Shown piece by piece: positions 1 to 64,000 of a stretch of DNA of 64,000 nucleotides. Location of the stretch: sequence record NC_070982.1; one strand, written 5' to 3'. A model generated the notes under the pieces. It did not search any database, was not told the DNA's origin, and worked only from the letters and a program-made list of their open reading frames with translations. The stretch is from Escherichia phage vB_EcoP-101114UKE3. How positions within the stretch are numbered: the stretch's first letter is position 1; the number at the start of each line of letters is the position of its first letter. A program made the position numbers and the translations under genes.

Positions 1-59
1 GCCTTTCATCCTTCCTTAACATGAGTAGAAGAAATACGGGTGGGATATTACTGGTTAGA

Positions 60-125
60 TATACATGGGTAAATAATGCATGTGTAATATCAATGGGTAG
101 GGTATTTATGGGTAGGGATACCACT
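60..125. repeat. Cluster of short direct repeats (ATGGGT and GGTAG units) in the non-coding leader
   Basis: ATGGGT at 65-70, 93-98 and 108-113 and several GGTAG copies within about 65 bp; no ORF. Confidence 0.4.
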
Positions 126-265
126 GGTAGCAGGTAGGGCAAGGCTTAGAGCTTAAAGGCTGATTGATTTCCTAAAGGCAATTGCATTGGTAATAACCCT
201 TTTTTAAATGAGGACTCCCCCTTTTTAGGAAACGCGCTCGGAGAGGCTAGGTCCATCCGGTCAAA

Positions 266-290
266 TTGAAATTTTAAACTGTTATATATA
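266..290 (+). promoter_or_regulatory. Candidate host-type promoter with extended -10 (TGTTATATA)
   Basis: TG-n-TATATA at 280-288, about 20 nt upstream of the small ORF at 309; -35 is poor. Confidence 0.3.
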
Positions 291-308
291 AGCATAAGGA
301 ATAACTTA

Positions 309-473
309 ATGTGGAAATTGAAGATGATTATTCGTCAGATCAAATGTCAACATGAATACTACCCGATACGAATATCAAGAGGTGATGAACGATTACACGC
401 TTATTACAAGAGTACATGGAGATGTGCAGACTGTGGTAAGGTGAGGAATAGTAAATGGGTGGATAGGCCTTAA
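309..473 (+). CDS. Small hypothetical protein (54 aa) with C-x-H and C-x2-C motifs, zinc-ribbon-like
   Basis: ATG at 309 with AAGGA 8 nt upstream; open to TAA at 471-473; below the ORF-track size cutoff. Confidence 0.3.
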   Translation: MWKLKMIIRQIKCQHEYYPIRISRGDERLHAYYKSTWRCADCGKVRNSKWVDRP

Positions 474-600
474 CATGACATGGCCTTTATGGGTATGCCT
501 TAATGTGGGGTAGCCTTTATGAAGTCCCCTTTACTTCAGCGTACATGGGTTTATACATGGGTGGGCCTTTAGATGAGTACGCCTTTATGGGTTGATCACT
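466..600. repeat. Array of about 7 degenerate 14-16 bp direct repeats (core CCTTTATGGGT)
   Basis: Units begin with CCTT(T)A and contain ATG(G/T)GG; ATGGGT recurs near 454, 490, 545, 557 and 587. Confidence 0.45.
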
Positions 601-624
601 CTCGTTTATCAGAGGAGAACAAAT

Positions 625-873
625 ATGTTTCTAGACTTTTTATCAGAGGTACTTCCCTACTTCCGCACTGAGAAATGTGCATTTGTATTTGATGAAGGGG
701 AGGAGTCAATGACTTGTTTGGGTAGATTAGTAGACCTAGACGATGATGAAGATTTTGATGCTACGATGGACATTAGTTCATTGGGCTGGTTGTACATGAG
801 ATGCTTTGTAAGTTACAAGGCTGAAACGTTTAAAGATTATCGCTATAGCGCTGAAGGAGAGAATGATGAATAA
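625..873 (+). CDS. Hypothetical acidic protein (82 aa)
   Basis: ATG at 625 preceded by AGAGGAG; ORF-track frame 592..873 trimmed to the first RBS-supported ATG. Confidence 0.5.
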   Translation: MFLDFLSEVLPYFRTEKCAFVFDEGEESMTCLGRLVDLDDDEDFDATMDISSLGWLYMRCFVSYKAETFKDYRYSAEGENDE

Positions 874-1519
874 TATGACAGGAACTAATACACTGAATGC
901 AATCTATGAGAACATGGGATGTAAAGGCGAGGTTGCTTACAATGGCTCACTCCGTCCTTTATCAGAGGACACTTTCTATCTGAATCGTGTTCATGAAACT
1001 ACTGGAGGTAAATCCCGAGTTGAGATGGTAAAACAACTGGCTCATGGTTCTGTGTACGGTTATGCTCCTTCAACCCGTGAAATATGGGAAGGTTTGATTC
1101 CTCGTACAGAAGCTAAAGATGTGAAAGACTATTTCACTGTAGCAAAAGAAGTTAAACGTAAGTGTCCATCCAATTTAGAAGTTGTTCCGTATGTAGCTGA
1201 CAAACATGCACACCTACCGGACTATGCCCGTGAGATGATTGAGATGATTGAAGAAGCCGAGTATGAAGCTCTGAATAATTATTTAAATTCAAAAGATCAA
1301 TGGTCACGTAATGTAGTAATTGATGAAGAAGGTAATGAAGTTGTAACGTGGGTGCATGTTAGTGAACAAGCTCTGGACCCCGAGCTTGAAGAATACAAAA
1401 AATTTTTGGCGTCCTCTTCTTTTGAGGTAGAGAATGACAAATCTATTCCAGTTGGCTGGGAAGGTGAAACTGTAGCTCTCCAGACTTTGTTCAACCTACA
1501 CGTAGGTGATGTAGATTAA
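863..1519 (+). CDS. Hypothetical protein (218 aa)
   Basis: ORF with AAGGAGAG RBS; start overlaps the upstream stop. Confidence 0.55.
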   Translation: MMNNMTGTNTLNAIYENMGCKGEVAYNGSLRPLSEDTFYLNRVHETTGGKSRVEMVKQLAHGSVYGYAPSTREIWEGLIPRTEAKDVKDYFTVAKEVKRKCPSNLEVVPYVADKHAHLPDYAREMIEMIEEAEYEALNNYLNSKDQWSRNVVIDEEGNEVVTWVHVSEQALDPELEEYKKFLASSSFEVENDKSIPVGWEGETVALQTLFNLHVGDVD

Positions 1520-1530
1520 TAAAAGGCGTT

Positions 1531-1557
1531 GCCTCCTCTCGTGGGAGGCTTTTTGTT
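1531..1557 (+). terminator. Rho-independent terminator
   Basis: GCCTCC / GGAGGC stem with 7-nt loop followed by TTTTTGTT. Confidence 0.5.
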
Positions 1558-1573
1558 ATAATGATAATGTAGA
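1554..1573 (+). promoter_or_regulatory. Candidate promoter: TGTTATAAT followed by TAATGTAGA
   Basis: Extended -10-like TGTTATAAT at 1554-1562 and a near-copy of the recurring TAATGTATA element at 1565-1573, 12 nt upstream of the ATG at 1585. Confidence 0.35.
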
Positions 1574-1584
1574 AGGAGTATAAG

Positions 1585-2052
1585 ATGTTTGGAGAAAAAG
1601 GAGAACTCACGCCTGCACAGGTAGCTGAGATTACAGGAAGACTGCCCGGAGTAACGGAAGAACTTGAATCCAAGGGCATGGAACCAAGCACAGGGAAGTT
1701 CACTAAAGGTAATAAATTTGGACGTCCCAAAGGTAGTAGAGGTAAATTGACACAGCTCATGCTCGATCGTGTTGCTGCTAGTCATCTGTCTCCCGATGAA
1801 GTGTTGATTCAGATTTATGAAGATCCAAATATTCCACCCGATCTTAGATTCAAGGCTGCAAGTAAAGTCGCTGATCTGGTATATCCTAAGGCAGCTTCTG
1901 TTGAGGTTAAGATTGAGGAAGAGAATGTAATCAATGAAGAATCACTGAACGCACAGATTCGAGACTTCTTGACTGGTGCACTGAAAGTGGATGTGCTACC
2001 TCCAGAGGACTCTGAGGACGCTGAAAAGGAGGAGGAAGCGGACGAGAGTTAA
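1585..2052 (+). CDS. Putative terminase small subunit (155 aa)
   Basis: Directly upstream of the large terminase; basic segment KGNKFGRPKGSRGK and acidic C-terminus; RBS GAAGGAG; assigned by position. Confidence 0.4.
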   Translation: MFGEKGELTPAQVAEITGRLPGVTEELESKGMEPSTGKFTKGNKFGRPKGSRGKLTQLMLDRVAASHLSPDEVLIQIYEDPNIPPDLRFKAASKVADLVYPKAASVEVKIEEENVINEESLNAQIRDFLTGALKVDVLPPEDSEDAEKEEEADES

Positions 2053-2080
2053 TAGGAATAGAGGGGAGGGTTCTTTTCGC

Positions 2081-2104
2081 GAGGGATCTCTCCCTTTTTT
2101 ATTT
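2081..2104 (+). terminator. Possible rho-independent terminator or attenuator
   Basis: Short AGGGA / TCCCT hairpin followed by TTTTTTATTTT. Confidence 0.3.
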
Positions 2105-2118
2105 TATTGGAGGAATAT

Positions 2119-3660
2119 ATGTCGTTAGATAAAGAAATCTATGAAGCTCTAACTGGAGACAAGTTGAGTATAGAGGAAAAGAAAGCTTTGCTCAATATGT
2201 TAAAAGAAAGGGACCAGTGGAGAAAATATAACAAGATGTTGGCTTTTAAAGCTTACGACTTTCAGAAGAAATTCTATGCAGCAGGGTTGAAGCATCGCTT
2301 TCGATTCCTGTGCGCAGCTAACCGTGTTGGTAAATCTTACAGCGAGGCATACGAGTTTGCTTGTCATGTCACAGGTCGCTATCCAACTTGGTGGACAGGT
2401 TACAGATTTAATCGACCTATATTGGCTTGGGCAGTAGGGATTACAGGGGACTCTACAAGAAAGGTATTGCAAAAGGAGTTGTTTGGAACACCTATCGGAA
2501 AGGATATGAATCTAATAGGAACAGGTGTTATTCCTCGTGATGCTATCGTATTGGACACGATAGAACGAGATGGGAACAAATTACAGATTGTACAAATTAA
2601 GCATCAAAACGCGAGAGGCGAGTTTGACGGTTTAAGTACATTAGAGTTCCGTTCTACCCAACAGGGTGAACATACATTGATGGGTGCTACAGTTGATTAT
2701 ATTTGGCTGGACGAAGAAGATCCATATGAATCTATGGCAATCTTCTCTCAGTGCGTAACACGTACACTTACAACTAAAGGTTTAGTTACTATTACAGCTA
2801 CACCAGAGAACGGTTTAACAGAGCTGGTGGATAAGTTTATGAAAGGTGAAGGAGATGAGAACACAGGTTCTCTGTATTTCCAGAATGCTTCTTGGTGGGA
2901 TGCTCATGTAGATTTAGGTGGACATATCACTGACCAAGATATTAAAGACATGACTGAAGGTATTCCAACATGGCAGTTAGAGATGCGTTCAAAAGGTATG
3001 CCGTTGCTTGGTTCTGGTTTGATTTATGATGTATCAGATGACATGATTAAGTGTGATCCCTTTGAGATACCTGATACGTGGAAACGTGTTTGTGCTATTG
3101 ATATTGGTATCGATCACCCGACAGCCGCTGTTTGGACAGCATATGATGCTAACACTGATACGATTTATGTTTATGACTGCTATAAAGAAGGTGGGTTTAC
3201 TCCGGTGTACCATGCACCAGCTATTAATGGTCGTGGTCAGTGGATTCCAGTTATTCTTCCTCACGATGCCGATAATATTGAGAAGGGAAGTGGTTCGTCT
3301 GTTGCTCAATTCTATAAGAATGCAGGGGTTAATGTACAGAGTGAGACCTTCTACAACAAGATTGGAATGGATGGTAAGAAGAACTTCTTTGTAGAGCCGG
3401 GAATTACTGATATTCGTGAACGTATGATGTCAGGTCGTTTTAAAATCTTTAACATTGCTTCGTGTGCTAAACTCTTTGAAGAGAAAGCTCGCTATCACCG
3501 TAAGGTTGGCAAGATTGTTAAGGAACATGATGACTTGATGGATGCTATGCGATATTCAGCTTGTTCTGTAACACATCGTGGACGTAGTAAGCATGATGCT
3601 AGTTATGGTAGTTCATCGCTTTATCAAGACAATATTAACAGATGGAATCAGACCTACTAA
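2119..3660 (+). CDS. Terminase large subunit
   Basis: ATG at 2119 with GGAGG RBS (the ORF-track start at 2107 is TTG); Walker A-like RVGKS and Walker B-like IWLDEED; typical size and position. Confidence 0.8.
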   Translation: MSLDKEIYEALTGDKLSIEEKKALLNMLKERDQWRKYNKMLAFKAYDFQKKFYAAGLKHRFRFLCAANRVGKSYSEAYEFACHVTGRYPTWWTGYRFNRPILAWAVGITGDSTRKVLQKELFGTPIGKDMNLIGTGVIPRDAIVLDTIERDGNKLQIVQIKHQNARGEFDGLSTLEFRSTQQGEHTLMGATVDYIWLDEEDPYESMAIFSQCVTRTLTTKGLVTITATPENGLTELVDKFMKGEGDENTGSLYFQNASWWDAHVDLGGHITDQDIKDMTEGIPTWQLEMRSKGMPLLGSGLIYDVSDDMIKCDPFEIPDTWKRVCAIDIGIDHPTAAVWTAYDANTDTIYVYDCYKEGGFTPVYHAPAINGRGQWIPVILPHDADNIEKGSGSSVAQFYKNAGVNVQSETFYNKIGMDGKKNFFVEPGITDIRERMMSGRFKIFNIASCAKLFEEKARYHRKVGKIVKEHDDLMDAMRYSACSVTHRGRSKHDASYGSSSLYQDNINRWNQTY

Positions 3661-3666
3661 AAATAG

Positions 3667-3690
3667 GGGAGGCTTTGTCCTCCCTTTAGT
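3667..3690 (+). terminator. Weak terminator-like hairpin
   Basis: GGGAGG / CCTCCC stem with CTTTGT loop followed by only TTT. Confidence 0.3.
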
Positions 3691-3725
3691 AGTTCCTTCC
3701 AAGCTATCACCGAGGGAGAGATTAG

Positions 3726-5969
3726 ATGGCTAAGAAGAAATTTAGTGAAGATGTTTTGGATGAATTACGCGTTGACCTTCAACGTCGATTCAATTATGCT
3801 CAAGGTTATGTAGACTTAGCTGTAAAAGGCTATGCTCGTGAGGCTTGGGAATACTTCTATGGGAACCTTCCTGCTCCAGTTACTGCTGGTAGCTCTAGTT
3901 GGGTAGACCGTACAGTATGGGAATCAGTGAATGGTACGCTCCAAGATATCATTAACGTGTTCTGTTCTGGTGACGAAGCGGTAACTTTCGTAGCCGATAA
4001 CCAAGAAGATAGTGATGCTGCTGACGTAGCCACTAAACTTGTCAACCAAATTTTGTTACGTGATAATCCGGGATACAATATTATCTCTTCAGCGGCACAA
4101 GAGTGTCTGGTTACACGTAACTCTTTTATTAAATATTATTGGGATGAACAAACTTCTACCCAAACAGAAGAAGCAGAGGGTGTTCCTCCGGAAGCTTTGG
4201 CTGCATATGTCCAAGGTTTAGAAGCTGGTGGGCTTCAAGATTTAGAAATCTTTACCACTGACAACGAAGATGGTACAGTGGATGTTAAAGTAACTTACAA
4301 ACAAACAGTAAAACGCGTTAAAGTAGAATATGTTCCTTCAGAACAGATTTTTGTTGACGAACATGCTACCTCTTTTGCAGATGCTCAGTATTTCTGTCAT
4401 CGCACACGTAAATCTAAAGAAGATCTGGTTGCTATGGGCTTCCCTAAAGATGAAATTGAAGCTTTTAATGACTGGACTGATACAATGGACACCACTCAAT
4501 CTACTGTTGCATGGTCACGTACTGACTGGCGTCAGGATATAGATTCAGATATCGGTGTAGACACTGATGATATCGCTTCTATGGTTTGGGTTTACGAGCA
4601 TTACATCCGTACTGGTGTACTGGATAAGAATAAAGAAGCAAAACTCTATCAAGTTATTCAAGCAGGTGAGCATATTCTCAGTTGTGAAGAAGTAACTAGC
4701 ATTCCTTTTGTAACATTCTGCCCTTATCCTATTCCGGGTTCATTCTATGGACAATCTGTTTATGATATCACCAAAGATATTCAGGATTTGCGTACCGCTT
4801 TGGTTCGTGGTTATATCGATAACGTAAACAATGCTAACTATGGTCGATATAAGGCGCTTGTAGGCGCGTATGACCGTCGTTCTTTGCTAGACAACCGTCC
4901 GGGCGGTGTAGTAGAAATGGAGCGTCAGGATGCGATTGATCTCTTCCCTTACCACAATCTACCTCAGGGTATTGATGGCTTACTAGGAATGTCAGATGAG
5001 TTGAAAGAGACTCGTACTGGTGTTACTAAGCTTGGTATGGGCATTAACCCTGATGTGTTTAAGAATGATAACGCATATGCAACTGTTGGATTGATGATGA
5101 ATGCTGCTCAGAACCGTCTCCGTATGGTCTGTCGTAACATTGCTCACAACGGTATGGTTGAATTGATGCGTGGTATTTATAATTTAGTCCGAGAAAATGG
5201 TGAGGTTCCTTTACAAGTACAAACCCCTCGTGGTATGGTTCAGGTTCATCCTAAACAACTGCCTGCTCGTCACAATCTACAAGTTGTTGTAGCTATCTCT
5301 CCTAGCGAGAAATCAGAACGTGCACAGAAACTCATTAGTCTGAAGCAATTAATTGCTGCTGATGCTCAGTTAGCACCTCTGTTTACTCTGGAGCAAGATC
5401 GTTACATGACTGCACAGATCTTCGAGTTGATGGGAATTAAAGACACTCACAAATACTTAATGCCTCTGGAACAGTATCAACCGCCAGAACCTTCTCCGAT
5501 GGAAATCCTCCAGCTTGAGATGACTAAAGCACAGGTTGAGAACGTACAGGCTTCTTCTCAGAAGATGATTGCTGATGCATTCGACCAGCGTGAACGTACT
5601 ACGTTTGAACAGCAGAAAGCTGCGGACGAGTTCAGCTTACGTCAAGAAGAACTGCAATTTAAGCAAGAGAATGCTGCTGATCAGATGACTTTGGAGAATC
5701 GTAAAGAAGACAACAGTGCTACACTTGAACAGGCTAAGCACAAGTTGGCTCTGCTCCAGCAACAGGTCCGTCAGTATGAATCTGTACTTAAAGAATTGCA
5801 GATGACTCTTAACCATCAGGTTGATGTTGAGAAAGTTGCAAATCAGGCTAAAATTCAAGATAAGACTTTGGAACTCCAAAAGAAAGAAGCAAATGAAACT
5901 AAGAAAGAACAGCAAAGTTCAATCAAAGATTCACGGATTCCTAACCGTCGTCTTGGTAGTAGAAAATAA
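3726..5969 (+). CDS. Putative portal protein (747 aa)
   Basis: Large protein immediately after the large terminase; coiled-coil Q/E/K-rich C-terminus; RBS GAGGGAGAG. Confidence 0.65.
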   Translation: MAKKKFSEDVLDELRVDLQRRFNYAQGYVDLAVKGYAREAWEYFYGNLPAPVTAGSSSWVDRTVWESVNGTLQDIINVFCSGDEAVTFVADNQEDSDAADVATKLVNQILLRDNPGYNIISSAAQECLVTRNSFIKYYWDEQTSTQTEEAEGVPPEALAAYVQGLEAGGLQDLEIFTTDNEDGTVDVKVTYKQTVKRVKVEYVPSEQIFVDEHATSFADAQYFCHRTRKSKEDLVAMGFPKDEIEAFNDWTDTMDTTQSTVAWSRTDWRQDIDSDIGVDTDDIASMVWVYEHYIRTGVLDKNKEAKLYQVIQAGEHILSCEEVTSIPFVTFCPYPIPGSFYGQSVYDITKDIQDLRTALVRGYIDNVNNANYGRYKALVGAYDRRSLLDNRPGGVVEMERQDAIDLFPYHNLPQGIDGLLGMSDELKETRTGVTKLGMGINPDVFKNDNAYATVGLMMNAAQNRLRMVCRNIAHNGMVELMRGIYNLVRENGEVPLQVQTPRGMVQVHPKQLPARHNLQVVVAISPSEKSERAQKLISLKQLIAADAQLAPLFTLEQDRYMTAQIFELMGIKDTHKYLMPLEQYQPPEPSPMEILQLEMTKAQVENVQASSQKMIADAFDQRERTTFEQQKAADEFSLRQEELQFKQENAADQMTLENRKEDNSATLEQAKHKLALLQQQVRQYESVLKELQMTLNHQVDVEKVANQAKIQDKTLELQKKEANETKKEQQSSIKDSRIPNRRLGSRK

Positions 5970-5978
5970 GGATACTGA

Positions 5979-6215
5979 ATGAATACAAGACAGCAATTCA
6001 ATAAAGAGCACGCCGCCGCTTTGGCGGCTCTCAATCACAACGGCATTCTTGACGCAGCATTAGAGGCATTAAAAGAAACCCTCATGAGAGATATTGTATT
6101 AACCGAGGCTCATGAGAATAAGAAACGCGAAGAGTGTTATCAAAAGTATAAAATGGTTGGTAGCTTAAAAGAGGTCATAAAAGCTGCTATCAATAATGCA
6201 GGAGATAATTCCTAA
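5979..6215 (+). CDS. Hypothetical protein (78 aa)
   Basis: ORF between portal and scaffold genes. Confidence 0.45.
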   Translation: MNTRQQFNKEHAAALAALNHNGILDAALEALKETLMRDIVLTEAHENKKREECYQKYKMVGSLKEVIKAAINNAGDNS

Positions 6216-7297
6216 TGGCAAATGATTATATTGACCCGAACGATTTTAAATCTTTCCTCCAACTAGACGACTTAAAAGGCTCCTTCAAAGAAGAGCTTAG
6301 TCAATTAGAATCAGAACGTGAACCAGAAGTGAACATTGATGATGAATTCCCAGAACAGTCTGAGACTTTTGATCTTGATGCTTCCGACCTTCTCGGTGAT
6401 GACGATACGTTAGCGTTCGAAGATGAAGATGGTTGGGAAGATCGTGAAGAGGAAGGCGAAGAAGAAGAGGAAGAGTCTGAGTTCTCTGATGAAGACGATG
6501 AAGAAGATGATTCCGGTGAAGCAGATCACGATGAAGCTGCTAACAGTGATGAAGATGGCGAAGAAGGTGAAGTCTTTGACGTAGATTATGAAACTGTTAT
6601 CACCCTTCCTGATGGTCGTGAGATGACTATTGAAGAGTTGTCTAATGGCTATTTGACTGGTGCAGAAATGTCCGAACGTGAGACTACTTTGCAGCGTCAT
6701 GTTGAAGCTTTTGAAGAACGTGTTTCTGGCTTGGGTGATGTATTAGAACTAGCTGCCCTAGAAGCAGACCGAGTAATTGAAGATTACAACGGTTTTGATT
6801 GGGACAAACTCGCACAAGAAGATCCTCAAGCTTATGTAGAAAATAAACGTTTCTTAGAAAAATATACAGCTCGTCGCCAACAGCTTGAACAAGCTCAGCT
6901 TAAAATCAAGCAAGAAGCACTAGCAAAAGAACAACAGCTCTTCCAAGCTAAATGTACTGAGTGTGTAAGCGTACTTAAACGTGAGATTCCTAATTGGGAT
7001 GACAACTTGTATCAGAACCTGATGCAGTATGCAATCGACTTAGGTGCTACAGAAGAAGAAGTGCTGAAAGAGAACCGTCCGTCAATCTTCCTAGCTCTAC
7101 ACAAAGCATACCAGTTTGATAAAGGTAAGCAGCAGGTGATGGCTAAGATTAAACGTCCCGGCTCTCCACGCAAGGTTGTGAAGTCCGATGCTTCTAAGTC
7201 TCGTTCTTCCAATACGCCAGACAACGCTAAGGTTGCCAAGGCATTCTCAGAGGGTCGTATTCGTCACGAAGATGCATTTAAGTATCTCGTAGATTAA
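6215..7297 (+). CDS. Putative scaffolding protein (360 aa)
   Basis: Very acidic D/E-rich region plus coiled-coil; lies between portal and capsid; RBS AGGAG. Confidence 0.5.
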   Translation: MANDYIDPNDFKSFLQLDDLKGSFKEELSQLESEREPEVNIDDEFPEQSETFDLDASDLLGDDDTLAFEDEDGWEDREEEGEEEEEESEFSDEDDEEDDSGEADHDEAANSDEDGEEGEVFDVDYETVITLPDGREMTIEELSNGYLTGAEMSERETTLQRHVEAFEERVSGLGDVLELAALEADRVIEDYNGFDWDKLAQEDPQAYVENKRFLEKYTARRQQLEQAQLKIKQEALAKEQQLFQAKCTECVSVLKREIPNWDDNLYQNLMQYAIDLGATEEEVLKENRPSIFLALHKAYQFDKGKQQVMAKIKRPGSPRKVVKSDASKSRSSNTPDNAKVAKAFSEGRIRHEDAFKYLVD

Positions 7298-7337
7298 TCG
7301 ACAAATTTATTTTTAATAGTATAGGAGCTAATATAAC

Positions 7338-8393
7338 ATGGCAAATCCAACTTTATTTGTATCTTACGACCAGAATGGTAAAAAACTTTCTTTTGCTAAC
7401 TGGATTTCTGTCCTGTCTCCGCAAGACACTCCGTTTGTGTCTATGACTGGTAAAGAGTCTATCAATCAGACTATTTTCAGCTGGCAGACCGATGCTCTGG
7501 CGAGCGTAGATGCTAACAACGCCCACGTCGAAGGCTCTCGTGCTGAAGACGGCGAAATGAAACCGACTGTAATTAAGTCCAACGTTACTCAGATCCTGCG
7601 TAAAGTTGTTCGTGTTTCTGATACTGCTAACACCACCGCTAACTACGGTCGTGGTCGTGAACTGATGTATCAGCTGGAGAAGAAAGGTAAAGAGATTAAA
7701 CGTGACCTCGAGAAAATCTTGCTGTCCGGTCAGGCTCGTACCGATATTCTGGCAGACCAGTATCTGACCAACTCTGCAACTGATCCTGCTGTTGTAGGTC
7801 AGAATGATACCTCAGCTGCTCGTAAGACTGGTGCTTTCCAGTTCCTGTGTGCACACAATGGTGTTGCTGGTGGTGTTGTTAAGAAAGAAGATGGTCCTGC
7901 TGACCCGGATACTGGTGCAGTAACTGTTAAAGTTGCACAGAATGCTTCTAACCCGACTACTAACATCGGTTTTGATGAAGCTGATATCTTTGATATGACT
8001 CTGCAATTATATACCGCTGGTTCTGAAGCAGACATCATCATGATTAACCCTGCTCACGCTAGCATCTTTGCTAAGCTTCAGGAAAACTCTGTTGGCTCTC
8101 GTCAGCGTATCTTTGAGAACACCAAACAGTTCATCTATGAAGTTAACAGCATCACTGACCCGCTGGGCCAGAGCTATAAAATCATCGTTAACCGTTGGAT
8201 GCCTGCTGATGCAGTTTACTTCTTCCGCAGCTCTGACTGGACTCAGATGGTTCTTCGTGCTCCGAAACGTACTGAACTGGCGAAAGATGGTTCTTACGAG
8301 AAATGGATGATCGAAATGGAAGTTGGTCTGCGTCACCGCAACCCGTATGCCTCCGGCGTTCTGTTCACTGCTGCGGGAAAGGTGGCGGCGTAA
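7338..8393 (+). CDS. Major capsid protein, short form (351 aa)
   Basis: Strong RBS TAGGAG; position after scaffold; followed by an in-register -1 ORF and a strong terminator. Confidence 0.65.
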   Translation: MANPTLFVSYDQNGKKLSFANWISVLSPQDTPFVSMTGKESINQTIFSWQTDALASVDANNAHVEGSRAEDGEMKPTVIKSNVTQILRKVVRVSDTANTTANYGRGRELMYQLEKKGKEIKRDLEKILLSGQARTDILADQYLTNSATDPAVVGQNDTSAARKTGAFQFLCAHNGVAGGVVKKEDGPADPDTGAVTVKVAQNASNPTTNIGFDEADIFDMTLQLYTAGSEADIIMINPAHASIFAKLQENSVGSRQRIFENTKQFIYEVNSITDPLGQSYKIIVNRWMPADAVYFFRSSDWTQMVLRAPKRTELAKDGSYEKWMIEMEVGLRHRNPYASGVLFTAAGKVAA

Positions 8394-8917
8394 CAGTAGA
8401 CAGTGTGACTGTTAGCCCTGCGTCTTTAGCAAGTCTAGAGACAGGGGCTACTCGGCAGTTCACTGCAAGCGCGGAGAAAAGTGATGGTTCTACCGAAACA
8501 ACTGGCTTTACTTGGTCAGTGACAGGAGGTGGTTCTATCACTCAGTCGGGTTTGTATACTGCTCCGAGTGCGTCTCAATCCACTGATGTATCCATTACTG
8601 CAACTTTAGAAGGTGTTTCTGGAACAGCAACCATTTCTGAAATTGTTGCTCCTGCTCCTACTATTGTAGCTAAGGGTCCAATTACGGGTAAAACTGGTGG
8701 TTCCTCCACTAATTTCACTACCATGTTTACTGTAACTAATTCTGCTGCTGCGGATTACACGTTTGTTGTAACTCCTACAGAAGCTGGTACAGTAAGTGCA
8801 GCTGGTGCGTTAACCTTAGATGCTGCTGCAAGTGGCGAAGTTACTGTTCAAGCAAGTTTGACAGCTGATCCGTCCATCAATGCAACATGCACTTTTACTG
8901 GTGTAACACCTGCTTAA
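7338..8917 (+). CDS. Major capsid protein, long form: predicted -1 frameshift fusion adding about 178 aa with Ig-like (BIG2-like) domains
   Basis: The -1 frame after the heptamer reads GKGGGVTVDSVTVSPASL...; no separate RBS seen for the downstream ORF 8303..8917. Confidence 0.5.
8375..8381 (+). other. Candidate -1 programmed frameshift slippery heptamer G_GGA_AAG
   Basis: X_XXY_YYZ heptamer in the capsid frame 10 nt before its TAA; the -1 frame stays open to 8917. Confidence 0.5.
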
Positions 8918-8924
8918 AACTAGA

Positions 8925-8950
8925 CCCTGCCTTCGGGCGGGGTTTTTTCG
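8925..8950 (+). terminator. Rho-independent terminator with UUCG loop
   Basis: CCCTGCC-TTCG-GGCGGGG followed by TTTTTT. Confidence 0.6.
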
Positions 8951-8976
8951 TTTTAAGACCTATACAAGCCAGTGTG

Positions 8977-8985
8977 TAATGTATA
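8977..8985 (+). promoter_or_regulatory. Candidate phage promoter element TAATGTATA
   Basis: Exact TAATGTATA 34 nt upstream of the ATG at 9019, just after the capsid terminator. Confidence 0.35.
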
Positions 8986-9018
8986 TTCTTTGTCTACATA
9001 CAACTAGGAGGACAATCT

Positions 9019-9771
9019 ATGGCGATGCCAGACGTTCAAAACCCAATTAATACCTACGGATGGCTTAAGAAGGCTGTGTCCCTCTGGGCTGACCGTGATG
9101 ACCCTGAATTTGTTAATCAAATTCCAAACTTTATTAACTTTGCAGAAAAGGAAATCTACCGTAATTTACGCATTCCTCCTCTGGAAAAAGAAGTCTATTT
9201 AGATATTAAAGATGGAGTAGCTTATATTCCTCCTGATTACTTAGAAGCTCAATGGATGATGAGAGCTAAAGATGGTACAATCTTCCAAGTAACATCTCCG
9301 GAAGAGATTAGCTATCGTAGACAGCATGGAACAATTAACCCATCTCATTGGAATAATCAACCTGTTAATTTTGCTCGTTTCGGTAGTCGTTTCATTTTCT
9401 ATCCTAGTATTGAAGCAGATACTCCGTACTACCCTGATGATGGAAGCCCTTTGATTCCAGCAGAAAACTCAGTGATTCTTAGCTATTATGCAGACCCACC
9501 GGAATTCCATGAAGATACAGATACTAGTACTATTCTTACTATAGCACCGGAACTTCTTCTGTACTTCACCCTACGTCATGCTTGTCTCTTTGTTCAAGAT
9601 GATAATGGTGTTCAGAAATGGTCAGCATTAGGAAAAGCTATCCTTGATGAAATGGTAGAACAGAATAAGAAACAAGAGTACTCAGGTTCACCTATCGCAA
9701 TTCCGAATAACATGACTCGACTTCAGAGCAGCTTGCCTGATATTTATGGTATTCGTACTTCTCGTGTATAA
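9019..9771 (+). CDS. Virion structural protein (250 aa), possibly head-tail adaptor or tail tubular
   Basis: RBS AGGAGG; position between capsid and tail fibre genes. Confidence 0.45.
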   Translation: MAMPDVQNPINTYGWLKKAVSLWADRDDPEFVNQIPNFINFAEKEIYRNLRIPPLEKEVYLDIKDGVAYIPPDYLEAQWMMRAKDGTIFQVTSPEEISYRRQHGTINPSHWNNQPVNFARFGSRFIFYPSIEADTPYYPDDGSPLIPAENSVILSYYADPPEFHEDTDTSTILTIAPELLLYFTLRHACLFVQDDNGVQKWSALGKAILDEMVEQNKKQEYSGSPIAIPNNMTRLQSSLPDIYGIRTSRV

Positions 9772-9780
9772 GGAGATAAT

Positions 9781-12423
9781 ATGATCGTTTATAATAACCA
9801 AGCACCTGATGCAGTGAATAACGTTGGGCAGTTTGGTGCTACTGAAGGCTCTATCGGAGCTTACAAGCAAGCAGCAGAGTATGCAGCTGACTCCAAATAT
9901 TGGGCACTGTTAGCGGAGTCTAAGTTTGGTACAATTGATGACTTGATCGCTGAAGTAGAGCGTCTGTATCAACAGGGTGTTCTGATGAAGCAGGATATCG
10001 AGGATCTTAAGCAGGATTTTAAAGATCAAGATGCTCGTCTGATGAGTTTGATTGCTCAAACTAACGCAGCGGTATCAGATGCGAATAATGCTGTAGCTCT
10101 AATTAATCAGAAACTTATTGAAGTCCAGAACCAGCTTGACGTTCTGTTAGGAATGTCCGTTGATGTAACCACACTTCCTCCGGGAACTCCGGCTACTGGT
10201 TCTTTTAATCCTAACACTGGTGTAGTCTCTCTAGGTATCCCAGAAGGCGAACCCGGAAAGGATGGTTCTGTTAAGGATTTAGACACAGCTCCTACTGGTG
10301 TTCCAGAGCTAGGTGACTTGGGTTTCTATGTTGATAAAGATGACAATACCGTCCATAAAACTACTCTAGAGAATATTGCTAACTTAATCCCATCTGTTCG
10401 TTCTGTTTCTGTTAATGGGGGACCAGCTCTTGATGGAGAGGTTGCTCTAACAATCAACAAAGAGACAGTAGGTTTAGGAAATGTTCTGAATGTTGCTCAG
10501 TACAGTCGTCAAGAGATTAATGACAAATTTGACAAGACTACCAAGACATACCAATCAAAAGCAGAGGCTGATGCTGATGCTCAGTATCGTCAAGTTGGAG
10601 AGAAAGTCTTAGTTTGGGAAGCTACTAAGTATGAATTCTACACTGTTGCTGCTAACAAAACACTAACTCCTGTTAAAACTGAAGGTAGAATCCTTACCGT
10701 TAACTCCCGTTCTCCAGATTCCAGTGGTAACATTGACATTACCATTCCAACAGGAAACCCTTCTCTGTATCTTGGTGAGATGGTGATGTTCCCTTACGAC
10801 CCATCTAAGAATATCTCCTACCCAGGAGTTCTTCCTGCTGATGGTCGTCTGGTATCAAAAGAATCTGCTTCAGATTTAGGCCCATCCCTTGTCAGCGGAC
10901 AGCTCCCTGTTGTTTCAGAAACTGAATGGCAATCGGGGGCTAAACAGTACTTCTCTTGGGGCAAGTTAGCAGACGGTATTACCGATGCGGATTCTACTAA
11001 TTTTATCAACATTCGACTCCCTGATTGGACTGGAGGGGAGGCAATAAGAGCACCAGATTCTGATAAAGACTCTCAGTACAATGGGTCTGTACAGGCTCAG
11101 AAACCTTATGTTGTTACTGTAAATAACCAAGCTCCTGATGAGATTACTGGTAATGTGAACATCTCCAGATCAATTTTAGGTGCTGCTTCTTCTGGAGCAA
11201 ACTCTGACATTACATCTTTATCTGGACTCACAACACCGCTATCCATCTCTCAAGGTGGTACTGGAGCTAAAGATGCTGCTGGTGCTCGTTCTAATTTAGG
11301 TCTAGGCTCAACAGCTACCCTCAATACAATACCTGTAGCCAATGGTGGCACAGGAGCAACTACTGTTGATGTTGCTCGTTCCAATTTATCCATAGACCGA
11401 ATAGATCAAGCCTCCGGGGAGAGTAAATTATTATCCCCTAACAAAGAAACCTACCTCTTTGTGGATAACAATGGGTGGGGCTGTTATAGTACCTCAGCTG
11501 GAAGGGTTGGTGATGTGGCTCTTTCTGTTGAAAGAGGCGGTACTGGAGCTAAAAATGCTGCTAGTGCCCGATCTAACTTGGGGTTGGGGAGTGTTTCCAC
11601 TCTAGATAACGTCCCTATCGCTAGTGGTGGGACAGGGGCTGGAGATGCTGCTGGTGCAAGGTTTAATCTTGGGTTAGGTAACTCAGCCACAATGAATACC
11701 GGAACTAACAGTGATAATGTTCTTAAGGTTGGTGATTTTGGAATTGGAAGACCTGACGGCGCTCTTGTTTTTGATACTACTTCACAAGACCAACTTCTTG
11801 CTGGACTTGACACTTATGGGCTGTGTGTGTTTAGGAATAACCAACAAATAGCAGCACCTTGGGACATATGGAACTACTCCTCAAACCTTTTCTTTAGGGC
11901 GGGTGACACATATAGTATGATAAGTATTCCGTTTGAGTCTGCCGGTAAGATAAAAGTTTTTGGTGGTGCATCAGGCAGTGGGTGGAAAACCTCAAGGACG
12001 GTATATGATACTGTAAATACAACTGTTGACGTCAATGGCTTTATCAAAGCAGCGTCACCAATAGTTAAGGTATTCCATGACGGAAGTTTTGAAACAAACG
12101 AACAATCTGATGGAGTTAGTGTTAAGAAAATCTCCACCGGGGTTTATTTAATTTCAGGGTGTCTTGGTCTTAATTCTGATGCAGGGTGGGGTGGGGTAGA
12201 TGGAGGTTTTGAAATCCCAATAGACCGAAACAAACAACCTAGAGTTTGGCTTGACTATGAGGTTAAAGAGGATGGTTCTCTTTTAATTAAAACTTATCAT
12301 AGAACCCATTCAACATCCCCAGCTTTTGCTAGAAACGAGTTGGAAGGTTTTTCTGACGGAGACCCTGTTGACATTCCTAAGGATGCGTTCATTTCGGTTC
12401 GTGTTGAAATGCCTTCTAAGTAA
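9781..12423 (+). CDS. Tail fibre protein with phage tail-fibre repeats (880 aa)
   Basis: Repeated GGTGA...ARSNLGLGS units and an N-terminal coiled-coil; RBS AAGGAG. Confidence 0.7.
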   Translation: MIVYNNQAPDAVNNVGQFGATEGSIGAYKQAAEYAADSKYWALLAESKFGTIDDLIAEVERLYQQGVLMKQDIEDLKQDFKDQDARLMSLIAQTNAAVSDANNAVALINQKLIEVQNQLDVLLGMSVDVTTLPPGTPATGSFNPNTGVVSLGIPEGEPGKDGSVKDLDTAPTGVPELGDLGFYVDKDDNTVHKTTLENIANLIPSVRSVSVNGGPALDGEVALTINKETVGLGNVLNVAQYSRQEINDKFDKTTKTYQSKAEADADAQYRQVGEKVLVWEATKYEFYTVAANKTLTPVKTEGRILTVNSRSPDSSGNIDITIPTGNPSLYLGEMVMFPYDPSKNISYPGVLPADGRLVSKESASDLGPSLVSGQLPVVSETEWQSGAKQYFSWGKLADGITDADSTNFINIRLPDWTGGEAIRAPDSDKDSQYNGSVQAQKPYVVTVNNQAPDEITGNVNISRSILGAASSGANSDITSLSGLTTPLSISQGGTGAKDAAGARSNLGLGSTATLNTIPVANGGTGATTVDVARSNLSIDRIDQASGESKLLSPNKETYLFVDNNGWGCYSTSAGRVGDVALSVERGGTGAKNAASARSNLGLGSVSTLDNVPIASGGTGAGDAAGARFNLGLGNSATMNTGTNSDNVLKVGDFGIGRPDGALVFDTTSQDQLLAGLDTYGLCVFRNNQQIAAPWDIWNYSSNLFFRAGDTYSMISIPFESAGKIKVFGGASGSGWKTSRTVYDTVNTTVDVNGFIKAASPIVKVFHDGSFETNEQSDGVSVKKISTGVYLISGCLGLNSDAGWGGVDGGFEIPIDRNKQPRVWLDYEVKEDGSLLIKTYHRTHSTSPAFARNELEGFSDGDPVDIPKDAFISVRVEMPSK

Positions 12424-12432
12424 ATTAACAAT

Positions 12433-12451
12433 GCTCCCTTCGGGGAGCTTT
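12433..12451 (+). terminator. Terminator-like hairpin with UUCG loop and short U tract
   Basis: GCTCCC-TTCG-GGGAGC followed by TTT. Confidence 0.3.
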
Positions 12452-12463
12452 AAGGAGATTTTA

Positions 12464-14611
12464 ATGTCTAGAGAACTAATGCCCAAATCTGGCATAATGA
12501 TGCCTCATGTAGTTGTAACCAGAGATGCGGCTGTTGTTGGCGTTTCTACTGTAGATGGGGCCGCTGGTGCTATCAACTTAACAGAAAAATACCTTCAGAA
12601 ATCTGACGCTGAAGCAACCTATCAAACGAAAGCAGAAGGGGCTACTAAGCAATATGTAACCGACGCTATCAACCCCATTATGACAAATGCTCTTTTTAAA
12701 GATGACCCCTTTGTTAATAATGACACACCTATTCGCTCTGGCGGTGGTAATGGTGTTGAATCGGTAGATATGATTAAAGTCACCCCTGAGAACACCATCA
12801 AACTAGGGAGCTATGCTTCTTCTGTTCAGGGGGTTGAGATTCATTCTGCTGGTCGTCTTCAGGTTGTTGATCAGAATGATAGTGGTGTAGAAACTAAATA
12901 CCCTGTGTATTCTAAGCGCTATCGTCCTGAGATTGAAGATTTACCTTTTGCTGCAATCGGTTCTTATGTTAAGGATTCAAAAGGTCGTACTGTTGGTGTA
13001 ACCCGTACCGGTATCAACTCTGATATCAAACAACTTACACAGAAAGTCACTTTTACTCAACCTGTAACCGTAGCCGATGCTGTAGGCGATTATGATGCAG
13101 TGACACTGAGACAGCTTCGTAACAGTGGTGGTGGTTCTGGAGGTCCTACCATGAGTGGTATCTCGAACTTTGGTATCGGTGATTTCCACTTACGCGATAG
13201 TCGTGCTTTTATCCCAGCTTTTGAAGTAGTGTCTGATGGTCAGCTTTTGAATCGTGCTGATTATCCAGATTTGTGGGCTTATGCTCAACTGCTATCTCCA
13301 ATCGAGGATTCTCTTTGGTTATCTAACATCTACCAGAGGGGTAAATACTCTACGGGTAACGGTACAACGACTTTCCGTGTTCCTGACCGAAATGGTATTC
13401 AAGAAGGGTCTCTGAAAGCTCTGTATGGTCGTGGTGATGGTGGAGCTTCGGCTGCTAATGGTCAAATATTTGATTCTGCTGCTCCTAACATTTATGGAGA
13501 TATTGGTGGTGTTGTTGCTTATGGCCAGACTGGAGCTATTCTACGAGGTCAAGAGGAACAACCTCTCGCCCCTCAACCTTCAACTGGAAATGGTGTCTTG
13601 AGAGTTAGTTTAGACGCCTCAAAAGCAAGTCCTGTATATGGTCGTTCCACCGATGAAATCCTAACCCGTAACTTTGTTGGTGTTTGGACTATTCGTGCTC
13701 ATGGTGGTTTTACTGCTGCTAATACTTCTTGGTCTGTTGTTAACAGTGACACAAATCGTCCTCCTAAAGGAACTAAAGCTTCTAGCGGTTCTGTTGTTGC
13801 TGAATATAAAATTGGTTCAGAAGTAGAGGCTTCTACTACGCTCCAAACTGATGCTTATATCGACGGAGCTTATTATGGGATTATCAATGTTTATAATAAA
13901 ACCAAAGGAGTTACCAAGCAATTAGCTTTTGACGATTCTGGAACCCTGAACTCTGATAGATATGTTGCTCGGTTTGGGACATTGATGTCTTGGAGTGAAA
14001 CAGGAAGTCGCAGAGGGACGTTTTCTACAGACAACCAAGGGATCGGTGCTAACTACTCTTTTAACTCTATACTGAGTGCTTCCCAAGCATCCCAAGGTGG
14101 ATACAAAACTACTACCCATGTAGGGATGATTCACAATGATGCTGGAACTTTTGCTGATTCTTGTTGGCACGTAGCTGGGGATGAAGATAACAAGTATGGT
14201 TGTCGTTTAACTCTTCGACCAAACAGAAATGAGATTTATTACTACACTTGGCAGCCAAGTTCAACCGGAACTTATACTCTTGCTATGAATCCTGTATCTG
14301 ATGAAAAGTTGAAACATAACATCCAAGATATCTCTCCTGATGAAGCAATTCGTGCGATAAAAGGTTTGGATTTCAAATCGTTTGTGTACAACAATGATAA
14401 TCAAGGAAGAACTCGTCGTGGTATCATTGCACAGCAGGCAGAGAAAGTTGAACCTCTTTATGTTAAAACTCGTAAATTCCATGACAACGATGGGGTAGAG
14501 CAGGAACAGAAAGAGTTGGATGCAACTCCAATGCTTTTAGATACCATGCAGGTTGTTCAAGATCTGCTGAAGCGTATTGAAGTTCTAGAAGCGAAGTTAG
14601 CAGAGAAGTGA
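12464..14611 (+). CDS. Tail fibre or tailspike with C-terminal intramolecular chaperone (peptidase S74-like) domain (715 aa)
   Basis: ATG at 12464 with AAGGAG RBS (the ORF-track start at 12326 overlaps the previous gene); C-terminal motif VSDEKLKHNI matches the SD-x-LK-x-NI autocleavage signature. Confidence 0.7.
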   Translation: MSRELMPKSGIMMPHVVVTRDAAVVGVSTVDGAAGAINLTEKYLQKSDAEATYQTKAEGATKQYVTDAINPIMTNALFKDDPFVNNDTPIRSGGGNGVESVDMIKVTPENTIKLGSYASSVQGVEIHSAGRLQVVDQNDSGVETKYPVYSKRYRPEIEDLPFAAIGSYVKDSKGRTVGVTRTGINSDIKQLTQKVTFTQPVTVADAVGDYDAVTLRQLRNSGGGSGGPTMSGISNFGIGDFHLRDSRAFIPAFEVVSDGQLLNRADYPDLWAYAQLLSPIEDSLWLSNIYQRGKYSTGNGTTTFRVPDRNGIQEGSLKALYGRGDGGASAANGQIFDSAAPNIYGDIGGVVAYGQTGAILRGQEEQPLAPQPSTGNGVLRVSLDASKASPVYGRSTDEILTRNFVGVWTIRAHGGFTAANTSWSVVNSDTNRPPKGTKASSGSVVAEYKIGSEVEASTTLQTDAYIDGAYYGIINVYNKTKGVTKQLAFDDSGTLNSDRYVARFGTLMSWSETGSRRGTFSTDNQGIGANYSFNSILSASQASQGGYKTTTHVGMIHNDAGTFADSCWHVAGDEDNKYGCRLTLRPNRNEIYYYTWQPSSTGTYTLAMNPVSDEKLKHNIQDISPDEAIRAIKGLDFKSFVYNNDNQGRTRRGIIAQQAEKVEPLYVKTRKFHDNDGVEQEQKELDATPMLLDTMQVVQDLLKRIEVLEAKLAEK

Positions 14612-14616
14612 GATAA

Positions 14617-14636
14617 GCCCCTTCGGGGGCTTTTAG
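14617..14636 (+). terminator. Rho-independent terminator with UUCG loop
   Basis: GCCCC-TTCG-GGGGC followed by TTTT. Confidence 0.5.
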
Positions 14637-14700
14637 GAGTGAAACTGGTGAATAAGTAATGAAACTACTATATCCAAAAGGAAAATGAAAGGAGAAGAAA

Positions 14701-14919
14701 ATGAAAATGATGAAACAGGTAACTTATGGTCTAGCTTGCTTAGGGACAGGTTTTGTGATTTCCACAGCAGTACCTGTAAATGCAGTAGGCTCTCATTCTA
14801 TTATAGAAGCTCCTGTAGAGAAGCTTAGTTCTCAATGTAAACAAAGGACCATTCAAAATAATTTGGTTGTTATTTGCCCAGACGCTCAATCTTCAGCTCT
14901 GAGAAAAATTCTTCCTTAA
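14701..14919 (+). CDS. Small protein with N-terminal signal peptide or membrane anchor (72 aa); holin-like candidate
   Basis: Hydrophobic N-terminus ending VNA; RBS AAAGGAGAAG; sits directly upstream of the lysozyme. Confidence 0.4.
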   Translation: MKMMKQVTYGLACLGTGFVISTAVPVNAVGSHSIIEAPVEKLSSQCKQRTIQNNLVVICPDAQSSALRKILP

Positions 14920-14952
14920 TTGACCTAAAATAACAACAAAAGGAGGTCAAAG

Positions 14953-15444
14953 ATGGACGCTATCGCATTGCCGCCTATACAGATGAGCCTAAGTCCGGCT
15001 GGTATGGAGTTTATCATGAAGCATGAAGGCATGAGAACTAAAGCCTATAAAGACTCCGCTGGAATCTGGACTATATGTGTAGGGGCTACGCGCGATATGA
15101 ATGGGTATCCAGTAAGACAAGGATTAACGTATTCTATAGAGGATTGTCTAGCTCTGCTAGATAGAGACACACAAGACTCTGTTCGTGCTACTCAGAAAAA
15201 CATAAGAGTTCCTATGCTAGCTCATGAATTTGATGCTGTCACTTCTTTCAACTTTAATGTTGGTGGTGGTGCTTTGTCAGCTTCAAAACTTAGGAAAGTG
15301 ATCAACGGAGATGTGAAGGGTGATGTTTACTCAGAGTTCTTACGTTGGGATAAGATAACTGTTAAAGGTGTAAAGCAGCGGAGTCCGGGACTTCACAATC
15401 GCAGGGTTGCAGAAGCAAATCTATACACTACAGGAAAATATTAA
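14953..15444 (+). CDS. Lysozyme (GH24-like) (163 aa)
   Basis: Motifs KHEG, YKDSAG and WTICVG match the Glu/Asp/Thr catalytic pattern of T4-type lysozymes; RBS AAGGAGG. Confidence 0.75.
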   Translation: MDAIALPPIQMSLSPAGMEFIMKHEGMRTKAYKDSAGIWTICVGATRDMNGYPVRQGLTYSIEDCLALLDRDTQDSVRATQKNIRVPMLAHEFDAVTSFNFNVGGGALSASKLRKVINGDVKGDVYSEFLRWDKITVKGVKQRSPGLHNRRVAEANLYTTGKY

Positions 15445-15456
15445 TGGAGGTGCCTT

Positions 15457-16260
15457 TTGGCTATCGAAACAACTGCGGTAGTTACTACCGATTTAAACCC
15501 CCTATACCCACGGGACAGGGATTATCTTTATGAAGGGGCTGCCCAGATACGACTGGTCAAACAAGTATTAATTAACACCTTTCCTAACATCACAGAGCCA
15601 GTTCAACTTGACTCAGATTCTTTCAACATCTTAGCAAACAAGGTTTCCTTTACTGGAGATTCTATGGATGTTGGAGGTTTGATGATCAAAAACTTAACTC
15701 CGGGAACTGGTGATAAAGATGCTGTAACCAAAGGTCAGATGGAAGCTTTCATGTTAAACTGGATGCAGAATAAACTCTATCGTATTGGGGCTTACTATAT
15801 CACTGAAGAAGATATCAACCCCGGAGATTCTAGCTCTCTTGGTTTTGGTTCTTGGGCTAAAGTAACTGGTGTTGTTATGGGTACTGGTGTTGTTAACCCT
15901 GATGGCTCTGTTCCTAATGCTCAGCGTGTAGAGTTCCAAGCAGGTGGTACTGGTGGTCGTGTATTTAACACAATTCGTGCTGACAACATGCCTCTGACTA
16001 CAATCAATGGTTCTAGTTTTCAAGTTAGTTCTTATTCTCACTCACATAATATCACAATGGGTCGTGGAGATGCTAGTGGTCACAACAGCAGTCCTAATTG
16101 GTATAGTCCGGGTGGTGGTTATACTCAGGTAACTGACACTAACACCCACTCTCACTCAATTACAGGTTCTGTTAGTTTTGGACGTGATGATGTATCGAGA
16201 CAACCCATCAACACTTTGCCGCCTTTCAGAGCAGCGCATATCTGGAGACGTATTAGCTAA
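15457..16260 (+). CDS. Tail fibre or receptor-binding protein with His-x-His motifs (267 aa); apparent TTG start
   Basis: SHSHN and THSHS motifs, G/S/T-rich; TTG at 15457 preceded by GGAGG 6 nt upstream; no in-frame ATG near the 5' end. Confidence 0.45.
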   Translation: MAIETTAVVTTDLNPLYPRDRDYLYEGAAQIRLVKQVLINTFPNITEPVQLDSDSFNILANKVSFTGDSMDVGGLMIKNLTPGTGDKDAVTKGQMEAFMLNWMQNKLYRIGAYYITEEDINPGDSSSLGFGSWAKVTGVVMGTGVVNPDGSVPNAQRVEFQAGGTGGRVFNTIRADNMPLTTINGSSFQVSSYSHSHNITMGRGDASGHNSSPNWYSPGGGYTQVTDTNTHSHSITGSVSFGRDDVSRQPINTLPPFRAAHIWRRIS

Positions 16261-16269
16261 GGAGGAACT

Positions 16270-19200
16270 ATGGCGCTTTATCCAATAAAATCTTTAGGGG
16301 CTGTAGGGGTTATTGCTGACCAAGCTCCGACTGATTTAGCACCTAATGCTTTCACTAATGCTATCAATGCCCGCTTTGTAGAGCAAAGAGTTTTTAAGAC
16401 GGGGGGCAATGCCCCTCTTTCTTATGTAGAAGAAGATAAAGAGATTACACCACTTTCTTTTATATCAATGCCTTTTGACTACTATAGTGCAGGTAATAGC
16501 TTTCTGATTGTTGGTACAGACAAAAAGCTATACAAGCTAACAGATGAAAGTTTGACAGATATTAGCCGAAAGGTTGCTACTGTCACAAAAAGAGCTTCCG
16601 CTTCTATTAAGATATATCCGGTTGTTTCTCAGATTGTTCCTAAAGAAACTTCTATTTCAATGAATTTCAATCAAACTAAAACCTTGGAAGTTTCTATTCT
16701 TCCTGAAGATGCTAATAACACAGCTTTAGTTTGGGAGGTTAGTAATTCTTCTTATGGTAAAGTAGAAGCTGACACCGAGAACCCTAAAACTGCAACCTTG
16801 ACGTCTTATGAAAAAGAAGGGAATTTAGTAGTTACTGTATCAACAGCTGATAAATCTATTAGTGCTCAGATTGCAGTAAACATCATAGATGGTGATTCTG
16901 GTATCTTCTTAAGTCAGGATACAATAACTGTCCGCAAAGGTGGTAACACAACACTAACTGCTGTTACTGGAAAAACTCCTGTAACTTGGGTCTCTAGTAA
17001 TGCTTCTGTTGTGTCTGTAACACCTAATGCTAATACACTGACAGCTACTTTGTCTGCTAATGGTGAGGGTACTGTAACAATAACTGCTGATAACGGAACT
17101 AAGAGTGCTTCTTGTCAAATTACTGTTATACCTCAGATAGACAGTATCACTCTGAGTCAGACAAGCGTTCAAATGAGCAGGGGTACTCAGTATGTTTTAA
17201 CTGCTACGGTTAATCCTTCAGATGCTCCCAATAAAAGCATAACTTGGACTTCCTCTAATCCTGCCATTGCCACAGTTTCTGGAAATAGTACAGAAGCGGT
17301 AATAACAGGGTTACTAGCTGGGTTTACTGAAATCACAGCTGTTACTCAAGAGGGTGATAGATCAGCAACCTGTACAGTGAGAGTTGATTTAGCTGGGAGA
17401 ATGATGCGAACTTCTGCAATGGCTTTATCAGAACCTGTTGTAGATTCTATACAAGAAGAAGAAACCAATAATACTCCTATCGAATCAGAAGAGGTTTTAT
17501 ATTTTGTTAATGAGCCATCTGGAGTTGATACCTCAGGGATGTATGAAGGTAACAACTTCTATGATTACTCAAACGTCAATGATATGGAAGGTTTTGCACG
17601 AGCTGCACTTATGTCCAGCGATACTCCGTTGCAATCTTTATCACTAGATATCATCGATGCCTCTCTTGATGTTGGGGAAGATATTGTAATTACAGCCAAT
17701 GCTTTGCCTGAGGGAGAGTATTTCTATCAGTGGACAGTGGACAAAGCAGGATATGTTTCAACCACATCTACTACCGGGAAATCTCTAAAACTGACAGCTA
17801 TTCGTAAAGGTGAGATCAAAGTTACTTGTACTGCTAGTCAAATGACTCAGAAAGATTATGATGCTTTTGACGACTATCCTTGGTATCACACCATAATCTC
17901 TAACTGTGCAGTGGCTACCACTCACTATGAAACACCACAGGTCAAAGAATTTGAATCTGAGTATTTCGTAGATCTTCCGGGATGGGGTGAGCAAACAGTC
18001 GTTGATAATGATGGCAACCCTTCTGTTAAGAAATTTAACTGGAAGTGTGAGCGTATTCGTGCATTCAACAACAGACTTTTTGCTCTGAATATGAGGGAAT
18101 CTAATGCATCTGGTGTAACTACTCACTACCCTCTAAGACTTCGGTGGTCGAATTTCGCTAACGAAAACAAAGCTCCATCTCTTTGGGATGATTATGCTTA
18201 TGATCGTTTAACAACTTCAGACCTATCAGCAAACATTGTTGGTCAAACTGAGGCTTTGGAAAATGGGTACGCTGGGTATATAGATTTAGCAGATTCTAAC
18301 GGAAGCTTGATTGATGTACTTCCTCTGAAAGATTACCTTTTTGTTTACACGGAGTTCGAAACCTACATTGGTTCTCCAACCAATAACACATATCAGCCTC
18401 TTATGTTTAAGAAGCTGTTTAATGACTCTGGCATACTTGCTCCTGAGTGTGCAGTTGAAGTCGAAGGTGGACACTTCGTAGTAACTCAAAATGATGTGAT
18501 CTTACACAATGGTGCATCTAAAAAATCTATAGCATCTAACCGAGTCAAGAATCTTCTCATTAATGAGATCTGTCTAGTAAACCCTCTAGCTACTAGAGTT
18601 CACCTACACCAAGACAAGAAAGAGGTTTGGGTTTTATATGTAGGTCCGGGAGAGCCTAAAGAGAGTTTTGCTTGTAATAAAGCCGCTGTTTGGAATTATG
18701 AGTTTGACACTTGGTCTTTCCGTACAATACCATATGCTCAGTGTATTGGGTTAGTCGATCCACCAGTTCTTGAGAGAGGTCCAATCTGGGCAGATTTTCA
18801 AGAGATCACTTGGGATGATCCCTCTATTAACCAATTAGTCTGGAGAAAGGATGCTAATAACTTCCGTCAAAGGATTACAATAGTTGGCTCTTTCCTGAAA
18901 GGATTCTATCAAGTGGATGTTGGTGCTCTGGATTACATCTATGATAGAACCAACGATAGGATTATAGAAAAACCTTTAGAAATGAGGCTAGAAAGAACTG
19001 GTATTGATTTTGATAGTGTCACTAACGAGTGGAATCAAAAACATATTAATAGATTTAGACCTCAAGTCACTGGTACGGGTACCTATACTTTTGAAGTCGG
19101 TGGAAGTCAATTCTCAAACGAGTATGGACATAATCACTCAACTAAAGAGTTTAGGGTAGGCTCAGATCGTCATGTATCCGTGAGACTGAACCATCCATAC

Positions 19201-19290
19201 CTATTCTATAATGTTATAGATAATGATGTTAACAGTAATGCTTCTATGAATGGTTTAACTATAGAGTTTAGTGTTGGCGGTCGAAGATAA
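16270..19290 (+). CDS. Large virion or tail protein with multiple Ig-like (BIG2-like) domains (1006 aa)
   Basis: Several repeats of the VTW-SSN-x-VATV...TAT type; RBS AAGGAGG. Confidence 0.6.
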   Translation: MALYPIKSLGAVGVIADQAPTDLAPNAFTNAINARFVEQRVFKTGGNAPLSYVEEDKEITPLSFISMPFDYYSAGNSFLIVGTDKKLYKLTDESLTDISRKVATVTKRASASIKIYPVVSQIVPKETSISMNFNQTKTLEVSILPEDANNTALVWEVSNSSYGKVEADTENPKTATLTSYEKEGNLVVTVSTADKSISAQIAVNIIDGDSGIFLSQDTITVRKGGNTTLTAVTGKTPVTWVSSNASVVSVTPNANTLTATLSANGEGTVTITADNGTKSASCQITVIPQIDSITLSQTSVQMSRGTQYVLTATVNPSDAPNKSITWTSSNPAIATVSGNSTEAVITGLLAGFTEITAVTQEGDRSATCTVRVDLAGRMMRTSAMALSEPVVDSIQEEETNNTPIESEEVLYFVNEPSGVDTSGMYEGNNFYDYSNVNDMEGFARAALMSSDTPLQSLSLDIIDASLDVGEDIVITANALPEGEYFYQWTVDKAGYVSTTSTTGKSLKLTAIRKGEIKVTCTASQMTQKDYDAFDDYPWYHTIISNCAVATTHYETPQVKEFESEYFVDLPGWGEQTVVDNDGNPSVKKFNWKCERIRAFNNRLFALNMRESNASGVTTHYPLRLRWSNFANENKAPSLWDDYAYDRLTTSDLSANIVGQTEALENGYAGYIDLADSNGSLIDVLPLKDYLFVYTEFETYIGSPTNNTYQPLMFKKLFNDSGILAPECAVEVEGGHFVVTQNDVILHNGASKKSIASNRVKNLLINEICLVNPLATRVHLHQDKKEVWVLYVGPGEPKESFACNKAAVWNYEFDTWSFRTIPYAQCIGLVDPPVLERGPIWADFQEITWDDPSINQLVWRKDANNFRQRITIVGSFLKGFYQVDVGALDYIYDRTNDRIIEKPLEMRLERTGIDFDSVTNEWNQKHINRFRPQVTGTGTYTFEVGGSQFSNEYGHNHSTKEFRVGSDRHVSVRLNHPYLFYNVIDNDVNSNASMNGLTIEFSVGGRR

Positions 19291-19296
19291 CAAATA

Positions 19297-19322
19297 GGGG
19301 CTTCGGCCCCTTTTATTGTTTT
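19297..19322 (+). terminator. Rho-independent terminator with UUCG loop
   Basis: GGGGC-TTCG-GCCCC followed by TTTTATTGTTTTT. Confidence 0.55.
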
Positions 19323-19337
19323 TAATTGGAGGTACTT

Positions 19338-20306
19338 ATGGGTGCTGGAGGTTTTCGAAAGAATACTGGTAGAAACAACACCACACTTCCGTACAATGTT
19401 GGTTTTCTAAACAATGTGCAGGATACAGAAACTTACAACGTTGCCGTCTATGATGAACTACAAAAAGTTAGTACAGCAACTAATCAGATGTTTCAAGCCA
19501 TTGATGAAATACATGAAGAAATTGATGTTAGGATTAAAGCTCTTAATGCAATGAATCTTCAATTTGATGAACTTGAAAACAGAATTACTACAGAGATCGA
19601 AACAGCTATTGCTGATATTCAAACACAGATGGGCAATCTGTCCACTGAAGATATTTGGGATAATTCAGTACAACCGCCAGTTAAGCTAGAAAGTTCTATG
19701 GCAGGGTTTAAAACTTCTATAGAAGGTAATGAGGTTAAGATACAATCTGTTGAGGGAATCGTAAACCAGCAGGGAGAGGAAATTGGCTTAGTTCAAACAG
19801 AGATCTCTAATATCAATAGCAGCCTATCTTCTTATATGAAGCTATCTGACTACGAGGCTACGTGGGGGGTTAACTCAAATGTCAACGGTAGGTATGCTGG
19901 TGTCAAACTAACTAACAATGGCACGAACAGTCAGTTCCAAGTTACGGCTGATAAGTTTGTTGTGGGTGACGGTAACTCAGGTAATACACCTTTTGTGTTT
20001 GAAGGAGGTCGAGCTAAGATAGAGTTTGCTGATATTAAGAATGTCAATATCACAACTGCTCAGATTGCTAATGCTCGTATCCAGTTTGCTCAGATAGATA
20101 ACGTGTGGATTACTGATGGTCAGATTGCCAATCTTACAGCTAACAAGATCACTGCTGGCTCTATGTCCGGTTCTAACTGGAGACTTACAGTAGGTGGAGA
20201 TTTTGTAATGGGTGGTACAGGCGGTTCTCAGTTATGGATGAACGGTAATAGAATAGATTTTTATGATGGGAGTGGAACTCTTCGCATAAGAATAGGGAGT
20301 TGGTAA
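19338..20306 (+). CDS. Tail or virion structural protein with coiled-coil N-terminus (322 aa)
   Basis: ATG at 19338 with GGAGG RBS; position in the tail module. Confidence 0.5.
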   Translation: MGAGGFRKNTGRNNTTLPYNVGFLNNVQDTETYNVAVYDELQKVSTATNQMFQAIDEIHEEIDVRIKALNAMNLQFDELENRITTEIETAIADIQTQMGNLSTEDIWDNSVQPPVKLESSMAGFKTSIEGNEVKIQSVEGIVNQQGEEIGLVQTEISNINSSLSSYMKLSDYEATWGVNSNVNGRYAGVKLTNNGTNSQFQVTADKFVVGDGNSGNTPFVFEGGRAKIEFADIKNVNITTAQIANARIQFAQIDNVWITDGQIANLTANKITAGSMSGSNWRLTVGGDFVMGGTGGSQLWMNGNRIDFYDGSGTLRIRIGSW

Positions 20307-20307
20307 T

Positions 20308-21342
20308 ATGGCATATGGAATATGGACAAGACCTGTTGGTCCGGGTCCGGCGGCACCTGCTGACATTTACATTGATAGTGGTAGCACGTTTCCTCAACTC
20401 AAGAATAGAGTTAGCGGTAACTTTGCATTTAGTGGAAACATTTGTGACCTCCCTATAAACGGGTGGGATGGAAGTGGTCAAATAGTTATTGTCCCAACAG
20501 GCTCTGTGGTATGGGAAAGATACATACCGCCTAATGTGACCTCTGACGTATACTGGATAAATAACATCTCAGTTATTAATAACTCTACTTTTCGAGTTAC
20601 TATGGATTATAATGTTAATGGGTGGATATTTGATATGGCTTTTAATGTGTATCAGATATGGCCTAGAGCTAATAGAAACTACGGAATTACTTTTTCTAAC
20701 ACAGCTGATTACTTCTCTATTTCTGACTCTGGTACTGTTGGTCAGTGTATCTGGGCTTGGGAAGGTGACATAAACGGCTCTCTTCAGATACCAGATATTG
20801 GAGGTTTTGATATGAGCCGGGCAACTGTTTATGCAAACTGGAGTCACGGAGGGGCTGGGTTGTTATATAACCCGTCTAACAGGGTTGTTTATGTGTACCA
20901 AAACAGGTCTCACGATAACAGTAACACAAACCAAACAGGATATATTGGTGGTGTTAGGATTGCTGTTTTCTGCGATGGTTCTGTGGTACCAACTCACAAC
21001 GGTGGCCTAAATATCTTTTCCCCAAATGGGTCTCAGTGCGTATTCTCTACCTACAGAACCCCTTTTAGTGTTGAGGGGTTTATGCCTATGAGTGGAGGTA
21101 ATACATCTCTGGCCTATCCAATGATACCACTGTCTTATGGGGCTGGGGCTATACGAGGAAGTGCTAGTGGTTGGTACTTTCAACACACAAGATCTCATAT
21201 GATGAATGGATCTTCTTTTGGGACAGGGTATGGAAGAATGATATACTCTTGGTCAAATCAGTATGATCTCGGTGGTGGGGGTGCTCTAGGATTAAGTATT
21301 CCGGTATTAGACGCCAAGAAGATTTTTAGAAGCATACAATAA
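20308..21342 (+). CDS. Virion structural protein (344 aa)
   Basis: ORF tightly packed within the tail module. Confidence 0.5.
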   Translation: MAYGIWTRPVGPGPAAPADIYIDSGSTFPQLKNRVSGNFAFSGNICDLPINGWDGSGQIVIVPTGSVVWERYIPPNVTSDVYWINNISVINNSTFRVTMDYNVNGWIFDMAFNVYQIWPRANRNYGITFSNTADYFSISDSGTVGQCIWAWEGDINGSLQIPDIGGFDMSRATVYANWSHGGAGLLYNPSNRVVYVYQNRSHDNSNTNQTGYIGGVRIAVFCDGSVVPTHNGGLNIFSPNGSQCVFSTYRTPFSVEGFMPMSGGNTSLAYPMIPLSYGAGAIRGSASGWYFQHTRSHMMNGSSFGTGYGRMIYSWSNQYDLGGGGALGLSIPVLDAKKIFRSIQ

Positions 21343-21351
21343 GGAGAGGAT

Positions 21352-22149
21352 ATGGATAGGATTTTAGGAGTTTCAGAACTAGACCCACTGGTTCAACAAG
21401 CTGCTAAGAAGTATGGTATTCCTGCTGCTCTTGTTCATGCGGTGATTCAGAGGGAGTCTAGTGGTAAACCCTCTGCCGCTTCAGGAACAGGGCCAGTAGG
21501 ATTGATGCAGATTAGTAAAGGCTTGGCTAAAGATTATGGATATAAACTTGAAGATAGGTTAGACCCTGCAAAGAATATTGACATGGGTGCTAGATATTTA
21601 AGAGATAACCTGAAAGCTTTTGACGGCGATGTGAGGAAGGCTTTGGTGGGGTATTCAGAAGGGACTGGTGGTGCTAAGCAAATGTTTGCTGGTAAGAAAG
21701 GGTTTACACCTCAAGCTTTAGATTCAATGAATAATAAGCTGTTCCTACCATTCTTTGATAAGAACACAGCAGCGGCACAAGTGGCTAATCCTGTAGGTGC
21801 TTTGAAAGCAGTACAGCCTGTGGACCAGTTTGATTCTAATACGCTGACTAGAGAAGGTGCTGCAAATGCTCCCACTCAAGCAGAGATGGCTGCAAGCAAG
21901 GCTGGGGCTTTGGGTGGTCGTCCTGTAGAGTTTTACTCTGATGAACAACAGTCTGGAGAAGATCAAAAACCTCAACAGAACTTTGGTAATGCTGTGTTGG
22001 CAGCTGCTTCTATGCTTGCAGGAAAACAGCCTAACTCTCAAACTGTACAGAGAGCACACGCCCCTACTCAAGCAGGTTCTCGATATAGTCCACAAACACA
22101 AGCTGTGCTGAGACGTCTGTCTAGCATAGGTACTGACATTTACAGATAA
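21352..22149 (+). CDS. Lytic transglycosylase (SLT domain) virion protein (265 aa)
   Basis: N-terminal motif VHAVIQRESSGKPSAASGTGPVGLMQIS resembles the SLT catalytic region; RBS AAGGAGAGG. Confidence 0.65.
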   Translation: MDRILGVSELDPLVQQAAKKYGIPAALVHAVIQRESSGKPSAASGTGPVGLMQISKGLAKDYGYKLEDRLDPAKNIDMGARYLRDNLKAFDGDVRKALVGYSEGTGGAKQMFAGKKGFTPQALDSMNNKLFLPFFDKNTAAAQVANPVGALKAVQPVDQFDSNTLTREGAANAPTQAEMAASKAGALGGRPVEFYSDEQQSGEDQKPQQNFGNAVLAAASMLAGKQPNSQTVQRAHAPTQAGSRYSPQTQAVLRRLSSIGTDIYR

Positions 22150-22158
22150 GGAGGACTT

Positions 22159-23211
22159 ATGTCTCTTTTCGGTTCTGCTCCTAAATCTAAGACTACGGTA
22201 GCTCCGTCTTCTCAGGTTGATGCTCTTCTGAAACAGATTGTAGCAAATGCTCAGGCTATGAATCAAAACGATCAAGGTTTTATTAATCGTAACATAGCAG
22301 GTTTTAATGAAAATCAAACAGCAGCTCTTTCTAATTTAGCAAATTCTAACACACTCAACCAACTCAGTCAGATGTACACCCCTAGAACTCAACAAGGGTT
22401 GGACCAGATGAATGAGTTGGCTCAGAAATATCAAAACCTAGTTAATAAGGGTGGTATCTCCGCTCAAGATGTTAATAATTTTAGCTCTGGACTGAATAAC
22501 TCTGCACTAGCTAAGTCTACAGGTAAAGCTGCTGCTAATATATCTCTTGGTAATGGCTCTGATTCAGGTTCTCTGAGACGTGCTGCTGCTCAAGGTGCTG
22601 CTCTCTCTTCAGCGAATACAAATCTTTCTCGTTCTATTCAAGGTAAGAATATGGGTGTTAACACTCTTCTGAATAACAACTCCTATCAGCAAGGTTTGCT
22701 CAATGCTCAGTCTGGTTTAGCAAATCAGAACCTGAATCTAGGAGCTGCTGGGGTACAAGCTGGTCAACAGGCAATACATAATCAGCTCACTGCCGGGAAT
22801 CTTCAACAGCAGCAAGATCAACTCCAAGCTAACAACAATTGGGAGAATGCTATTGGCAATCAGCAGTATGGTTGGAATCAGCTTAACAATCAGCTTAATG
22901 TATTAAACTCAGTAAGTCCAATGGCTGGGTACACTATTACTAATAGAGGTGCTGCCCCTAATGCTTCACAACAAATCCTTGGTGCTGGGGTTACTGGTCT
23001 TGGTATTGCTGGTCGTCTAGGTGCTTTTACCCCTAACCAGCAAACTACTAATGCTTGGAATTCGTACAATGCTTCTGGAGGTCAAGCTGGGATGGCTGGT
23101 CCTATGATTGGTGGCTCAAACCTGTCTCAACAGAACGGTCAGAGCAACTGGTTATCTACCGCAGGGAGTAATATCTTAGGTGGTGTTCTAGGAGCCTTTG
23201 GAGCAAATTAA
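22159..23211 (+). CDS. Q/N/G-rich low-complexity virion protein, internal or ejection-type candidate (350 aa)
   Basis: Paralogous to the next gene; RBS AAGGAGG. Confidence 0.5.
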   Translation: MSLFGSAPKSKTTVAPSSQVDALLKQIVANAQAMNQNDQGFINRNIAGFNENQTAALSNLANSNTLNQLSQMYTPRTQQGLDQMNELAQKYQNLVNKGGISAQDVNNFSSGLNNSALAKSTGKAAANISLGNGSDSGSLRRAAAQGAALSSANTNLSRSIQGKNMGVNTLLNNNSYQQGLLNAQSGLANQNLNLGAAGVQAGQQAIHNQLTAGNLQQQQDQLQANNNWENAIGNQQYGWNQLNNQLNVLNSVSPMAGYTITNRGAAPNASQQILGAGVTGLGIAGRLGAFTPNQQTTNAWNSYNASGGQAGMAGPMIGGSNLSQQNGQSNWLSTAGSNILGGVLGAFGAN

Positions 23212-23220
23212 GGAGGAGCT

Positions 23221-24189
23221 ATGGCTTTATTTGGTGGTGGGAGTAGCAAGACTACTTCTAAAATGACAAGACCTGACTACATTCAATCCTATATTGATCA
23301 GTTGGTCAATCAGGTTAATAACACTAGTTCAGGCGATTATGTGTATCGAGAAAATGTTGGACTTAATCAAAACCAGCAAGAAGCTCTGAATAATCTATCA
23401 CAATCTGGTGCATTAGGTGCACTTTCTTCTCAGTATATGGATGCTGCTCAATCTGGCTTAGGTTATCTAGATAATGCATACTCTGGATATAACAACCTGT
23501 CTAACTCTGGTCAAATCACTGGGGAACAGATTGGTGCTCTTGCAGGCCAGCTCTATGACGATGAGGCTGTGCAAGCAGCTATTGCAGCGAATAATGAACA
23601 AACCCAACAGAGTTTGGCTAGGAATGCACTTCCTCAAATCTCTCAGCAGTTTGCTGGTCAGCAAGGTTCTGGTGCACGTATGGCTAAATCTTTTGCTCAG
23701 GGTGATGCTCTGAACCAGATGCAGAACACAGCAACTAATATTACTAATAGTGCCTATGACTCCGCTCTAACTCAAGCACAGAACATTCTTTCTGGTAATA
23801 GACAAACACAAGCATCTGCTTTAGGTGGTTTATCTAACATTGGCTCCAATCTTGCTAATCTAGGAAACCAAGCTGGTCAGTTATCACAACAGCAAATGAT
23901 GAATCAGTGGAATGCAGGACTGCAACAGCAGCAACAACAGCAGTCTGATTTGAACAATGCTTATGAGAATGCTCAGAATGCTGCTAATTGGGGTTGGCAG
24001 GATATTAACAATCAACTAGGTGCTGCCGGGGTTCTTAATGGAGCTTTAGGGACAACCACAACTACTAAAACATCTGGTGGTAGTGGAGGCTTCCTAGGTG
24101 GTGCTGCGAGTGGTGCTGCTGCTGGTTCAGCTTTTGGCCCTTGGGGTGCTTTAGCTGGCGGTGTTATCGGTGGATTAGCTAGCTCTTAA
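23221..24189 (+). CDS. Q/N/G-rich low-complexity virion protein, paralog of 22159..23211 (322 aa)
   Basis: Similar N-terminus (M-x-LFG) and shared NQ-rich blocks; RBS AAGGAGG. Confidence 0.5.
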   Translation: MALFGGGSSKTTSKMTRPDYIQSYIDQLVNQVNNTSSGDYVYRENVGLNQNQQEALNNLSQSGALGALSSQYMDAAQSGLGYLDNAYSGYNNLSNSGQITGEQIGALAGQLYDDEAVQAAIAANNEQTQQSLARNALPQISQQFAGQQGSGARMAKSFAQGDALNQMQNTATNITNSAYDSALTQAQNILSGNRQTQASALGGLSNIGSNLANLGNQAGQLSQQQMMNQWNAGLQQQQQQQSDLNNAYENAQNAANWGWQDINNQLGAAGVLNGALGTTTTTKTSGGSGGFLGGAASGAAAGSAFGPWGALAGGVIGGLASS

Positions 24190-24203
24190 TTAGGAGAATA
24201 ATT

Positions 24204-25871
24204 ATGCAACAAACTTCTTATGCGTATCTTCGCAGTCAAGACCCAAGAAATCAGATTTATGGTGTTAAACAAGGGGCCGCTTCGGCCTCTCCATACATGG
24301 CAAGACCTGCTTATCCAGCTGCTGATGTTTCTATGTATAACCGGAGACCTCCTGCTTCTCCTGTAGGTTTGTCTTCTCTTGTTGCCAATGCTCAAGAAGA
24401 CCAAGAAGCTATGTTAAATCCGGGATTTAGACAGCGCCTTATGGAAGCAGAGAATCAAGGAACTCCTACAAGCCTTCAGGGTATTGATATTGGTGAACCA
24501 GCTCCTGCTATGAATAACCCAGATCTATCCTCTGATGAGGGTCTACAAGCTGCTGGGTTGATGCCTAGTGACCCACTTCCTGTTACTCCTCCTCGTAAAC
24601 CTCTGGAAGAAACAGATAAAGAGTTCTCTCCAGTTCAGGTGGAACAGGCTCAGAATGTTATTAACACTTTAGCTAATAGTAATCCAGCTCCTGAAGGTAT
24701 GGCTGGTGCAACTCGTGCTAAAGATCAAGAACGTATTAATAATGATATTATGGAAGTAGCTAAAGCTAAAGACCCAGCACAAGCTTGGAATGAGCTTCAG
24801 AAGCAACCGTTCTATCAGAAGTCTAGTTTCTACACTGGCTTAATGGGTGTTGGTCTTTCTATCATGTCAGGTAAATCCCCTATTGAAGCTTTCCAGATTG
24901 GTTCTGGCTTAGCTGCTCAGGATGAAACTAAACAACAACTAGAAGCCAATCGCGATGCTCTGTTAGAACAAGGCTACTCTCAAGATTCAGTTGCTGCTGC
25001 AATTGCTTCGGGAGATCCTTCTCTTCTCAAGATGCGTCAGATGAGTCCTCAGGAGAAAATGGCTCTTGCTGCTCAGGATGAAGAACGTGCCAATCGTGAG
25101 TGGGATAGACGTCAACAGATTCAAGAGAATTCGATGCGGGAACGTGCTGCTGAAACTCGTCGTGCTGCTGAAGAACGTGCTAATGCTCAGTTCGAGAAAC
25201 AGAAAGAACTTATTGGATATCGTGATCAAGTTAAAGCAGAGCGTGCAGAGAAAGCTGCTCAGAGCTTTACTTTCAACCCTAAAGAAGTTCGTCTGGCTCA
25301 GAATACAGCAGAAGGTACTGTTGCTAAACAGTGGGCAGAAAAAGCAGGTCTGTTTAATCAGTCTCACAAAGACTTGGATTTAGCTGACAAAGCTATTAAA
25401 GATAAGGATTATCAAACTGCTCGTTCTGCTTACATGCAGGCTATCATGAACTCCGCAAGGGCAGAAATTGGTGCTAACCGCTCTCTCCAAGCTGATGACT
25501 TGGCTCACTTTGCAGAAGACCCGTCAATCTTTGTTAAGGTTGGTAATACTTGGTCCCTTAAAGCAGGCTATCGTCCTTCTGATGCTGCTCTGTCATATGC
25601 TCGTAAGCAGGCAACTGTTGGTGCTACTTCCGCTGAGAAAGGTGTGAAGGATGCTAAGAAAGCAACAATTGAGGCATATATCGGTTCTGGTATGGATAAG
25701 AAACGAGCGACAGCTCTTGTCAACCGTGCTATTCCTTCTGCTGGTTTCTATGACCCATTCGGTACGTTTGAGAGTGAAGCTGAAGCAGCTGTTGGTGGAG
25801 ATGCTACAAATCCTCGATTAACAGGTGCTCTTTCTTCTTCAGCGGCAGATACGAGTTGGATGTTCCAGTAA
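24204..25871 (+). CDS. Internal virion protein candidate with a central hydrophobic segment (555 aa)
   Basis: Coiled-coil and charged regions with one transmembrane-like stretch; RBS AGGAGA. Confidence 0.5.
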   Translation: MQQTSYAYLRSQDPRNQIYGVKQGAASASPYMARPAYPAADVSMYNRRPPASPVGLSSLVANAQEDQEAMLNPGFRQRLMEAENQGTPTSLQGIDIGEPAPAMNNPDLSSDEGLQAAGLMPSDPLPVTPPRKPLEETDKEFSPVQVEQAQNVINTLANSNPAPEGMAGATRAKDQERINNDIMEVAKAKDPAQAWNELQKQPFYQKSSFYTGLMGVGLSIMSGKSPIEAFQIGSGLAAQDETKQQLEANRDALLEQGYSQDSVAAAIASGDPSLLKMRQMSPQEKMALAAQDEERANREWDRRQQIQENSMRERAAETRRAAEERANAQFEKQKELIGYRDQVKAERAEKAAQSFTFNPKEVRLAQNTAEGTVAKQWAEKAGLFNQSHKDLDLADKAIKDKDYQTARSAYMQAIMNSARAEIGANRSLQADDLAHFAEDPSIFVKVGNTWSLKAGYRPSDAALSYARKQATVGATSAEKGVKDAKKATIEAYIGSGMDKKRATALVNRAIPSAGFYDPFGTFESEAEAAVGGDATNPRLTGALSSSAADTSWMFQ

Positions 25872-25894
25872 TCTAAGACCTAAGTCCTATCTCT

Positions 25895-25905
25895 TATAAT
25901 GTATA
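25895..25905 (+). promoter_or_regulatory. Candidate promoter element TATAATGTATA
   Basis: TATAAT overlapping TAATGTATA, 37 nt upstream of the ATG at 25942. Confidence 0.35.
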
Positions 25906-25941
25906 TAGGAGGTAGGACATTTTTATTTATAAGGAGACGTT

Positions 25942-28900
25942 ATGGCTAATTTAAAATCGTGGGAAGAAGCTTCCAAAGCTCCTGCGTATCTGAACGCCTC
26001 TCCAGAGCAACAGGCTCAAATGAGAGAACAATACAAGGCAGCAGGGGGCACTATTCCTGAGACTCAACCACAAGAGCAACCACAACAAGAAGAACGAGGT
26101 GCTATTGGGGAGTTTGCTCAAGGTGTGTCTAACGCTCTTCAATCAGGTGGTGCTAACATTGCAGCTAGTGCTGCTAAAGGTTTAGGTGGGCTGGTAGAGA
26201 TTGGTGAAAACTTAACTGGTTCGGAAACAAGCTATGGTAAGCGCATTCAAGAGAACTCTAAACAGTTGCTGGAAGAACGCTTATCTAAGATAGAAGATGG
26301 TTTTGGTAAAACAGCTGGTCAGTATGCTGGTGTTGCTGCTGATATTGGTTTGACAGTTGCAAACCCTGCTGTTGCTGCTGCTGTTATCGCAGCTCGTGAA
26401 ACAGGTCGTGCTTATGCTGATCAAACTCCTAAAGAAGATGAAGATAAATCAGTCTTAGATGCTGCTCTTGTTGGTGGTGCTAACTACGCTGCTCAGAAGA
26501 TCCTTCCGGGCATGACTGGTACAGCTTCTACTACTCTTGGTCGTGTAGGACAAAGCGTAGCCTCTAACGCAGTTGCTGGTGCTAAGGGTGGTGCTATTGT
26601 TGGTGCTGCTGAAGCTCAGAACAAATATGGGGATGACACTACTCTAGCTAACGTATTAGAAGGGGCTATTGAAGAGGGTGCACTCGGTGCTGCTTATGGT
26701 GGGGCGATTGGTGGGGTTCATGGGTTAATAAGCCGTCCTAGCCCTCAAGTGTTTGATCGTACTCCTGAGCATGTTAAGACTGACATTGCTGCTGAAGATG
26801 AGGCTATTCGTAAAGCTGCTAACGCTGATGAACTTCGTGAAGCCTATGCTAAAGCTGAGAATGCTAATGCTGCCTCTGCTTTAAACCTTCTGGATGAAAA
26901 TGGTTTCCGAATCACAGATGCAGTTGCTATGGACTCTCCTGCTGTTCAGCGTATATTAAATACAGACCAAAGTCGTGCAGAGAAAGCTGCTACGGTTCAG
27001 AAAGATAGCTCTAATGTTCCCGGTCTCAATCCTCTCGCTTCTCCTAAGAAGACTCAAGGTAAAGCTTTTGCTGACAATGAGTACAACCAGAAACAAGCTG
27101 TGGCAATGAAAGATGCAATGGCTGACTACACTAAAGATAACACCAAAGCCCTTACTGATGTTCTAGACAACCTAGACCGAGAGTTAGTAGCTCTGAGAGC
27201 AAGTGGTGATTTTACTGGTAGTGCTATTGACATTAAAAACCGTACTCAAGCTGATCGTGATTTTATTGATGCTTATAAAACTTTTTACAGTGAAGCTAAT
27301 CGTTTCAAAGCTCGTGATGGTGAAGACCTAAACAACTTCATTGATAAAGCTACTCAGTTGCAGAAGCTATCTGAAAATGTTTCTCCAGAAATGAAGAAGG
27401 CCATTGGTGGATTAAAGAAACTAAAAGGTATGCCTGAAGGTTTTAACCCTATCCAAGATGCTTTCACTCTGAATAATACAGCTAAGTTCATGAGTAACCA
27501 AGACCGTGGTTGGACCTCTCTGACTGATGACGGTTTTCGTGAAGCTCCGGCTCCTGTGTTAGTTAAGAATCCTCTCGGTGCAGCCAAGTATGTACTTAAC
27601 CGCTTTACTTCCGATCGTGCTCGTGCTCAACGTGAGAAGCAACAGTCAGCTAATAGTGAAGCTATCCGCTCTTTGGCTAGGGCTGATTTAGAAGTACAAC
27701 GAGCTAGGACTCAGGCTGAAGAAGCAAGAGCAAAAATGGAAGAAGAACCAACCACAGAAGACATCAAATTCCGTACTCAAAATGATGCACCTTCCGAACC
27801 GGTTCGTGAGGAGCCTTCTGCTACTACTGTGACGGAAGAAATTCCGTCCTCTCCAGCTCCAACTGAAACACCTCTTACTGCGAGGGATTTGGTTGCTCAA
27901 AGACGTGCTCTCCAACAAGCAGAGCTTAGACGTCAAGAAGCTGAAGCTGCTCAGGCTCAAGAAAGTGCTACACCAGAACCTGAACCACAGCAAGAAGCTC
28001 TTACAGCTAGAGAATTAGTAGCTCAGCGTAGGGCTGTAGCAGAGGCTAAGAAACGTCAAGAGGCAGAAGAAGCAGAACGTGCTAAAGAAGCTCCTGAGGA
28101 AGCCGTAGAAGAGCCTAAAGAGAAACCTGAGCCATTACCTGCTCGTGCTCCTAAAGCTCCTGAGAAGGCTCCTGAGCCTGTTAAACCGTCACTTGGTGTA
28201 GAGCGTCTAGCTTCTATGTCAACTGCTGCTCGTCAAGCAACGAAAGACCGTGCTGATCGATTTGCTCGTTCTTTGTATTCGGCTGCTGCTAAAGCTAAAG
28301 CCACTGCGGAAAATTTCCTTTCTTACAAGGGAGATCCTAAAGAGCTTATGCGTCGTATCCGTCAGGAAGACCAAGCAAACAACACACAGCGTCATGAAGA
28401 GATGGCTAGAAACCAACTAGCTTCACAGCAAGGCATTGCTTCTGCTAAATCTCAACATGTTCGTGCTTCTTTTGCTGATTGGGTGAAAGAACGTGGGTTG
28501 CCTTCTGATATTGCTACTAAGGCTTTACGGGCTGAAGAGAAAGGTTTAGGTGGGAACGTCACAAGTCTAGATTCACTGAAGCGAAGAGCTGAGCGTTTAT
28601 ATCAGAAACAAAGAGATGATGAGTTTGACCGTCTCTATCGAGAGGCTCTGGAAGAGAATAAAGCTTTTGATAAGAGAGATGCTCCTAAACTGGTAGACCA
28701 GAAGAAAGAGCTTCAGGATGAAATTGGTGCGTTGCTTGATGCTGAACCGTTACGTCCTGCTCAGAAAGATGCTATGCGTAGGATTATGGAAGACTTCGTG
28801 GAGAGTAAGTTTAAATCTTCAGAGAAAGCTGGAAGGGTTGAGGCTTTGGAAGTTGGTCAGATGAAGGATGTGTGGGATGGGTTTATTAATACCTATAACC

Positions 28901-30387
28901 GAGAAGTTAACATGTTCAACAAGGCTAACAAGAATTCTCAATACGAAGCAGCAGCTAAACACTTGCAAGCACGTCAAGAACGTCTTGAGACGCTCCGTAA
29001 CAGAGCTAAAGCTCGCAGTGATGCTAAGGCAGCCATGGAGGCTGAGAAGCAGTCCTTGGAGGCTATAGCGGCTCAGAAATCAGAGATAGAGAAGATGTTC
29101 AAAGAATTGCCTGAAAGTGTCAGAGAGGCTCAGGAAGGGCGTACTTTGAAACAGCTTGCTGCTCACCATGATAAGAACTCTCCAGTACCACCAGAGCGTT
29201 TCCGTAGTATCATTGAACGTATTCACAACGCTGAGAGTGATTACCTCGATCGCAAACGTCGTTTGACCGAAGCAGAGGAAGATGCTCGTGAAGCTAAGTG
29301 GAATAGGATGTATGAACAGGCTGAGGAAATGAACCGTAAGTTTGATATCGATGCTAGAGTGAAGAGAGATAAGGCTCTGAAGGAAGCTCAAGAACGAGAG
29401 AATGACTTAATGGCAGTTCAACGTCAGCGTGACGACATTCATAAGCGTTTGGTCAATACTCTGGAAGAGAAGGGAGTTTCTAGAGAAGATGCTGAAGCAT
29501 ATGCTGGGTCTTATATGGATAATCGGTATGCTTTGTTAGAGAAACCAATGACTCCAGTGGAACATCAGAATGCTCGTGCTCGTATCGAATCTGACGTAGA
29601 GAAGTTTGTTAAGAAATACGAAACAGCTACTCCAATCGAAAGAGAGATTGCTAAAGCAACTGGTGATGCAGATGGGAAACCTTCTGACTTAGATGCAGAA
29701 ACATTAAAAGCTATCGAAGATGCTCGTAAAGTTGATTCCGATTTTAAGAAACTCTTAGATGAAGAGAAGGAAATGGAGAAGATTCGTTCAGCTCTACCTG
29801 AAGATGAAAGATCTCAGGCGAACTCTGATATTCTGGAAAGTATTAAGAAACAGGAAGATGATTTTGCTAGCAAAGCAGAGAAAGCTTTTATTGAAGGGAA
29901 GGACTTGCAGGAGTTAGCGAGTGTTGCAGAAGTTCTAGATAGGGTTCATGGTGCAGACAAGGCTGGTAACAACCGTCGATTTGTACGTGCTCTACAGACT
30001 GCTGCCGAGAACAAGAAACGTTATGGGGATAATCCAGTGGCTTGGTTTAGTGCTGATGATTACTCTGCTATTGCGAAACTTGGTGCTGCTTCGGCAGGTG
30101 GTAACAAATCTCGAGCACTTGAGAAAATCTTTGGTTCTACAGCAGAACAAGCTAAAGGGAAACTTTTAGGGCGGGATGATGTAGCTAAGATTAGACGTGT
30201 GATTGAAGCGAATCCCAATGTTAAGATTCCTTCTTACAAGACAACTACTCGACAAGAGTACATGCAGTTCTTGGAGAAGTATAATGACGAGGGAGAGTTG
30301 AAAGTCAAACGTGGTTCTCTGTCTGACAAGTTGGAGAGAGGTAAGCGTCAAGCTAAACTCCGTGTTAGAGTTCGAGCTAAGGAGTAA
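25942..30387 (+). CDS. Giant coiled-coil virion protein, internal or ejection protein or tape-measure-like (1481 aa)
   Basis: A/E/K/R-rich helical repeats; last gene of the plus-strand module; RBS AAGGAGA. Confidence 0.55.
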   Translation: MANLKSWEEASKAPAYLNASPEQQAQMREQYKAAGGTIPETQPQEQPQQEERGAIGEFAQGVSNALQSGGANIAASAAKGLGGLVEIGENLTGSETSYGKRIQENSKQLLEERLSKIEDGFGKTAGQYAGVAADIGLTVANPAVAAAVIAARETGRAYADQTPKEDEDKSVLDAALVGGANYAAQKILPGMTGTASTTLGRVGQSVASNAVAGAKGGAIVGAAEAQNKYGDDTTLANVLEGAIEEGALGAAYGGAIGGVHGLISRPSPQVFDRTPEHVKTDIAAEDEAIRKAANADELREAYAKAENANAASALNLLDENGFRITDAVAMDSPAVQRILNTDQSRAEKAATVQKDSSNVPGLNPLASPKKTQGKAFADNEYNQKQAVAMKDAMADYTKDNTKALTDVLDNLDRELVALRASGDFTGSAIDIKNRTQADRDFIDAYKTFYSEANRFKARDGEDLNNFIDKATQLQKLSENVSPEMKKAIGGLKKLKGMPEGFNPIQDAFTLNNTAKFMSNQDRGWTSLTDDGFREAPAPVLVKNPLGAAKYVLNRFTSDRARAQREKQQSANSEAIRSLARADLEVQRARTQAEEARAKMEEEPTTEDIKFRTQNDAPSEPVREEPSATTVTEEIPSSPAPTETPLTARDLVAQRRALQQAELRRQEAEAAQAQESATPEPEPQQEALTARELVAQRRAVAEAKKRQEAEEAERAKEAPEEAVEEPKEKPEPLPARAPKAPEKAPEPVKPSLGVERLASMSTAARQATKDRADRFARSLYSAAAKAKATAENFLSYKGDPKELMRRIRQEDQANNTQRHEEMARNQLASQQGIASAKSQHVRASFADWVKERGLPSDIATKALRAEEKGLGGNVTSLDSLKRRAERLYQKQRDDEFDRLYREALEENKAFDKRDAPKLVDQKKELQDEIGALLDAEPLRPAQKDAMRRIMEDFVESKFKSSEKAGRVEALEVGQMKDVWDGFINTYNREVNMFNKANKNSQYEAAAKHLQARQERLETLRNRAKARSDAKAAMEAEKQSLEAIAAQKSEIEKMFKELPESVREAQEGRTLKQLAAHHDKNSPVPPERFRSIIERIHNAESDYLDRKRRLTEAEEDAREAKWNRMYEQAEEMNRKFDIDARVKRDKALKEAQERENDLMAVQRQRDDIHKRLVNTLEEKGVSREDAEAYAGSYMDNRYALLEKPMTPVEHQNARARIESDVEKFVKKYETATPIEREIAKATGDADGKPSDLDAETLKAIEDARKVDSDFKKLLDEEKEMEKIRSALPEDERSQANSDILESIKKQEDDFASKAEKAFIEGKDLQELASVAEVLDRVHGADKAGNNRRFVRALQTAAENKKRYGDNPVAWFSADDYSAIAKLGAASAGGNKSRALEKIFGSTAEQAKGKLLGRDDVAKIRRVIEANPNVKIPSYKTTTRQEYMQFLEKYNDEGELKVKRGSLSDKLERGKRQAKLRVRVRAKE

Positions 30388-30396
30388 ACAAGAAAA

Positions 30397-30434
30397 GCCC
30401 CCAACCTGTAAAAAGGAAGGGGGCTTCTTTATTT
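30397..30434. terminator. Bidirectional terminator between the convergent gene blocks
   Basis: GCCCCCAACC...GGAAGGGGGC hairpin flanked by T-rich tracts on both strands. Confidence 0.5.
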
Positions 30435-30504
30435 CTAGATGTTAGAATCCATCAAATTCATCATACATCCCAATTTTCTTCTTCAAAGTCAATCATAAAA
30501 CCTC

Positions 30505-30804
30505 CTAGATTAAATCGTAATACTTAATAATATCAGAGAGCTTAAACTCTCTAATGTCATTCTTGTCATTATCCCAAGCAGTCATTATCCAACAAGGTTT
30601 GCCCCCATTATGATAAGGGGAAGAAGCAACTGAGGTTCGTATAGGAATAACGGAGCGGTCTGCAATCTCGCCTCTCCAATTACGATAGCTAAAGCGAAGA
30701 ATTTGTTTCGTAGATACTTGATCATTTGTGCTTTCCTTGTTCATTGATTCAAAGACTTCTTTTTCTTCAGGAGTCTCTAGATTTTTTAAATTCACGTCTT
30801 GCAT
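30505..30804 (-). CDS. Hypothetical protein (about 100 aa)
   Basis: ORF-track frame 30505..30927 trimmed to the ATG at 30804 with AGAGGA RBS; 38-nt overlap with the upstream gene. Confidence 0.4.
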   Translation of the reverse strand: MQDVNLKNLETPEEKEVFESMNKESTNDQVSTKQILRFSYRNWRGEIADRSVIPIRTSVASSPYHNGGKPCWIMTAWDNDKNDIREFKLSDIIKYYDLI

Positions 30805-31171
30805 CGTTTTCCTCTTTAGTTTTAATCTTATGGCATGGTTCTTTACATAAGACCTGAAAGCCATCTTTCTCAACCAAAGCTCTCTCAATAATCTCATCCC
30901 AAGTAGCTTCATGGTCCACTGGAACAATAGGCTCGATGTGGTCGACAGCCACCTCTTTCAGAGGAGAGTCATTACCGCACATGGCACACTTGTAGTGCAT
31001 TGCCAGCTTGCCAGTCTTAGGATTGATTTTACGTTCTGTCTGAGCTTCTTTGAGAGCATCAAACATAGGCTTCCACTTTCTAGTCAGAGAACGAATCCCT
31101 GACTTAATGAAGGAGTTGTAACGTGCTTCAGTCCACTGATTTGAACATCTTGTCTTCTCAGCCTTCGCCAT
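30767..31171 (-). CDS. HNH endonuclease (134 aa)
   Basis: Motifs CAMCG, DHIEP and CHKIK fit the HNH fold. Confidence 0.6.
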   Translation of the reverse strand: MAKAEKTRCSNQWTEARYNSFIKSGIRSLTRKWKPMFDALKEAQTERKINPKTGKLAMHYKCAMCGNDSPLKEVAVDHIEPIVPVDHEATWDEIIERALVEKDGFQVLCKEPCHKIKTKEENDARREFKKSRDS

Positions 31172-31349
31172 AACCTACATCCATATCAGCGTCTTCCCAA
31201 ATGCGTTTATTGACTCGGTGTGATTCTTTATCAGCACGAGGGATACGACCTGTGCGACGATCAAATGCTTGGTGCTTAATCTTTTGATCTTTACGAGATT
31301 CACGAGTAGAGAAGTTTTCATCATACGAACGATAGTCAAATTTACCCAT
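31158..31349 (-). CDS. Hypothetical basic protein (63 aa)
   Basis: RBS AAGGA; stop overlaps the HNH start. Confidence 0.4.
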   Translation of the reverse strand: MGKFDYRSYDENFSTRESRKDQKIKHQAFDRRTGRIPRADKESHRVNKRIWEDADMDVGYGEG

Positions 31350-31359
31350 TATAATATCC

Positions 31360-32181
31360 TTATTCCCAAGTTTTATCTAACCATGACCAATCAAAGAGGT
31401 CACCTTCAGCTTGTCCAACGAAGAGCAATCGAGCGTTTTCTAACATCTTATCTTCTGCTTCTTCCTCGAACCTCTTATAGTATTCCATTCGTATAATATG
31501 ATAAAGAGTCCACTTATCGAATACCTTCTCAATAAGTTTGATTGCAGCCTTGCTACCAATGCCTTTACGGCGCATAACCAAGTTGCCACCCCACATCATT
31601 TCAACCTTCTCACCACAACCGGGAATATTATCTGTATTATCCCCAATCAACATTTGGTAGAAGAAATTCTGCCATGCTACTTCTTCTGATACATAATGAG
31701 GAGGTACTTCTTTCTGTCTTTCTCCACAAGCCCAACGATAATGCCATCCGGGAGTGATTAACAAATCTTTATCACGAGTACAGATAATCGTATTCTTATC
31801 TCGTCTCTGTCTTTCAGCTAGGGCATCATCTGCCTCTCTCCCAAAGACTTCTACATACTCGTAATTTTCTTTAATATAATCACTAACGTTCTGCCAGTGG
31901 TGGGGTCTTTCTCCCGGTGGGCGATTAGCTTTGTAGCCTTGCTGTTTAGCAATGTTAAATCGAAAGTTACCACCTTCACTGAAGTAAAAGATTGTTTTCT
32001 CACAACCTGACCTTGCAATGATTACATCAATTTTGTGTTGAAGTCGTTCAATCAAGAATCCATAATCAACTGGAACACGACCTGTGTCTAGAAAAGGATG
32101 CTCTTGTGTAAGAGCACCGACTTCATATCGCAGAACATCTGCATCCACAATTGCTACTTCAGGATAGATTACATCAGACAT
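31360..32181 (-). CDS. Flap endonuclease / 5'-3' exonuclease (274 aa)
   Basis: GREADD and IGDNTDNIPG motifs typical of phage FEN / RNase H-type nucleases; ATG at 32181 with GGAGAG RBS. Confidence 0.65.
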   Translation of the reverse strand: MSDVIYPEVAIVDADVLRYEVGALTQEHPFLDTGRVPVDYGFLIERLQHKIDVIIARSGCEKTIFYFSEGGNFRFNIAKQQGYKANRPPGERPHHWQNVSDYIKENYEYVEVFGREADDALAERQRRDKNTIICTRDKDLLITPGWHYRWACGERQKEVPPHYVSEEVAWQNFFYQMLIGDNTDNIPGCGEKVEMMWGGNLVMRRKGIGSKAAIKLIEKVFDKWTLYHIIRMEYYKRFEEEAEDKMLENARLLFVGQAEGDLFDWSWLDKTWE

Positions 32182-32770
32182 AGAGTTCTCTCCGTGTCCG
32201 TACAACAATCCAGTTTAAATAATCTACTGCATCTTCTACAGTAGAATTATTCGCTAGGTAGTATGTATTTCTCTGACTACCTTCAATGTAGGAACGAGAA
32301 TCTCCTTTAAAATCACAACCTTCACGAATCACCTGAATTACCTGAACATGGAAATGTTTCTCTAGTTCTTCAACTTCGGCTTTGAACCCACCATCAGAGA
32401 AGACGATAACATCATTCTGTGATGGGATACGTTGTTGAATACTGCTAACAGCAAGTTTACCCATGCAGGTCTCACCAAACATAGGCTTCAGGTAATTCTC
32501 GCTAGTTGCAATCATCAAGTCTCGAACTGACTTACCGTCCCATTCAGGACGGCTATGTTCTTTCCACTCACGATCGTTGTACAGCTCCATGAACTCATAA
32601 AGAGGTAGACCTAATGCAGCAGCAGCCACTCGATACATAGGCTCCTTAAAAGCCTTTACATGAGGCCTAAACTCGGTGTTACCAAGTGTTTTCTCTAACC
32701 AAGAATTAGCGATTGTATCTTTACCACAACCCGGTGGTCCATTCAGAATTACTACTAATGGTTTACTCAT
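32174..32770 (-). CDS. P-loop kinase, deoxynucleoside monophosphate kinase-like (198 aa)
   Basis: N-terminal P-loop GPPGCGKDT. Confidence 0.5.
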   Translation of the reverse strand: MSKPLVVILNGPPGCGKDTIANSWLEKTLGNTEFRPHVKAFKEPMYRVAAAALGLPLYEFMELYNDREWKEHSRPEWDGKSVRDLMIATSENYLKPMFGETCMGKLAVSSIQQRIPSQNDVIVFSDGGFKAEVEELEKHFHVQVIQVIREGCDFKGDSRSYIEGSQRNTYYLANNSTVEDAVDYLNWIVVRTRRELYV

Positions 32771-33420
32771 TATTGAATCATCCCTTGAAGATCTTCTTTA
32801 TCAAAGTGCTTCTCTACTACCGCTTCATACAGATCACGATTCTCTGAATAACGACGATAGAAGGTTCCGTGTGAAATTCCCAACTCTTGCTGGATGTGAT
32901 CATGTGGGATGCCGAGAAAGAGCATTGAGAACATGCTTGCCATCTTACGGTTTTCCATAATGTCACTCAGGTCTTGGAAGAAGAAAAAGATTCTAGATTC
33001 CAAGAACGGGTCTCCAGTAGAATCATGCTTATCCATCGCAATCTCTAAAGGACTTTCCCATGAATTCATCTCAGGAGGTCTAAACATATCAGCCTCTGGA
33101 ATAGAGTAGATACGTCGGTCTCCAACTGTCTGGCGATTAGAACGAATCGACCAGATGATATTCTTGACACGATAAGTCATGTGCTCAATATCTTTTTCAT
33201 CAGTGAGCAGAAGTTCTTCTTGCTTTGCAAACACAAAACGCCAAGCGTTCAGTAATACTTCCTGAGCAACATCCTCTGCCTCGTGATAGTCTTTAATGTC
33301 ATACATAAAATACTTATGCACAACTTTCCAATTCTCTCGATAGAATTCATCGAAGGTTGGGTAGTACTTAATAGGTATGCCATGAATACGATAGCGTGTG
33401 GGTGTTGTCTTTTTCTTCAT
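32770..33420 (-). CDS. Sigma-70 family (ECF-like) sigma factor (216 aa)
   Basis: Region 2-like [15 protein letters not shown] and region 4-like [29 protein letters not shown]. Confidence 0.55.
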
Positions 33421-33444
33421 AAGTCATCCTTAACTTACTTTACA

Positions 33445-33669
33445 TTAAACTACACAGAATAAATACATTGCTGTTTCAGGGGAAGGTATGTGGTCACTAG
33501 GATATCTAACCCTAATCCACTCATCATCTTCTGCTACATAATAAGCCCAATAAGACCCATTTTCATTAATAAAGAACTTGAAGGTACAACCAAAGATTTG
33601 GTTATTGTGTTCCCATACTGCATGAAACTGAGTAACACCTTCTGGTATTGTAAGTTCCGCTCTGATCAT
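33445..33669 (-). CDS. Hypothetical protein (74 aa)
   Basis: ORF whose start overlaps the o-spanin stop. Confidence 0.4.
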   Translation of the reverse strand: MIRAELTIPEGVTQFHAVWEHNNQIFGCTFKFFINENGSYWAYYVAEDDEWIRVRYPSDHIPSPETAMYLFCVV

Positions 33670-33926
33670 TGTATTCCTCTCTCCTTTAGAGCTTTAAGCA
33701 AACCGTTGTGGTTAGCGGCACAGGTTGTATAAGTGTCCTGATACCACTCGAGTGTTGTTGCAAGTGCTACTCCCTGTCCACTCTGAAGTAAAGGGAGGTC
33801 TACATCACATTCAGCTTTTAGGTTTGTTGGTAAGGGCATTAGCTGCCTGCTGTTGTCGCTCGTTGAACAAGCTGACATACTCATCACTAGCACACACATT
33901 GTAAAAAACTGGCTTAGTCTTTTCAT
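33666..33926 (-). CDS. o-spanin candidate (Rz1-like outer-membrane lipoprotein, 86 aa)
   Basis: Signal peptide ending MSAC (lipobox-like), proline-rich mature part with Cys; embedded in the 3' end of the i-spanin gene in another frame. Confidence 0.5.
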   Translation of the reverse strand: MKRLSQFFTMCVLVMSMSACSTSDNSRQLMPLPTNLKAECDVDLPLLQSGQGVALATTLEWYQDTYTTCAANHNGLLKALKERGIQ

Positions 33927-34158
33927 AATGCATCTCTTTGTAAATAGTTTCCGTGTTCTTCTTCCAGTTAGATAAACCAGTCAGAACTTTCTGAGCCACT
34001 TCATCAGCAGCCTTAGCTCTCTCAACCTCAATCTCTTGCTGTTTCTTCTCATGGTCAAGAGCATTACTATCACTTCTGTATTGCTCAAACTTGACACCAC
34101 CAAAGAAAATAATAGCTGTGAAAATAAGAAAGCCTATATTGTTTTGAAGCTTTTCCAT
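33811..34158 (-). CDS. i-spanin candidate (Rz-like, about 115 aa)
   Basis: N-terminal transmembrane helix IGFLIFTAIIFFGGV followed by coiled-coil; ATG at 34158 with GGAG RBS. Confidence 0.5.
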   Translation of the reverse strand: MEKLQNNIGFLIFTAIIFFGGVKFEQYRSDSNALDHEKKQQEIEVERAKAADEVAQKVLTGLSNWKKNTETIYKEMHYEKTKPVFYNVCASDEYVSLFNERQQQAANALTNKPKS

Positions 34159-34171
34159 TTTAACTCCAACG

Positions 34172-34197
34172 AAAAAAGCCACCCGAAGGTGGCTAAG
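34172..34197 (-). terminator. Rho-independent terminator with UUCG loop (minus strand)
   Basis: Minus-strand RNA reads AGCCACC-UUCG-GGUGGCU followed by UUUUUU. Confidence 0.5.
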
Positions 34198-34217
34198 CTA
34201 TTACAAGGAGAGATTCA

Positions 34218-34958
34218 TTAGAAAGGGCTGTCATCTTCTTCAAAGGTAGACTGCGGCTCTTCGTTAATAGTAGGGATACTTGGAGTAGCATCTTTCTGTT
34301 CAGTATCAGAAGCTTTAGTAACTTCACGACCAGCCAGAGGGATGTTCTTAGCATCATTAGCTTGGGTCAGAAGATTACGTTGGAATGGGAAGATTGCTTG
34401 ATAAGCAGCCAAGTTAGCATCAGTCTCAGCATACGGTTCGAAGAAGATCAACTCACTACGAGGGGCACCTACAGCATCACGATATTTGGTAGGGATTGGA
34501 GTGATACTCTTAATGGAGTTTTTCTTCTCACCAGCTTTGTTTACATAGGAATTAACCAGAATGTTAACAGGCTGACCTAGCAGCATATCTTTAAACCAAC
34601 CCAAATCACCTTTCAGTGCTTGAACACTTGGGTCGATCATTTTAATCAGATTCAGAATACCAGAGTTCTTAGCTCGTGGGTTTACGTCGAAAGTTTTAAA
34701 CTGGCAAGCAGGACGAGGGTCCAGAGGTTTGCCTTCATTATCAGTCCCTGTTGCATCTACGCCAATCAGCTCAAAAGCTAAGTCCATACGGAAAGCTGGG
34801 TTCTTAGGGGTAACTGCTTTGGTCTTAGGGTCAATCCAAGGGTCACGATTGTGAACACCTAAACCTACAACACGAACAATACGTGCTTCGTACTCACCAT
34901 CAGGGATTACATCGTAGTTGGATTTACGGGATACAGACAGTTCAGGGATCATAGACAT
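34218..34958 (-). CDS. ssb: Single-stranded DNA-binding protein (246 aa)
   Basis: Acidic C-terminal tail EEDDSPF resembling the SSB DDDIPF-type tail; position in the replication module. Confidence 0.55.
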   Translation of the reverse strand: MSMIPELSVSRKSNYDVIPDGEYEARIVRVVGLGVHNRDPWIDPKTKAVTPKNPAFRMDLAFELIGVDATGTDNEGKPLDPRPACQFKTFDVNPRAKNSGILNLIKMIDPSVQALKGDLGWFKDMLLGQPVNILVNSYVNKAGEKKNSIKSITPIPTKYRDAVGAPRSELIFFEPYAETDANLAAYQAIFPFQRNLLTQANDAKNIPLAGREVTKASDTEQKDATPSIPTINEEPQSTFEEDDSPF

Positions 34959-35017
34959 ATTAATATTTCCTTATATAAATTTAAGATTGTTGCTCTCTTT
35001 GAGCGGTTTGTATACTA

Positions 35018-35026
35018 TATACATTA
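35018..35026 (-). promoter_or_regulatory. Candidate promoter element TAATGTATA upstream of the SSB gene
   Basis: Minus strand reads GTGTAATGTATATA about 60 nt upstream of the SSB ATG. Confidence 0.3.
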
Positions 35027-35087
35027 CACTTATACAGATAAGGTTCTATTATACTATAACCTTTTTGGTAGTAGATAATGACAAGTA

Positions 35088-35096
35088 GTAATGTAT
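35088..35096 (+). promoter_or_regulatory. Plus-strand copy of TAATGTATA in the AT-rich intergenic region
   Basis: GTAGTAATGTATATATGG on the plus strand, divergent from the minus-strand copy at 35018-35026. Confidence 0.25.
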
Positions 35097-35372
35097 ATAT
35101 GGTATAGCTAGTAAAGCTATTGCAGGCTTGTATATTGGGCAATCATTGTAACCCTTGCAAGTACCGAAGGGCAGGAGACACCTGCGAGATAAAATAGAGA
35201 ATTAAGGAAATCCTTGATTTAGGTTGTAGGGACTCCTAGGGACTTTGATTCTCTATTTAAAAGAATATTAATTACTTACTACCTAAATAATTAACTAACT
35301 TACTTAAACCAAACTCAAGAATAATAGATAAAAAGATTATTCCTAAGAAAGCTAAAAAGTAAAGGATATAAG

Positions 35373-35993
35373 TTACCATTCAAGTAAACCTTTAAAGTTA
35401 GTTTGTTCTACTATCCTCTGATAAGGTAAGTTAGATTCTGCTTGTTTGCTTAACACCTCTTGTACTTTATCAGTAATTGAATAATCTTTTTGTAATAAAG
35501 AAGCTACCCACTCTTTCCTACTTTCCAGTTCTTTTCTAATCTCTTGCAGAGACACAGCTCTGTAATCAATTTGTTCCATAGAAGTACAGAAGTATCTCCA
35601 ATCTCTGATAGTAGAATTATGAGTATGAGCATAGATATTATACTTTCCTCTCATTTCATCAGAGTGAATAGGAATATGAGTTACCCAAAACTCTTTGTAC
35701 TTATAATCACCACTGATGTGTCTAAAGACTTTCATCATATCAGGGAGAAGTTCTAATCTGTCATGGTTTCCTAAGACAAGATGTTTCTCTCCTTTTACTT
35801 CAGCGATAATATCAAGTGCATATTTCTCAAACACCCAATCACCTGTAAAGAAAGTTTTATCACGTTTAGTAACATGGTCAAACGCTGCTAAGATAGCTTT
35901 GTCGTGTTCTTCAATACTACTAAACTTCTTCCTAAAGTTACAGATGTTACGATGGCCTAGGTGACCATCACCTGCAAAATAAACTTCAGCCAT
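35373..35993 (-). CDS. Calcineurin-like metallophosphoesterase (206 aa)
   Basis: GDGHLGH and GNHD motifs. Confidence 0.6.
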   Translation of the reverse strand: MAEVYFAGDGHLGHRNICNFRKKFSSIEEHDKAILAAFDHVTKRDKTFFTGDWVFEKYALDIIAEVKGEKHLVLGNHDRLELLPDMMKVFRHISGDYKYKEFWVTHIPIHSDEMRGKYNIYAHTHNSTIRDWRYFCTSMEQIDYRAVSLQEIRKELESRKEWVASLLQKDYSITDKVQEVLSKQAESNLPYQRIVEQTNFKGLLEW

Positions 35994-36153
35994 TCTCGTA
36001 TGTGTCCTCGTAATATGAGTAGTTGAAGGATTCAGCTTTCGTTTCAGCCTCCTCCCTATCGTCTGTTTCTAAAATAACTCTCCAGCCAAAACCCTCAGGA
36101 TACTCAGCCCCTTCGTCTAGCCAGACTTTATATCGTTTAGATAGTGCAACCAT
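35986..36153 (-). CDS. Small hypothetical protein (about 55 aa), paralog of 36721..36900
   Basis: Start placed at the ATG at 36153 by alignment to the paralog (K-x-W...GW-x-IL-x-TDD-x-EEAE). Confidence 0.3.
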   Translation of the reverse strand: MVALSKRYKVWLDEGAEYPEGFGWRVILETDDREEAETKAESFNYSYYEDTYENG

Positions 36154-36340
36154 CGCAGATGTAATCTCCACTGAGTGACTCTTGTAGGAGGCGAGATTGT
36201 TCATCTGACACCAGTTTGTCAACCTCCTCTTTCAGAGCCATAAGGTCAACAAAGGTTAGTAGCTCATGCCGGTCAGCAATTATTTGGTATTTGTAATCAC
36301 TGATGTGCCCTACGGTTTGTGCGACGTAAATATTAGACAT
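36137..36340 (-). CDS. Hypothetical protein (67 aa)
   Basis: RBS AGGGAG; start overlaps the upstream stop. Confidence 0.4.
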   Translation of the reverse strand: MSNIYVAQTVGHISDYKYQIIADRHELLTFVDLMALKEEVDKLVSDEQSRLLQESLSGDYICDGCTI

Positions 36341-36564
36341 TATAAGATCTCCCTTTGTTTAGCGTTAATGACTGACATTGCTGTGATTGGATTATTTGTT
36401 CCGAGATACTCTAGAACAGGTGGACTGCTAACTGGTTTATCAGCCTCCACATAATTCTTAACCTTGCCACCAAGAACCGCTAGAGAAGCCTGAGCTTCCG
36501 CTTCATCATAGTGAATTCGGTCAACTGTTTTCTTTCCAATCCTATAAGTGTGAACGTAAATCAT
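36340..36564 (-). CDS. Hypothetical protein (74 aa)
   Basis: ORF in a tightly packed operon. Confidence 0.4.
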   Translation of the reverse strand: MIYVHTYRIGKKTVDRIHYDEAEAQASLAVLGGKVKNYVEADKPVSSPPVLEYLGTNNPITAMSVINAKQREIL

Positions 36565-36767
36565 TTAACTTCCTCAATATCAACTAATTCAAAACTTCCT
36601 ATTTCTTCAAGCTTAATAATCTCTTTAACTTTCTCAACAGCTTTAATAGGGTTTTCTTCTTCTACAACTTTACACCCTGATACTTCAAGACTGCCTGTTC
36701 CACGAAGGTATAAATTCAACTTATAAACTACTTTGTAGTATCTCATCGTGCTCCCAATTTCTTTCAT
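36561..36767 (-). CDS. Hypothetical protein (68 aa)
   Basis: ORF in a tightly packed operon. Confidence 0.4.
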   Translation of the reverse strand: MKEIGSTMRYYKVVYKLNLYLRGTGSLEVSGCKVVEEENPIKAVEKVKEIIKLEEIGSFELVDIEEVK

Positions 36768-36900
36768 AATATCCAGAGTTGTAGTTTAGGGCGCATTTCT
36801 CGGCCTCTTCTATGTCGTCTGTGTTTAGGATATTAACCCAACCACCAACTTCATCAAAACCCTCTTCTACCTCATTGAACCACACGCTGTATTTCTTCAT
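36721..36900 (-). CDS. Small hypothetical protein (59 aa), paralog of 35986..36153
   Basis: Starts MKKYSVWFNEVEEG; shared GW-x-IL-x-TDD-x-EEAE motif. Confidence 0.35.
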   Translation of the reverse strand: MKKYSVWFNEVEEGFDEVGGWVNILNTDDIEEAEKCALNYNSGYYERNWEHDEILQSSL

Positions 36901-37072
36901 CTTGATAAGACCCTTCCCCAATCCTTGATGTAACATCGACCATCAACCCACTTGGTCTCTGATTTAAACTTTTGAGAGATTCTTGTTTCACAGTCTTCTT
37001 TACTGTAATCACCAAGAGCATCCATCACCCAAAGAAACAGAGCAATTACAATAGACCAGATTAGAAACTTCT

Positions 37073-37465
37073 TCATCGTATCACCAGAGGCTCTTCAGAG
37101 TACACAGGAGAGGTTATTTCTACCGGAGGTGCTGCTCTAAGGTCATTAAGCCTTACGCCCTTCAGCATACCATCTAGGTGGTCCATTTTAGGGATACCTA
37201 CAGGGAAGTCATCAATCCAAACATCCACAAAGAAACCCAAGCTCTGAGTGACGGAATCCTTCTGAACACCATTGCAAAAGATAACAGGAATATCTAGACT
37301 TGCTGCATCTGCTAGAAGCTCCTCATTTGAATACCCATTAGGTTGAGCAAAACGATAGGTGACAATACGTACATCATGTCCACGAGATTTCATAAGACCT
37401 ACAATGTGGGTCCACATCTCTTTGTCCACTGTAAAAGTGTCATCATAATCTAAACCAATATTCAT
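37073..37465 (-). CDS. HAD-like hydrolase, possible nucleotidase (130 aa)
   Basis: N-terminal motif I IGLDYDDTFT (DxDxT). Confidence 0.45.
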   Translation of the reverse strand: MNIGLDYDDTFTVDKEMWTHIVGLMKSRGHDVRIVTYRFAQPNGYSNEELLADAASLDIPVIFCNGVQKDSVTQSLGFFVDVWIDDFPVGIPKMDHLDGMLKGVRLNDLRAAPPVEITSPVYSEEPLVIR

Positions 37466-37487
37466 ATTAGCCTCTTAGACAAGAAAA

Positions 37488-37503
37488 GCCACCCGAAGGT
37501 AGC
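37488..37503 (-). terminator. Terminator hairpin with UUCG loop (minus strand)
   Basis: Minus-strand RNA reads GCUACC-UUCG-GGUGGC followed by UUUUCUU; abuts the stop of 37504..37749. Confidence 0.45.
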
Positions 37504-37749
37504 TTATTTATTCTGTGTTTCCAGTTCGCTGATACGAACTTTCAAACCGTTAATCTCAGCCTGAGCAGCTTCTAGTTTAATTAGAGCTTCTTCAGCGTCA
37601 GCTTCTGTTTGAAGAACCGCAGTGGTTAGTTCGTATAAAGCTTGGCGGAGAGAATCTTTTCCCATAGCATGAATCTGTGCAACAAAGAATTGCTTACCTT
37701 CCGTGGTTTCCAAAGTCTCTTTTAATTCTTTAGATGTTAAAGTCATCAT
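37504..37749 (-). CDS. Coiled-coil hypothetical protein (81 aa)
   Basis: ORF followed by a terminator. Confidence 0.45.
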   Translation of the reverse strand: MMTLTSKELKETLETTEGKQFFVAQIHAMGKDSLRQALYELTTAVLQTEADAEEALIKLEAAQAEINGLKVRISELETQNK

Positions 37750-37916
37750 TACTCCCTTTCATAAATTTTAAGAACTGTACCGCCATCTGCTTCAATCTGA
37801 GCAACTACTTCATCGCGCTCTTCATCAGAATAAACCAGTTGGTTGTGAAATTTGCCTGTACTATCTTGGAAATACACATTCCATTTTGGAGCAGGTTTAC
37901 GAATCAAATCCATCAT
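37749..37916 (-). CDS. Small hypothetical protein (55 aa)
   Basis: ATG at 37916 with GAGAGGAG RBS; stop overlaps the next ATG; below the ORF-track cutoff. Confidence 0.35.
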   Translation of the reverse strand: MMDLIRKPAPKWNVYFQDSTGKFHNQLVYSDEERDEVVAQIEADGGTVLKIYERE

Positions 37917-38128
37917 TGATCTTTCTCCTCTCGTTCAACCCATGTATGGAAAAGCTCCCCATACACTTTGGCATCATCAAAACGTCCTTCTTCCTGTGCG
38001 AGTTTTTGTTGCTTCAAGCACCATTCAGAACTTTTTACTTCTTCCACTTCCTTGTCTCCTTAAAAAGAACTAATCAATAAGACTAGTTCATTTCATAATA
38101 CGATTCAGCTCTTCCACTGAACTAATCA

Positions 38129-38440
38129 CTACTTCTCCACCACAAAGAGGTTAACTTCAATGAAAGTTTCGTATTGTGTTGACTCCTGCTTACGGGTGTA
38201 GTAGAAATGACGACCTTCTAATGCACCTCCGTACTGAGTGGCACATCTTTTAACCATCTCTTTTATCACATCTACAACTGATTCGCCTTTCCACGGACGT
38301 AACCCCTGAGTTGGGACTTTTGCTGTACAGGTTACTTGTGTGTAACCTACATCTTGTAGAGATATCTCAAGAATCAGCTTTGCCCAAGCATCAAAATTAA
38401 GCTTGGGGTTATATTTAACTTCAGTTTTGATATCAATCAT
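38129..38440 (-). CDS. Hypothetical protein (103 aa)
   Basis: Start overlaps the DNA polymerase stop. Confidence 0.45.
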   Translation of the reverse strand: MIDIKTEVKYNPKLNFDAWAKLILEISLQDVGYTQVTCTAKVPTQGLRPWKGESVVDVIKEMVKRCATQYGGALEGRHFYYTRKQESTQYETFIEVNLFVVEK

Positions 38441-40284
38441 TAGTGAGTATGATTCCAGTTTAATCCAATCTTACAATCTGATGCAAGAGGACATTCCATC
38501 TTGAGGTATTCCCCTGCTTTACGAACACATTCTTCAGTGAGGGTACGAAGTTTGTTAACATCATCACGATGTACAGTGAACTGTCCTTCATCATGCATGT
38601 CAATAACCTTCGCACAACGAACACCATCCCGCTCAATCCATTTATTGAGGAATAGCATTGCATACTTCATAACAATCGCCCCAGCGCTCTGTAAGAGTGT
38701 ATTTAAGGCTTTATGGACCATAACCTTTCCAGTTGCATCTCTTCTCATTGTAATACGACGTCCATCCACACCGTAGATATATCCACTTTGCGCTTTCTCT
38801 GTCATACGTTCAATAAGGATTGCAATACAAGGGTTCTCTGCTAAGAATCTTGCTCTCATGATAGCCCCTTCGTCAGAGCCACCACCTACAATACTTCCTA
38901 ACTTAGCGTCACCTGCCCCATAGTTAAAGGCATAGATAAACGTTTTAGCATTATCACGAGTAGGAAGGCCAGCAAGTTTTTGGTTATGTGAGTGAATATC
39001 TCCTTCTAAAAGAATATCTCTATACATAACAGCAGAAGCTAGACCACGTTCAGCTTCTCGTTTCTTAGCCGGGTTGTTTTCTCGCTCTGCTTCAGCGAGC
39101 ATCTCACGACATTCTTTAATAAGGTAGTGAGCTAGCATCCTCAGCTCAAGACCAGAGCCATCGTAACCTAAGAAGATTTCACGACCAGCAGGAACATAGA
39201 ACTTATAGGCACCTACGGGTTTGTCTTTCTTGCCCGGTTTTCCCACTTCGTAGATAATGTTAGTACCCTTTCGTACGTAACACCCATCAGGGATATGGTT
39301 GGTAATGATGAAAGGATGGTTATGACTATCGTCTGAGGAATAGTCAGATTGAAAAAGACTGCGGCACTCGTGACCAAACAAACCGCGAGAAGGAATATTA
39401 ACAACAATGCGATGTTTAAAACGAAATGTCGGAGTAGCGCAGCTATTAGCTTCGGCGGACAACTTACCATCTTTACGTTCCTTGTCGATAAGCCCGCTAA
39501 TCAAACCTAGCCTGTGAGCCGCTACAACGCGTCTCTTAAGCAAACTTCCTACACCCCCTAGCTCACCCCCAAGCCCCTCTTCAAGAGTCTCCTCAAGGTT
39601 TGTAGGGGCTGTGGGCCACTTGTTTGATGTAGCCAAAGCTTTTTTGATTTCATCAAAGGTTACAGGTTTCTTCCTATTCGGATTAAGACCTAAACCACTG
39701 ACGTAGGCTTTCATGTAGTTGACAGTGTGATAACGGAAATGTTTATCCAAAAATCTTCGGATATCAGCATCTATCATCTCCGCTGTCTGTTTCTCTTTAG
39801 CATTACCTCGAATCCAAGCAGAATACCATGCAGAGTATGTACCATACTTCTTCATAGCTCTACGGATTTCAAATGTATTCCAAGGTTTCTTAGAATAATT
39901 CCACTCTGGAGGTATGAAGCCCTCATCCATCAAGGCTTCTTTAATACGTGCATCTTTCGATGGGTCGAAGTCTACATACTCAACGCAAGTAAACGCCCCA
40001 CCGATATCTTCTCTTTTAAGACCAACCCTATCGCAATAGAGCTGAGGCCACTTCTGTAAAGCACCTGATTTCTTAAAAGGCTTAGCATAAGTTGAACCAT
40101 CCACCCGCATTTTAGGGAGGAGAGGAATCAGTTCTTTATCAATATTGACAATAATCTCTTTGAGAAGGTGAACAAACCACCGAGCGTTTCTTCTGTTGAA
40201 GTTGACTCCATGCTTCGCTTGTTTTGAGATTATATCAGCGACTGTCATCTCCGTTATGAAAGGTAACTTATCAGGGTTATCCAT
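38440..40284 (-). CDS. DNA polymerase, family A, polymerase domain only (614 aa)
   Basis: Motif A DGSGLELR, motif B RDNAKTFIYAFNYGAG, motif C IDMHDEGQ; ATG at 40284 with AAGGAG RBS; no 3'-5' exonuclease domain in this ORF. Confidence 0.8.
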   Translation of the reverse strand: MDNPDKLPFITEMTVADIISKQAKHGVNFNRRNARWFVHLLKEIIVNIDKELIPLLPKMRVDGSTYAKPFKKSGALQKWPQLYCDRVGLKREDIGGAFTCVEYVDFDPSKDARIKEALMDEGFIPPEWNYSKKPWNTFEIRRAMKKYGTYSAWYSAWIRGNAKEKQTAEMIDADIRRFLDKHFRYHTVNYMKAYVSGLGLNPNRKKPVTFDEIKKALATSNKWPTAPTNLEETLEEGLGGELGGVGSLLKRRVVAAHRLGLISGLIDKERKDGKLSAEANSCATPTFRFKHRIVVNIPSRGLFGHECRSLFQSDYSSDDSHNHPFIITNHIPDGCYVRKGTNIIYEVGKPGKKDKPVGAYKFYVPAGREIFLGYDGSGLELRMLAHYLIKECREMLAEAERENNPAKKREAERGLASAVMYRDILLEGDIHSHNQKLAGLPTRDNAKTFIYAFNYGAGDAKLGSIVGGGSDEGAIMRARFLAENPCIAILIERMTEKAQSGYIYGVDGRRITMRRDATGKVMVHKALNTLLQSAGAIVMKYAMLFLNKWIERDGVRCAKVIDMHDEGQFTVHRDDVNKLRTLTEECVRKAGEYLKMECPLASDCKIGLNWNHTH

Positions 40285-40300
40285 CACCCACTCCTTATAG

Positions 40301-40654
40301 TTATTGGTATATTAAGTCTGTGAATGCTTGGTTGTCTTCAACAATATCTAAAGCTTCATATGAATCAGACAATTCATCCACATAAAAGACTGCTGGAATA
40401 TCTTCTGCTCGCTGTCTACGAGATTCCCTTTGTTCATTGATATTTCTTTGAACCTGTGCAAGTTTCATACCCCACACCTGCTCATACAACTCTGGATATT
40501 TGTCACTAACCACTACATAATTTCGAGCTGGTTGGTTTCTATTAATCTTCGCTGTCAACTCAATAAACTGGCGAAACTCTTGAATAGAGAGGTTGTCATG
40601 AATATTATCCCATTTGAGAACGCAGTGACGTTCTAGGCATTGAGGTACTGGCAT
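40301..40654 (-). CDS. Hypothetical protein (117 aa)
   Basis: RBS GTGGAG. Confidence 0.45.
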   Translation of the reverse strand: MPVPQCLERHCVLKWDNIHDNLSIQEFRQFIELTAKINRNQPARNYVVVSDKYPELYEQVWGMKLAQVQRNINEQRESRRQRAEDIPAVFYVDELSDSYEALDIVEDNQAFTDLIYQ

Positions 40655-40657
40655 AAC

Positions 40658-40915
40658 TTACTCCACTGTCGGGAATGGTTTTAGGTTGTTCATGGCTGTA
40701 CGAACATCAGCACAGATTTCAGGATCACGATAAGAGAGGAATTTACCATCCTTACCACGAATCATTACATTAGTCCGTGATGTTTTATTAGGCAATAAAG
40801 AAATCCCTCCAATAAGATGGTTGGTAGGGTGTTGTCCTTGATTAACCTTGTAGTCATGAGTCTGAGCGTCACCATTAAAGAGATGATCACGAATTTGGAT
40901 TAAGCTAATCTTCAT
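40658..40915 (-). CDS. Small hypothetical protein (85 aa), tandem paralog of 40917..41168
   Basis: ATG at 40915 coupled to the upstream stop (TAATATG); shared RTNV-x-RG-x-DGKF-x-S-x-RD...NLKPFP motif. Confidence 0.45.
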   Translation of the reverse strand: MKISLIQIRDHLFNGDAQTHDYKVNQGQHPTNHLIGGISLLPNKTSRTNVMIRGKDGKFLSYRDPEICADVRTAMNNLKPFPTVE

Positions 40916-40916
40916 A

Positions 40917-41168
40917 TTATGCACCAAAGTTAGGGAAAGGTTTCAGATTTTCAATAGACTTAGCAATACGCTTAGGAACAGCCTTATCACGGAAGGAGAT
41001 GAACTTTCCATCAGGACCACGAAGGGCTACATTAGTACGAGCTGTTGTTTTGTTAAACTGAATCATCTCAACAGAGCTTGTAACATTTTCTACAGGAAAA
41101 GTATAGCTCTCAGTTGTGTTCAGAGAAGGGAGGAAATCAGTTACAGTGATGTAAGTTACTTTAGACAT
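40917..41168 (-). CDS. Small hypothetical protein (83 aa), tandem paralog of 40658..40915
   Basis: ATG at 41168 with AAGGT RBS; the ORF-track start at 41204 lies inside the terminator hairpin. Confidence 0.45.
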   Translation of the reverse strand: MSKVTYITVTDFLPSLNTTESYTFPVENVTSSVEMIQFNKTTARTNVALRGPDGKFISFRDKAVPKRIAKSIENLKPFPNFGA

Positions 41169-41198
41169 ATTTATTACCTTAGGTTCTATAAAAGAAAA

Positions 41199-41220
41199 GG
41201 CCACCCGAAATGGGTAGCCT
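41199..41220 (-). terminator. Rho-independent terminator (minus strand)
   Basis: Minus-strand RNA reads GGCUACCC-AUUUC-GGGUGGCC followed by UUUUCUUUU. Confidence 0.45.
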
Positions 41221-41224
41221 TATA

Positions 41225-41539
41225 TCAACTTGAGCTTAAAGCTCCTTTGCGACCGCCTGCTGATTTTCCAGCACGATCTCCACTTTTGCCGCCGTTCGAG
41301 CGATTTCGAGAGACTGATTCAACACGTAAGTTACTTGACGCATTAGAACCTCCCGACTTGATTGATCGTTTGTGTCCAACATCTTTACCTCGGACAGCAG
41401 CTTTTCCATCGCGCTTTTCAACGATGCGACGTGCACGGTGGCGCTGAGCATCTCCGCTCTTGCTACCAACGCCGGTCTCACCCCTTGCGATTGCAGTTCT
41501 TCGTTCTTGTGCATAATCACGTTTCGCCTTATCGGTCAT
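41225..41539 (-). CDS. Highly basic low-complexity R/K/G/S-rich protein (about 104 aa), candidate nucleic-acid binder
   Basis: Strong AAGGAG RBS, its own TAATGTATA element and terminator; local GC is visibly higher and an alternative-frame ORF 41236..41520 is also open. Confidence 0.4.
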   Translation of the reverse strand: MTDKAKRDYAQERRTAIARGETGVGSKSGDAQRHRARRIVEKRDGKAAVRGKDVGHKRSIKSGGSNASSNLRVESVSRNRSNGGKSGDRAGKSAGGRKGALSSS

Positions 41540-41574
41540 CATAACTCCTTAATATATCAGTGTACACTAAGGAG

Positions 41575-41583
41575 TATACATTA
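41575..41583 (-). promoter_or_regulatory. Candidate promoter element TAATGTATA upstream of the basic-protein gene
   Basis: Minus strand reads CATAATGTATACTCC about 35 nt upstream of the ATG; overlaps an 8-bp inverted repeat ACTCCTTA / TAAGGAGT that includes the RBS. Confidence 0.35.
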
Positions 41584-41586
41584 TGT

Positions 41587-42324
41587 TTATGATTTTTCAG
41601 ATTCCATTGCTTTAACAATAGCTTTACAGAAACCTGAACGAACAATATCATCCGATTCGCCATCTACTAGAGCGGCAAATTCAAATAACTGGTGACGGTA
41701 GATGAAATCAGTAGCCCAATCAAGACCGCTCTCACCACGCATGTCGTGCTGGTTAGTGTCCCCCATGCAGAACATCTGAGAGGTTTCACCAAGACGTGTC
41801 ATGATTGAATATGCTTCATCAGGAGTAGTGTTCTGGAACTCATCAACAATCACGATAGCATCGTTGAACGAGCGACCACGTAGATATTCCAGAGGTACGA
41901 ACTCAATATTACCATTACCTACTTGACATTCGTAGAAACCTTTACCGTAGCGCTGAGTAATAACATCAACGATTGGCATTAGGTATGGTTCAAACTTCTC
42001 ACGAAGCCCACCGGGAAGTAATCCAAGACTATTACCCATACCAACAGCAGGTCGGCTTAGGATAATCTTCTCAATCTTCCCACTCTTCAGAGCATCAATC
42101 ACTGTAGAAGTGATTACGAAGGTCTTACCACAACCAGCAGGAGCATCTGTGAATACAACCTGTTTGGTTTTAATTGCATCAAGCAGCTCACTCTGGAATT
42201 GGTTCTGAGGTACTACCGGCTTAGCAAGAACTACTTCTTCAAATTCCCGCTTTCCTTTCTTGGTGACGAGAGCTTCACGACGTAATTCTCTCCGTGATGC
42301 TTTCCGAGATTCTCTACGACTCAT
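41587..42324 (-). CDS. phoH: PhoH-like ATPase (245 aa)
   Basis: Walker A-containing FTDAPAGCGKTF and PhoH-like downstream blocks; RBS GGAGG. Confidence 0.8.
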   Translation of the reverse strand: MSRRESRKASRRELRREALVTKKGKREFEEVVLAKPVVPQNQFQSELLDAIKTKQVVFTDAPAGCGKTFVITSTVIDALKSGKIEKIILSRPAVGMGNSLGLLPGGLREKFEPYLMPIVDVITQRYGKGFYECQVGNGNIEFVPLEYLRGRSFNDAIVIVDEFQNTTPDEAYSIMTRLGETSQMFCMGDTNQHDMRGESGLDWATDFIYRHQLFEFAALVDGESDDIVRSGFCKAIVKAMESEKS

Positions 42325-42502
42325 TTCCTACCTCCGTGTTCTTCATATAAGAAGCTACAGGATTTACACTCTGAGCAATGGATACCTATAACCTTAATTT
42401 CGACAAACTTCTTATTCTTCCCTTTAGTCGGGGAGCCTTTGGCAAGCTCCCGTATTACTTTCGAGTCCAAATGGAGAAGAGTTGATTCACATTTAAAACA
42501 TT

Positions 42503-42823
42503 TCAGATTGATTTGTCCTTATGTAAACGGTATACTTCAGTAGCCATACAAGCTATACGCTCGTCATGTGGGAGATGCATACCAGTAGAGCCGTTCCATC
42601 CTTCGAACTCTGAATCAAAGAATCCAATAGGCTCGGGATACATCTCTTGCAAGGTGGTTAAGTCATCAGCCACTTGTTGCCACTTATCGTCAGACCAGAT
42701 TGGGTCATCCAACCAATAATACAAATAGGAGTGGATAAGCATCTGTGTTCTATGTCGTTTAATCACTTCAGCAGGACTGATTTCATTTCCGTTACCAGTC
42801 CTAAATGTATTATTGTTGATCAT
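42503..42823 (-). CDS. Small protein resembling the N-terminal Ia domain of NAD-dependent DNA ligase (106 aa)
   Basis: YLYYWLDDPIWSDDKWQQVADDLTTLQEMYPE parallels the LigA pattern YLYHV-D-P-I-D-EYD-L...LE-HPEL; no KxDG adenylation motif. Confidence 0.35.
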   Translation of the reverse strand: MINNNTFRTGNGNEISPAEVIKRHRTQMLIHSYLYYWLDDPIWSDDKWQQVADDLTTLQEMYPEPIGFFDSEFEGWNGSTGMHLPHDERIACMATEVYRLHKDKSI

Positions 42824-43299
42824 TCCAAAACCCTTTCTTCTAAATCATAAAAGATTTGATTTGTCCCATTATTCTCAACAAGCACTGTTCCATTATCTAG
42901 CAGGGTAGCAACTTGGGAATAAGGAATGTTCTTTAACATCAGAGCATTAATGGTCGGCTTGTTTTTGAAGTAAGCGACAGGCTCAACATAGAAGGAAATC
43001 CCACGACTTCCTTTAATTGGGGTGCTTGAAGATAGAACCCAAATTGTTTCTGGCTTGTCTATTTCCTTTTCAACACCAACCTCAACAAGAGAGTCAGCAG
43101 CGAAACCTACAGGACGCCTAGAAGAACCAAGCAACCGAACATATCCCGGTAATTTTGACATATTAGACCAACTACCAGTGTTTTCATTAAACACAGGTCT
43201 TACATCACCATATGCCCAAACCAGATTATCATAGTCACGGGCTATGTATTTAACCCAATCAGGAACATCATACTCCCTTCCTTCAAAAATAGCTTTCAT
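42820..43299 (-). CDS. Hypothetical protein (159 aa)
   Basis: RBS AAGGT. Confidence 0.45.
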   Translation of the reverse strand: MKAIFEGREYDVPDWVKYIARDYDNLVWAYGDVRPVFNENTGSWSNMSKLPGYVRLLGSSRRPVGFAADSLVEVGVEKEIDKPETIWVLSSSTPIKGSRGISFYVEPVAYFKNKPTINALMLKNIPYSQVATLLDNGTVLVENNGTNQIFYDLEERVLE

Positions 43300-43494
43300 T
43301 TAGATAACCTTGTGCTTATAGATGTTAGGGTTGTAGTAATGCAACCAGTTTATGTATTGTTTCTGTTCAAGGTAGTGTCTGCAATCATGACAAAAAGCAT
43401 GACCCAAACCTGTTTCCTCGTTCAGCTTGAAGTTGATAAGAAGCTTCTGCTTTTGACAGAAGCTACATGCTTTAGTGGGCTTCACGTAATGCAT
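43300..43494 (-). CDS. Small Cys/His-rich protein, possible zinc ribbon (about 64 aa)
   Basis: C-x2-C ... C-x2-C pattern; start uncertain because the ORF-track frame overlaps the ThyX-like 3' end and the RBS is weak. Confidence 0.25.
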   Translation of the reverse strand: MHYVKPTKACSFCQKQKLLINFKLNEETGLGHAFCHDCRHYLEQKQYINWLHYYNPNIYKHKVI

Positions 43495-44122
43495 CCCATG
43501 AGATTGGGAAAAGTTTACGAAGCTCTTCATCAACAGTTGATGCGAACACTCGTACTTCATACTGAGCATGGTCGGACAGTCGCTGACGACATAACTCTGA
43601 CCAGCCATATAAAGAACCTGTCCACACCCACTCAGTGATCATACCTTGAGGTAGAACGAATCGGGCTTGCTCTGGAGCAATAAACTTAATCAACTCATCA
43701 TATGACTCAAGAGCTGTTTCATATGCCCGATTAATCAGAACTAGTGCAGAGTTTTGCGCTCCCGTGGTGAGGAGATTCCCCGCACCTGCATGGAGGTCCG
43801 AAGGTCTTTCAAAAATCTCTTTAGGGATGAAGAGTTCAACTGCTCCATCTTTATACCGCCGGGACATTTCGTTCCACGAGAATCCAACTTGATGCTTGCC
43901 CAGCTGTCTCGCAATTGCGATTGGCGCTTTGCATCGGAAGCTAATTGTCGGATGGCGGAATGGTGTGACATGCTTTTCTCTGGCAAGGAACTTGATAAGG
44001 CGTTCATCTCGTTCATTTAACTCTCCTTCACGAGTAACCCCAAAGGAAACTCGAGCTGCATTAACAACAGATTTATCAGAACCCATTGCTTCAATTAGTG
44101 TTGCTTGTAATTGTTCGTTCAT
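43472..44122 (-). CDS. thyX: ThyX-like flavin-dependent thymidylate synthase homolog (216 aa), divergent
   Basis: ARVSFG, ARQ...NE-S-RRY and LPQG-x-T blocks fit the ThyX fold, but the RHR signature position reads KHQ. Confidence 0.5.
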   Translation of the reverse strand: MNEQLQATLIEAMGSDKSVVNAARVSFGVTREGELNERDERLIKFLAREKHVTPFRHPTISFRCKAPIAIARQLGKHQVGFSWNEMSRRYKDGAVELFIPKEIFERPSDLHAGAGNLLTTGAQNSALVLINRAYETALESYDELIKFIAPEQARFVLPQGMITEWVWTGSLYGWSELCRQRLSDHAQYEVRVFASTVDEELRKLFPISWDALREAH

Positions 44123-44136
44123 CCTTGAATTCTTCC

Positions 44137-44352
44137 TTAGTAATGAATCTTTTTATAAATCAGGTTGCTTCCACTTTCTGTTTCAATCCCTTTCTGGATT
44201 GTAATCTTAGAAGCACCGGTATTAGCAATTTTTAAAGCTCGTTTAAAGCGGCGAGCCTCTCTCCGTGTTGTGTATGAGGAGAAGCTAGGGATTGTACTAT
44301 CAAAATTAAACCACTTAACTACCCAAAAAGTAATCCAAGGTTTCTTTTCCAT
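44137..44352 (-). CDS. Small hypothetical protein (71 aa), member of a three-gene paralog family
   Basis: Shares W-x-W...TRREAR...KITI-x-K...Y-x-K-x-HY with 46217..46432 and 46432..46629. Confidence 0.45.
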   Translation of the reverse strand: MEKKPWITFWVVKWFNFDSTIPSFSSYTTRREARRFKRALKIANTGASKITIQKGIETESGSNLIYKKIHY

Positions 44353-44353
44353 A

Positions 44354-44629
44354 TTAAATACCTTTCAGAGCTGTATCTAAAAACGCACGGAGGTTTGATT
44401 CAGTTTGCATACCGGACAAGCTGTAGTGAGCACCACTGTTCATGTTAGGAACCACAAAGGCTGGGATACTGCGAACACCATATTCAATGGCTCGCTCTCG
44501 ACCATTACCTTCAGAGATATTTACTTCTTCAACTTCTACGTTGTAATCAGCTACAACTTTCTTAAACACAGGAGCCATAGCTGCACACGGAGCACAGGAA
44601 TTACTATAAAACTTAATTACTTTACTCAT
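44354..44629 (-). CDS. Thioredoxin-like protein with CAPC active site (91 aa)
   Basis: FYSNSCAPCAAMAPVFKKV resembles the thioredoxin WCGPC region; ATG at 44629 with AAGGA RBS. Confidence 0.6.
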   Translation of the reverse strand: MSKVIKFYSNSCAPCAAMAPVFKKVVADYNVEVEEVNISEGNGRERAIEYGVRSIPAFVVPNMNSGAHYSLSGMQTESNLRAFLDTALKGI

Positions 44630-44819
44630 TTTATTCCTTGTTAATAAACAGATTGATATGACGTTGGGTAGCAGGAACAACAATAAAAGATTTATACTGA
44701 CCTTTTGCTAAGTCATGAGCAATCTTCTTTGTCTGACTAAGACCCATTACACAGCCACTAACAATAATAGCATGTGCTTGTAGCTCTTCAGGTAGGTTTA
44801 GTTTCACTCTTTGGGTTCC

Positions 44820-45005
44820 TTATAGCATACAAAGAATAATAACAAGAGGTAGTGTTATAGCAAAATGTACCAGAACAACACTACCTAGCTTGATAGCTTT
44901 AACATCCTCTTCTGCTGGGTTTTCTTTAATTGCTAAATTTCGAGCTTTATATATAACAGTACCAACTATTAACGACCACACGGCCCACACAATCAGTGAA
45001 ATCAT
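44820..45005 (-). CDS. Small two-TM membrane protein (61 aa), tandem paralog of 45015..45194
   Basis: Two hydrophobic helices flanking a KENP-containing loop. Confidence 0.4.
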   Translation of the reverse strand: MISLIVWAVWSLIVGTVIYKARNLAIKENPAEEDVKAIKLGSVVLVHFAITLPLVIILCML

Positions 45006-45014
45006 ATCAAACCC

Positions 45015-45194
45015 TTATGCAGTCAACAGGTGGAGAAGGAAAGGAATGACAACAGAGAAGACTACCAGAGCAATGCTGCCATGTTTAATGGGTTTAGCGT
45101 CATTCGGGTTCTCTTTAAGCATCTGTTTCTGAGCTACATAAACGATACCGCCAACAAAAATTGCCCATACAGACCATACGATTGCTGAAAACAT
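45015..45194 (-). CDS. Small two-TM membrane protein (59 aa), tandem paralog of 44820..45005
   Basis: ATG at 45194 with AAGGA RBS; same helix-LKENP-helix layout. Confidence 0.4.
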   Translation of the reverse strand: MFSAIVWSVWAIFVGGIVYVAQKQMLKENPNDAKPIKHGSIALVVFSVVIPFLLHLLTA

Positions 45195-45257
45195 ACTCAT
45201 ATCCTTATAAAGAAGTTCGCCCCACCTCTTGAACAAAGAGACAGGGCGGAGGTTTGA

Positions 45258-45824
45258 TTAGTAAGACACATCACCACTGGAGTGGGACATGTTGCTCTTG
45301 ACGAAGTAACAGAACTTGCCAAGACCTTCATTAATTTCTTGAAGCATACTCTGGTCCACTGGATAGGTGCACAAGTCTGAATCAAACTCATCCATCTTCT
45401 CAATGATACACATAAGAGTCATGCACATGTCGGAAAGCATACCGTCCATGTCAAGATCAGCGTTACCTTCTCGGAACCAAGCATGACCTAAATAATTACT
45501 AGCAGTAGCATCCACTTTAACACAATGAAAGCGCATACGCTCTGCTATTCGGTCGCCTGCCTCACGAGCATAATCTTCTAGTTCATCGAACATACCATGA
45601 ACACCTTGGAAACCAGCTCCAGAGACGTTCCAGTGGTAGTTCTTTGCTTTGATGTGTAGAAGTTCAAGGTTAGCTTGCACACCACACAAGATGTGTTCTA
45701 AGCTGTTACCGCTAATCAGTTTATTCATTCCCTCAAGACGAGAGATAGAAGAGTCAGTAGCAGAGAATGGGTTGCTAGAACCCACTCGTGTTAGTTCTGG
45801 TAAGTCGAAGACATTATTATGCAT
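45258..45824 (-). CDS. Dps-like ferritin-fold protein (188 aa)
   Basis: KNYHWNVSGAGFQGVHGMFDELEDYAREAGDRIAERM matches the Dps pattern HW-x-V-x-G-x-F...H...F-x-E...D-x-IAER. Confidence 0.65.
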   Translation of the reverse strand: MHNNVFDLPELTRVGSSNPFSATDSSISRLEGMNKLISGNSLEHILCGVQANLELLHIKAKNYHWNVSGAGFQGVHGMFDELEDYAREAGDRIAERMRFHCVKVDATASNYLGHAWFREGNADLDMDGMLSDMCMTLMCIIEKMDEFDSDLCTYPVDQSMLQEINEGLGKFCYFVKSNMSHSSGDVSY

Positions 45825-46146
45825 TAGGTGCATCCCCTTCTAAGTTAGTTGAATTAGCTACATTACGAGCAATGTTATCCATGACCTGCTGTGTAATAAC
45901 AATGCAATTCTGAGGGTCTACTGATTTAGAACGCCCCATCTCAGGGTCATAGACTTTGACTCGCTTGGCTGTTGAGCCAGTAACTTGCAACACTTTGAGA
46001 AGATAGCCTTGGTTTCCAATAGACCATGCAACAACATCACGATTCTTGATATAACGACCAAGCATGTCACGATGATAGAACTGCTGCATAACTTTAGCTT
46101 TGCTAATCTCTTCAGATGGCGGGGCCACTTTACTCAAATCTAACAT
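45817..46146 (-). CDS. Hypothetical protein (109 aa)
   Basis: ATG at 46146 with AGGAGAG RBS; a near-copy of the TAATGTATA element lies about 40 nt upstream. Confidence 0.4.
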   Translation of the reverse strand: MLDLSKVAPPSEEISKAKVMQQFYHRDMLGRYIKNRDVVAWSIGNQGYLLKVLQVTGSTAKRVKVYDPEMGRSKSVDPQNCIVITQQVMDNIARNVANSTNLEGDAPNA

Positions 46147-46216
46147 AACTCTCTCCTGTTTCATACAATATTCTTATACTGTATATACATTTGAGAGTTA
46201 TCATATCTACTACCAA

Positions 46217-46432
46217 CTAGTAATAAACCTTGCTGGATATGAATCCAGCACTGTTATGGATATTTTCAATCCAACGATGAATCTCCACCTTTTCAGCGAT
46301 TCCTAAAGCTTTTGTAGCTTTTATAGTTTTCTTAGCAAGACGAGCCTCTTGTCTTGTGTTGAATAATTGAATACAATCACCACCAAGAGCTTTGTTAGCC
46401 CATTTAGTACGAACTGCCCATAATTTATCCAT
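46217..46432 (-). CDS. Small hypothetical protein (71 aa), paralog family member
   Basis: NTRQEAR and SSKVYY motifs shared with 44137..44352 and 46432..46629. Confidence 0.45.
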   Translation of the reverse strand: MDKLWAVRTKWANKALGGDCIQLFNTRQEARLAKKTIKATKALGIAEKVEIHRWIENIHNSAGFISSKVYY

Positions 46433-46629
46433 TAGTAATGTACCTTTCCGCTGATATAGAAACGACCTGATTTAAAGTCTTGAGCTTTGTGGATAGTGAT
46501 CTTATTAATTGTGCTTTCACAACTTAATAAGAACTTCTTATGAGCGCGAGCTTCTTGACGGGTATTCCTAATACCCATTGACTCTGTACCACTGCTCCAG
46601 TGAATACGAACTACCCAACGTCTTTTCAT
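46432..46629 (-). CDS. Small hypothetical protein (65 aa), paralog family member
   Basis: ATG at 46629 with GTGGAG RBS; NTRQEAR...ITIHK...SGKVHY. Confidence 0.45.
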   Translation of the reverse strand: MKRRWVVRIHWSSGTESMGIRNTRQEARAHKKFLLSCESTINKITIHKAQDFKSGRFYISGKVHY

Positions 46630-46643
46630 TGTTCCAAACTCCA

Positions 46644-46835
46644 CTATCTGTCAACCGATTTAGGGACAAACTGCATTACACAGACCTGACTACGAGGGAG
46701 ATTTATTTCACAAGCGGCTCTTCTCGTCTCAATCTTAACGCTAGAATCTGGACCAACGTTAGATATAAATACTCCCATAGCAAATGCCCCAACTACAAAA
46801 CCTATAGCTAAGTAAGTAGCTTTTTCTTCTTTCAT
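46644..46835 (-). CDS. Small membrane protein (63 aa)
   Basis: N-terminal hydrophobic helix; weak RBS. Confidence 0.35.
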   Translation of the reverse strand: MKEEKATYLAIGFVVGAFAMGVFISNVGPDSSVKIETRRAACEINLPRSQVCVMQFVPKSVDR

Positions 46836-46840
46836 CTTGG

Positions 46841-47374
46841 TTATACACCCTTAGATGCAACTACACCATTACTGCCGTTGTATCGACCCTTCACTGCATA
46901 AGAGTCATCACCAGCGTGAGAGTGTTCGAACATAACCATTTGACCAACACGCATCCCAGCACGAACTCGTAAGCTATGATTATGGGTAACGTTATGAAAT
47001 TCAAAGGTTAGTTTACTGCTGTTAAACCCTGCATCAGCCCAACCAGCATGGAGGTGGTTTAAACCACAACGAGCCATTGAGGAGCGAAGTACAAACAGGC
47101 TTGAGATGTTATCTGGAAGGTTAAACTCTTCCATTGAGTGCGCTAAGAAGAATTGCCCCGGAGTGATAACAATACCATCTTCAGGGATTTTTACTTCTTT
47201 CCACTTGAGGTTTTCTTTAGCATCAATGTCAACAATTCCGTCAGCCTGTTCTTCAACAAGGATAGTATCACCAATACGGATATCCACGCTAGCAGCGTTA
47301 ACATATTTATGCTCCGCATCTAAAAAGCCATTATCAATAACGCTGTGTAATTCTTGAGAACCTAAAAGACTCAT
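46841..47374 (-). CDS. dcd: dCTP deaminase / dUTPase-family enzyme (177 aa)
   Basis: SSMARCGL and GWADAGFNSSKLTFEF blocks typical of the dCTP deaminase family. Confidence 0.7.
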   Translation of the reverse strand: MSLLGSQELHSVIDNGFLDAEHKYVNAASVDIRIGDTILVEEQADGIVDIDAKENLKWKEVKIPEDGIVITPGQFFLAHSMEEFNLPDNISSLFVLRSSMARCGLNHLHAGWADAGFNSSKLTFEFHNVTHNHSLRVRAGMRVGQMVMFEHSHAGDDSYAVKGRYNGSNGVVASKGV

Positions 47375-48819
47375 GAGTTTCTGTTTCCTTGTACAGATGA
47401 TGCCAAATTATTAATCATGTTACGAGCTGTTTCACGAGATAGTGTAACACCTGCTAAGTTGTTATGAAGCTCACCAGATAGCTCACGAGCAGCAGCTCGA
47501 AGTTCTGTACCAAGTGTAGTATCGGAGTGAGCCAAACCATTACGACGACTATAAGGTCGAGGAGCTTCGTTAGCGTCATTAGCCAATGATGCAAAACCAA
47601 TATGAGCAGCTTCACGAGACGCTATAGTTGACACTCGATCTTCCGTAGGGGTTGGCAAATCACCAACTTCTACACGTTCTATATCACCAGCACGTAGACC
47701 CTGAACGACTGAGCTTACTGTTTCCCATGAACGACGAGAACGCTGTAAATCACCCATTGACGGAGAAGAAGCAGGTCGAACAGTTACTCCACCTGTATCA
47801 TGAGTGACATGCCATGTACGAGTATCCATTCCAGAAGAGCGTGCACTACCAAAACTGCCAGTGAAAGTGTCACGAGGTGCCATTGTAGGAGGAACTGCGA
47901 ATCTTTCCTGTTGCCAAGAATCGCGTCTGTTAGTTCCCGGAGTCCAAGGCTGCGTGATTGCTTCAGCACCTATAGTGGTTAATCCGCTAGACCATTCTGT
48001 CTGTAGGTTAACTTCCTCGTCCAGATAACTACGACCCCTTTCCTGAGGAATGTTTAATATAGTTTCCATCATCTTCAGGGTATAATGACGACGCTGATTC
48101 TGATATAAATTTACACCAGCCATAGGTCCAACTAAATCACTAATCAGGTGAACTTCTGGCTCACCGAAAGCTCCCATTGCAAGGTGCATATATTCGGTAG
48201 AACTGCTATAAACTGCAACAGTTGCTTCAGGCCACTTCTTGTGAACATACTTCATTTCACGACCAGATACCACAGGAATGTCACGAGTGTATGACATTGC
48301 AAACAAACCTTCGTTTGACACATACATGTCATCAAGAGACATGAACCCCTGACAGATCATAGGAAAGCGACGGCTTAAAGTATCCATATCCAAAGGTAGA
48401 TTAATCATCATCTGGATTTTAACTTGATCAATCTCAATTTCCAGAATCTCTTGGAAAGTGAAAAGTGCTTCAGCGTAAGTTGTCCCACTAACAGGCTGAA
48501 CTAGGCGAGATGTAGTTTGAAGCCCTTTACTCTCTGTCCAAGACAAGAAGTTGTCAAGGAACAGTGCAGCATTCATCACGTTAGCAGGGTTGTTTTCCTG
48601 ACGGGTGTTCCAACGAAACCCTCCTTGGACTAGGAAGATATCCACATCATTCGGAGTTCGGTTCTGGAAGAACGTATCACGGATAGCACCACCTGCAATA
48701 ACAGGGTAGATACCATCAGGAACTACGTTGTCTCTGATCAGATTGCGAATCAGATCAAGCCCTACGCTGAGGGCTTCTCCTTCTTGAAGGTTTAATTCAG
48801 ACAATGGAATCTTAATCAT
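47371..48819 (-). CDS. Nucleotidyltransferase-fold protein with long S/T/R/G-rich C-terminal region (about 482 aa)
   Basis: GG-x13-DVD pattern (VIAGGAIRDTFFQNRTPNDVDIF) fits Pol-beta-type NTase; ATG at 48819 sits 2 nt after the exonuclease stop. Confidence 0.5.
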   Translation of the reverse strand: MIKIPLSELNLQEGEALSVGLDLIRNLIRDNVVPDGIYPVIAGGAIRDTFFQNRTPNDVDIFLVQGGFRWNTRQENNPANVMNAALFLDNFLSWTESKGLQTTSRLVQPVSGTTYAEALFTFQEILEIEIDQVKIQMMINLPLDMDTLSRRFPMICQGFMSLDDMYVSNEGLFAMSYTRDIPVVSGREMKYVHKKWPEATVAVYSSSTEYMHLAMGAFGEPEVHLISDLVGPMAGVNLYQNQRRHYTLKMMETILNIPQERGRSYLDEEVNLQTEWSSGLTTIGAEAITQPWTPGTNRRDSWQQERFAVPPTMAPRDTFTGSFGSARSSGMDTRTWHVTHDTGGVTVRPASSPSMGDLQRSRRSWETVSSVVQGLRAGDIERVEVGDLPTPTEDRVSTIASREAAHIGFASLANDANEAPRPYSRRNGLAHSDTTLGTELRAAARELSGELHNNLAGVTLSRETARNMINNLASSVQGNRNS

Positions 48820-48821
48820 TT

Positions 48822-49370
48822 CTACATTTTCCAATTTAGAGATGGGGGATTCTTATAATCAAATCCAGCCATTTGGCAAAGACACATGTAAACCTTAACT
48901 GTCAAGTTAACGTCTTGCTCACAATACGTGAACATGTCTTCAGTGAATGCATCCCATGCTTCTTCCTGTTCACCATAATCACCCTTCAGCTCTCCCAGAA
49001 ATTCGCCCCATTGCTTGAGGCCATGACCGCGAGGGCCATGTCTAGGGTCGCCTTTGGGGTATTCTGGACTATCACCAATACGGTCAGGCTTGAGATATCT
49101 ACTCAGGCACAAAGTATCGAAGACGTTAAAGCGAAAAGGTATCACATGAGAATAAAACTTAAACAAAGCAGGAAGGTCAAAATCAATAATATTGTGACCT
49201 ATTACTACATCAGCTTCTTTCAGTTTGTGTAGTGCTTCTTCAATTTGGTGAGGGCGATACCCCCACCGCTCTCCAGATAATACATCAAATATCCAGATAC
49301 ACCAGACATTCTGAATACCATCATAGAGATTATCACCCTCGATATCAAACGCATACAGTTTCTTTACCAC
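48822..49370 (-). CDS. DnaQ-like 3'-5' exonuclease, stand-alone proofreading domain (182 aa); GTG start
   Basis: Exo I FDIE, Exo [13 protein letters not shown], Exo III YCEQD; GTG at 49370 preceded by GGAGG. Confidence 0.65.
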
Positions 49371-51154
49371 GGACGTGCCTCCCCTTCCTGTGCAAGTAAG
49401 GAAGCTGCATCCTCTCCATTGGTAACGGTAAAAGGATGCTCTTCATCAACTTCATGATCTTCTCGTTCTACAAGACGACCTGTTTCGTTAATGTATTTGG
49501 TATAGCAAACCCCTGTCTGTCCATAGTTACGCTCTTTGAGCAGTCGTATGATTGACAAGTTTTTACCTAACCCATCCGCTTGTTTGTTACGTTCAAAACC
49601 AATAATACACTGACACCAGCGCATCAATGAACGTGAACCAGTAAACTGTACTTCTTTAACCTGACCACCTTCTTCGTGAGGTGCACCACCTGCCGGAGCG
49701 TTCAAGTGAGATAATACAAAAGCAGTGAAGTCTAATTCCTTACACATACCAGCAAGCTCTGAAGCAATCTTGCTGATTTCTGTGTTTACCTCAGATGGGG
49801 TTAAGTGAGATACCAATGCAGTGATGTTATCAAGAATGATAAATTTACACTGATTCTCAACTACCCAAAAGCGAATACACTGCTTAATGTCTTCCCACTC
49901 GTTCTGCCCAAAGTTGTCATACAAGAAAAACTTATCAGCGTATCGAAGTGCTTCATCTCGTAGCTGGCTTTCTTCGTACTCAACATCTGGTCGGTGGAAT
50001 GGAATAGATGCAGATTTACCTGCAATGTTCTTAACAGACATGCCTACCTTCTCTTCCAAGAAGAAGCCACCACCATTAAAACCATGCTCAAGGCAAAGCC
50101 ATGCTACTAGTTCGTGTGCGATTAAGGTTTTACCTGAACCAACACCACCGCCGATTGCAACCATCTCTCCCCAACGAATACCAAAGGTCATGTCGTTAAG
50201 AGTTTTCCACGGATAAGGAATACCCCATTCCGCTTTCTTCAGAGCATCTTCGAGGCAATCAAAAACTGTAACAGCTCCAGCAGGAGATTCCCGCTTAGCT
50301 GAATATTTCAGATTGTTGAAAAGCTCTTGACCTCTCCCTGCAAGTAACATGTCGTTTGCATCTTTGATTTCCTTTTCTTGTCCGTTATAAGTGAACGTAC
50401 CTTTTGGAATCCTTGCAAACTTAACATGCGGGTACAGAGAACGACCCTTAGTTAAAGCAATCTCACCTGCATCATCATTGTCCATGCAGAGTACAATCTC
50501 CTCGAAACCATTAATAAAATCACGGTTTCTTGATAATACAGAAGAGATTGAACCTGCACCGAACGGAAGAGAGACGCAAGCAGGTTTGATGTTAGTTGCG
50601 TTTGTAAACGCGGTAAGTACGTGGAACCCAGACATACAAGAGAGAGGATCTTCAAAGATGAAGAGTTTCTTGTTGTATACGTCACCACGTTGTGCTTGAG
50701 CCATACCAAACAAGTCGGCTTCTTTCACATTACCTACATAATAGAACTTCTTGCTGTCTAGAAGTTTTACTTCATATCCAACAATGTTCCCATCACGTTC
50801 ACGAGGGAAGAAGTAGCTGTCAGGAGTTTGACCATCTGTTTGGCTTAAACCGATACGGCATCCATAACGTTCAGATACAGCTTTAGGAATTAAGCGACGA
50901 GTCAACTCTCCCTGAGGAAGCTCTAAGCAATCGTCTAAGACTTCTCGGAGTTCTTCAGGGGACAGCTCTTTCTTTTCATTAGGAGTGGGCGTCGTTCCTT
51001 TCTCGAAGATTTCATACGCACCACATCTGTTACATGAACCCCACTCCTCACCGGACTCTTCATTTCGGAAGAGAATCATGTGATTGCGGGTCTTATCACG
51101 ACCATGAGAGATACACTCTTTACAGCCTGTGTCTCCCAAAATGATCTTTGACAT
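49364..51154 (-). CDS. Primase-helicase (596 aa)
   Basis: N-terminal C-x2-C...C-x2-C zinc ribbon, central primase-like region, C-terminal Walker [10 protein letters not shown]; RBS AAGGAGG. Confidence 0.8.
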
Positions 51155-51189
51155 GCTCTATCCTCCTTGGAATTCCTTGAGCAATCTTC

Positions 51190-51396
51190 TTAGTAAAACG
51201 ATCGTATTTCTTCCCACACATCATCTTGCAAGTTTCTAAAACCCTGCAAGGTTTGCTTTGTTCTGTGAATAAATTCTTCAGAGTGCTTATCAGGTGTGAG
51301 CATACTGACAAACTTTTCATAGCGATTAATCTTCCACCGCATCTTCAAGTAGTCAGATTCCAGCTTTCTTAACTTCTGCCTGTCAGTTACTGTCAT
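51190..51396 (-). CDS. Small hypothetical protein (68 aa)
   Basis: ORF-track frame 51190..51492 trimmed to the ATG at 51396. Confidence 0.35.
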   Translation of the reverse strand: MTVTDRQKLRKLESDYLKMRWKINRYEKFVSMLTPDKHSEEFIHRTKQTLQGFRNLQDDVWEEIRSFY

Positions 51397-51814
51397 CCTT
51401 CTCACCTGCCAGATATGCTGTCCAGTCACCAGATTCAACCAGAACATCTTGTTCTTCGTCGATGTGATAAATCCACGCTTCCACAGTTTCACCGCTGTCC
51501 AATAATACTGGAATCAGTGTACGCTTGTAAAAGGTGTATGGGTTATCATTACCACGATGACCTTCCAGACCGTCATACGGACCTTCCAGACCAGCTTGGG
51601 TTGTTTCAAAGACTTCTACACGAACAGGCTTACCATTGCTGTCATGCTCCAAAGATACACTTGGGAAGTATGCTGTGCAATACTGATACAGGTTACAGTT
51701 GTTTACTGTCCACCCTTCACCAATAGACACACCACCTGCACGAGCATTGATAGCGTGGTTGTGTTGACCTTTACGAAGAGAACCATACGTTGCAACTAAT
51801 ACTTTATCAGACAT
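51383..51814 (-). CDS. AIG2 / gamma-glutamyl cyclotransferase-like protein (143 aa)
   Basis: N-terminal YGSL motif (VATYGSLRKG) with downstream acidic residues; RBS AAAAGG. Confidence 0.55.
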   Translation of the reverse strand: MSDKVLVATYGSLRKGQHNHAINARAGGVSIGEGWTVNNCNLYQYCTAYFPSVSLEHDSNGKPVRVEVFETTQAGLEGPYDGLEGHRGNDNPYTFYKRTLIPVLLDSGETVEAWIYHIDEEQDVLVESGDWTAYLAGEKDDSN

Positions 51815-51818
51815 TACA

Positions 51819-52016
51819 TTACCTTTTGTTTAAAATTTCTTTTGTACAAGAAGTCCCGTTACACACGAGAACTGTTTGAGTTATAGAATCGACAACTGTT
51901 ACATGGCTGCCGCATTGAGTTATGATTTGACCTCTCCCTGAATCTTTAGAGATGCATTCATCAGCGGCGATCGCTGACACACTGAATAAGGAGAGGAAAA
52001 ATAGAATCTTTTTCAT
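51819..52016 (-). CDS. Small secreted cysteine-rich protein (65 aa)
   Basis: Signal peptide MKKILFFLSLFSVSAIA followed by about 48 residues with 4 Cys. Confidence 0.45.
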   Translation of the reverse strand: MKKILFFLSLFSVSAIAADECISKDSGRGQIITQCGSHVTVVDSITQTVLVCNGTSCTKEILNKR

Positions 52017-52022
52017 GGCTGC

Positions 52023-52439
52023 TTACCAATCATGTTGGAAACCAGAATATCCAGAGAAGATGATTGATCGGATTGGCTTTTCAGGGAATCCTTCAAAACA
52101 TCCCTTAATGGCTTTCTTGGTTTCATCAGAAATTGACTCTTTTTCACCAAACCAATATTCTTCAAAAATATCAGAGAAGATATAAGTTCGGTATCTTTCC
52201 AAGTCATAAAAACCTTCCACTGCACTTGTAACAGCTCTACTAATTACACTTGAAGCTACAGGAAATAAGTCACCGTGTTCCAGAAACAAGCACCAACGAT
52301 CAAAGAGAGGAATCTCTTCATCTTTCAGAAGACTTTCTAACTCTTCCTTTGCCTCTTTCTTGTGCTTCTCAAAGAGGTTTTTGGAATACTCTACATCTAA
52401 GATACGACTTTTAAACATATCCAGTTTATTATTAACCAT
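52023..52439 (-). CDS. Hypothetical protein (138 aa)
   Basis: RBS AGAGG. Confidence 0.45.
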   Translation of the reverse strand: MVNNKLDMFKSRILDVEYSKNLFEKHKKEAKEELESLLKDEEIPLFDRWCLFLEHGDLFPVASSVISRAVTSAVEGFYDLERYRTYIFSDIFEEYWFGEKESISDETKKAIKGCFEGFPEKPIRSIIFSGYSGFQHDW

Positions 52440-52496
52440 TTTACAACCTCTAGTTAAATTCGAACTAGCCTCCTCTTTCGAAGAGGCTAAAGCAAA

Positions 52497-52682
52497 TTAT
52501 TCTACTTCGAAGTGTTTGATCACACCAGTCAGTACATCAGATTGGAATGTACCCACTAGCTCTGTACCTCGGAAAAAGTTAACACTTGTTCCAAGTGATT
52601 CAAAGCGATCTGCTTGAATGTCCAGAGATTGAATATTTCCTTCTGCTGACATTGTACGAAACATGATTGTGTATTTATTCAC
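52497..52682 (-). CDS. Small hypothetical protein (61 aa), GTG start
   Basis: GTG at 52682 with AAGGGAG RBS, overlapping the upstream stop. Confidence 0.35.
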   Translation of the reverse strand: MNKYTIMFRTMSAEGNIQSLDIQADRFESLGTSVNFFRGTELVGTFQSDVLTGVIKHFEVE

Positions 52683-52921
52683 AGACTCGTTACTCCCTTA
52701 TCTGCTTGTGCAATTGCGATGATACGCTCAGCACATTCCATTGAATACTTATCACCTCGTTTGAGGAAGGTGATGATTGCAGAGAACTGATTACCAATCA
52801 TTCTCTTATTTGTGATACCAAACTCTTCACAGAGTTGGTTGATAGCTTTACGAGAGCCTACAATCAGAGGCTCTTTTTCTTCGGTCATTCCACGGCTGAT
52901 CAAATCTTCGATAGACAACAT
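52679..52921 (-). CDS. Small hypothetical protein (80 aa)
   Basis: ORF in the operon. Confidence 0.4.
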   Translation of the reverse strand: MLSIEDLISRGMTEEKEPLIVGSRKAINQLCEEFGITNKRMIGNQFSAIITFLKRGDKYSMECAERIIAIAQADKGVTSL

Positions 52922-52947
52922 TACAAATTCCTTTTTGTTTAATTTAA

Positions 52948-54183
52948 TTACAGAGTTACTGCTACTTCGCTACCTTCAACATTGACAGACTCTAACTTGC
53001 GAGGGTTATGAATCTGGACTGGATTGACCGGAACGTTCCAACCACTGCGGTAGAAGTTACGACCATCACAGAACAAAATGACATTGGCAGACATTGCATT
53101 CGGTTGAAGGTTGTTGTGGACGTGACGGATATCTGCAATCCAGTAACCACGAGACAAAGTGTAACCAGTAGGTGCATTACGAATAGTTTGAGTATTCATC
53201 TGACCTTCTAGCTGCATTTCTTCAGGAACTACATCTACCGAATCAACCGGCTGTGCTACTTGTCCTTCCAGTGCAAAGTTTTCATCATCAGCACTTTCAA
53301 TATCATCCACTAACTCACCGTCTCCATCTTCAATCGGAGTCTGGTAAACCACTTTATACTGAGGAGTATAGAGAGGGTTCTGAGCTTTAACAAACTCAAG
53401 AATGTTATGACGGTAGGTATCCAGAGTTGTACCAGTCAGGCCCGGTGCTGTATTAACTTCCAGTACCCACGCTTCTTGACCTTTGGTGATAATATCAACT
53501 GCACCGAAATCCAGACCCATTGATTCAACAGCTTTCACTGCATTGATCAGAGAGGCGTCATTCGGAGCATCTGTGAAGGAGCTTGAGTAAACCCAGCCAG
53601 TGTGGTGATTACGAATATCTTCACGATAGTTAGGGTCTTCGCGATAACCATTGCGACGAATCTTCTTCTGAACATAGGTGATTACACCTTTGAACACATG
53701 GACACGCCACTCACGACGTGGGCCTTGAATGCCTTTAGTGTACAGTTCAGCTCGACCAAGACCATCACCCGGTTCTACAACAACAATGCCCGAACCAGAG
53801 TGACCAGTCAGCTCATGGCGCTCATACACAATATTACCAGTGTTTGACCACTCTTGAGCAGTCTCTTGAACATCTGTGTATTCCACAGTTTTAACACCTG
53901 CTTGGTCCATCACGCTGAAAGCACGACGTTTGTTCGCTGCCATATGTAAGGCTGCGGTACGGTTAAGGACGGTTGCAGAACCAAAGAATGATTCAGGATA
54001 GCGACGGTTCCCGTAGTTAACAACCACATCACCTTCACGAGAACGCCAGCGGCTATTCTCTGAAAGAAGACCCATCACGTTAGCATTGATGCGTTCATCA
54101 CGGATAGTATCACTGATAGCAGATACTAGAGCGTTAACAGAATCAGACGGGCCATACGGAAGAACACGGATACGAGTAGTCAT
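52948..54183 (-). CDS. ATP-grasp ligase (411 aa)
   Basis: Glycine-rich GHSGSGIVVV loop and C-terminal VLEVNTAPGLTG motif typical of ATP-grasp enzymes. Confidence 0.7.
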   Translation of the reverse strand: MTTRIRVLPYGPSDSVNALVSAISDTIRDERINANVMGLLSENSRWRSREGDVVVNYGNRRYPESFFGSATVLNRTAALHMAANKRRAFSVMDQAGVKTVEYTDVQETAQEWSNTGNIVYERHELTGHSGSGIVVVEPGDGLGRAELYTKGIQGPRREWRVHVFKGVITYVQKKIRRNGYREDPNYREDIRNHHTGWVYSSSFTDAPNDASLINAVKAVESMGLDFGAVDIITKGQEAWVLEVNTAPGLTGTTLDTYRHNILEFVKAQNPLYTPQYKVVYQTPIEDGDGELVDDIESADDENFALEGQVAQPVDSVDVVPEEMQLEGQMNTQTIRNAPTGYTLSRGYWIADIRHVHNNLQPNAMSANVILFCDGRNFYRSGWNVPVNPVQIHNPRKLESVNVEGSEVAVTL

Positions 54184-54185
54184 TT

Positions 54186-54416
54186 TTAGATACCTTTTAG
54201 TTTAAGAATTTCGTTACGACAGGATTGAATTTTAGCTTCGATTGCCCAATACTCAGCGAACATTTCGTCTTCTTGGGCATCGCTTGGAGAGTCGATTAAG
54301 TTAAAAGCAAACGGATACAGCTTTCGCTGCTCCGTTACCAGTTGTTGAAGTCGGAGTTGTTGATACTCCAGCATTGTCAGGTGAGGCTTAGCTCCCTTGC
54401 TTGACATGAGGCTCAA
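54186..54416 (-). CDS. Small hypothetical protein (about 76 aa), possible TTG start
   Basis: TTG at 54416 with AAGGGG RBS; the first ATG is at 54407. Confidence 0.35.
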   Translation of the reverse strand: MSLMSSKGAKPHLTMLEYQQLRLQQLVTEQRKLYPFAFNLIDSPSDAQEDEMFAEYWAIEAKIQSCRNEILKLKGI

Positions 54417-54621
54417 CTTTAATCCCCTTCATTTTAACATAGTCAGCCAACACGTTATTGATAACGGTTGGAAAAGGGATTTCTACTGGAGAGTCAACCA
54501 GCTTCCCAATACCTTCTTGCATCCACTTCTGGATTGCTCGGAGGTTATCACATCCTGTGCTTGTCATCGGAATACGGCGGGTAGTTACCACGTTATCCAA
54601 CATCAGTTTACGAACTTCCAT
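54388..54621 (-). CDS. Small hypothetical protein (77 aa)
   Basis: RBS AAGAGG. Confidence 0.4.
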   Translation of the reverse strand: MEVRKLMLDNVVTTRRIPMTSTGCDNLRAIQKWMQEGIGKLVDSPVEIPFPTVINNVLADYVKMKGIKVEPHVKQGS

Positions 54622-54632
54622 AACTATACCTC

Positions 54633-56666
54633 TTAGTGTTTACCTTTACAGTAATCTGAATTACAGATCACCCTGTTTTCTTTGTTCAGTGAGCAAGTTT
54701 CTGCATCACGCCACGGAATTTGTTTATAACAGACTGCACAAAACCCAATTGAAGTCCAGAGGGCTTTTGTAAACTCAGCTGTTCGTTGTCCATCGTAACT
54801 GACAACTGTTTTTCGGAGAGAGGTTGACTTTTCTGGAAATGTCTCCGCTTTCTCAGCGGGTACCTCCTTTGGGGCATTCTTTGGACCATAAACAGAGATG
54901 GCATAAGTATCACCACCACGTTTTTCCAAATACGAATTAGGAACATCTGCAAGTGTGATGTCCCCTGAACGTTTTGCTGAGCTGACCATTACAATCATAC
55001 GGCTAAGCATACGTTCATCAACACGAACAGCTACTTCAGGACGACGTGGGTTGGTTGTGTCTACTGCTTTAGTCCAAATATAACCTTCAGATAGAGTAAC
55101 ATTCTTTACTTTATCTTTGATTTCTTTGGAGCAGATATAACAAACGTCTTCACCACGAAGTTTACTCATTTCGTTGTCAAACTCGAAATCAGTCTTGACT
55201 TCACCACAGATAGCACATACACCCAAAGGCACATCTTCTTCCTCTTCAGAGGTTTTAGATAACGCTTCGAAGCATTCTGGATGCCAGTATGCCTGATAAG
55301 CAAACACAGCCTTACGAGCATCTTTCCAGTCAATGTGCTTATCACAACCACCACAGTCACCATGAGAGTGAGATTCCCAGAACTTACGAGTGACTTCTAC
55401 ACCATTCTTAGTGATGAAGGAGTCCTCTGCATCAAAAGGGATATCATCATCAAAATCAGCAGTAGTGCTTTGAGGCTCCTTATCTGTAGCATCAACAAAC
55501 AGCCCTGAAGTTAGTACGAGGCGAATCATACTGTCCACTTCGGAGATACAAGCAATCGTCCCGCGATATACTACCTTTGGGTTTTCAAGAGCCTTAAGAT
55601 ATTCATCTTTGGCTACGTTGTGAACATCCCCTTCGACATACTCTTGAGCTTTATCATCGTAGATGTAACCAACCATCTTACCACGATCTGTGTTGTTATA
55701 AGCATGGAACTCGTGAGGAATAATATCCACACGACCATCACGACGATAAGGAAGACCGCGATCGGCAGCCAGTTTGTTCTGGTCTTCAATCGCTTTACGA
55801 CGACGAATGTCTCCGCTTGTCACGCCGGGCTTGTCGTCTTTGTTTCCGTAAATGTCGCTTGTGCTGCTGCTTGATTTGTTTGTCTGTTGGTTCTGATAAA
55901 GAGAGGAGTTCGAGTAATAGCCGCCCCAGCGACTCGTTACCGTAAAAACCGGAAGCGTGTGCTCCACCTCTTGAACCAGAGTCATACGACTGTTAGACAC
56001 ATCAAAGATATACTCAGTTCCCACTTTACATTCGAAGTGGTCATTGATATGGTTCTTATGGGACTTAGAACGCTCTAAAATCCACATAAGCATAGCTTCT
56101 TCAGAAGCTCCAAACCAATCCAAACCACAGCGGGCTAGGTGGAAAGGACGCTCATCATTACGGATAATGTGAAGTGTGTTGTCTTTAGCATCATGCCAAA
56201 TCAAAGTGAATGCACCATCCAGTTTTTGGATAGTCTCTGCTGCTCCAATGGTGTTAATTGAGTGGCAGATGTTTTCACTATCAACTTCGAAACGCTTACT
56301 GTCAGGAAGGAGATCTTGATCTAACAGGGTTCCATTATGAACCAGAGTAATATCCCCGTGAGTAAATGGGTGAGCATTTCGAGCATTGACAGCCCCACGA
56401 GTGGCATGTCGGCTGTGACCAACAATCCACGAAGGAGGAACTACGTAGTTCGTAAGCCCTTTGGTAATATTTGTATATTCTGTCTGGAGCATAAAAGCAT
56501 AAGAAGGAAGAGCTTCTTTATAAGAGAAGACTTGCTTTTCACCTTTACGCTGACCAAACACACCAGTTGAGTGCTGTCCACGGAAAACACCAGCATACAG
56601 AAGTTGGTTGAAAATGTCCAAATCTGCTGAGGTCATGTTGCCGCCAGCTAATACGATACCACAAAT
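54633..56666 (-). CDS. Ntn-hydrolase / class-II glutamine amidotransferase-like protein fused to a CxxC-rich C-terminal region (about 677 aa); predicted AUU start
   Basis: The frame upstream of the first ATG reads stop-K-I-CGIVLAGGNM..., giving the GAT-II N-terminal Cys; ATT at 56664-56666 has AGGTGG 8 nt upstream; RHATRG and NAHPF blocks; at least five C-x2-C pairs in the C-terminal third. Confidence 0.65.
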   Translation of the reverse strand: MCGIVLAGGNMTSADLDIFNQLLYAGVFRGQHSTGVFGQRKGEKQVFSYKEALPSYAFMLQTEYTNITKGLTNYVVPPSWIVGHSRHATRGAVNARNAHPFTHGDITLVHNGTLLDQDLLPDSKRFEVDSENICHSINTIGAAETIQKLDGAFTLIWHDAKDNTLHIIRNDERPFHLARCGLDWFGASEEAMLMWILERSKSHKNHINDHFECKVGTEYIFDVSNSRMTLVQEVEHTLPVFTVTSRWGGYYSNSSLYQNQQTNKSSSSTSDIYGNKDDKPGVTSGDIRRRKAIEDQNKLAADRGLPYRRDGRVDIIPHEFHAYNNTDRGKMVGYIYDDKAQEYVEGDVHNVAKDEYLKALENPKVVYRGTIACISEVDSMIRLVLTSGLFVDATDKEPQSTTADFDDDIPFDAEDSFITKNGVEVTRKFWESHSHGDCGGCDKHIDWKDARKAVFAYQAYWHPECFEALSKTSEEEEDVPLGVCAICGEVKTDFEFDNEMSKLRGEDVCYICSKEIKDKVKNVTLSEGYIWTKAVDTTNPRRPEVAVRVDERMLSRMIVMVSSAKRSGDITLADVPNSYLEKRGGDTYAISVYGPKNAPKEVPAEKAETFPEKSTSLRKTVVSYDGQRTAEFTKALWTSIGFCAVCYKQIPWRDAETCSLNKENRVICNSDYCKGKH

Positions 56667-56743
56667 TTTCTAATCCACCTGAAGGGTAAACCCTTTCATC
56701 TAATTAACCTTTAAATGCGCCCTGTATAAGAGCGCCCGTTGTG

Positions 56744-57844
56744 TTACAGCAGTCGTTCTAATTGCATTTCCAGATGGTCTGGAATATAACCAGTGACGTT
56801 ATCATCACTGCTACCTGATTCACGCATCAATGCAAACATGTGACGAATTTCACGAACCGTTGCGATTCGAGTGCTTTCAATCTGAGGGGTGTAGTAGGTC
56901 ATGATCTCTTCGTAGACACTGTTGGCATTACCGCGCACATATCCCAAGAAACCATAGAAGTCATTCATATCACGTAAGTTGATAAGGACTTCACCATCAG
57001 GGCCAGTCTGTTGCACACGAACACGACCAACCAAAGTTACAGATTGCTCACGACAGAAGAGAATATCACGAGCAAGACGATACCCTTCAGTGAGATCACT
57101 GTCTCTTGGAGTATAGTCTAGGGGTAGATGTTGAATCATAGGAGCGAAGCGCAGCTCATTCAACTTCTCAACATAAGCTTCATTGTCTAAATCTGCATAT
57201 TCAACAGCCAGTTTCTTGAGAACCAAGAAGCGGTTGACCAGATTCAGAAGTTGGCTCTTTTTCCACTTCGGCTCTGAGATACGGAACTCAACAGAACCAA
57301 ATTGAGATAGAGGCAAAAGATTAAGGGAGGTGTATTTATCCCAGCTATTAACAAGAGAGTGGAAGAAAGCTTCCCCGTCTCGGTTGAACGCTGACGAAGC
57401 ATTCATAACTTGTGCTTGAACGACAGCAAAAGCTGGACAGAAGTTGCTACGATAGCGATGGTATCCAGAACATTTGAACATCATCTTTTCATAGAACGTC
57501 CATCCAAGAATAACTTTCTTAAGGATATTACTATCAGCGTCACGCATATCCATATGAACGTGAGTGGAGCAGCGCCAAGTTCCCTCGGCTCCAGAATCCT
57601 GTACTGCTTCACTCAGATTGTTAATAGCACGAAGTAATTCTTCACCGTTGTAAGGTCGTGCACATACTAATTCACAACCATCACGAAGAGAGCCATCTTC
57701 AGTACAAACCCACATATCAGCGTCAATGTCAGTTGTACCTTCGACTTCTAACTCAATACCAACACCACACTGAAAAGCAATACTTGGATGCGGTTCAGAT
57801 AAGCGAGGGTTACGGTATCCAAAAACTTGTGCTACGGTTGTCAT
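56744..57844 (-). CDS. Amidoligase-like (carboxylate-amine ligase, glutamine synthetase-like fold) protein (366 aa)
   Basis: GVGIELEVEG near the N-terminus and a downstream STHVHMD motif; genomic context with GAT-II-like and AIG2-like genes. Confidence 0.45.
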   Translation of the reverse strand: MTTVAQVFGYRNPRLSEPHPSIAFQCGVGIELEVEGTTDIDADMWVCTEDGSLRDGCELVCARPYNGEELLRAINNLSEAVQDSGAEGTWRCSTHVHMDMRDADSNILKKVILGWTFYEKMMFKCSGYHRYRSNFCPAFAVVQAQVMNASSAFNRDGEAFFHSLVNSWDKYTSLNLLPLSQFGSVEFRISEPKWKKSQLLNLVNRFLVLKKLAVEYADLDNEAYVEKLNELRFAPMIQHLPLDYTPRDSDLTEGYRLARDILFCREQSVTLVGRVRVQQTGPDGEVLINLRDMNDFYGFLGYVRGNANSVYEEIMTYYTPQIESTRIATVREIRHMFALMRESGSSDDNVTGYIPDHLEMQLERLL

Positions 57845-58467
57845 AATGATTCCACCAACTCTACATTATATGATGACAGGTCTGAAGAAATATGCTTGAA
57901 CTTCTCCAGAAGGTTTAAAGATTGACGACCATTGTCGCCATAACCAGCTTCAAGAAGCACGTTTCCAACGTAAGCCCCTTTGTAATAAACTTTTCCATCG
58001 ACAGGATTGATATAGATGAAACGAGTAACCAACCCTTCAAACTCTGGATTAAACAGGTTATACACCAAATCACCCGGAATCGAACGTCCGAGAGAAGGTG
58101 GAGTACCACGAAGTTTATTCCCCATCAAGCCTTTAGCTCGCTGACGAACAGGGTTGATATGGGTCCAGCTCACCACGTTATTACCATGCTGAAGGTATCC
58201 TACATCTGGAGACTCCAGAATGAGGCTGTGATCAAACACTGGGATATTACTAACAATCTGACGTTCAAACTGACCTTCGGAGTTTTTAGTCCAGCGTTCC
58301 GCCTCAAACACTAAAGACATTTCAGCGTCGTGTGAGTAGTCGTCGATATCAAAGTTACCTTGCTGACGAACATCAAGCACATATAGAGGGAGGTTTTTAC
58401 CATCAGGTGATCGCTGAGCAATCCATGTTCCACAATAATAGTGTTGAAAATCTCTTAACAAGCTCAC
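57841..58467 (-). CDS. Hypothetical protein (208 aa), GTG start
   Basis: GTG at 58467 with AAGGTGA RBS; no early in-frame ATG. Confidence 0.45.
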   Translation of the reverse strand: MSLLRDFQHYYCGTWIAQRSPDGKNLPLYVLDVRQQGNFDIDDYSHDAEMSLVFEAERWTKNSEGQFERQIVSNIPVFDHSLILESPDVGYLQHGNNVVSWTHINPVRQRAKGLMGNKLRGTPPSLGRSIPGDLVYNLFNPEFEGLVTRFIYINPVDGKVYYKGAYVGNVLLEAGYGDNGRQSLNLLEKFKHISSDLSSYNVELVESL

Positions 58468-58476
58468 AATATCACC

Positions 58477-59283
58477 TTATACAATCTGGAGTTTAGAGGA
58501 GAATTTATCTGCTTCTTTAACATCGTTACTGTTGATGATGTTGTGAAGCTTTTCAATTGGAAGGCGAGAGTGAAGTGACATCAATACTTCCATATCACAG
58601 CCTTGAACAACCTTATCAACTTGCTCATAAACAAACTTGCGGGTTGACTTCTCGCCAATCCAGAAGTTAGAAAGAGAACGATATTCAATACCGTAATCCT
58701 TGTAACGAATGGCAGAAGCCTTTCCGTATAACTCTTTACGACGAGTGTCTTTATCCATGATTACAGCTGGCAAGGACAGGAAATAATCACACAACACACC
58801 CAACATCATTTGAGTTTGTCGAGTAATCTCTAAAGTCCCGGAGACACCAAGGTGCACATGACCCCCAGCAGTACGCAAACCCTTATTAGTTGCGACCGGT
58901 GAAGGGTTCTTTTGTCCAGTGAAGGCATTGAAATCAGGAGTACAACCAAATACAAAGGCTGACGGATGGAAAGATTCAAGCTCTTCTGAAGTGAACACAT
59001 GAGAGCTAATCCCAAGTGCTGCCTCCATGCCACGTTCATTGAGAACTTTGTTAGTCAGATCAATACCACGCTGAATGTTATCATCAAACGCTTCAAACCC
59101 TTCCTGTGGGTTAATATCAAACTCGGCCAGAACGTTGTCTTCTTGAAGACGAACATCAGGAGCCAGATCAATTTTATTGTCTTTAGAACAGCCCAGCTTA
59201 CCAGCCACAGAGGTGATAATACCGGAAGCAGTACGAACAAACATTTCAGGGTCAGAGCCAATAAGGAAAGCGCGCTTAGTCAT
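58477..59283 (-). CDS. Second amidoligase-like protein candidate (268 aa)
   Basis: ATG at 59283 with GGAG RBS; LIGSDPEMFV and GGHVHLG motifs parallel the E-rich and HVH motifs of 56744..57844. Confidence 0.35.
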   Translation of the reverse strand: MTKRAFLIGSDPEMFVRTASGIITSVAGKLGCSKDNKIDLAPDVRLQEDNVLAEFDINPQEGFEAFDDNIQRGIDLTNKVLNERGMEAALGISSHVFTSEELESFHPSAFVFGCTPDFNAFTGQKNPSPVATNKGLRTAGGHVHLGVSGTLEITRQTQMMLGVLCDYFLSLPAVIMDKDTRRKELYGKASAIRYKDYGIEYRSLSNFWIGEKSTRKFVYEQVDKVVQGCDMEVLMSLHSRLPIEKLHNIINSNDVKEADKFSSKLQIV

Positions 59284-60226
59284 TGTAATACTCCACGAGT
59301 TCATCAAAAAGGGAAACAACACGAGCACCAGCTTCTTCTGGTGTCATTGAGGAAGGTACTGCTTGCATCAGACGTTCGATAAAACTTTGAACAGTAATTC
59401 TGTCCATACGCTGATCTAATACTTCTCGCTTGTGACCTGCACAAGTTGACCAGAGACGTAACCACTCACTCATACTCTCATAATGGTCAGGGTCTTGGTC
59501 ACGACGACGTGCCATACGACGGAGAACTCCATCATTATGGTTTCGTACATAACCATCTCGGTTGTCATCAACACCGAATACATTCTGAACCCATACGTTT
59601 TCAGAAAATTCATCAGTGGTGCAAATTAATGGCAGAAATGCAATTGCACTCATGTCGCCATCAAAATAAGTCGCTGCTGACTCATCGGTTGAGTCTACGT
59701 CATTACTATAACACCAGCGACCAAAGAAGTTACGACTTAAACCAGCTAAGCGTAGAGCTAAACCGATTCGTTGTCGCTTAAGCAACTCTTCCTTGTCTTG
59801 TACGCCTTCCTGAAGGAACTCCATTCCATTAAAATCACCATCCAAATAGCTACGGATGGTCATTAGTCCAGTAAACACCTTGTCTGCTGGATGGTTTCGA
59901 AGGTTCACGGCAATAGAGTTCACCGAAGTGACAGAGAACATATCTTTATAGCAAGACATTGAGTTAAAAATGTCTGTTGCTTCAACTAAAGCTCTTTCGA
60001 TATCTTTAGCTGGTACGCCATAAAAATTGTGAGGCCAGAAGTTAATAACTTCAATTTCTGAAGTTCTGTCACGAAGGCTTGTTCGGTTACGACTTTCACC
60101 GTTAATGTCTGTAACAGAATACATGTGCATACAGTTAAAAGTACCAAAGCAAGCTCTTCCTTTGAACACTGACTCACCGAAATCCTCTGCCGGTGTTACC
60201 GGAGCAATCGATGCGGAGATTGACAT
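59276..60226 (-). CDS. Hypothetical protein (316 aa)
   Basis: RBS AGAGG; part of the operon. Confidence 0.5.
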   Translation of the reverse strand: MSISASIAPVTPAEDFGESVFKGRACFGTFNCMHMYSVTDINGESRNRTSLRDRTSEIEVINFWPHNFYGVPAKDIERALVEATDIFNSMSCYKDMFSVTSVNSIAVNLRNHPADKVFTGLMTIRSYLDGDFNGMEFLQEGVQDKEELLKRQRIGLALRLAGLSRNFFGRWCYSNDVDSTDESAATYFDGDMSAIAFLPLICTTDEFSENVWVQNVFGVDDNRDGYVRNHNDGVLRRMARRRDQDPDHYESMSEWLRLWSTCAGHKREVLDQRMDRITVQSFIERLMQAVPSSMTPEEAGARVVSLFDELVEYYND

Positions 60227-60234
60227 ATTCGCCT

Positions 60235-61452
60235 CTATTTATTAAAGAATAATTTTTCCATAATGGTTTCCCACTCTTCTGAGGGGAGGGTTGAGAACCC
60301 GTTTCCGTGAAGCCTGTTTGTCATGCAACTAATAATATTGTACATGTTGTAGCTTCGGGTGGATTCTGTTCCATTGTTCCAGTTATAACCGAAAACAATT
60401 TTATCGAAGGAGGTTTTATCCGTAGTTACTTCTCGGATGAACTCAACCAAGAGCGATTTCTCTGTGATGACCGCACGTTCACCATCTGGCAGATTACAAT
60501 ACTGAGGAAGAAGAATTGGTAAGAACATCGAATTGTTCACTCGACAATCACGAACATCTTCACTGCGATAGATTAGGCTTGAGAAGTCTTCATCACGCAG
60601 GTGTCCTTCACCTTCAGTGTATTCACACTGTCGCCATTTGGTCTGACGAGGTTCAATCATTGTACTACCAACGCCTACTGTATACAGAGACGCTTGGAAG
60701 ATACACGAGTCGTAATCATTCCCTGTTAAAGCAACTTGCTCATTGCCGAACACATCCACTGAAGAGTTAATCAGTCGGCTGAATGCAAGAGAGGCTAGTG
60801 GAGACCAACCTTTCTTATACATCTTGTTCAGCATTTCATACACAGCAGATTTTTCATCATCTGTATAGAATGTACGATTCAGCATCAGATAGAACAGAGC
60901 GCGATCAGCAGGACAACCATCAGTACAAACACCCATGAATCCTACTTCATGCCATACCAGACATGAGTCAGAATCTTTATCCATGAATGCTTCAAAGGCT
61001 TCCATTACAGCCCTGTCAGTAACATCAGGACGGTTGTTTTCTTCTGCCCATGTTTCTACATGAGAAGGAGGACGAGGGTCTCCATTCTCCACCCCTTCGC
61101 GGAAATATTGAGTGGTAATAGGCTTTTTATCACCATAACGTTTTACACCATAAGCGGGAAGGTGTGTACCAGAGTTCCAGATGTACTTAATTTCGGACAT
61201 AGGCATCATGTTTTCGAGAACGTTCTCTTCAGCAGTGCCTTGACGAACCATCATATTTTCACTCCACACCTTAATGCGGATATTCCAGCCGTAGTTGCTG
61301 TCATACGTGTTATAATAATCAGGATCACCATCTTCATCTTCATCATAATCACCACCCTGATAGTAACCTGCTTTCAGGAAACCATAACAAGGAGGCCAGA
61401 CGGTTACAACATCATCTGATTCTTTCCAGCTTTGAAGTGTTACAGGGAACAT
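60235..61452 (-). CDS. Hypothetical protein (405 aa)
   Basis: RBS AAGAGG; first large gene of the operon. Confidence 0.5.
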   Translation of the reverse strand: MFPVTLQSWKESDDVVTVWPPCYGFLKAGYYQGGDYDEDEDGDPDYYNTYDSNYGWNIRIKVWSENMMVRQGTAEENVLENMMPMSEIKYIWNSGTHLPAYGVKRYGDKKPITTQYFREGVENGDPRPPSHVETWAEENNRPDVTDRAVMEAFEAFMDKDSDSCLVWHEVGFMGVCTDGCPADRALFYLMLNRTFYTDDEKSAVYEMLNKMYKKGWSPLASLAFSRLINSSVDVFGNEQVALTGNDYDSCIFQASLYTVGVGSTMIEPRQTKWRQCEYTEGEGHLRDEDFSSLIYRSEDVRDCRVNNSMFLPILLPQYCNLPDGERAVITEKSLLVEFIREVTTDKTSFDKIVFGYNWNNGTESTRSYNMYNIISCMTNRLHGNGFSTLPSEEWETIMEKLFFNK

Positions 61453-61463
61453 CTTTTACCTCT

Positions 61464-61826
61464 TTACTCTGCTACCAAAAGGCTCAGAGATTTGCGAATG
61501 TAGTCAATACTACGGAAGTTTCGATAGTTCTCTTGGAAGCGCATTTTTTCAAACTCTGCTTCCTGAAGCTCTACCTCTGCTGCTTTATATCCTGATAAAG
61601 CTAAACTTACCACATCCTGAGGTAAGGTATTACGACGGCGAATAAGATATTTATTCGCTTTTAGTTTACCTTGTGCACGAGCCATTTTGGCCTTTGCCGC
61701 CTTGATACCATGAGAAATCCAAAGCAGTTGCTGTTTCAGATCTTCCTCATCCATACCACCTAAATCATTTGCTACTTTATGCAGCGTAGACAGGTTCACA
61801 TGGCCTTTAATGGGGCGTAGGTTCAT
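61464..61826 (-). CDS. Hypothetical coiled-coil protein (120 aa)
   Basis: Start overlaps the stop of an upstream small ORF (ATGA). Confidence 0.45.
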   Translation of the reverse strand: MNLRPIKGHVNLSTLHKVANDLGGMDEEDLKQQLLWISHGIKAAKAKMARAQGKLKANKYLIRRRNTLPQDVVSLALSGYKAAEVELQEAEFEKMRFQENYRNFRSIDYIRKSLSLLVAE

Positions 61827-61990
61827 AACTTCTCCTGTTTGTCACATTGATTGGTTAGCCAGTTGTAAGACCCACTGTTGTTCTTGCTTAACTCGCAAGA
61901 TGCAAAAGAGTACATCCTGACAAACCCCACAGTGGCTAAGCAAATAAAGATTGCTGCCAATAAGAATTTAGCTTTCAACTTATTATCCAT
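61823..61990 (-). CDS. Small membrane or secreted protein (55 aa)
   Basis: ATG at 61990 with AGAAGAGG RBS; hydrophobic N-terminus KFLLAAIFICLATVGFV; below the ORF-track cutoff. Confidence 0.35.
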   Translation of the reverse strand: MDNKLKAKFLLAAIFICLATVGFVRMYSFASCELSKNNSGSYNWLTNQCDKQEKL

Positions 61991-62231
61991 ACAACCTCTT
62001 CTTTGAGCTTAAAAAAGGACTCTCCTAAGAGAGCCAAGCTTTAAGGCCAATTAAATAGATATCACCCAATATCTGTGGATAACCTGCTCTTAAAATATTC
62101 TATCCGACGGATGTTCGAGGATTATTCCTCTCCCTAGCATCGGCCCCATACGGGAAAGATTAAATTAAGTTTAGGTTAGTTGAGCCAGAATAGCTCACAT
62201 AGCCCTCTGATACTCACAAGGGCTATAGATG

Positions 62232-62480
62232 TTACTCTGTGGCTCCGTCGAATCGGAGGATTGCTGCTGGAACAGGGTATGCTTCCAGATCTTCATCCAG
62301 TCGGTATAGATGCCCTGTACTTAAATTTACAGCTGTTACTGGCTTAGAGTGGCCTCCAGCCTGTATGGAAGGAACTCTGATAAAGAACTCTTCTGGATAT
62401 TCAACAGAGTGGAACACACTTCCTGAATAAAGATCTTTTATTTTAGAAGTTTGTTTAGGAGTTTTATCAGCAATTTTCAT
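62232..62480 (-). CDS. Hypothetical protein (82 aa)
   Basis: RBS AAAGG. Confidence 0.4.
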   Translation of the reverse strand: MKIADKTPKQTSKIKDLYSGSVFHSVEYPEEFFIRVPSIQAGGHSKPVTAVNLSTGHLYRLDEDLEAYPVPAAILRFDGATE

Positions 62481-62713
62481 TACAGACCTTTCTTAGCACG
62501 ATCTTTGGCAGTTTTGCCAGTGCGGATACGATGGGAAACATTAACCAGCTCGCCACCTTCGACGATGGTTACGCTTTTGTTTTTCGCAATATCAAACACA
62601 GTTTTCTCTGTGCCGCCCAGACGAATCTGTTTAGGCTCACTGTGGGTCTGAGTTGATTTAGACTGGAACTGGAACGGCTGACGGATGGCATCAATTGCGC
62701 TAACTTTAGACAT
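62480..62713 (-). CDS. Hypothetical protein (77 aa)
   Basis: ORF with a TAATGTAA-like element about 20 nt upstream. Confidence 0.4.
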   Translation of the reverse strand: MSKVSAIDAIRQPFQFQSKSTQTHSEPKQIRLGGTEKTVFDIAKNKSVTIVEGGELVNVSHRIRTGKTAKDRAKKGL

Positions 62714-62741
62714 GTTTTTATTACCTTACATTAAAGAGAGA

Positions 62742-63155
62742 TTAAACAACGAATTGGAACGCTTCGTATCCAAACTTGTATAAGAAATCGTGTTTGAACT
62801 TTACTACACGACCACGATCGCGGAAAGCTTTCAGGCGACTGCTGAACCCAACCATTGGCTCAGGGTCAATAGGGCTACGAATCTTCATAGCTACAGAGTG
62901 CAGCTTGAAGCGTTTACCAGTGCTACAGGCCATCATCACATACTCCATACGAGTAGTCCAGATGTTGAGCACCATGCTTGTTTTCTCCGCTGACCAACCA
63001 GTCTTGCGGGCGATTTCTTTATGGACATTAAGCTCCAAAGGAAGAGGGAATTGCTTGTTGAATGAAGCCGGATATAGCTTGACCAGAAGGTCAATGTTTT
63101 CTTTATACGTTAAGTAAGCCAATTTCTTGCTTACGTTAGGGAATTTCCCAGACAT
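62742..63155 (-). CDS. Hypothetical protein (137 aa)
   Basis: RBS GGAG. Confidence 0.45.
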   Translation of the reverse strand: MSGKFPNVSKKLAYLTYKENIDLLVKLYPASFNKQFPLPLELNVHKEIARKTGWSAEKTSMVLNIWTTRMEYVMMACSTGKRFKLHSVAMKIRSPIDPEPMVGFSSRLKAFRDRGRVVKFKHDFLYKFGYEAFQFVV

Positions 63156-63353
63156 TTTTGAAGCTCCAAAACAGCGCCGAAAAGAGAGGCGTCATAGTAG
63201 CTAAAAGGAGGAGAGAAGAGGGCTTATTTACTTGCCTTTTTCTGTCCGTTAATGTACCAGATAACTGAACCGTCAGGCTGTCGTTGACCGAAGCCTTTCA
63301 AGTTAACCATTTCTTCTTCAGAGTAGGCACGTTTTCTCACTGATTTTCTCCTG

Positions 63354-63611
63354 TCAGTAGAAGGTGTGTGTAGAGTCGTCGTTCATAGATAACCAAACGA
63401 AGAAGACAATCACACAGAAAGCAATAATACCGAGAGTTGCAAGGATTATAGTGTTAGCTAATGTGATATCTAACACGCTTTGCAGATATATAAAGAACTG
63501 TACGACACCACATACCATCAGCACAACCCCAACGACAATGAGGAGCCAATATGTGCAGAGAAGGACTGCATCTAATAGTGATACATACTTTGGATGATCT
63601 TTATGTCTCAC
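63354..63611 (-). CDS. Small membrane protein with two hydrophobic helices (85 aa)
   Basis: Hydrophobic stretches LLCTYWLLIVVGVVLMVCGVV and IILATLGIIAFCVIVFFVWL; apparent GTG start. Confidence 0.35.
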   Translation of the reverse strand: MRHKDHPKYVSLLDAVLLCTYWLLIVVGVVLMVCGVVQFFIYLQSVLDITLANTIILATLGIIAFCVIVFFVWLSMNDDSTHTFY

Positions 63612-63867
63612 TGATCTTTTCCACTAAATCCAGAGTTGCTGATTCAAATACAACACCAACTACCATATTAGGTGCCATATTACGAACGTATCCGCTCTGC
63701 ATAGACACGGCCCGAGAGTATTCAGAACCGTTAGAACTTTTGTTTACCTTCATGTAAAGGGTTTGCTCTTTATCTTCTTTCAGAGTAAAGAAAGAGCCGG
63801 GAAGAAGCCTCTGAACAGTCAGAGGGATATCTGCAACATGAGTCTTATTGATAGTAAGAACTGTCAT
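63601..63867 (-). CDS. Hypothetical protein (88 aa)
   Basis: RBS AAGGA. Confidence 0.4.
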   Translation of the reverse strand: MTVLTINKTHVADIPLTVQRLLPGSFFTLKEDKEQTLYMKVNKSSNGSEYSRAVSMQSGYVRNMAPNMVVGVVFESATLDLVEKISET

Positions 63868-63870
63868 TGC

Positions 63871-64000
63871 TTATTCCTTAATAGTTGCTTCAGCTTTAAT
63901 AGGAATAACAGCAACATCTTTACGAGGTGCTGTCGCTCGACCTGTGTTAAGGCAGGCTACAAGTCTATGCTCGTCCGCACCCTTGATGCAGAGTCGAGTT
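63871..64000 (-). CDS. Partial CDS, 5' end beyond the window edge
   Basis: Open frame on the minus strand from the window end to TAA at 63871-63873. Confidence 0.35.
   Translation of the reverse strand, partial: TRLCIKGADEHRLVACLNTGRATAPRKDVAVIPIKAEATIKE

Follow-up and report, generated by a model that had tools for sequence, protein, structure and literature searches.

The C-terminal 262 residues of a class-II (Ntn) glutamine amidotransferase (GAT) encoded by Escherichia phage vB_EcoP-101114UKE3 carry six conserved ligand pairs, which putatively form three metal sites of the Cys4/Cys3His type. This arm is a real feature, hitherto without annotation, of a phage cassette that is widespread. 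The window analyzed comprises 64,000 nucleotides of sequence record NC_070982.1, and its source is an E. coli phage of the Gordonclarkvirinae, a phiEco32-like podovirus of the C3 morphotype. The GAT gene is a single unbroken open reading frame (ORF) on the minus strand (54633..56666), with 677 amino acids encoded by 54636..56666 and the stop codon at 54633..54635; all features described below lie on this strand. The same 2034-nt coding sequence is annotated in the GenBank record of Bas87. Bases 54400-56900 of the window are 100% identical to Escherichia phage vB_EcoP-101114BS3, 98-99.9% identical to IME267, Bas86/87, and SU7, and about 90% identical to ECBP2, all of them Gordonclarkvirinae. 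The protein matches phrog_4736 (E 1e-183) and combines the amidotransferase with an OB-like domain and three predicted metal-binding modules.

Predicted metal-binding modules of the C-terminal arm

Twelve of the 17 cysteines of the protein are located within its C-terminal 262 residues (after residue 430). The original prediction had described at least five C-x2-C motifs in this region. Only four strict motifs are present in the protein, namely CGGC (aa 438-441; 55355..55344), CAIC (aa 484-487; 55217..55206), CYIC (aa 509-512; 55142..55131), and CAVC (aa 643-646; 54740..54729). The supposed fifth, given as C...C-x2-C, does not exist as such, the final pair being C668-x4-C673, and a sixth pair, H462-x2-C465, had been overlooked. 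The boundary proposed for the region, 55350, also truncates the first cysteine codon (55355..55353). When the C-terminal 262 residues were shuffled, at least four CxxC motifs arose in about 7 of 10,000 trials (~7e-4), and no other long ORF stretch of the window contains more than two.

Conservation provides the strongest evidence that the cysteine feature is real, and it is decisive. In 60 homologues with a mean column identity of 31%, C438, C441, C465, C484, C487, C509, and C512 are invariant, as are C643, C646, C668, and C673. Position 462 is His in 30 close relatives, and distant relatives show a second C-x2-C at the matching spacing. All 12 ligand positions are invariant in 30 relatives of 41-64% identity, together with C658 and H435, and H433 is nearly so. 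Units of the form CxxC-(about 20)-CxxC were counted in 120 homologue clusters; 95 of these contain three units, 14 contain two, and 2 contain four. In two metagenomic relatives that apparently contain none, three units are found on the next ORF.

The arm is preceded by a disordered acidic linker (aa 395-415; 55422..55484) with pLDDT below 50, a net charge of -8, and a conserved DD-I-P-F motif; within the close clade, D407, D408, P410, and F411 of this motif show at least 90% conservation. C438, C441, H462, and C465 are the predicted ligands of metal module 1 (aa 416-476; 55239..55421), which bears the signature T-R-K-x-W ... C-x2-C-x3-I-x-W, was modeled by AlphaFold2 (AF2) at a pLDDT of about 90 or above, and matched LIM below threshold. 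Metal module 2 (aa 477-527; 55086..55238) has C484, C487, C509, and C512 as predicted ligands, followed by a long helix; in the AF2 model, the knuckle comes after strand 481-483 and the second pair stands at the start of helix 510-526. A small alpha/beta domain limited to the close clade (aa 528-595; 54882..55085) and a disordered linker (aa 596-617; 54816..54881), both predicted by AF2, separate it from module 3. This spacer measures 107-159 aa in close relatives and just 28-97 aa in distant relatives. With a net charge of +4, metal module 3 (aa 618-677; 54636..54815) has the predicted ligands C643, C646, C668, and C673; a further cysteine of this module, C658, does not vary within the close clade.

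AlphaFold2 was run with the 60-sequence alignment and yielded a mean pLDDT of 85.4 for the full protein and of 90.5 for the C-terminal 266 residues alone. The pTM values of 0.44-0.46 suggest that the domains are not packed on one another. In both models, the second ligand pair of each site coincides with the start of a helix (463-475, 510-526, and 671-675). As modeled, each module is thus built like a treble-clef finger, with a CxxC knuckle and a ligand pair at the helix start, and the structural neighbors of the modules are zinc domains of the treble-clef class. The classical zinc ribbon, in which both pairs occupy beta-hairpin knuckles of a three-stranded sheet, does not agree with second pairs at helix starts. 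Several zinc-ribbon modules had been predicted to be fused to the hydrolase; the fusion of several modules was confirmed, but the models favor the treble-clef arrangement over the ribbon. The original prediction is partly confirmed as an observation, its motif count and its name for the fold being in need of correction, and partly supported as an interpretation.

Searches for a known family gave little. Nothing in the arm exceeded threshold in Pfam, LIM, DZR, and FYVE all being sub-threshold; arm profiles against PDB sequences returned weak LIM matches only, and Foldseek found no PDB match to the arm model at E <0.2. The LIM scores were 17.0 and 18.8 bits against a gathering score of 22.9, and sub-threshold LIM matches occurred in 16 of 30 homologues. 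The LIM pattern used was C-x2-C-x16-23-H-x2-C-x2-C-x2-C-x16-21-C-x2-C/H/D; the first finger fits it (C-x2-C-x20-H-x2-C), but the next CxxC follows after 18 helical residues instead of a 2-residue spacer. A DksA/TraR-type finger, suggested by the CxxC-x3-IP motif, was rejected for want of Pfam support.

Homology between modules 1 and 3 was established with hhalign (probability 98%, E 2.5e-13). They have in common the signature G-x2-V-T-K-x2-W...C-x2-C-x3-I-P-W...C-x2-C and descend, through duplication, from one family-specific module. A profile of module 3 retrieved 57 matches from 1.84 billion representative proteins, essentially all of them members of this GAT family or fragments. The arm thus represents a variant, particular to this GAT family, of a widespread structural class.

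Gene start, glutaminase domain, and OB-like barrel

The first ATG of the ORF is found at 56636, and the ten codons upstream of it encode CGIVLAGGN, which is the N-terminus of nearly all homologues. A start of this type is the canonical N-terminus of Ntn amidotransferases. The frame at the beginning of the gene reads TAG AAA ATT TGT GGT, with the in-frame TAG at 56672..56670. As this stop leaves just AAA ATT ahead of TGT, the ATT at 56664..56666 is the sole start that places Cys second. It directly precedes the codon of the catalytic Cys (TGT, 56663..56661) and is preceded, 7 nt upstream, by a Shine-Dalgarno-like AGGTGGA (56674..56680), read from the sequence and invariant in alignments of relatives. 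The ATT is kept in ECBP2, SU7, and phages at about 40% protein identity, and ATT before Cys was also seen in 11 of 80 related viral loci. The ribosome-binding sequence and this conservation suggest that translation initiates at ATT, giving M-C-G-I-V with the cysteine after Met; with this start, the catalytic Cys is the first residue of the mature protein. The position 56666 originally predicted as the beginning of the gene is therefore borne out by the ATT, the Shine-Dalgarno-like sequence, and the in-frame TAG.

Upstream and in frame lies a conserved leader or mini-ORF, ATG AAA GGG TTT ACC CTT CAG GTG GAT TAG (56670..56699). Its TAG is replaced by TAT in some relatives, and gene callers consequently lengthen the ORF there ('MKGFTLQVDY..CGIV'). 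Amber read-through of the leader TAG by a phage suppressor tRNA was rejected, since the window contains no tRNA. Folding energies gave no support for a regulatory hairpin in the leader (z-scores -0.5 to +0.5).

The glutaminase domain (aa 1-240; 55947..56666) matches the class-II (Ntn) family profile and has the glutaminase fold, scoring 53.7 bits with Pfam GATase_6 against a cut-off of 27. A phmmer search of the PDB with the single GAT-domain sequence gave no match, and a profile was required, which aligned to GlmS 67-112. The GlmS motifs Arg73, Thr76, and Asn98-Gly99 align with the domain, and R86, T89, N111, G112, and D129 show no variation among 60 sequences; from its motif position, D129 is probably the equivalent of GlmS Asp123. 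The N-terminal domain retains the residues required for the hydrolysis of glutamine or of a gamma-glutamyl amide. It is joined by a disordered linker (aa 241-283; 55818..55946) to a helix and a five-stranded barrel of OB-fold-like topology (aa 284-394; 55485..55817). In the model, the barrel (aa 312-392) has a helix between strands 3 and 4.

Cassette context and proposed role of the arm

The GAT gene is part of a conserved cassette (51383..61452), recognized by Pfam and PHROG matches and by gene order. It begins with genes for 405-aa and 316-aa proteins of unknown function, a COOH-NH2 ligase type 2 (58477..59328), a 208-aa unknown, Amidoligase_2, and the GAT. There follow DUF7195, a 76-aa ORF, a RimK-like ATP-grasp enzyme (52948..54183), small ORFs, and a gamma-glutamyl cyclotransferase (GGCT; 51383..51814). 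The cassette adjoins replication genes. Amidoligase_2 (56744..57844; Pfam PF12224) lies directly upstream of the GAT, an adjacency present in every context examined, and is likely the synthetase partner of the glutaminase. DUF7195 (54388..54621; Pfam PF23825, E 3e-19), a small protein of 77 aa, is encoded immediately downstream. The same gene order was found in SU7, Bas87, Salmonella phage SE131, and metagenomic phages, as well as on a contig from a Bacteroidales MAG, which is presumably phage-derived. The 405-, 316-, and 208-aa proteins gave no PDB, Pfam, or NCBIfam matches and so do not reveal the substrate.

In the literature, the cassette is termed a 'peptidoglycan modification cassette' (PMC5498523; PMC11945000), and its role in peptidoglycan modification or superinfection exclusion is a prediction. 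Proteomics of SU10 detected GATase, ATP-grasp, and GGCT-like proteins, which were listed with early gene products. Accessible literature on the cassette makes no mention of a zinc-finger arm or an OB-like domain, although either may have been described earlier in Iyer 2009, Hardies 2013, or Savalia 2008.

The number of modules varies among phages. In 80 related viral loci, 12 GATs have three modules, about 33 have one C-terminal module, and about 33 have none. The single module is of the same T-x2-E-W...CxxC...CxxC type, and GATs without modules measure 372-406 aa. One zero-module phage that was examined retains the ligases, the ATP-grasp enzyme, and GGCT. Since related phages have fewer or no modules, and one without them keeps the other enzymes, the arm is accessory to the chemistry and expandable, and dispensable in these relatives. 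DUF7195 follows 12 of 12 three-module GAT genes, 1 of about 33 one-module genes, and 0 of about 33 zero-module genes, counts made with an HMM built from the three-module clade only and phylogenetically confounded. That its presence tracks the number of arm modules is consequently a lead, not proof.

Conserved ligand positions, modularity, internal duplication, family restriction, and dispensability in related phages are directly supported features of the arm. We slightly favor the view that it contains structural zinc and docks onto partner ligases or onto a macromolecular substrate, zinc being the probable metal and docking the probable function. On this view, three small metal-binding domains on flexible linkers would follow one another like beads on a string in the C-terminal 262 residues, an arm without catalytic activity. 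Structural Zn2+ would most likely occupy the sites C438/C441/H462/C465, C484/C487/C509/C512, and C643/C646/C668/C673, each stabilizing a small independent domain. Together with the OB-like barrel, the arm occupies the position of a fused synthase domain and would dock the glutaminase on separately encoded partners or on their macromolecular substrate. Candidate partners are the Amidoligase_2 encoded next to the GAT, the other COOH-NH2 ligase, the RimK-like ATP-grasp enzyme, and perhaps DUF7195. Ammonia, or amide hydrolysis, would in this way be delivered where the ATP-dependent ligases of the cassette work.

The overall net charge of -18 (module 1, -3; module 2, -5) favors protein partners. 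The OB/S1 resemblance of the barrel and the basic module 3 leave room for a nucleic-acid ligand, and the barrel and fingers might then bind phage DNA or RNA while the cassette amidates or peptide-decorates a nucleobase rather than peptidoglycan. Resistance of Gordonclarkvirinae to restriction-modification is unexplained in the literature, which also links amidoligase and GATase genes to thymidine-hypermodification clusters. Such a role seems unlikely, however, because 11 of 16 restriction enzymes are reported to cut the DNA of a LUZ24-like phage with the same cassette, an ordinary ThyX is encoded in the window, and no base-modifying enzyme was recognized in the cassette. The bolder form, in which arm and barrel would target the glutaminase and three ATP-dependent ligases to nucleic acid as a new amide or peptide hypermodification pathway of phage DNA or RNA, is a shade less likely again; if true, it would account for the restriction resistance. 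In a weaker variant, the arm might recruit DUF7195, which would serve a new protein tag encoded by the phage as its carrier or substrate.

A regulatory or sensing role, in which zinc, the redox state, or the binding of a partner, for example, would make the arm gate the glutaminase intramolecularly, is improbable. Classical GAT-II glutaminases such as GlmS and PurF are inactive until the acceptor domain is loaded, and the phage enzyme has no fused acceptor domain. Cys-rich sites are redox-sensitive in principle, and the flexible acidic linker, in which a DDIPF motif is conserved, could bend back onto the enzyme. In the models, however, no module has a confident position relative to the glutaminase domain (pTM 0.44), and a copy number ranging from 0 to 4 would be unusual for a precise intramolecular switch.

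Even less credit is given to the binding of iron, as rubredoxin-like Fe(Cys)4 or Fe-S, with a redox role. Module 1 of relatives commonly shows CxxC-x20-CxxC with a 'CxxCG' knuckle, which is reminiscent of rubredoxin, and Fe-S clusters occur in some GAT-II enzymes, such as B. subtilis PurF and glutamate synthase. Each site nevertheless draws its four ligands from a stretch of about 30 residues in a mini-domain of its own, and the modules are not bridged by any cluster motif of three or four Cys. One ligand is His throughout the close clade, the structural neighbors are zinc domains, and the cassette includes no recognized redox enzyme. Finally, a chance Cys-rich tail, disulfide-bonded or non-functional, or a separate gene, as the arm's own ORF in two metagenomic relatives might suggest, is effectively refuted by the conservation data and hardly deserves consideration: none of the ligands varies among 60 sequences, shuffling gives a probability of about 7e-4, stable disulfides are unlikely in a cytoplasmic protein expressed early, and the ORF is continuous in the window and all close phages.

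Relation to known systems

The cassette is conserved in many podoviruses, among them E. coli Kuravirus/Suseptimavirus and Pseudomonas LUZ24-like phages of relevance to therapy and numerous marine phages, and since 2009 its function has been a matter of prediction only (cell-wall modification, superinfection exclusion). A separable, conserved OB-plus-zinc-finger arm offers an experimental handle on the target of this cassette, and overturns nothing. What is new is the treble-clef zinc modules and the OB-like domain, as predicted, on a GAT-II enzyme; what was known is the cassette itself. The arm module also defines a domain family missing from Pfam.

The amidoligase cassette of phiEco32/LUZ24/RIO-1-type phages was reportedly described by Iyer et al. 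in 2009 and Hardies et al. in 2013. The window carries its co-linear COOH-NH2 ligase type 2, Amidoligase_2, GAT-II, RimK-like ATP-grasp, and GGCT genes, and with the same gene content and order the phage GAT is the GATase of this cassette. GenBank and PHROG name the protein 'L-glutamine-D-fructose-6-phosphate aminotransferase', a widespread mis-annotation that is corrected here. GlmS has two C-terminal SIS domains, and Pfam detected no SIS domain in the phage protein; with the NCBIfam glmS models it scored 33.7 and 41.5 bits, far below their respective cut-offs (418 and 381).

Among treble-clef fingers, RING, PHD, and FYVE have a cross-braced binuclear site, which the phage modules lack. Compared with LIM, FYVE, RING, and PHD, the signature T-K-x2-W ... 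CxxC-x3-I-P-W is unique to this GAT family.

In MurT/GatD, a peptide carboxylate is amidated by a glutaminase together with an ATP-dependent ligase that is a separate protein, an arrangement to which the phage system may be likened. MurT carries a Cys4 zinc ribbon. The searches made gave no matches that would relate MurT/GatD to the phage protein in sequence or fold, and GatD is a class-I (triad) GATase and MurT a Mur ligase, whereas the phage GAT belongs to class II. Unlike GlmS, PurF, AsnB, GltS, and EgtC, the phage protein is devoid of SIS, PRTase, PP-loop synthetase, and FMN domains. Where classical class-II GATs carry a fused synthase domain, it has an OB-like barrel and three metal modules, and its synthetase partners are encoded by separate genes.

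Probable non-AUG initiation of the glutamine amidotransferase gene

The class-II glutamine amidotransferase (GAT) of the phage is encoded on the minus strand, and its start and leader occupy positions 56661..56699. The putative initiation codon is an ATT lying immediately 5' of the codon for the catalytic cysteine. Among 80 related viral loci (L015-L094), 11 share the ATT-Cys arrangement, with unrelated leaders, and two start with TTG. Recurrent non-AUG starts have led to systematic mis-annotation of GAT genes. In about a dozen of 120 homologue clusters the catalytic cysteine is missing because the start was called at a downstream methionine. The frequency of non-AUG starts in these genes suggests that weak or regulated initiation is under selection.

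The leader was aligned at the nucleotide level (56664..56705, minus strand, in the window; 2970-3070 in each of the related loci L008 and L009). The sequence TAGATGAAAGGGTTTACCCTTCAGGTGGATTA(G/T)AAAATT is near-invariant in nucleotides across phages with GAT proteins that are only about 40% identical. It holds a mini-ORF of nine codons in the same frame as the GAT gene, closed by a TAG stop in the window. In other phages this codon is TAT, allowing read-through into the GAT frame ('MKGFTLQVDY..CGIV'). The element could represent a propeptide, a device coupling termination to reinitiation, or an RNA element. A small hairpin in the leader shows two paired substitutions; its folding energy gives no support.

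Further upstream, divergent phages carry a TTTAAA(T/G)GT motif about 25-45 nt 5' of the GAT start, at approximately 56708..56718 in the window and also in the related loci L019, L020, L023, L026, L027 and L008. The motif could serve as a phage-specific promoter element or mark a site of processing.

The predicted zinc arm and DUF7195

Public records and PHROG 4736 label the GAT (54636..56666, minus strand) as 'L-glutamine-D-fructose-6-phosphate aminotransferase' or 'aminotransferase'. An identity as GlmS was rejected, as the protein is without SIS domains and falls far short of the GlmS models.

Immediately 3' of the GAT gene lies the gene for DUF7195 (77 aa; 54388..54621, minus strand). Among viral loci L104-L183, DUF7195 is directly downstream of all 12 GAT genes with three predicted zinc modules, of one of about 33 with a single module, and of none of about 33 with no module. 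DUF7195 may be a partner or substrate of the extra modules, but the pattern is phylogenetically confounded.

In two metagenomic relatives (L005, 9947-11736; L006, 6386-8373) the C-terminal zinc arm is encoded by a separate ORF directly 3' of a truncated GAT. The break in L005 may be a natural split, since it falls at the acidic linker. In L006 it falls within module 1 and so probably reflects a frameshift or an error of assembly.

Neighboring genes

The RimK-like ATP-grasp protein of the amidoligase cassette (411 aa; 52948..54183, minus strand) carries an additional C-terminal region, residues 336-402, matching the separate phrog_20552, a PHROG of unknown function. Between the small genes of the cassette and the gamma-glutamyl cyclotransferase gene, two minus-strand ORFs of 138 and 65 aa (51819..52439) are without an equivalent in the CDS annotation of the close relative SU7. 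The 65-aa product has five cysteines and a signal-peptide-like N-terminus.

The region 43472..48834 (minus strand) includes an ordinary FAD-dependent thymidylate synthase, ThyX (123 bits versus a cut-off of 88). At the matching positions, the annotation of the related phage Bas87 lists a dCTP deaminase and a 487-aa 'nucleotidyltransferase'. The BASEL authors suspected that this group is connected with the unexplained resistance to RM seen in these phages.

Follow-up and report, generated by a model that had tools for sequence, protein, structure and literature searches.

Two different predicted GS/GCS2-superfamily ligases and a conserved 208-residue protein as the probable core of a known phage cassette

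Introduction

A phage amidoligase cassette of the phiEco32 type was reportedly described by Iyer, Abhiman, Burroughs and Aravind in 2009 (Mol Biosyst 5:1636), and Hardies et al. are said to have described a 'peptidoglycan modification cassette' in 2013 (J Virol 87:9189). The cassette was first reported in phiEco32, and the two ligase genes at its core are already described and annotated. It unites three ATP-dependent ligases with an amidotransferase and occurs in ~0.6% of the sequenced phages (307 of 50,697 records), with Escherichia, Pseudomonas, Vibrio, Aeromonas, Salmonella, Proteus and marine bacteria as hosts. E. coli K-12 with a restored O16 O-antigen is a reported host of the BASEL relatives. 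More than 15 years after the first prediction, the searchable literature yielded neither a product nor a substrate or phenotype for the cassette, and no biochemical or genetic data on its proteins.

Here we analyzed a window of 64,000 nucleotides, the whole stretch taken from the genome of Escherichia phage vB_EcoP-101114UKE3 (NC_070982.1). An initial annotation had pointed to two amidoligase-like ORFs, here called P1 and P2, with one ORF between them. We consider it likely that these two different ligases of the glutamine synthetase (GS)/GCS2 superfamily, together with the protein encoded between them (q208), are the core of the known cassette and catalyze separate ligation steps.

Results

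The ORF listing and re-translation of the motifs from the coordinates confirmed P1 and P2 on the minus strand, separated, as the initial annotation had it, by the single ORF for q208 (Table 1). Between the P2 stop and the q208 ORF lie 9 nt, and q208 in turn shares a 4-nt overlap (ATGA) with the start of P1. The genes for Amidoligase_2, COOH-NH2_lig type 2, a class-II glutamine amidotransferase (GATase), an ATP-grasp protein and a GGCT/AIG2 protein all lie on one strand (51383..59283), and the same five-gene set is present in 39 lineages. The cassette adjoins replication genes, not lysis genes. We compared 79 loci, which were drawn from the best 80 of 508 matches and are therefore biased towards relatives of the query; q316 is present in 13 of them and q405 in 8, the latter in phiEco32-like loci only. 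The position of q77 is conserved in 22 loci. The q316 and q405 profiles align over 136 columns (hhalign, E 8.5e-5), and q405 is possibly a paralogue of q316; whether the two belong to the cassette is uncertain. A scan for sigma-70 promoters and terminators did no better than on shuffled sequences, and PADLOC gave no matches.

Table 1. Positions of the cassette genes and of conserved motifs in P2, q208 and P1
Feature	Position	Strand	Basis or conservation
q405, candidate q316 paralogue	60235..61452	-	PHROG 13063
q316, directly upstream of P2, 8-nt overlap	59276..60226	-	PHROG 13102
P2, COOH-NH2 ligase type 2, 268 aa	58477..59283	-	Pfam PF14395, PHROG 3815
P2 D11-P-E13-M-F15, first acidic strand	59239..59253	-	D11, E13 invariant, 80/80 homologues
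P2 Q47-E-D-N-V-L-A-E54-F, second acidic strand	59119..59145	-	D49, E54 invariant, 80/80
P2 R137-T-A-G-G-H142-V-H144-L-G	58846..58875	-	R137, H142, H144 invariant, 80/80
P2 R182	58738..58740	-	invariant, 80/80
P2 R193-Y-K-D-Y-G-I-E200-Y-R202, ExR strand	58678..58707	-	R193, K195, E200, R202 invariant, 80/80
q208, conserved partner, 208 aa, GTG start	57841..58467	-	PHROG 4877
q208 basic loop P106-VRQRAKGLMGN-K118	58114..58152	-	conserved in homologue alignment
P1, Amidoligase_2, 366 aa	56744..57844	-	Pfam PF12224, PHROG 7469
P1 G29-I-E31-L-E33-V-E35	57740..57760	-	G29, E31, E33 invariant, 80/80
P1 D50-G-S-L-R-D-G-C-E58	57671..57697	-	D50, E58 invariant, 80/80
P1 R91-C-S-T-H95-V-H97	57554..57574	-	H95, H97 invariant, 80/80
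P1 R130	57455..57457	-	in 80/80
P1 E186-F-R188, ExR strand	57281..57289	-	E186, R188 in 79/80
Class-II (Ntn) glutamine amidotransferase, 677 aa	54633..56666	-	Pfam GATase_6
q77, small protein between GATase and ATP-grasp genes	54388..54621	-	Pfam DUF7195, E 3.3e-19
ATP-grasp ligase, RimK/alpha-L-glutamate-ligase-like, 411 aa	52948..54183	-	PHROG 2599
Gamma-glutamylamine cyclotransferase (GGACT/AIG2-like), 143 aa	51383..51814	-	Pfam PF06094

P2 matches PF14395 above the gathering score (34.2 bits, cutoff 25, E 2e-8), as do its homologues (31/31 and 44/44), and it matches PHROG 3815 with an E of 3e-112. Searches found 440 homologues. P2 is present in 307 phage records, and the phiEco32 protein, annotated 'COOH.NH2 ligase', is 80.5% identical. 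In the ORF listing P2 starts at GTG 59328. The ATG at 59283 used in the initial annotation is the better start: it is preceded by a GGAG Shine-Dalgarno sequence, it is also the start in the Bas87 annotation, and in the longer ORF the PHROG alignment begins at residue 16. In hhalign comparisons the D11-P-E13-M-F15 motif aligns to G-I-E17-L-E19 of the YbdK family, and the H142/H144 motif to YbdK GQH136VH138VG and to R91..H95xH97 of P1. E200xR202 aligns to E186xR188 of P1. The alignment of P2 with the YbdK family covers 207 collinear columns with a marginal score (P 0.0073). Matches to the GCS2 Pfam family are below threshold (20.4 bits for P0182, cutoff 21), and PDB sequence searches with P2 returned nothing.

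P1 matches PF12224 above the gathering score (34.2 bits, cutoff 22, E 3.1e-8). The family is also matched by its homologues (29/29 and 43/44), and permissive Pfam scans of these 29 and 44 sequences gave no second family. The predicted structure of P1 has a GS-type catalytic fold: a GS/GCS2-fold core (approximately residues 25-195) is followed by a 170-residue helical C-terminal domain. The best 50 structural neighbours of P1 in BFVD are all of the Amidoligase_2 type. Among its other structural matches, YbdK and GS score above PafA/Dop, and the gamma-glutamyl-amine-forming GS homologues 4hpp, 8wwu and GmaS (9qur) are included. G29-I-E31-L-E33 aligns to YbdK GIE17LE19, H95/H97 to YbdK H136/H138, and E186-F-R188 to YbdK GTVE237VR239.

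The parallel motif arrangement that the initial annotation had noticed extends beyond the HxH motif. Across 80 homologues of each protein, invariant or nearly invariant residues follow the same order in P1 (E31/E33, D50..E58, H95/H97, R130, E186/R188) and, all invariant, in P2 (D11/E13, D49..E54, H142/H144, R182, E200/R202). The active site of glutamine synthetase has the order ExE / E..E / HxH / R / ExR, and the conserved residues of both proteins follow it. An E-rich N-terminal motif, also proposed for both, is present in P1 (ELEVE); P2 (DPE) fits the description only loosely. BLASTP found nothing between P1 and P2. With narrow alignments hhalign matched no more than the HxH motif (E 0.25); with 80-sequence alignments it aligned HxH, R and ExR with a P of 0.015, compared with 0.035-0.66 for 24 control pairs. 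The P1-P2, P1-YbdK and P2-YbdK profile scores are all marginal (P 0.007-0.016) and only a little better than that of the best among the 24 unrelated controls (P 0.035), and the YbdK profile is shallow, as a genome scan for relatives gave only sequences at least 76% identical. At the sequence level, P1 and P2 are best described as putative ATP-dependent carboxylate-amine ligases that are probably distantly related.

q208 is predicted to be folded (pLDDT 85.8) and, in the model, to be an SH3/Tudor-like protein. Residues 108-117 of its conserved basic loop have a pLDDT below 50. Among 72 diverse homologues R108 is found in 67 and G113 in 70, giving a motif R-x3-[KR]-G; position 112 varies between K, R and Q, and in the homologue alignment neither a Lys nor an acidic residue of the loop is universally conserved. 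The C-terminus is unconserved across the family, with no conserved C-terminal Gln/Glu. A search of 1.84e9 representative proteins returned 86 proteins, all stand-alone, with no fusions or Pfam domains in the longer relatives. The probable role of q208 is that of a scaffold without catalytic activity or of a subunit that presents the substrate. Two other assignments were rejected: a third, degenerate ligase (hhalign P 0.33-0.76), and a Pup-like modifier, as q208 is folded and lacks a conserved terminus.

The remaining cassette enzymes were assigned in the same window. The GATase matches GATase_6 with an E of 2.6e-14, and its C-terminal half is Cys-rich with repeats. Read from ATT 56666, the start that the Bas87 annotation also uses, the protein begins I/M-CGIVLAGG, and its alignment to the GlmS profile begins at residue 2. 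The predicted catalytic N-terminal Cys would directly follow the initiator only with translation from this ATT; a Cys-Gly N-terminus is found in 71 of the 79 loci. The ATP-grasp protein, whose gene is present in 73/79 loci, matches PHROG 2599 (E 9e-170). Its NCBIfam matches to MptN (2.5e-9) and rimK_fam (1.5e-6) are both below the family cutoffs, and its D-Ala-D-Ala ligase matches are weak (E 4.9e-5). Since matches of the ATP-grasp protein and the GATase to named NCBIfam families fall far below cutoffs, substrate analogies drawn from them are loose. The GGACT matches PF06094 with an E of 8.9e-16. GGACT is encoded in 53/79 loci, a Peptidase_C26 in 22/79 and at least one of the two in 69/79; GGACT and the C26 gamma-glutamyl hydrolase are partly interchangeable between loci. 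PDB sequence and profile searches with A1, A2, A3, A4, q316 and q405 gave chance matches only.

Discussion

Two distinct predicted ligase families in one cassette support the earlier suggestion of two ligation steps or specificities within one system. GS-fold proteins can also be amidases (Dop), so the two ligations are predicted ones. From solved members of the fold we infer the following chemistry by analogy. P1 and P2 would be ATP-dependent ligases of the GS/gamma-glutamylcysteine-ligase (GCS2/YbdK) superfamily. In each, the Glu/His cluster would hold Mg-ATP, the carboxylate of a substrate would be phosphorylated to give an acyl phosphate, and attack by an amine would then yield an amide or isopeptide bond. 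P2, q208 and P1 form the invariant core of the cassette in phiEco32-, LUZ24-, 7-11- and RIO-1-like podoviruses. The cassette lies on the early/replication-gene strand, from which it is probably expressed, and primase/helicase follows directly downstream. The cassette would catalyze at least two separate ligation steps, or three with the RimK-like ATP-grasp ligase. The Cys1 class-II GATase most likely feeds glutamine-derived ammonia into the amidation of one activated carboxylate, or it may instead trim a gamma-glutamyl group, as EgtC does. GGACT in this phage and the Peptidase_C26 gamma-glutamyl hydrolase in some other lineages suggest that at least one of the bonds is a gamma-glutamyl-amine that is later removed or recycled. 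Candidate acceptors would be a small amine or peptide, a protein or, following the published proposal, a peptidoglycan precursor. The fixed ligase-2/q208/Amidoligase_2 core, the partial GGACT-C26 interchange and the conserved GATase Cys1 ease the design of experiments.

Several more specific functions can be weighed. The cassette could make a soluble gamma-glutamyl peptide or amine, such as a glutathione-like metabolite or a polyamine conjugate, in which the gamma-glutamyl group serves as a handle or protecting group later removed by GGACT or C26. Analogous pathways are PuuA/PuuD, GshA/GshB/GGCT and butirosin BtrJ/BtrG. The widespread GGACT and PuuD-type C26 hydrolases, which partly substitute for each other, and the gamma-glutamyl-amine-forming neighbours of P1 are consistent with such a product. 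However, a universal non-enzymatic SH3-like subunit would be unusual in a small-molecule pathway, and there is no known candidate product. The C-terminal domains of P1 and the GATase also differ strongly among lineages, which suggests host-specific partners. We regard a metabolite as possible, if somewhat unlikely.

Papers that cite Iyer 2009 and Hardies 2013 read exactly this cassette as remodelling peptidoglycan precursors. Acting on precursors in the cytoplasm, the three ligases would rebuild or alter unusual stem-peptide bonds (gamma-D-Glu, D-Ala-D-Ala type, iso-Gln amidation), GGACT and the GATase would degrade or recycle, and the changed surface would block superinfection, or the timing of lysis would be altered. 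The number of ligases equals that of the unusual bonds, and the D-Ala-D-Ala ligase matches of the ATP-grasp protein point in the same direction. Its best matches, however, are alpha-L-glutamate ligases (MptN, RimK), not Ddl, and no cassette protein matches a Mur-ligase, transpeptidase or cell-wall-binding family in Pfam or NCBIfam. Remodelling also gives the universal q208 no role and sits poorly with a location beside replication rather than lysis genes. The proposal is purely bioinformatic, with no experiment found in the searchable literature, and we consider it rather unlikely.

Tagging of proteins or other macromolecules by a GS-fold pair like PafA/Dop seems doubtful. The pair would act as a writer and an amidase/eraser or as two writers; q208 would either guide them to their target or itself be modified, and GGACT/C26 would be the erasers. 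The lower scores of PafA/Dop in the structural comparison speak against it, as do the variable position 112 of q208, the lack of a conserved C-terminal Gln/Glu or a universal Lys or acidic loop residue in its family, and the absence of a proteasome or Pup-like gene. A related arrangement, which we think quite improbable, is a hetero-oligomeric P2-q208-P1 writer. In it the SH3/Tudor-like q208, with its conserved and flexible basic loop, would recruit a host or phage protein or nucleic acid, the two GS-fold ligases would tag it with a gamma-glutamyl group or peptide, and GGACT/C26 would be the eraser. If true, this would be a phage conjugation system analogous but unrelated to pupylation, for host takeover or counter-defence.

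It is very improbable that the ligases decorate a DNA base or its precursor, which could explain the strong restriction-modification resistance of Gordonclarkvirinae and would fit the position next to replication genes, the undepleted EcoRV (28 vs 14 expected) and EcoKI (7 vs 6) sites of the window and the co-occurrence of amidoligase and amidotransferase genes with thymidine-hypermodification genes in viral metagenomes, because the virion DNA of phage tf, another carrier of this cassette, was digested with five type II enzymes (RsaI, HpaI, EcoRV, SmaI, HaeIII) and cloned; moreover, no 5-hmdU kinase, aGPT-Pplase or hydroxymethylase family lies beside the cassette, and the BASEL authors implicate dCTP deaminase and nucleotidyltransferase genes instead.

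The preferred reading, two predicted ligases and q208 as the core of a known cassette, can be set against described systems. In the glutathione (GshA + GshB + GGCT) and butirosin (BtrJ ATP-grasp + BtrG cyclotransferase) pathways the gamma-glutamyl group is removable. Like this locus, they combine GS-like and ATP-grasp ligases with a gamma-glutamyl cyclotransferase; the likeness is in enzyme classes only, with no orthology, no ACP/PLP enzymes and nothing that points to a thiol or aminoglycoside product. PafA/Dop systems differ in having a disordered Pup-like protein with a C-terminal GGQ/GGE and proteasome genes, whereas q208 is folded and ~200 residues long. Compared with glutamine synthetase and the gamma-glutamyl-amine synthetases (GlnA, PuuA, GmaS, PA5508 4hpp), P1 and P2 lack the N-terminal beta-grasp domain and show no sign of ring oligomers; Pfam scans of both proteins and their families gave no Gln-synt_N or Gln-synt_C match, and the catalytic core of P1 starts at about residue 25. 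The YbdK/GCS2 ligases (PDB 1tt4; Pfam PF04107) are ~12% identical, and neither P1 nor P2 reaches the GCS2 gathering score. Relative to them, P1 has its additional helical C-terminal domain and P2 an insert with an invariant FGCxPDxN motif. The phiEco32-type cassette, after which the Pfam family is named, matches this locus in its gene families and in their order: COOH-NH2 ligase type 2, small ORF, Amidoligase_2, class-II GATase, ATP-grasp and GGCT. The LUZ24-like phage UFV-P2 keeps this order through to primase/helicase. Local features here are the 677-residue GATase with its Cys-rich C-terminal repeats and ATT start, the upstream q405 and q316, and a DUF7020 gene before GGACT. Nothing essential separates this locus from the phiEco32-type cassette, of which it is one more member.

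P1 and P2 are predicted carboxylate-amine ligases

The initial annotation described two divergent amidoligase-like proteins separated by a protein of 208 residues. Re-translation from the window coordinates reproduced both ORFs with their motifs, and a single ORF, q208, lies between them. P1 scores above the gathering threshold of Pfam Amidoligase_2 and P2 above that of COOH-NH2_lig, described in Pfam as 'Phage phiEco32-like COOH.NH2 ligase-type 2'. PHROGs agree with Pfam (E 4e-142 for P1 and 3e-112 for P2). The two glutamine synthetase (GS)-type ligase genes and those of the ATP-grasp ligase, Ntn amidotransferase and cyclotransferase are co-oriented and tightly packed beside replication genes.

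Features of the cassette and its surroundings, with gene presence among viral loci carrying P2 relatives (best 79 of 508)
Feature	Coordinates	Strand	Loci	Remarks
P1 (Amidoligase_2)	56744..57844	-	79/79	366 aa; GIELEVE, RCSTHVH
q208	57841..58467	-	75/79	208 aa; 9 nt past P2 stop, 4-nt overlap with P1 start
P2 (COOH-NH2_lig)	58477..59283	-		268 aa from the initially annotated ATG; DPEMF, RTAGGHVHLG
P2 Cys114	58942..58944	-		in FGCxPDxN
Class-II glutamine amidotransferase (GATase)	54633..56666	-	77/79	same strand as P1/P2
GATase start region	56637..56666	-		ATT-TGT-GGT (I/M-C-G)
GATase C-terminal half	54633..55380	-		Cys-rich
RimK-like ATP-grasp ligase	52948..54183	-	73/79	same strand as P1/P2
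DUF7020 gene	52023..52439	-		E 1.4e-19; between ATP-grasp region and GGACT
GGACT/AIG2 gamma-glutamylamine cyclotransferase (GGACT)	51383..51814	-	53/79	then primase/helicase
Peptidase_C26/class-I GATase			22/79	upstream of P2
GGACT or Peptidase_C26			69/79
Unknown ORF	59276..60226	-		316 aa; upstream of P2
Unknown ORF	60235..61452	-		405 aa; upstream of P2
Hairpin with T-run	62018..62035	-		GGCTCTCTTAGGAGAGTC then CTTTTTT
dCTP deaminase locus	46841..48834; 43472..44122	-		DCD, E 1.6e-34; then 487-aa ORF
Maximum of cumulative GC skew	about 28000..30000			coding-strand switch

The view that P1 and P2 are paralogs probably holds at the superfamily level and no closer. BLASTP found no similarity between them. 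In hhalign, alignments from a big protein database matched the HxH motif alone (E 0.25), and broader alignments of 80 sequences per protein, drawn from the 79 viral loci, gave P 0.015, a slight margin over the best of 24 unrelated control pairs (P 0.035-0.66) and by itself not decisive. A greedy alignment placed R91..H95xH97, R130 and E186xR188 of P1 onto R137..H142xH144, R182 and E200xR202 of P2. The metal and phosphate sites of GS follow an ExE / E..E / HxH / R / ExR pattern. The invariant residues among 80 homologues per family occur in an order common to P1 and P2, which we take to be this same pattern.

PDB sequence searches with P1 and P2 returned no matches. P2 aligned with the family profile of E. 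coli YbdK, a GS-superfamily ligase, over 207 collinear columns (hhalign, P 0.0073), with G-x-D-P-E on G-I-E-L-E, QEDN..E on KHD..E and GGHVHxG on GQHVHVG. P1 aligned to the YbdK profile with P 0.014 and all three anchor motifs in register; the q208 control gave P 0.76. Among P2-family members, 3/31 and 1/44 have sub-threshold matches to GCS2, including P0182 (residues 15-93, E 3.7e-4, 20.4 bits, cutoff 21) and P0199 (residues 19-90). For P2, the support is indirect and comes from its Pfam family, these GCS2 matches and the YbdK alignment. We conclude that P1 and P2 are probably carboxylate-amine ligases of the GS/GCS2 type and represent two distinct, old families.

Cys114 of P2 is invariant in 80/80 homologues, and its motif sits in an insert absent from P1 and YbdK. 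Such a Cys is unusual among GS-type ligases and could have a structural or catalytic role.

The q208 protein has no match in Pfam, NCBIfam, PADLOC or PDB sequence searches. Its family has 86 representatives among 1.84 billion clustered proteins, none of them an informative fusion. In the predicted structure (pLDDT 85.8), residues 15-104 and 151-205 each form a small beta barrel. The loop joining them is predicted with low confidence, yet it is the most conserved sequence of the protein: P106-VRQRAKG-113 carries the motif R-x3-[KR]-G, in which 67/72 homologues keep R108 and 70/72 keep G113. We infer that q208 is a non-catalytic scaffold or substrate-presenting subunit.

The cassette is conserved among related viral loci

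Searching viral contigs with the P2 alignment gave 508 relatives, and the comparison used the best 79 loci (39 lineages at 70% P2 identity, 18 at 50%). Gene presence was determined by ORF calling and iterated HMM searches. Since this set comprises the 16% of matches nearest to the query, the frequencies describe relatives of the query and not the whole family. The order P2, q208, P1 is kept in 75/79 loci (best 79 of 508), and the GATase, ATP-grasp and GGACT genes lie on the other side in some.

A Pfam match with E 1.6e-22 assigns the Peptidase_C26 genes to the gamma-glutamyl hydrolase family; loci with one include L019, L021, L024, L047, L049, L051, L060 and L062. Of the 79 loci, 47 have GGACT without Peptidase_C26, 16 have Peptidase_C26 without GGACT, 6 have both and 10 have neither; a contig end truncates at least four of these ten. 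The presence of Peptidase_C26 in 16 loci where no GGACT gene was found suggests an apparent partial functional replacement. Two unrelated enzymes that cleave gamma-glutamyl-amine bonds appear partly interchangeable, which favours a pathway that forms a bond of this kind.

The DUF7020 stretch is matched in phages IME267 and 4E8 and not in Bas87, SU7 and EK010, whose alignments begin at query position 453-456. The stretch looks like a variable part of the cassette region.

The catalytic N-terminal Cys of the GATase is kept in 71/79 loci. Here it is present solely with an ATT start, 7 nt after an AGGTGGA Shine-Dalgarno sequence; the first ATG (56636) gives a protein without the nucleophile. All phiEco32-like loci share the ATT-Cys start, as do two unrelated lineages (L023, L062); 64 other loci have ATG-Cys, and the Bas87 annotation already uses ATT. 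GATase-amidoligase fusions are present in other phages.

Within the last ~250 residues of the GATase, a Cys-rich CxxC...CxxC repeat occurs three times, and Pfam LIM matches weakly (E 0.007). Most other loci encode shorter GATases (about 370-550 aa) that lack this extension. Among the BFVD neighbours of the amidoligase, one carries the name 'LIM domain containing protein'.

Possible chemistry and acceptor

Judging by the chemistry known for this fold, each GS-type enzyme would use ATP to phosphorylate a carboxylate, and an amine would then displace the phosphate. The partner genes suggest that at least one carboxylate would be the gamma-carboxyl of glutamate, and that one step may be a glutamine-fed amidation. 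Alternatively, either P1 or P2 could be a Dop-like amidase instead of a ligase.

Among possible acceptors, we rank a soluble gamma-glutamyl peptide or amine first, followed by a peptidoglycan precursor, protein and DNA. DNA is unlikely because phage tf carries this cassette too and its virion DNA was cut by RsaI, HpaI, EcoRV, SmaI and HaeIII. In its favour, close relatives are reported to be highly resistant to RM systems without a known DNA modification pathway (PMC11990801), which is notable as EcoRV (28 sites, 14 expected) and EcoKI (7, 6 expected) sites are not depleted in the window. Restriction sites are not generally avoided; EcoRI has 11 sites against 23 expected.

The BASEL authors suspected a DNA modification role for the dCTP deaminase/nucleotidyltransferase locus. 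The 487-aa ORF there, a 'nucleotidyltransferase' in the annotations of relatives, matched nothing in Pfam or PADLOC. Genes for a ferritin-like protein and a ThyX thymidylate synthase lie nearby.

Upstream ORFs and transcription

The 316-aa and 405-aa ORFs may be paralogues of each other: hhalign of iterated alignments gave E 8.5e-5 across 136 columns, but alignments of 8 sequences gave E 0.13. Other lineages have an unrelated-looking ~300-aa ORF in that position, with weak profile matches to both (E 1e-3 and 3e-3).

Genes are on the plus strand before the GC skew maximum and on the minus strand (early/replication) after it, placing the cassette within a leftward-transcribed arm. The overall promoter and terminator scan did no better than shuffled sequence. 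The hairpin upstream of the q120 gene is the sole convincing terminator-like structure near the cassette and may lie where the transcription unit begins.

Relation to known cassettes

The 10-kb stretch around P1 and P2 is 100% identical in vB_EcoP-101114BS3, 95-99% in IME267, 4E8 (Gordonclarkvirinae, genus Kuravirus), SU7 and BASEL phages Bas86 and Bas87, and 74-89% in remoter relatives such as ECBP2, KBNP1711 and Bas88/89. The phiEco32 homologue of P2 is 80.5% identical. Several related records label P1 'amidoligase enzyme' and P2 'COOH.NH2 ligase'. The initial observation is correct and its interpretation sound; both were already known, having been published in 2009 and 2013, entered in Pfam/PHROGs and annotated in close relatives. 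The gene order here is identical in the LUZ24-like Pseudomonas phage UFV-P2. In papers citing Iyer et al., 2009 and Hardies et al., 2013, this gene set is presented as a peptidoglycan-modification cassette of phiEco32, 7-11, LUZ24, PaP3, tf, RIO-1 and CW02, proposed to make three unusual peptide bonds and perhaps to block superinfection.
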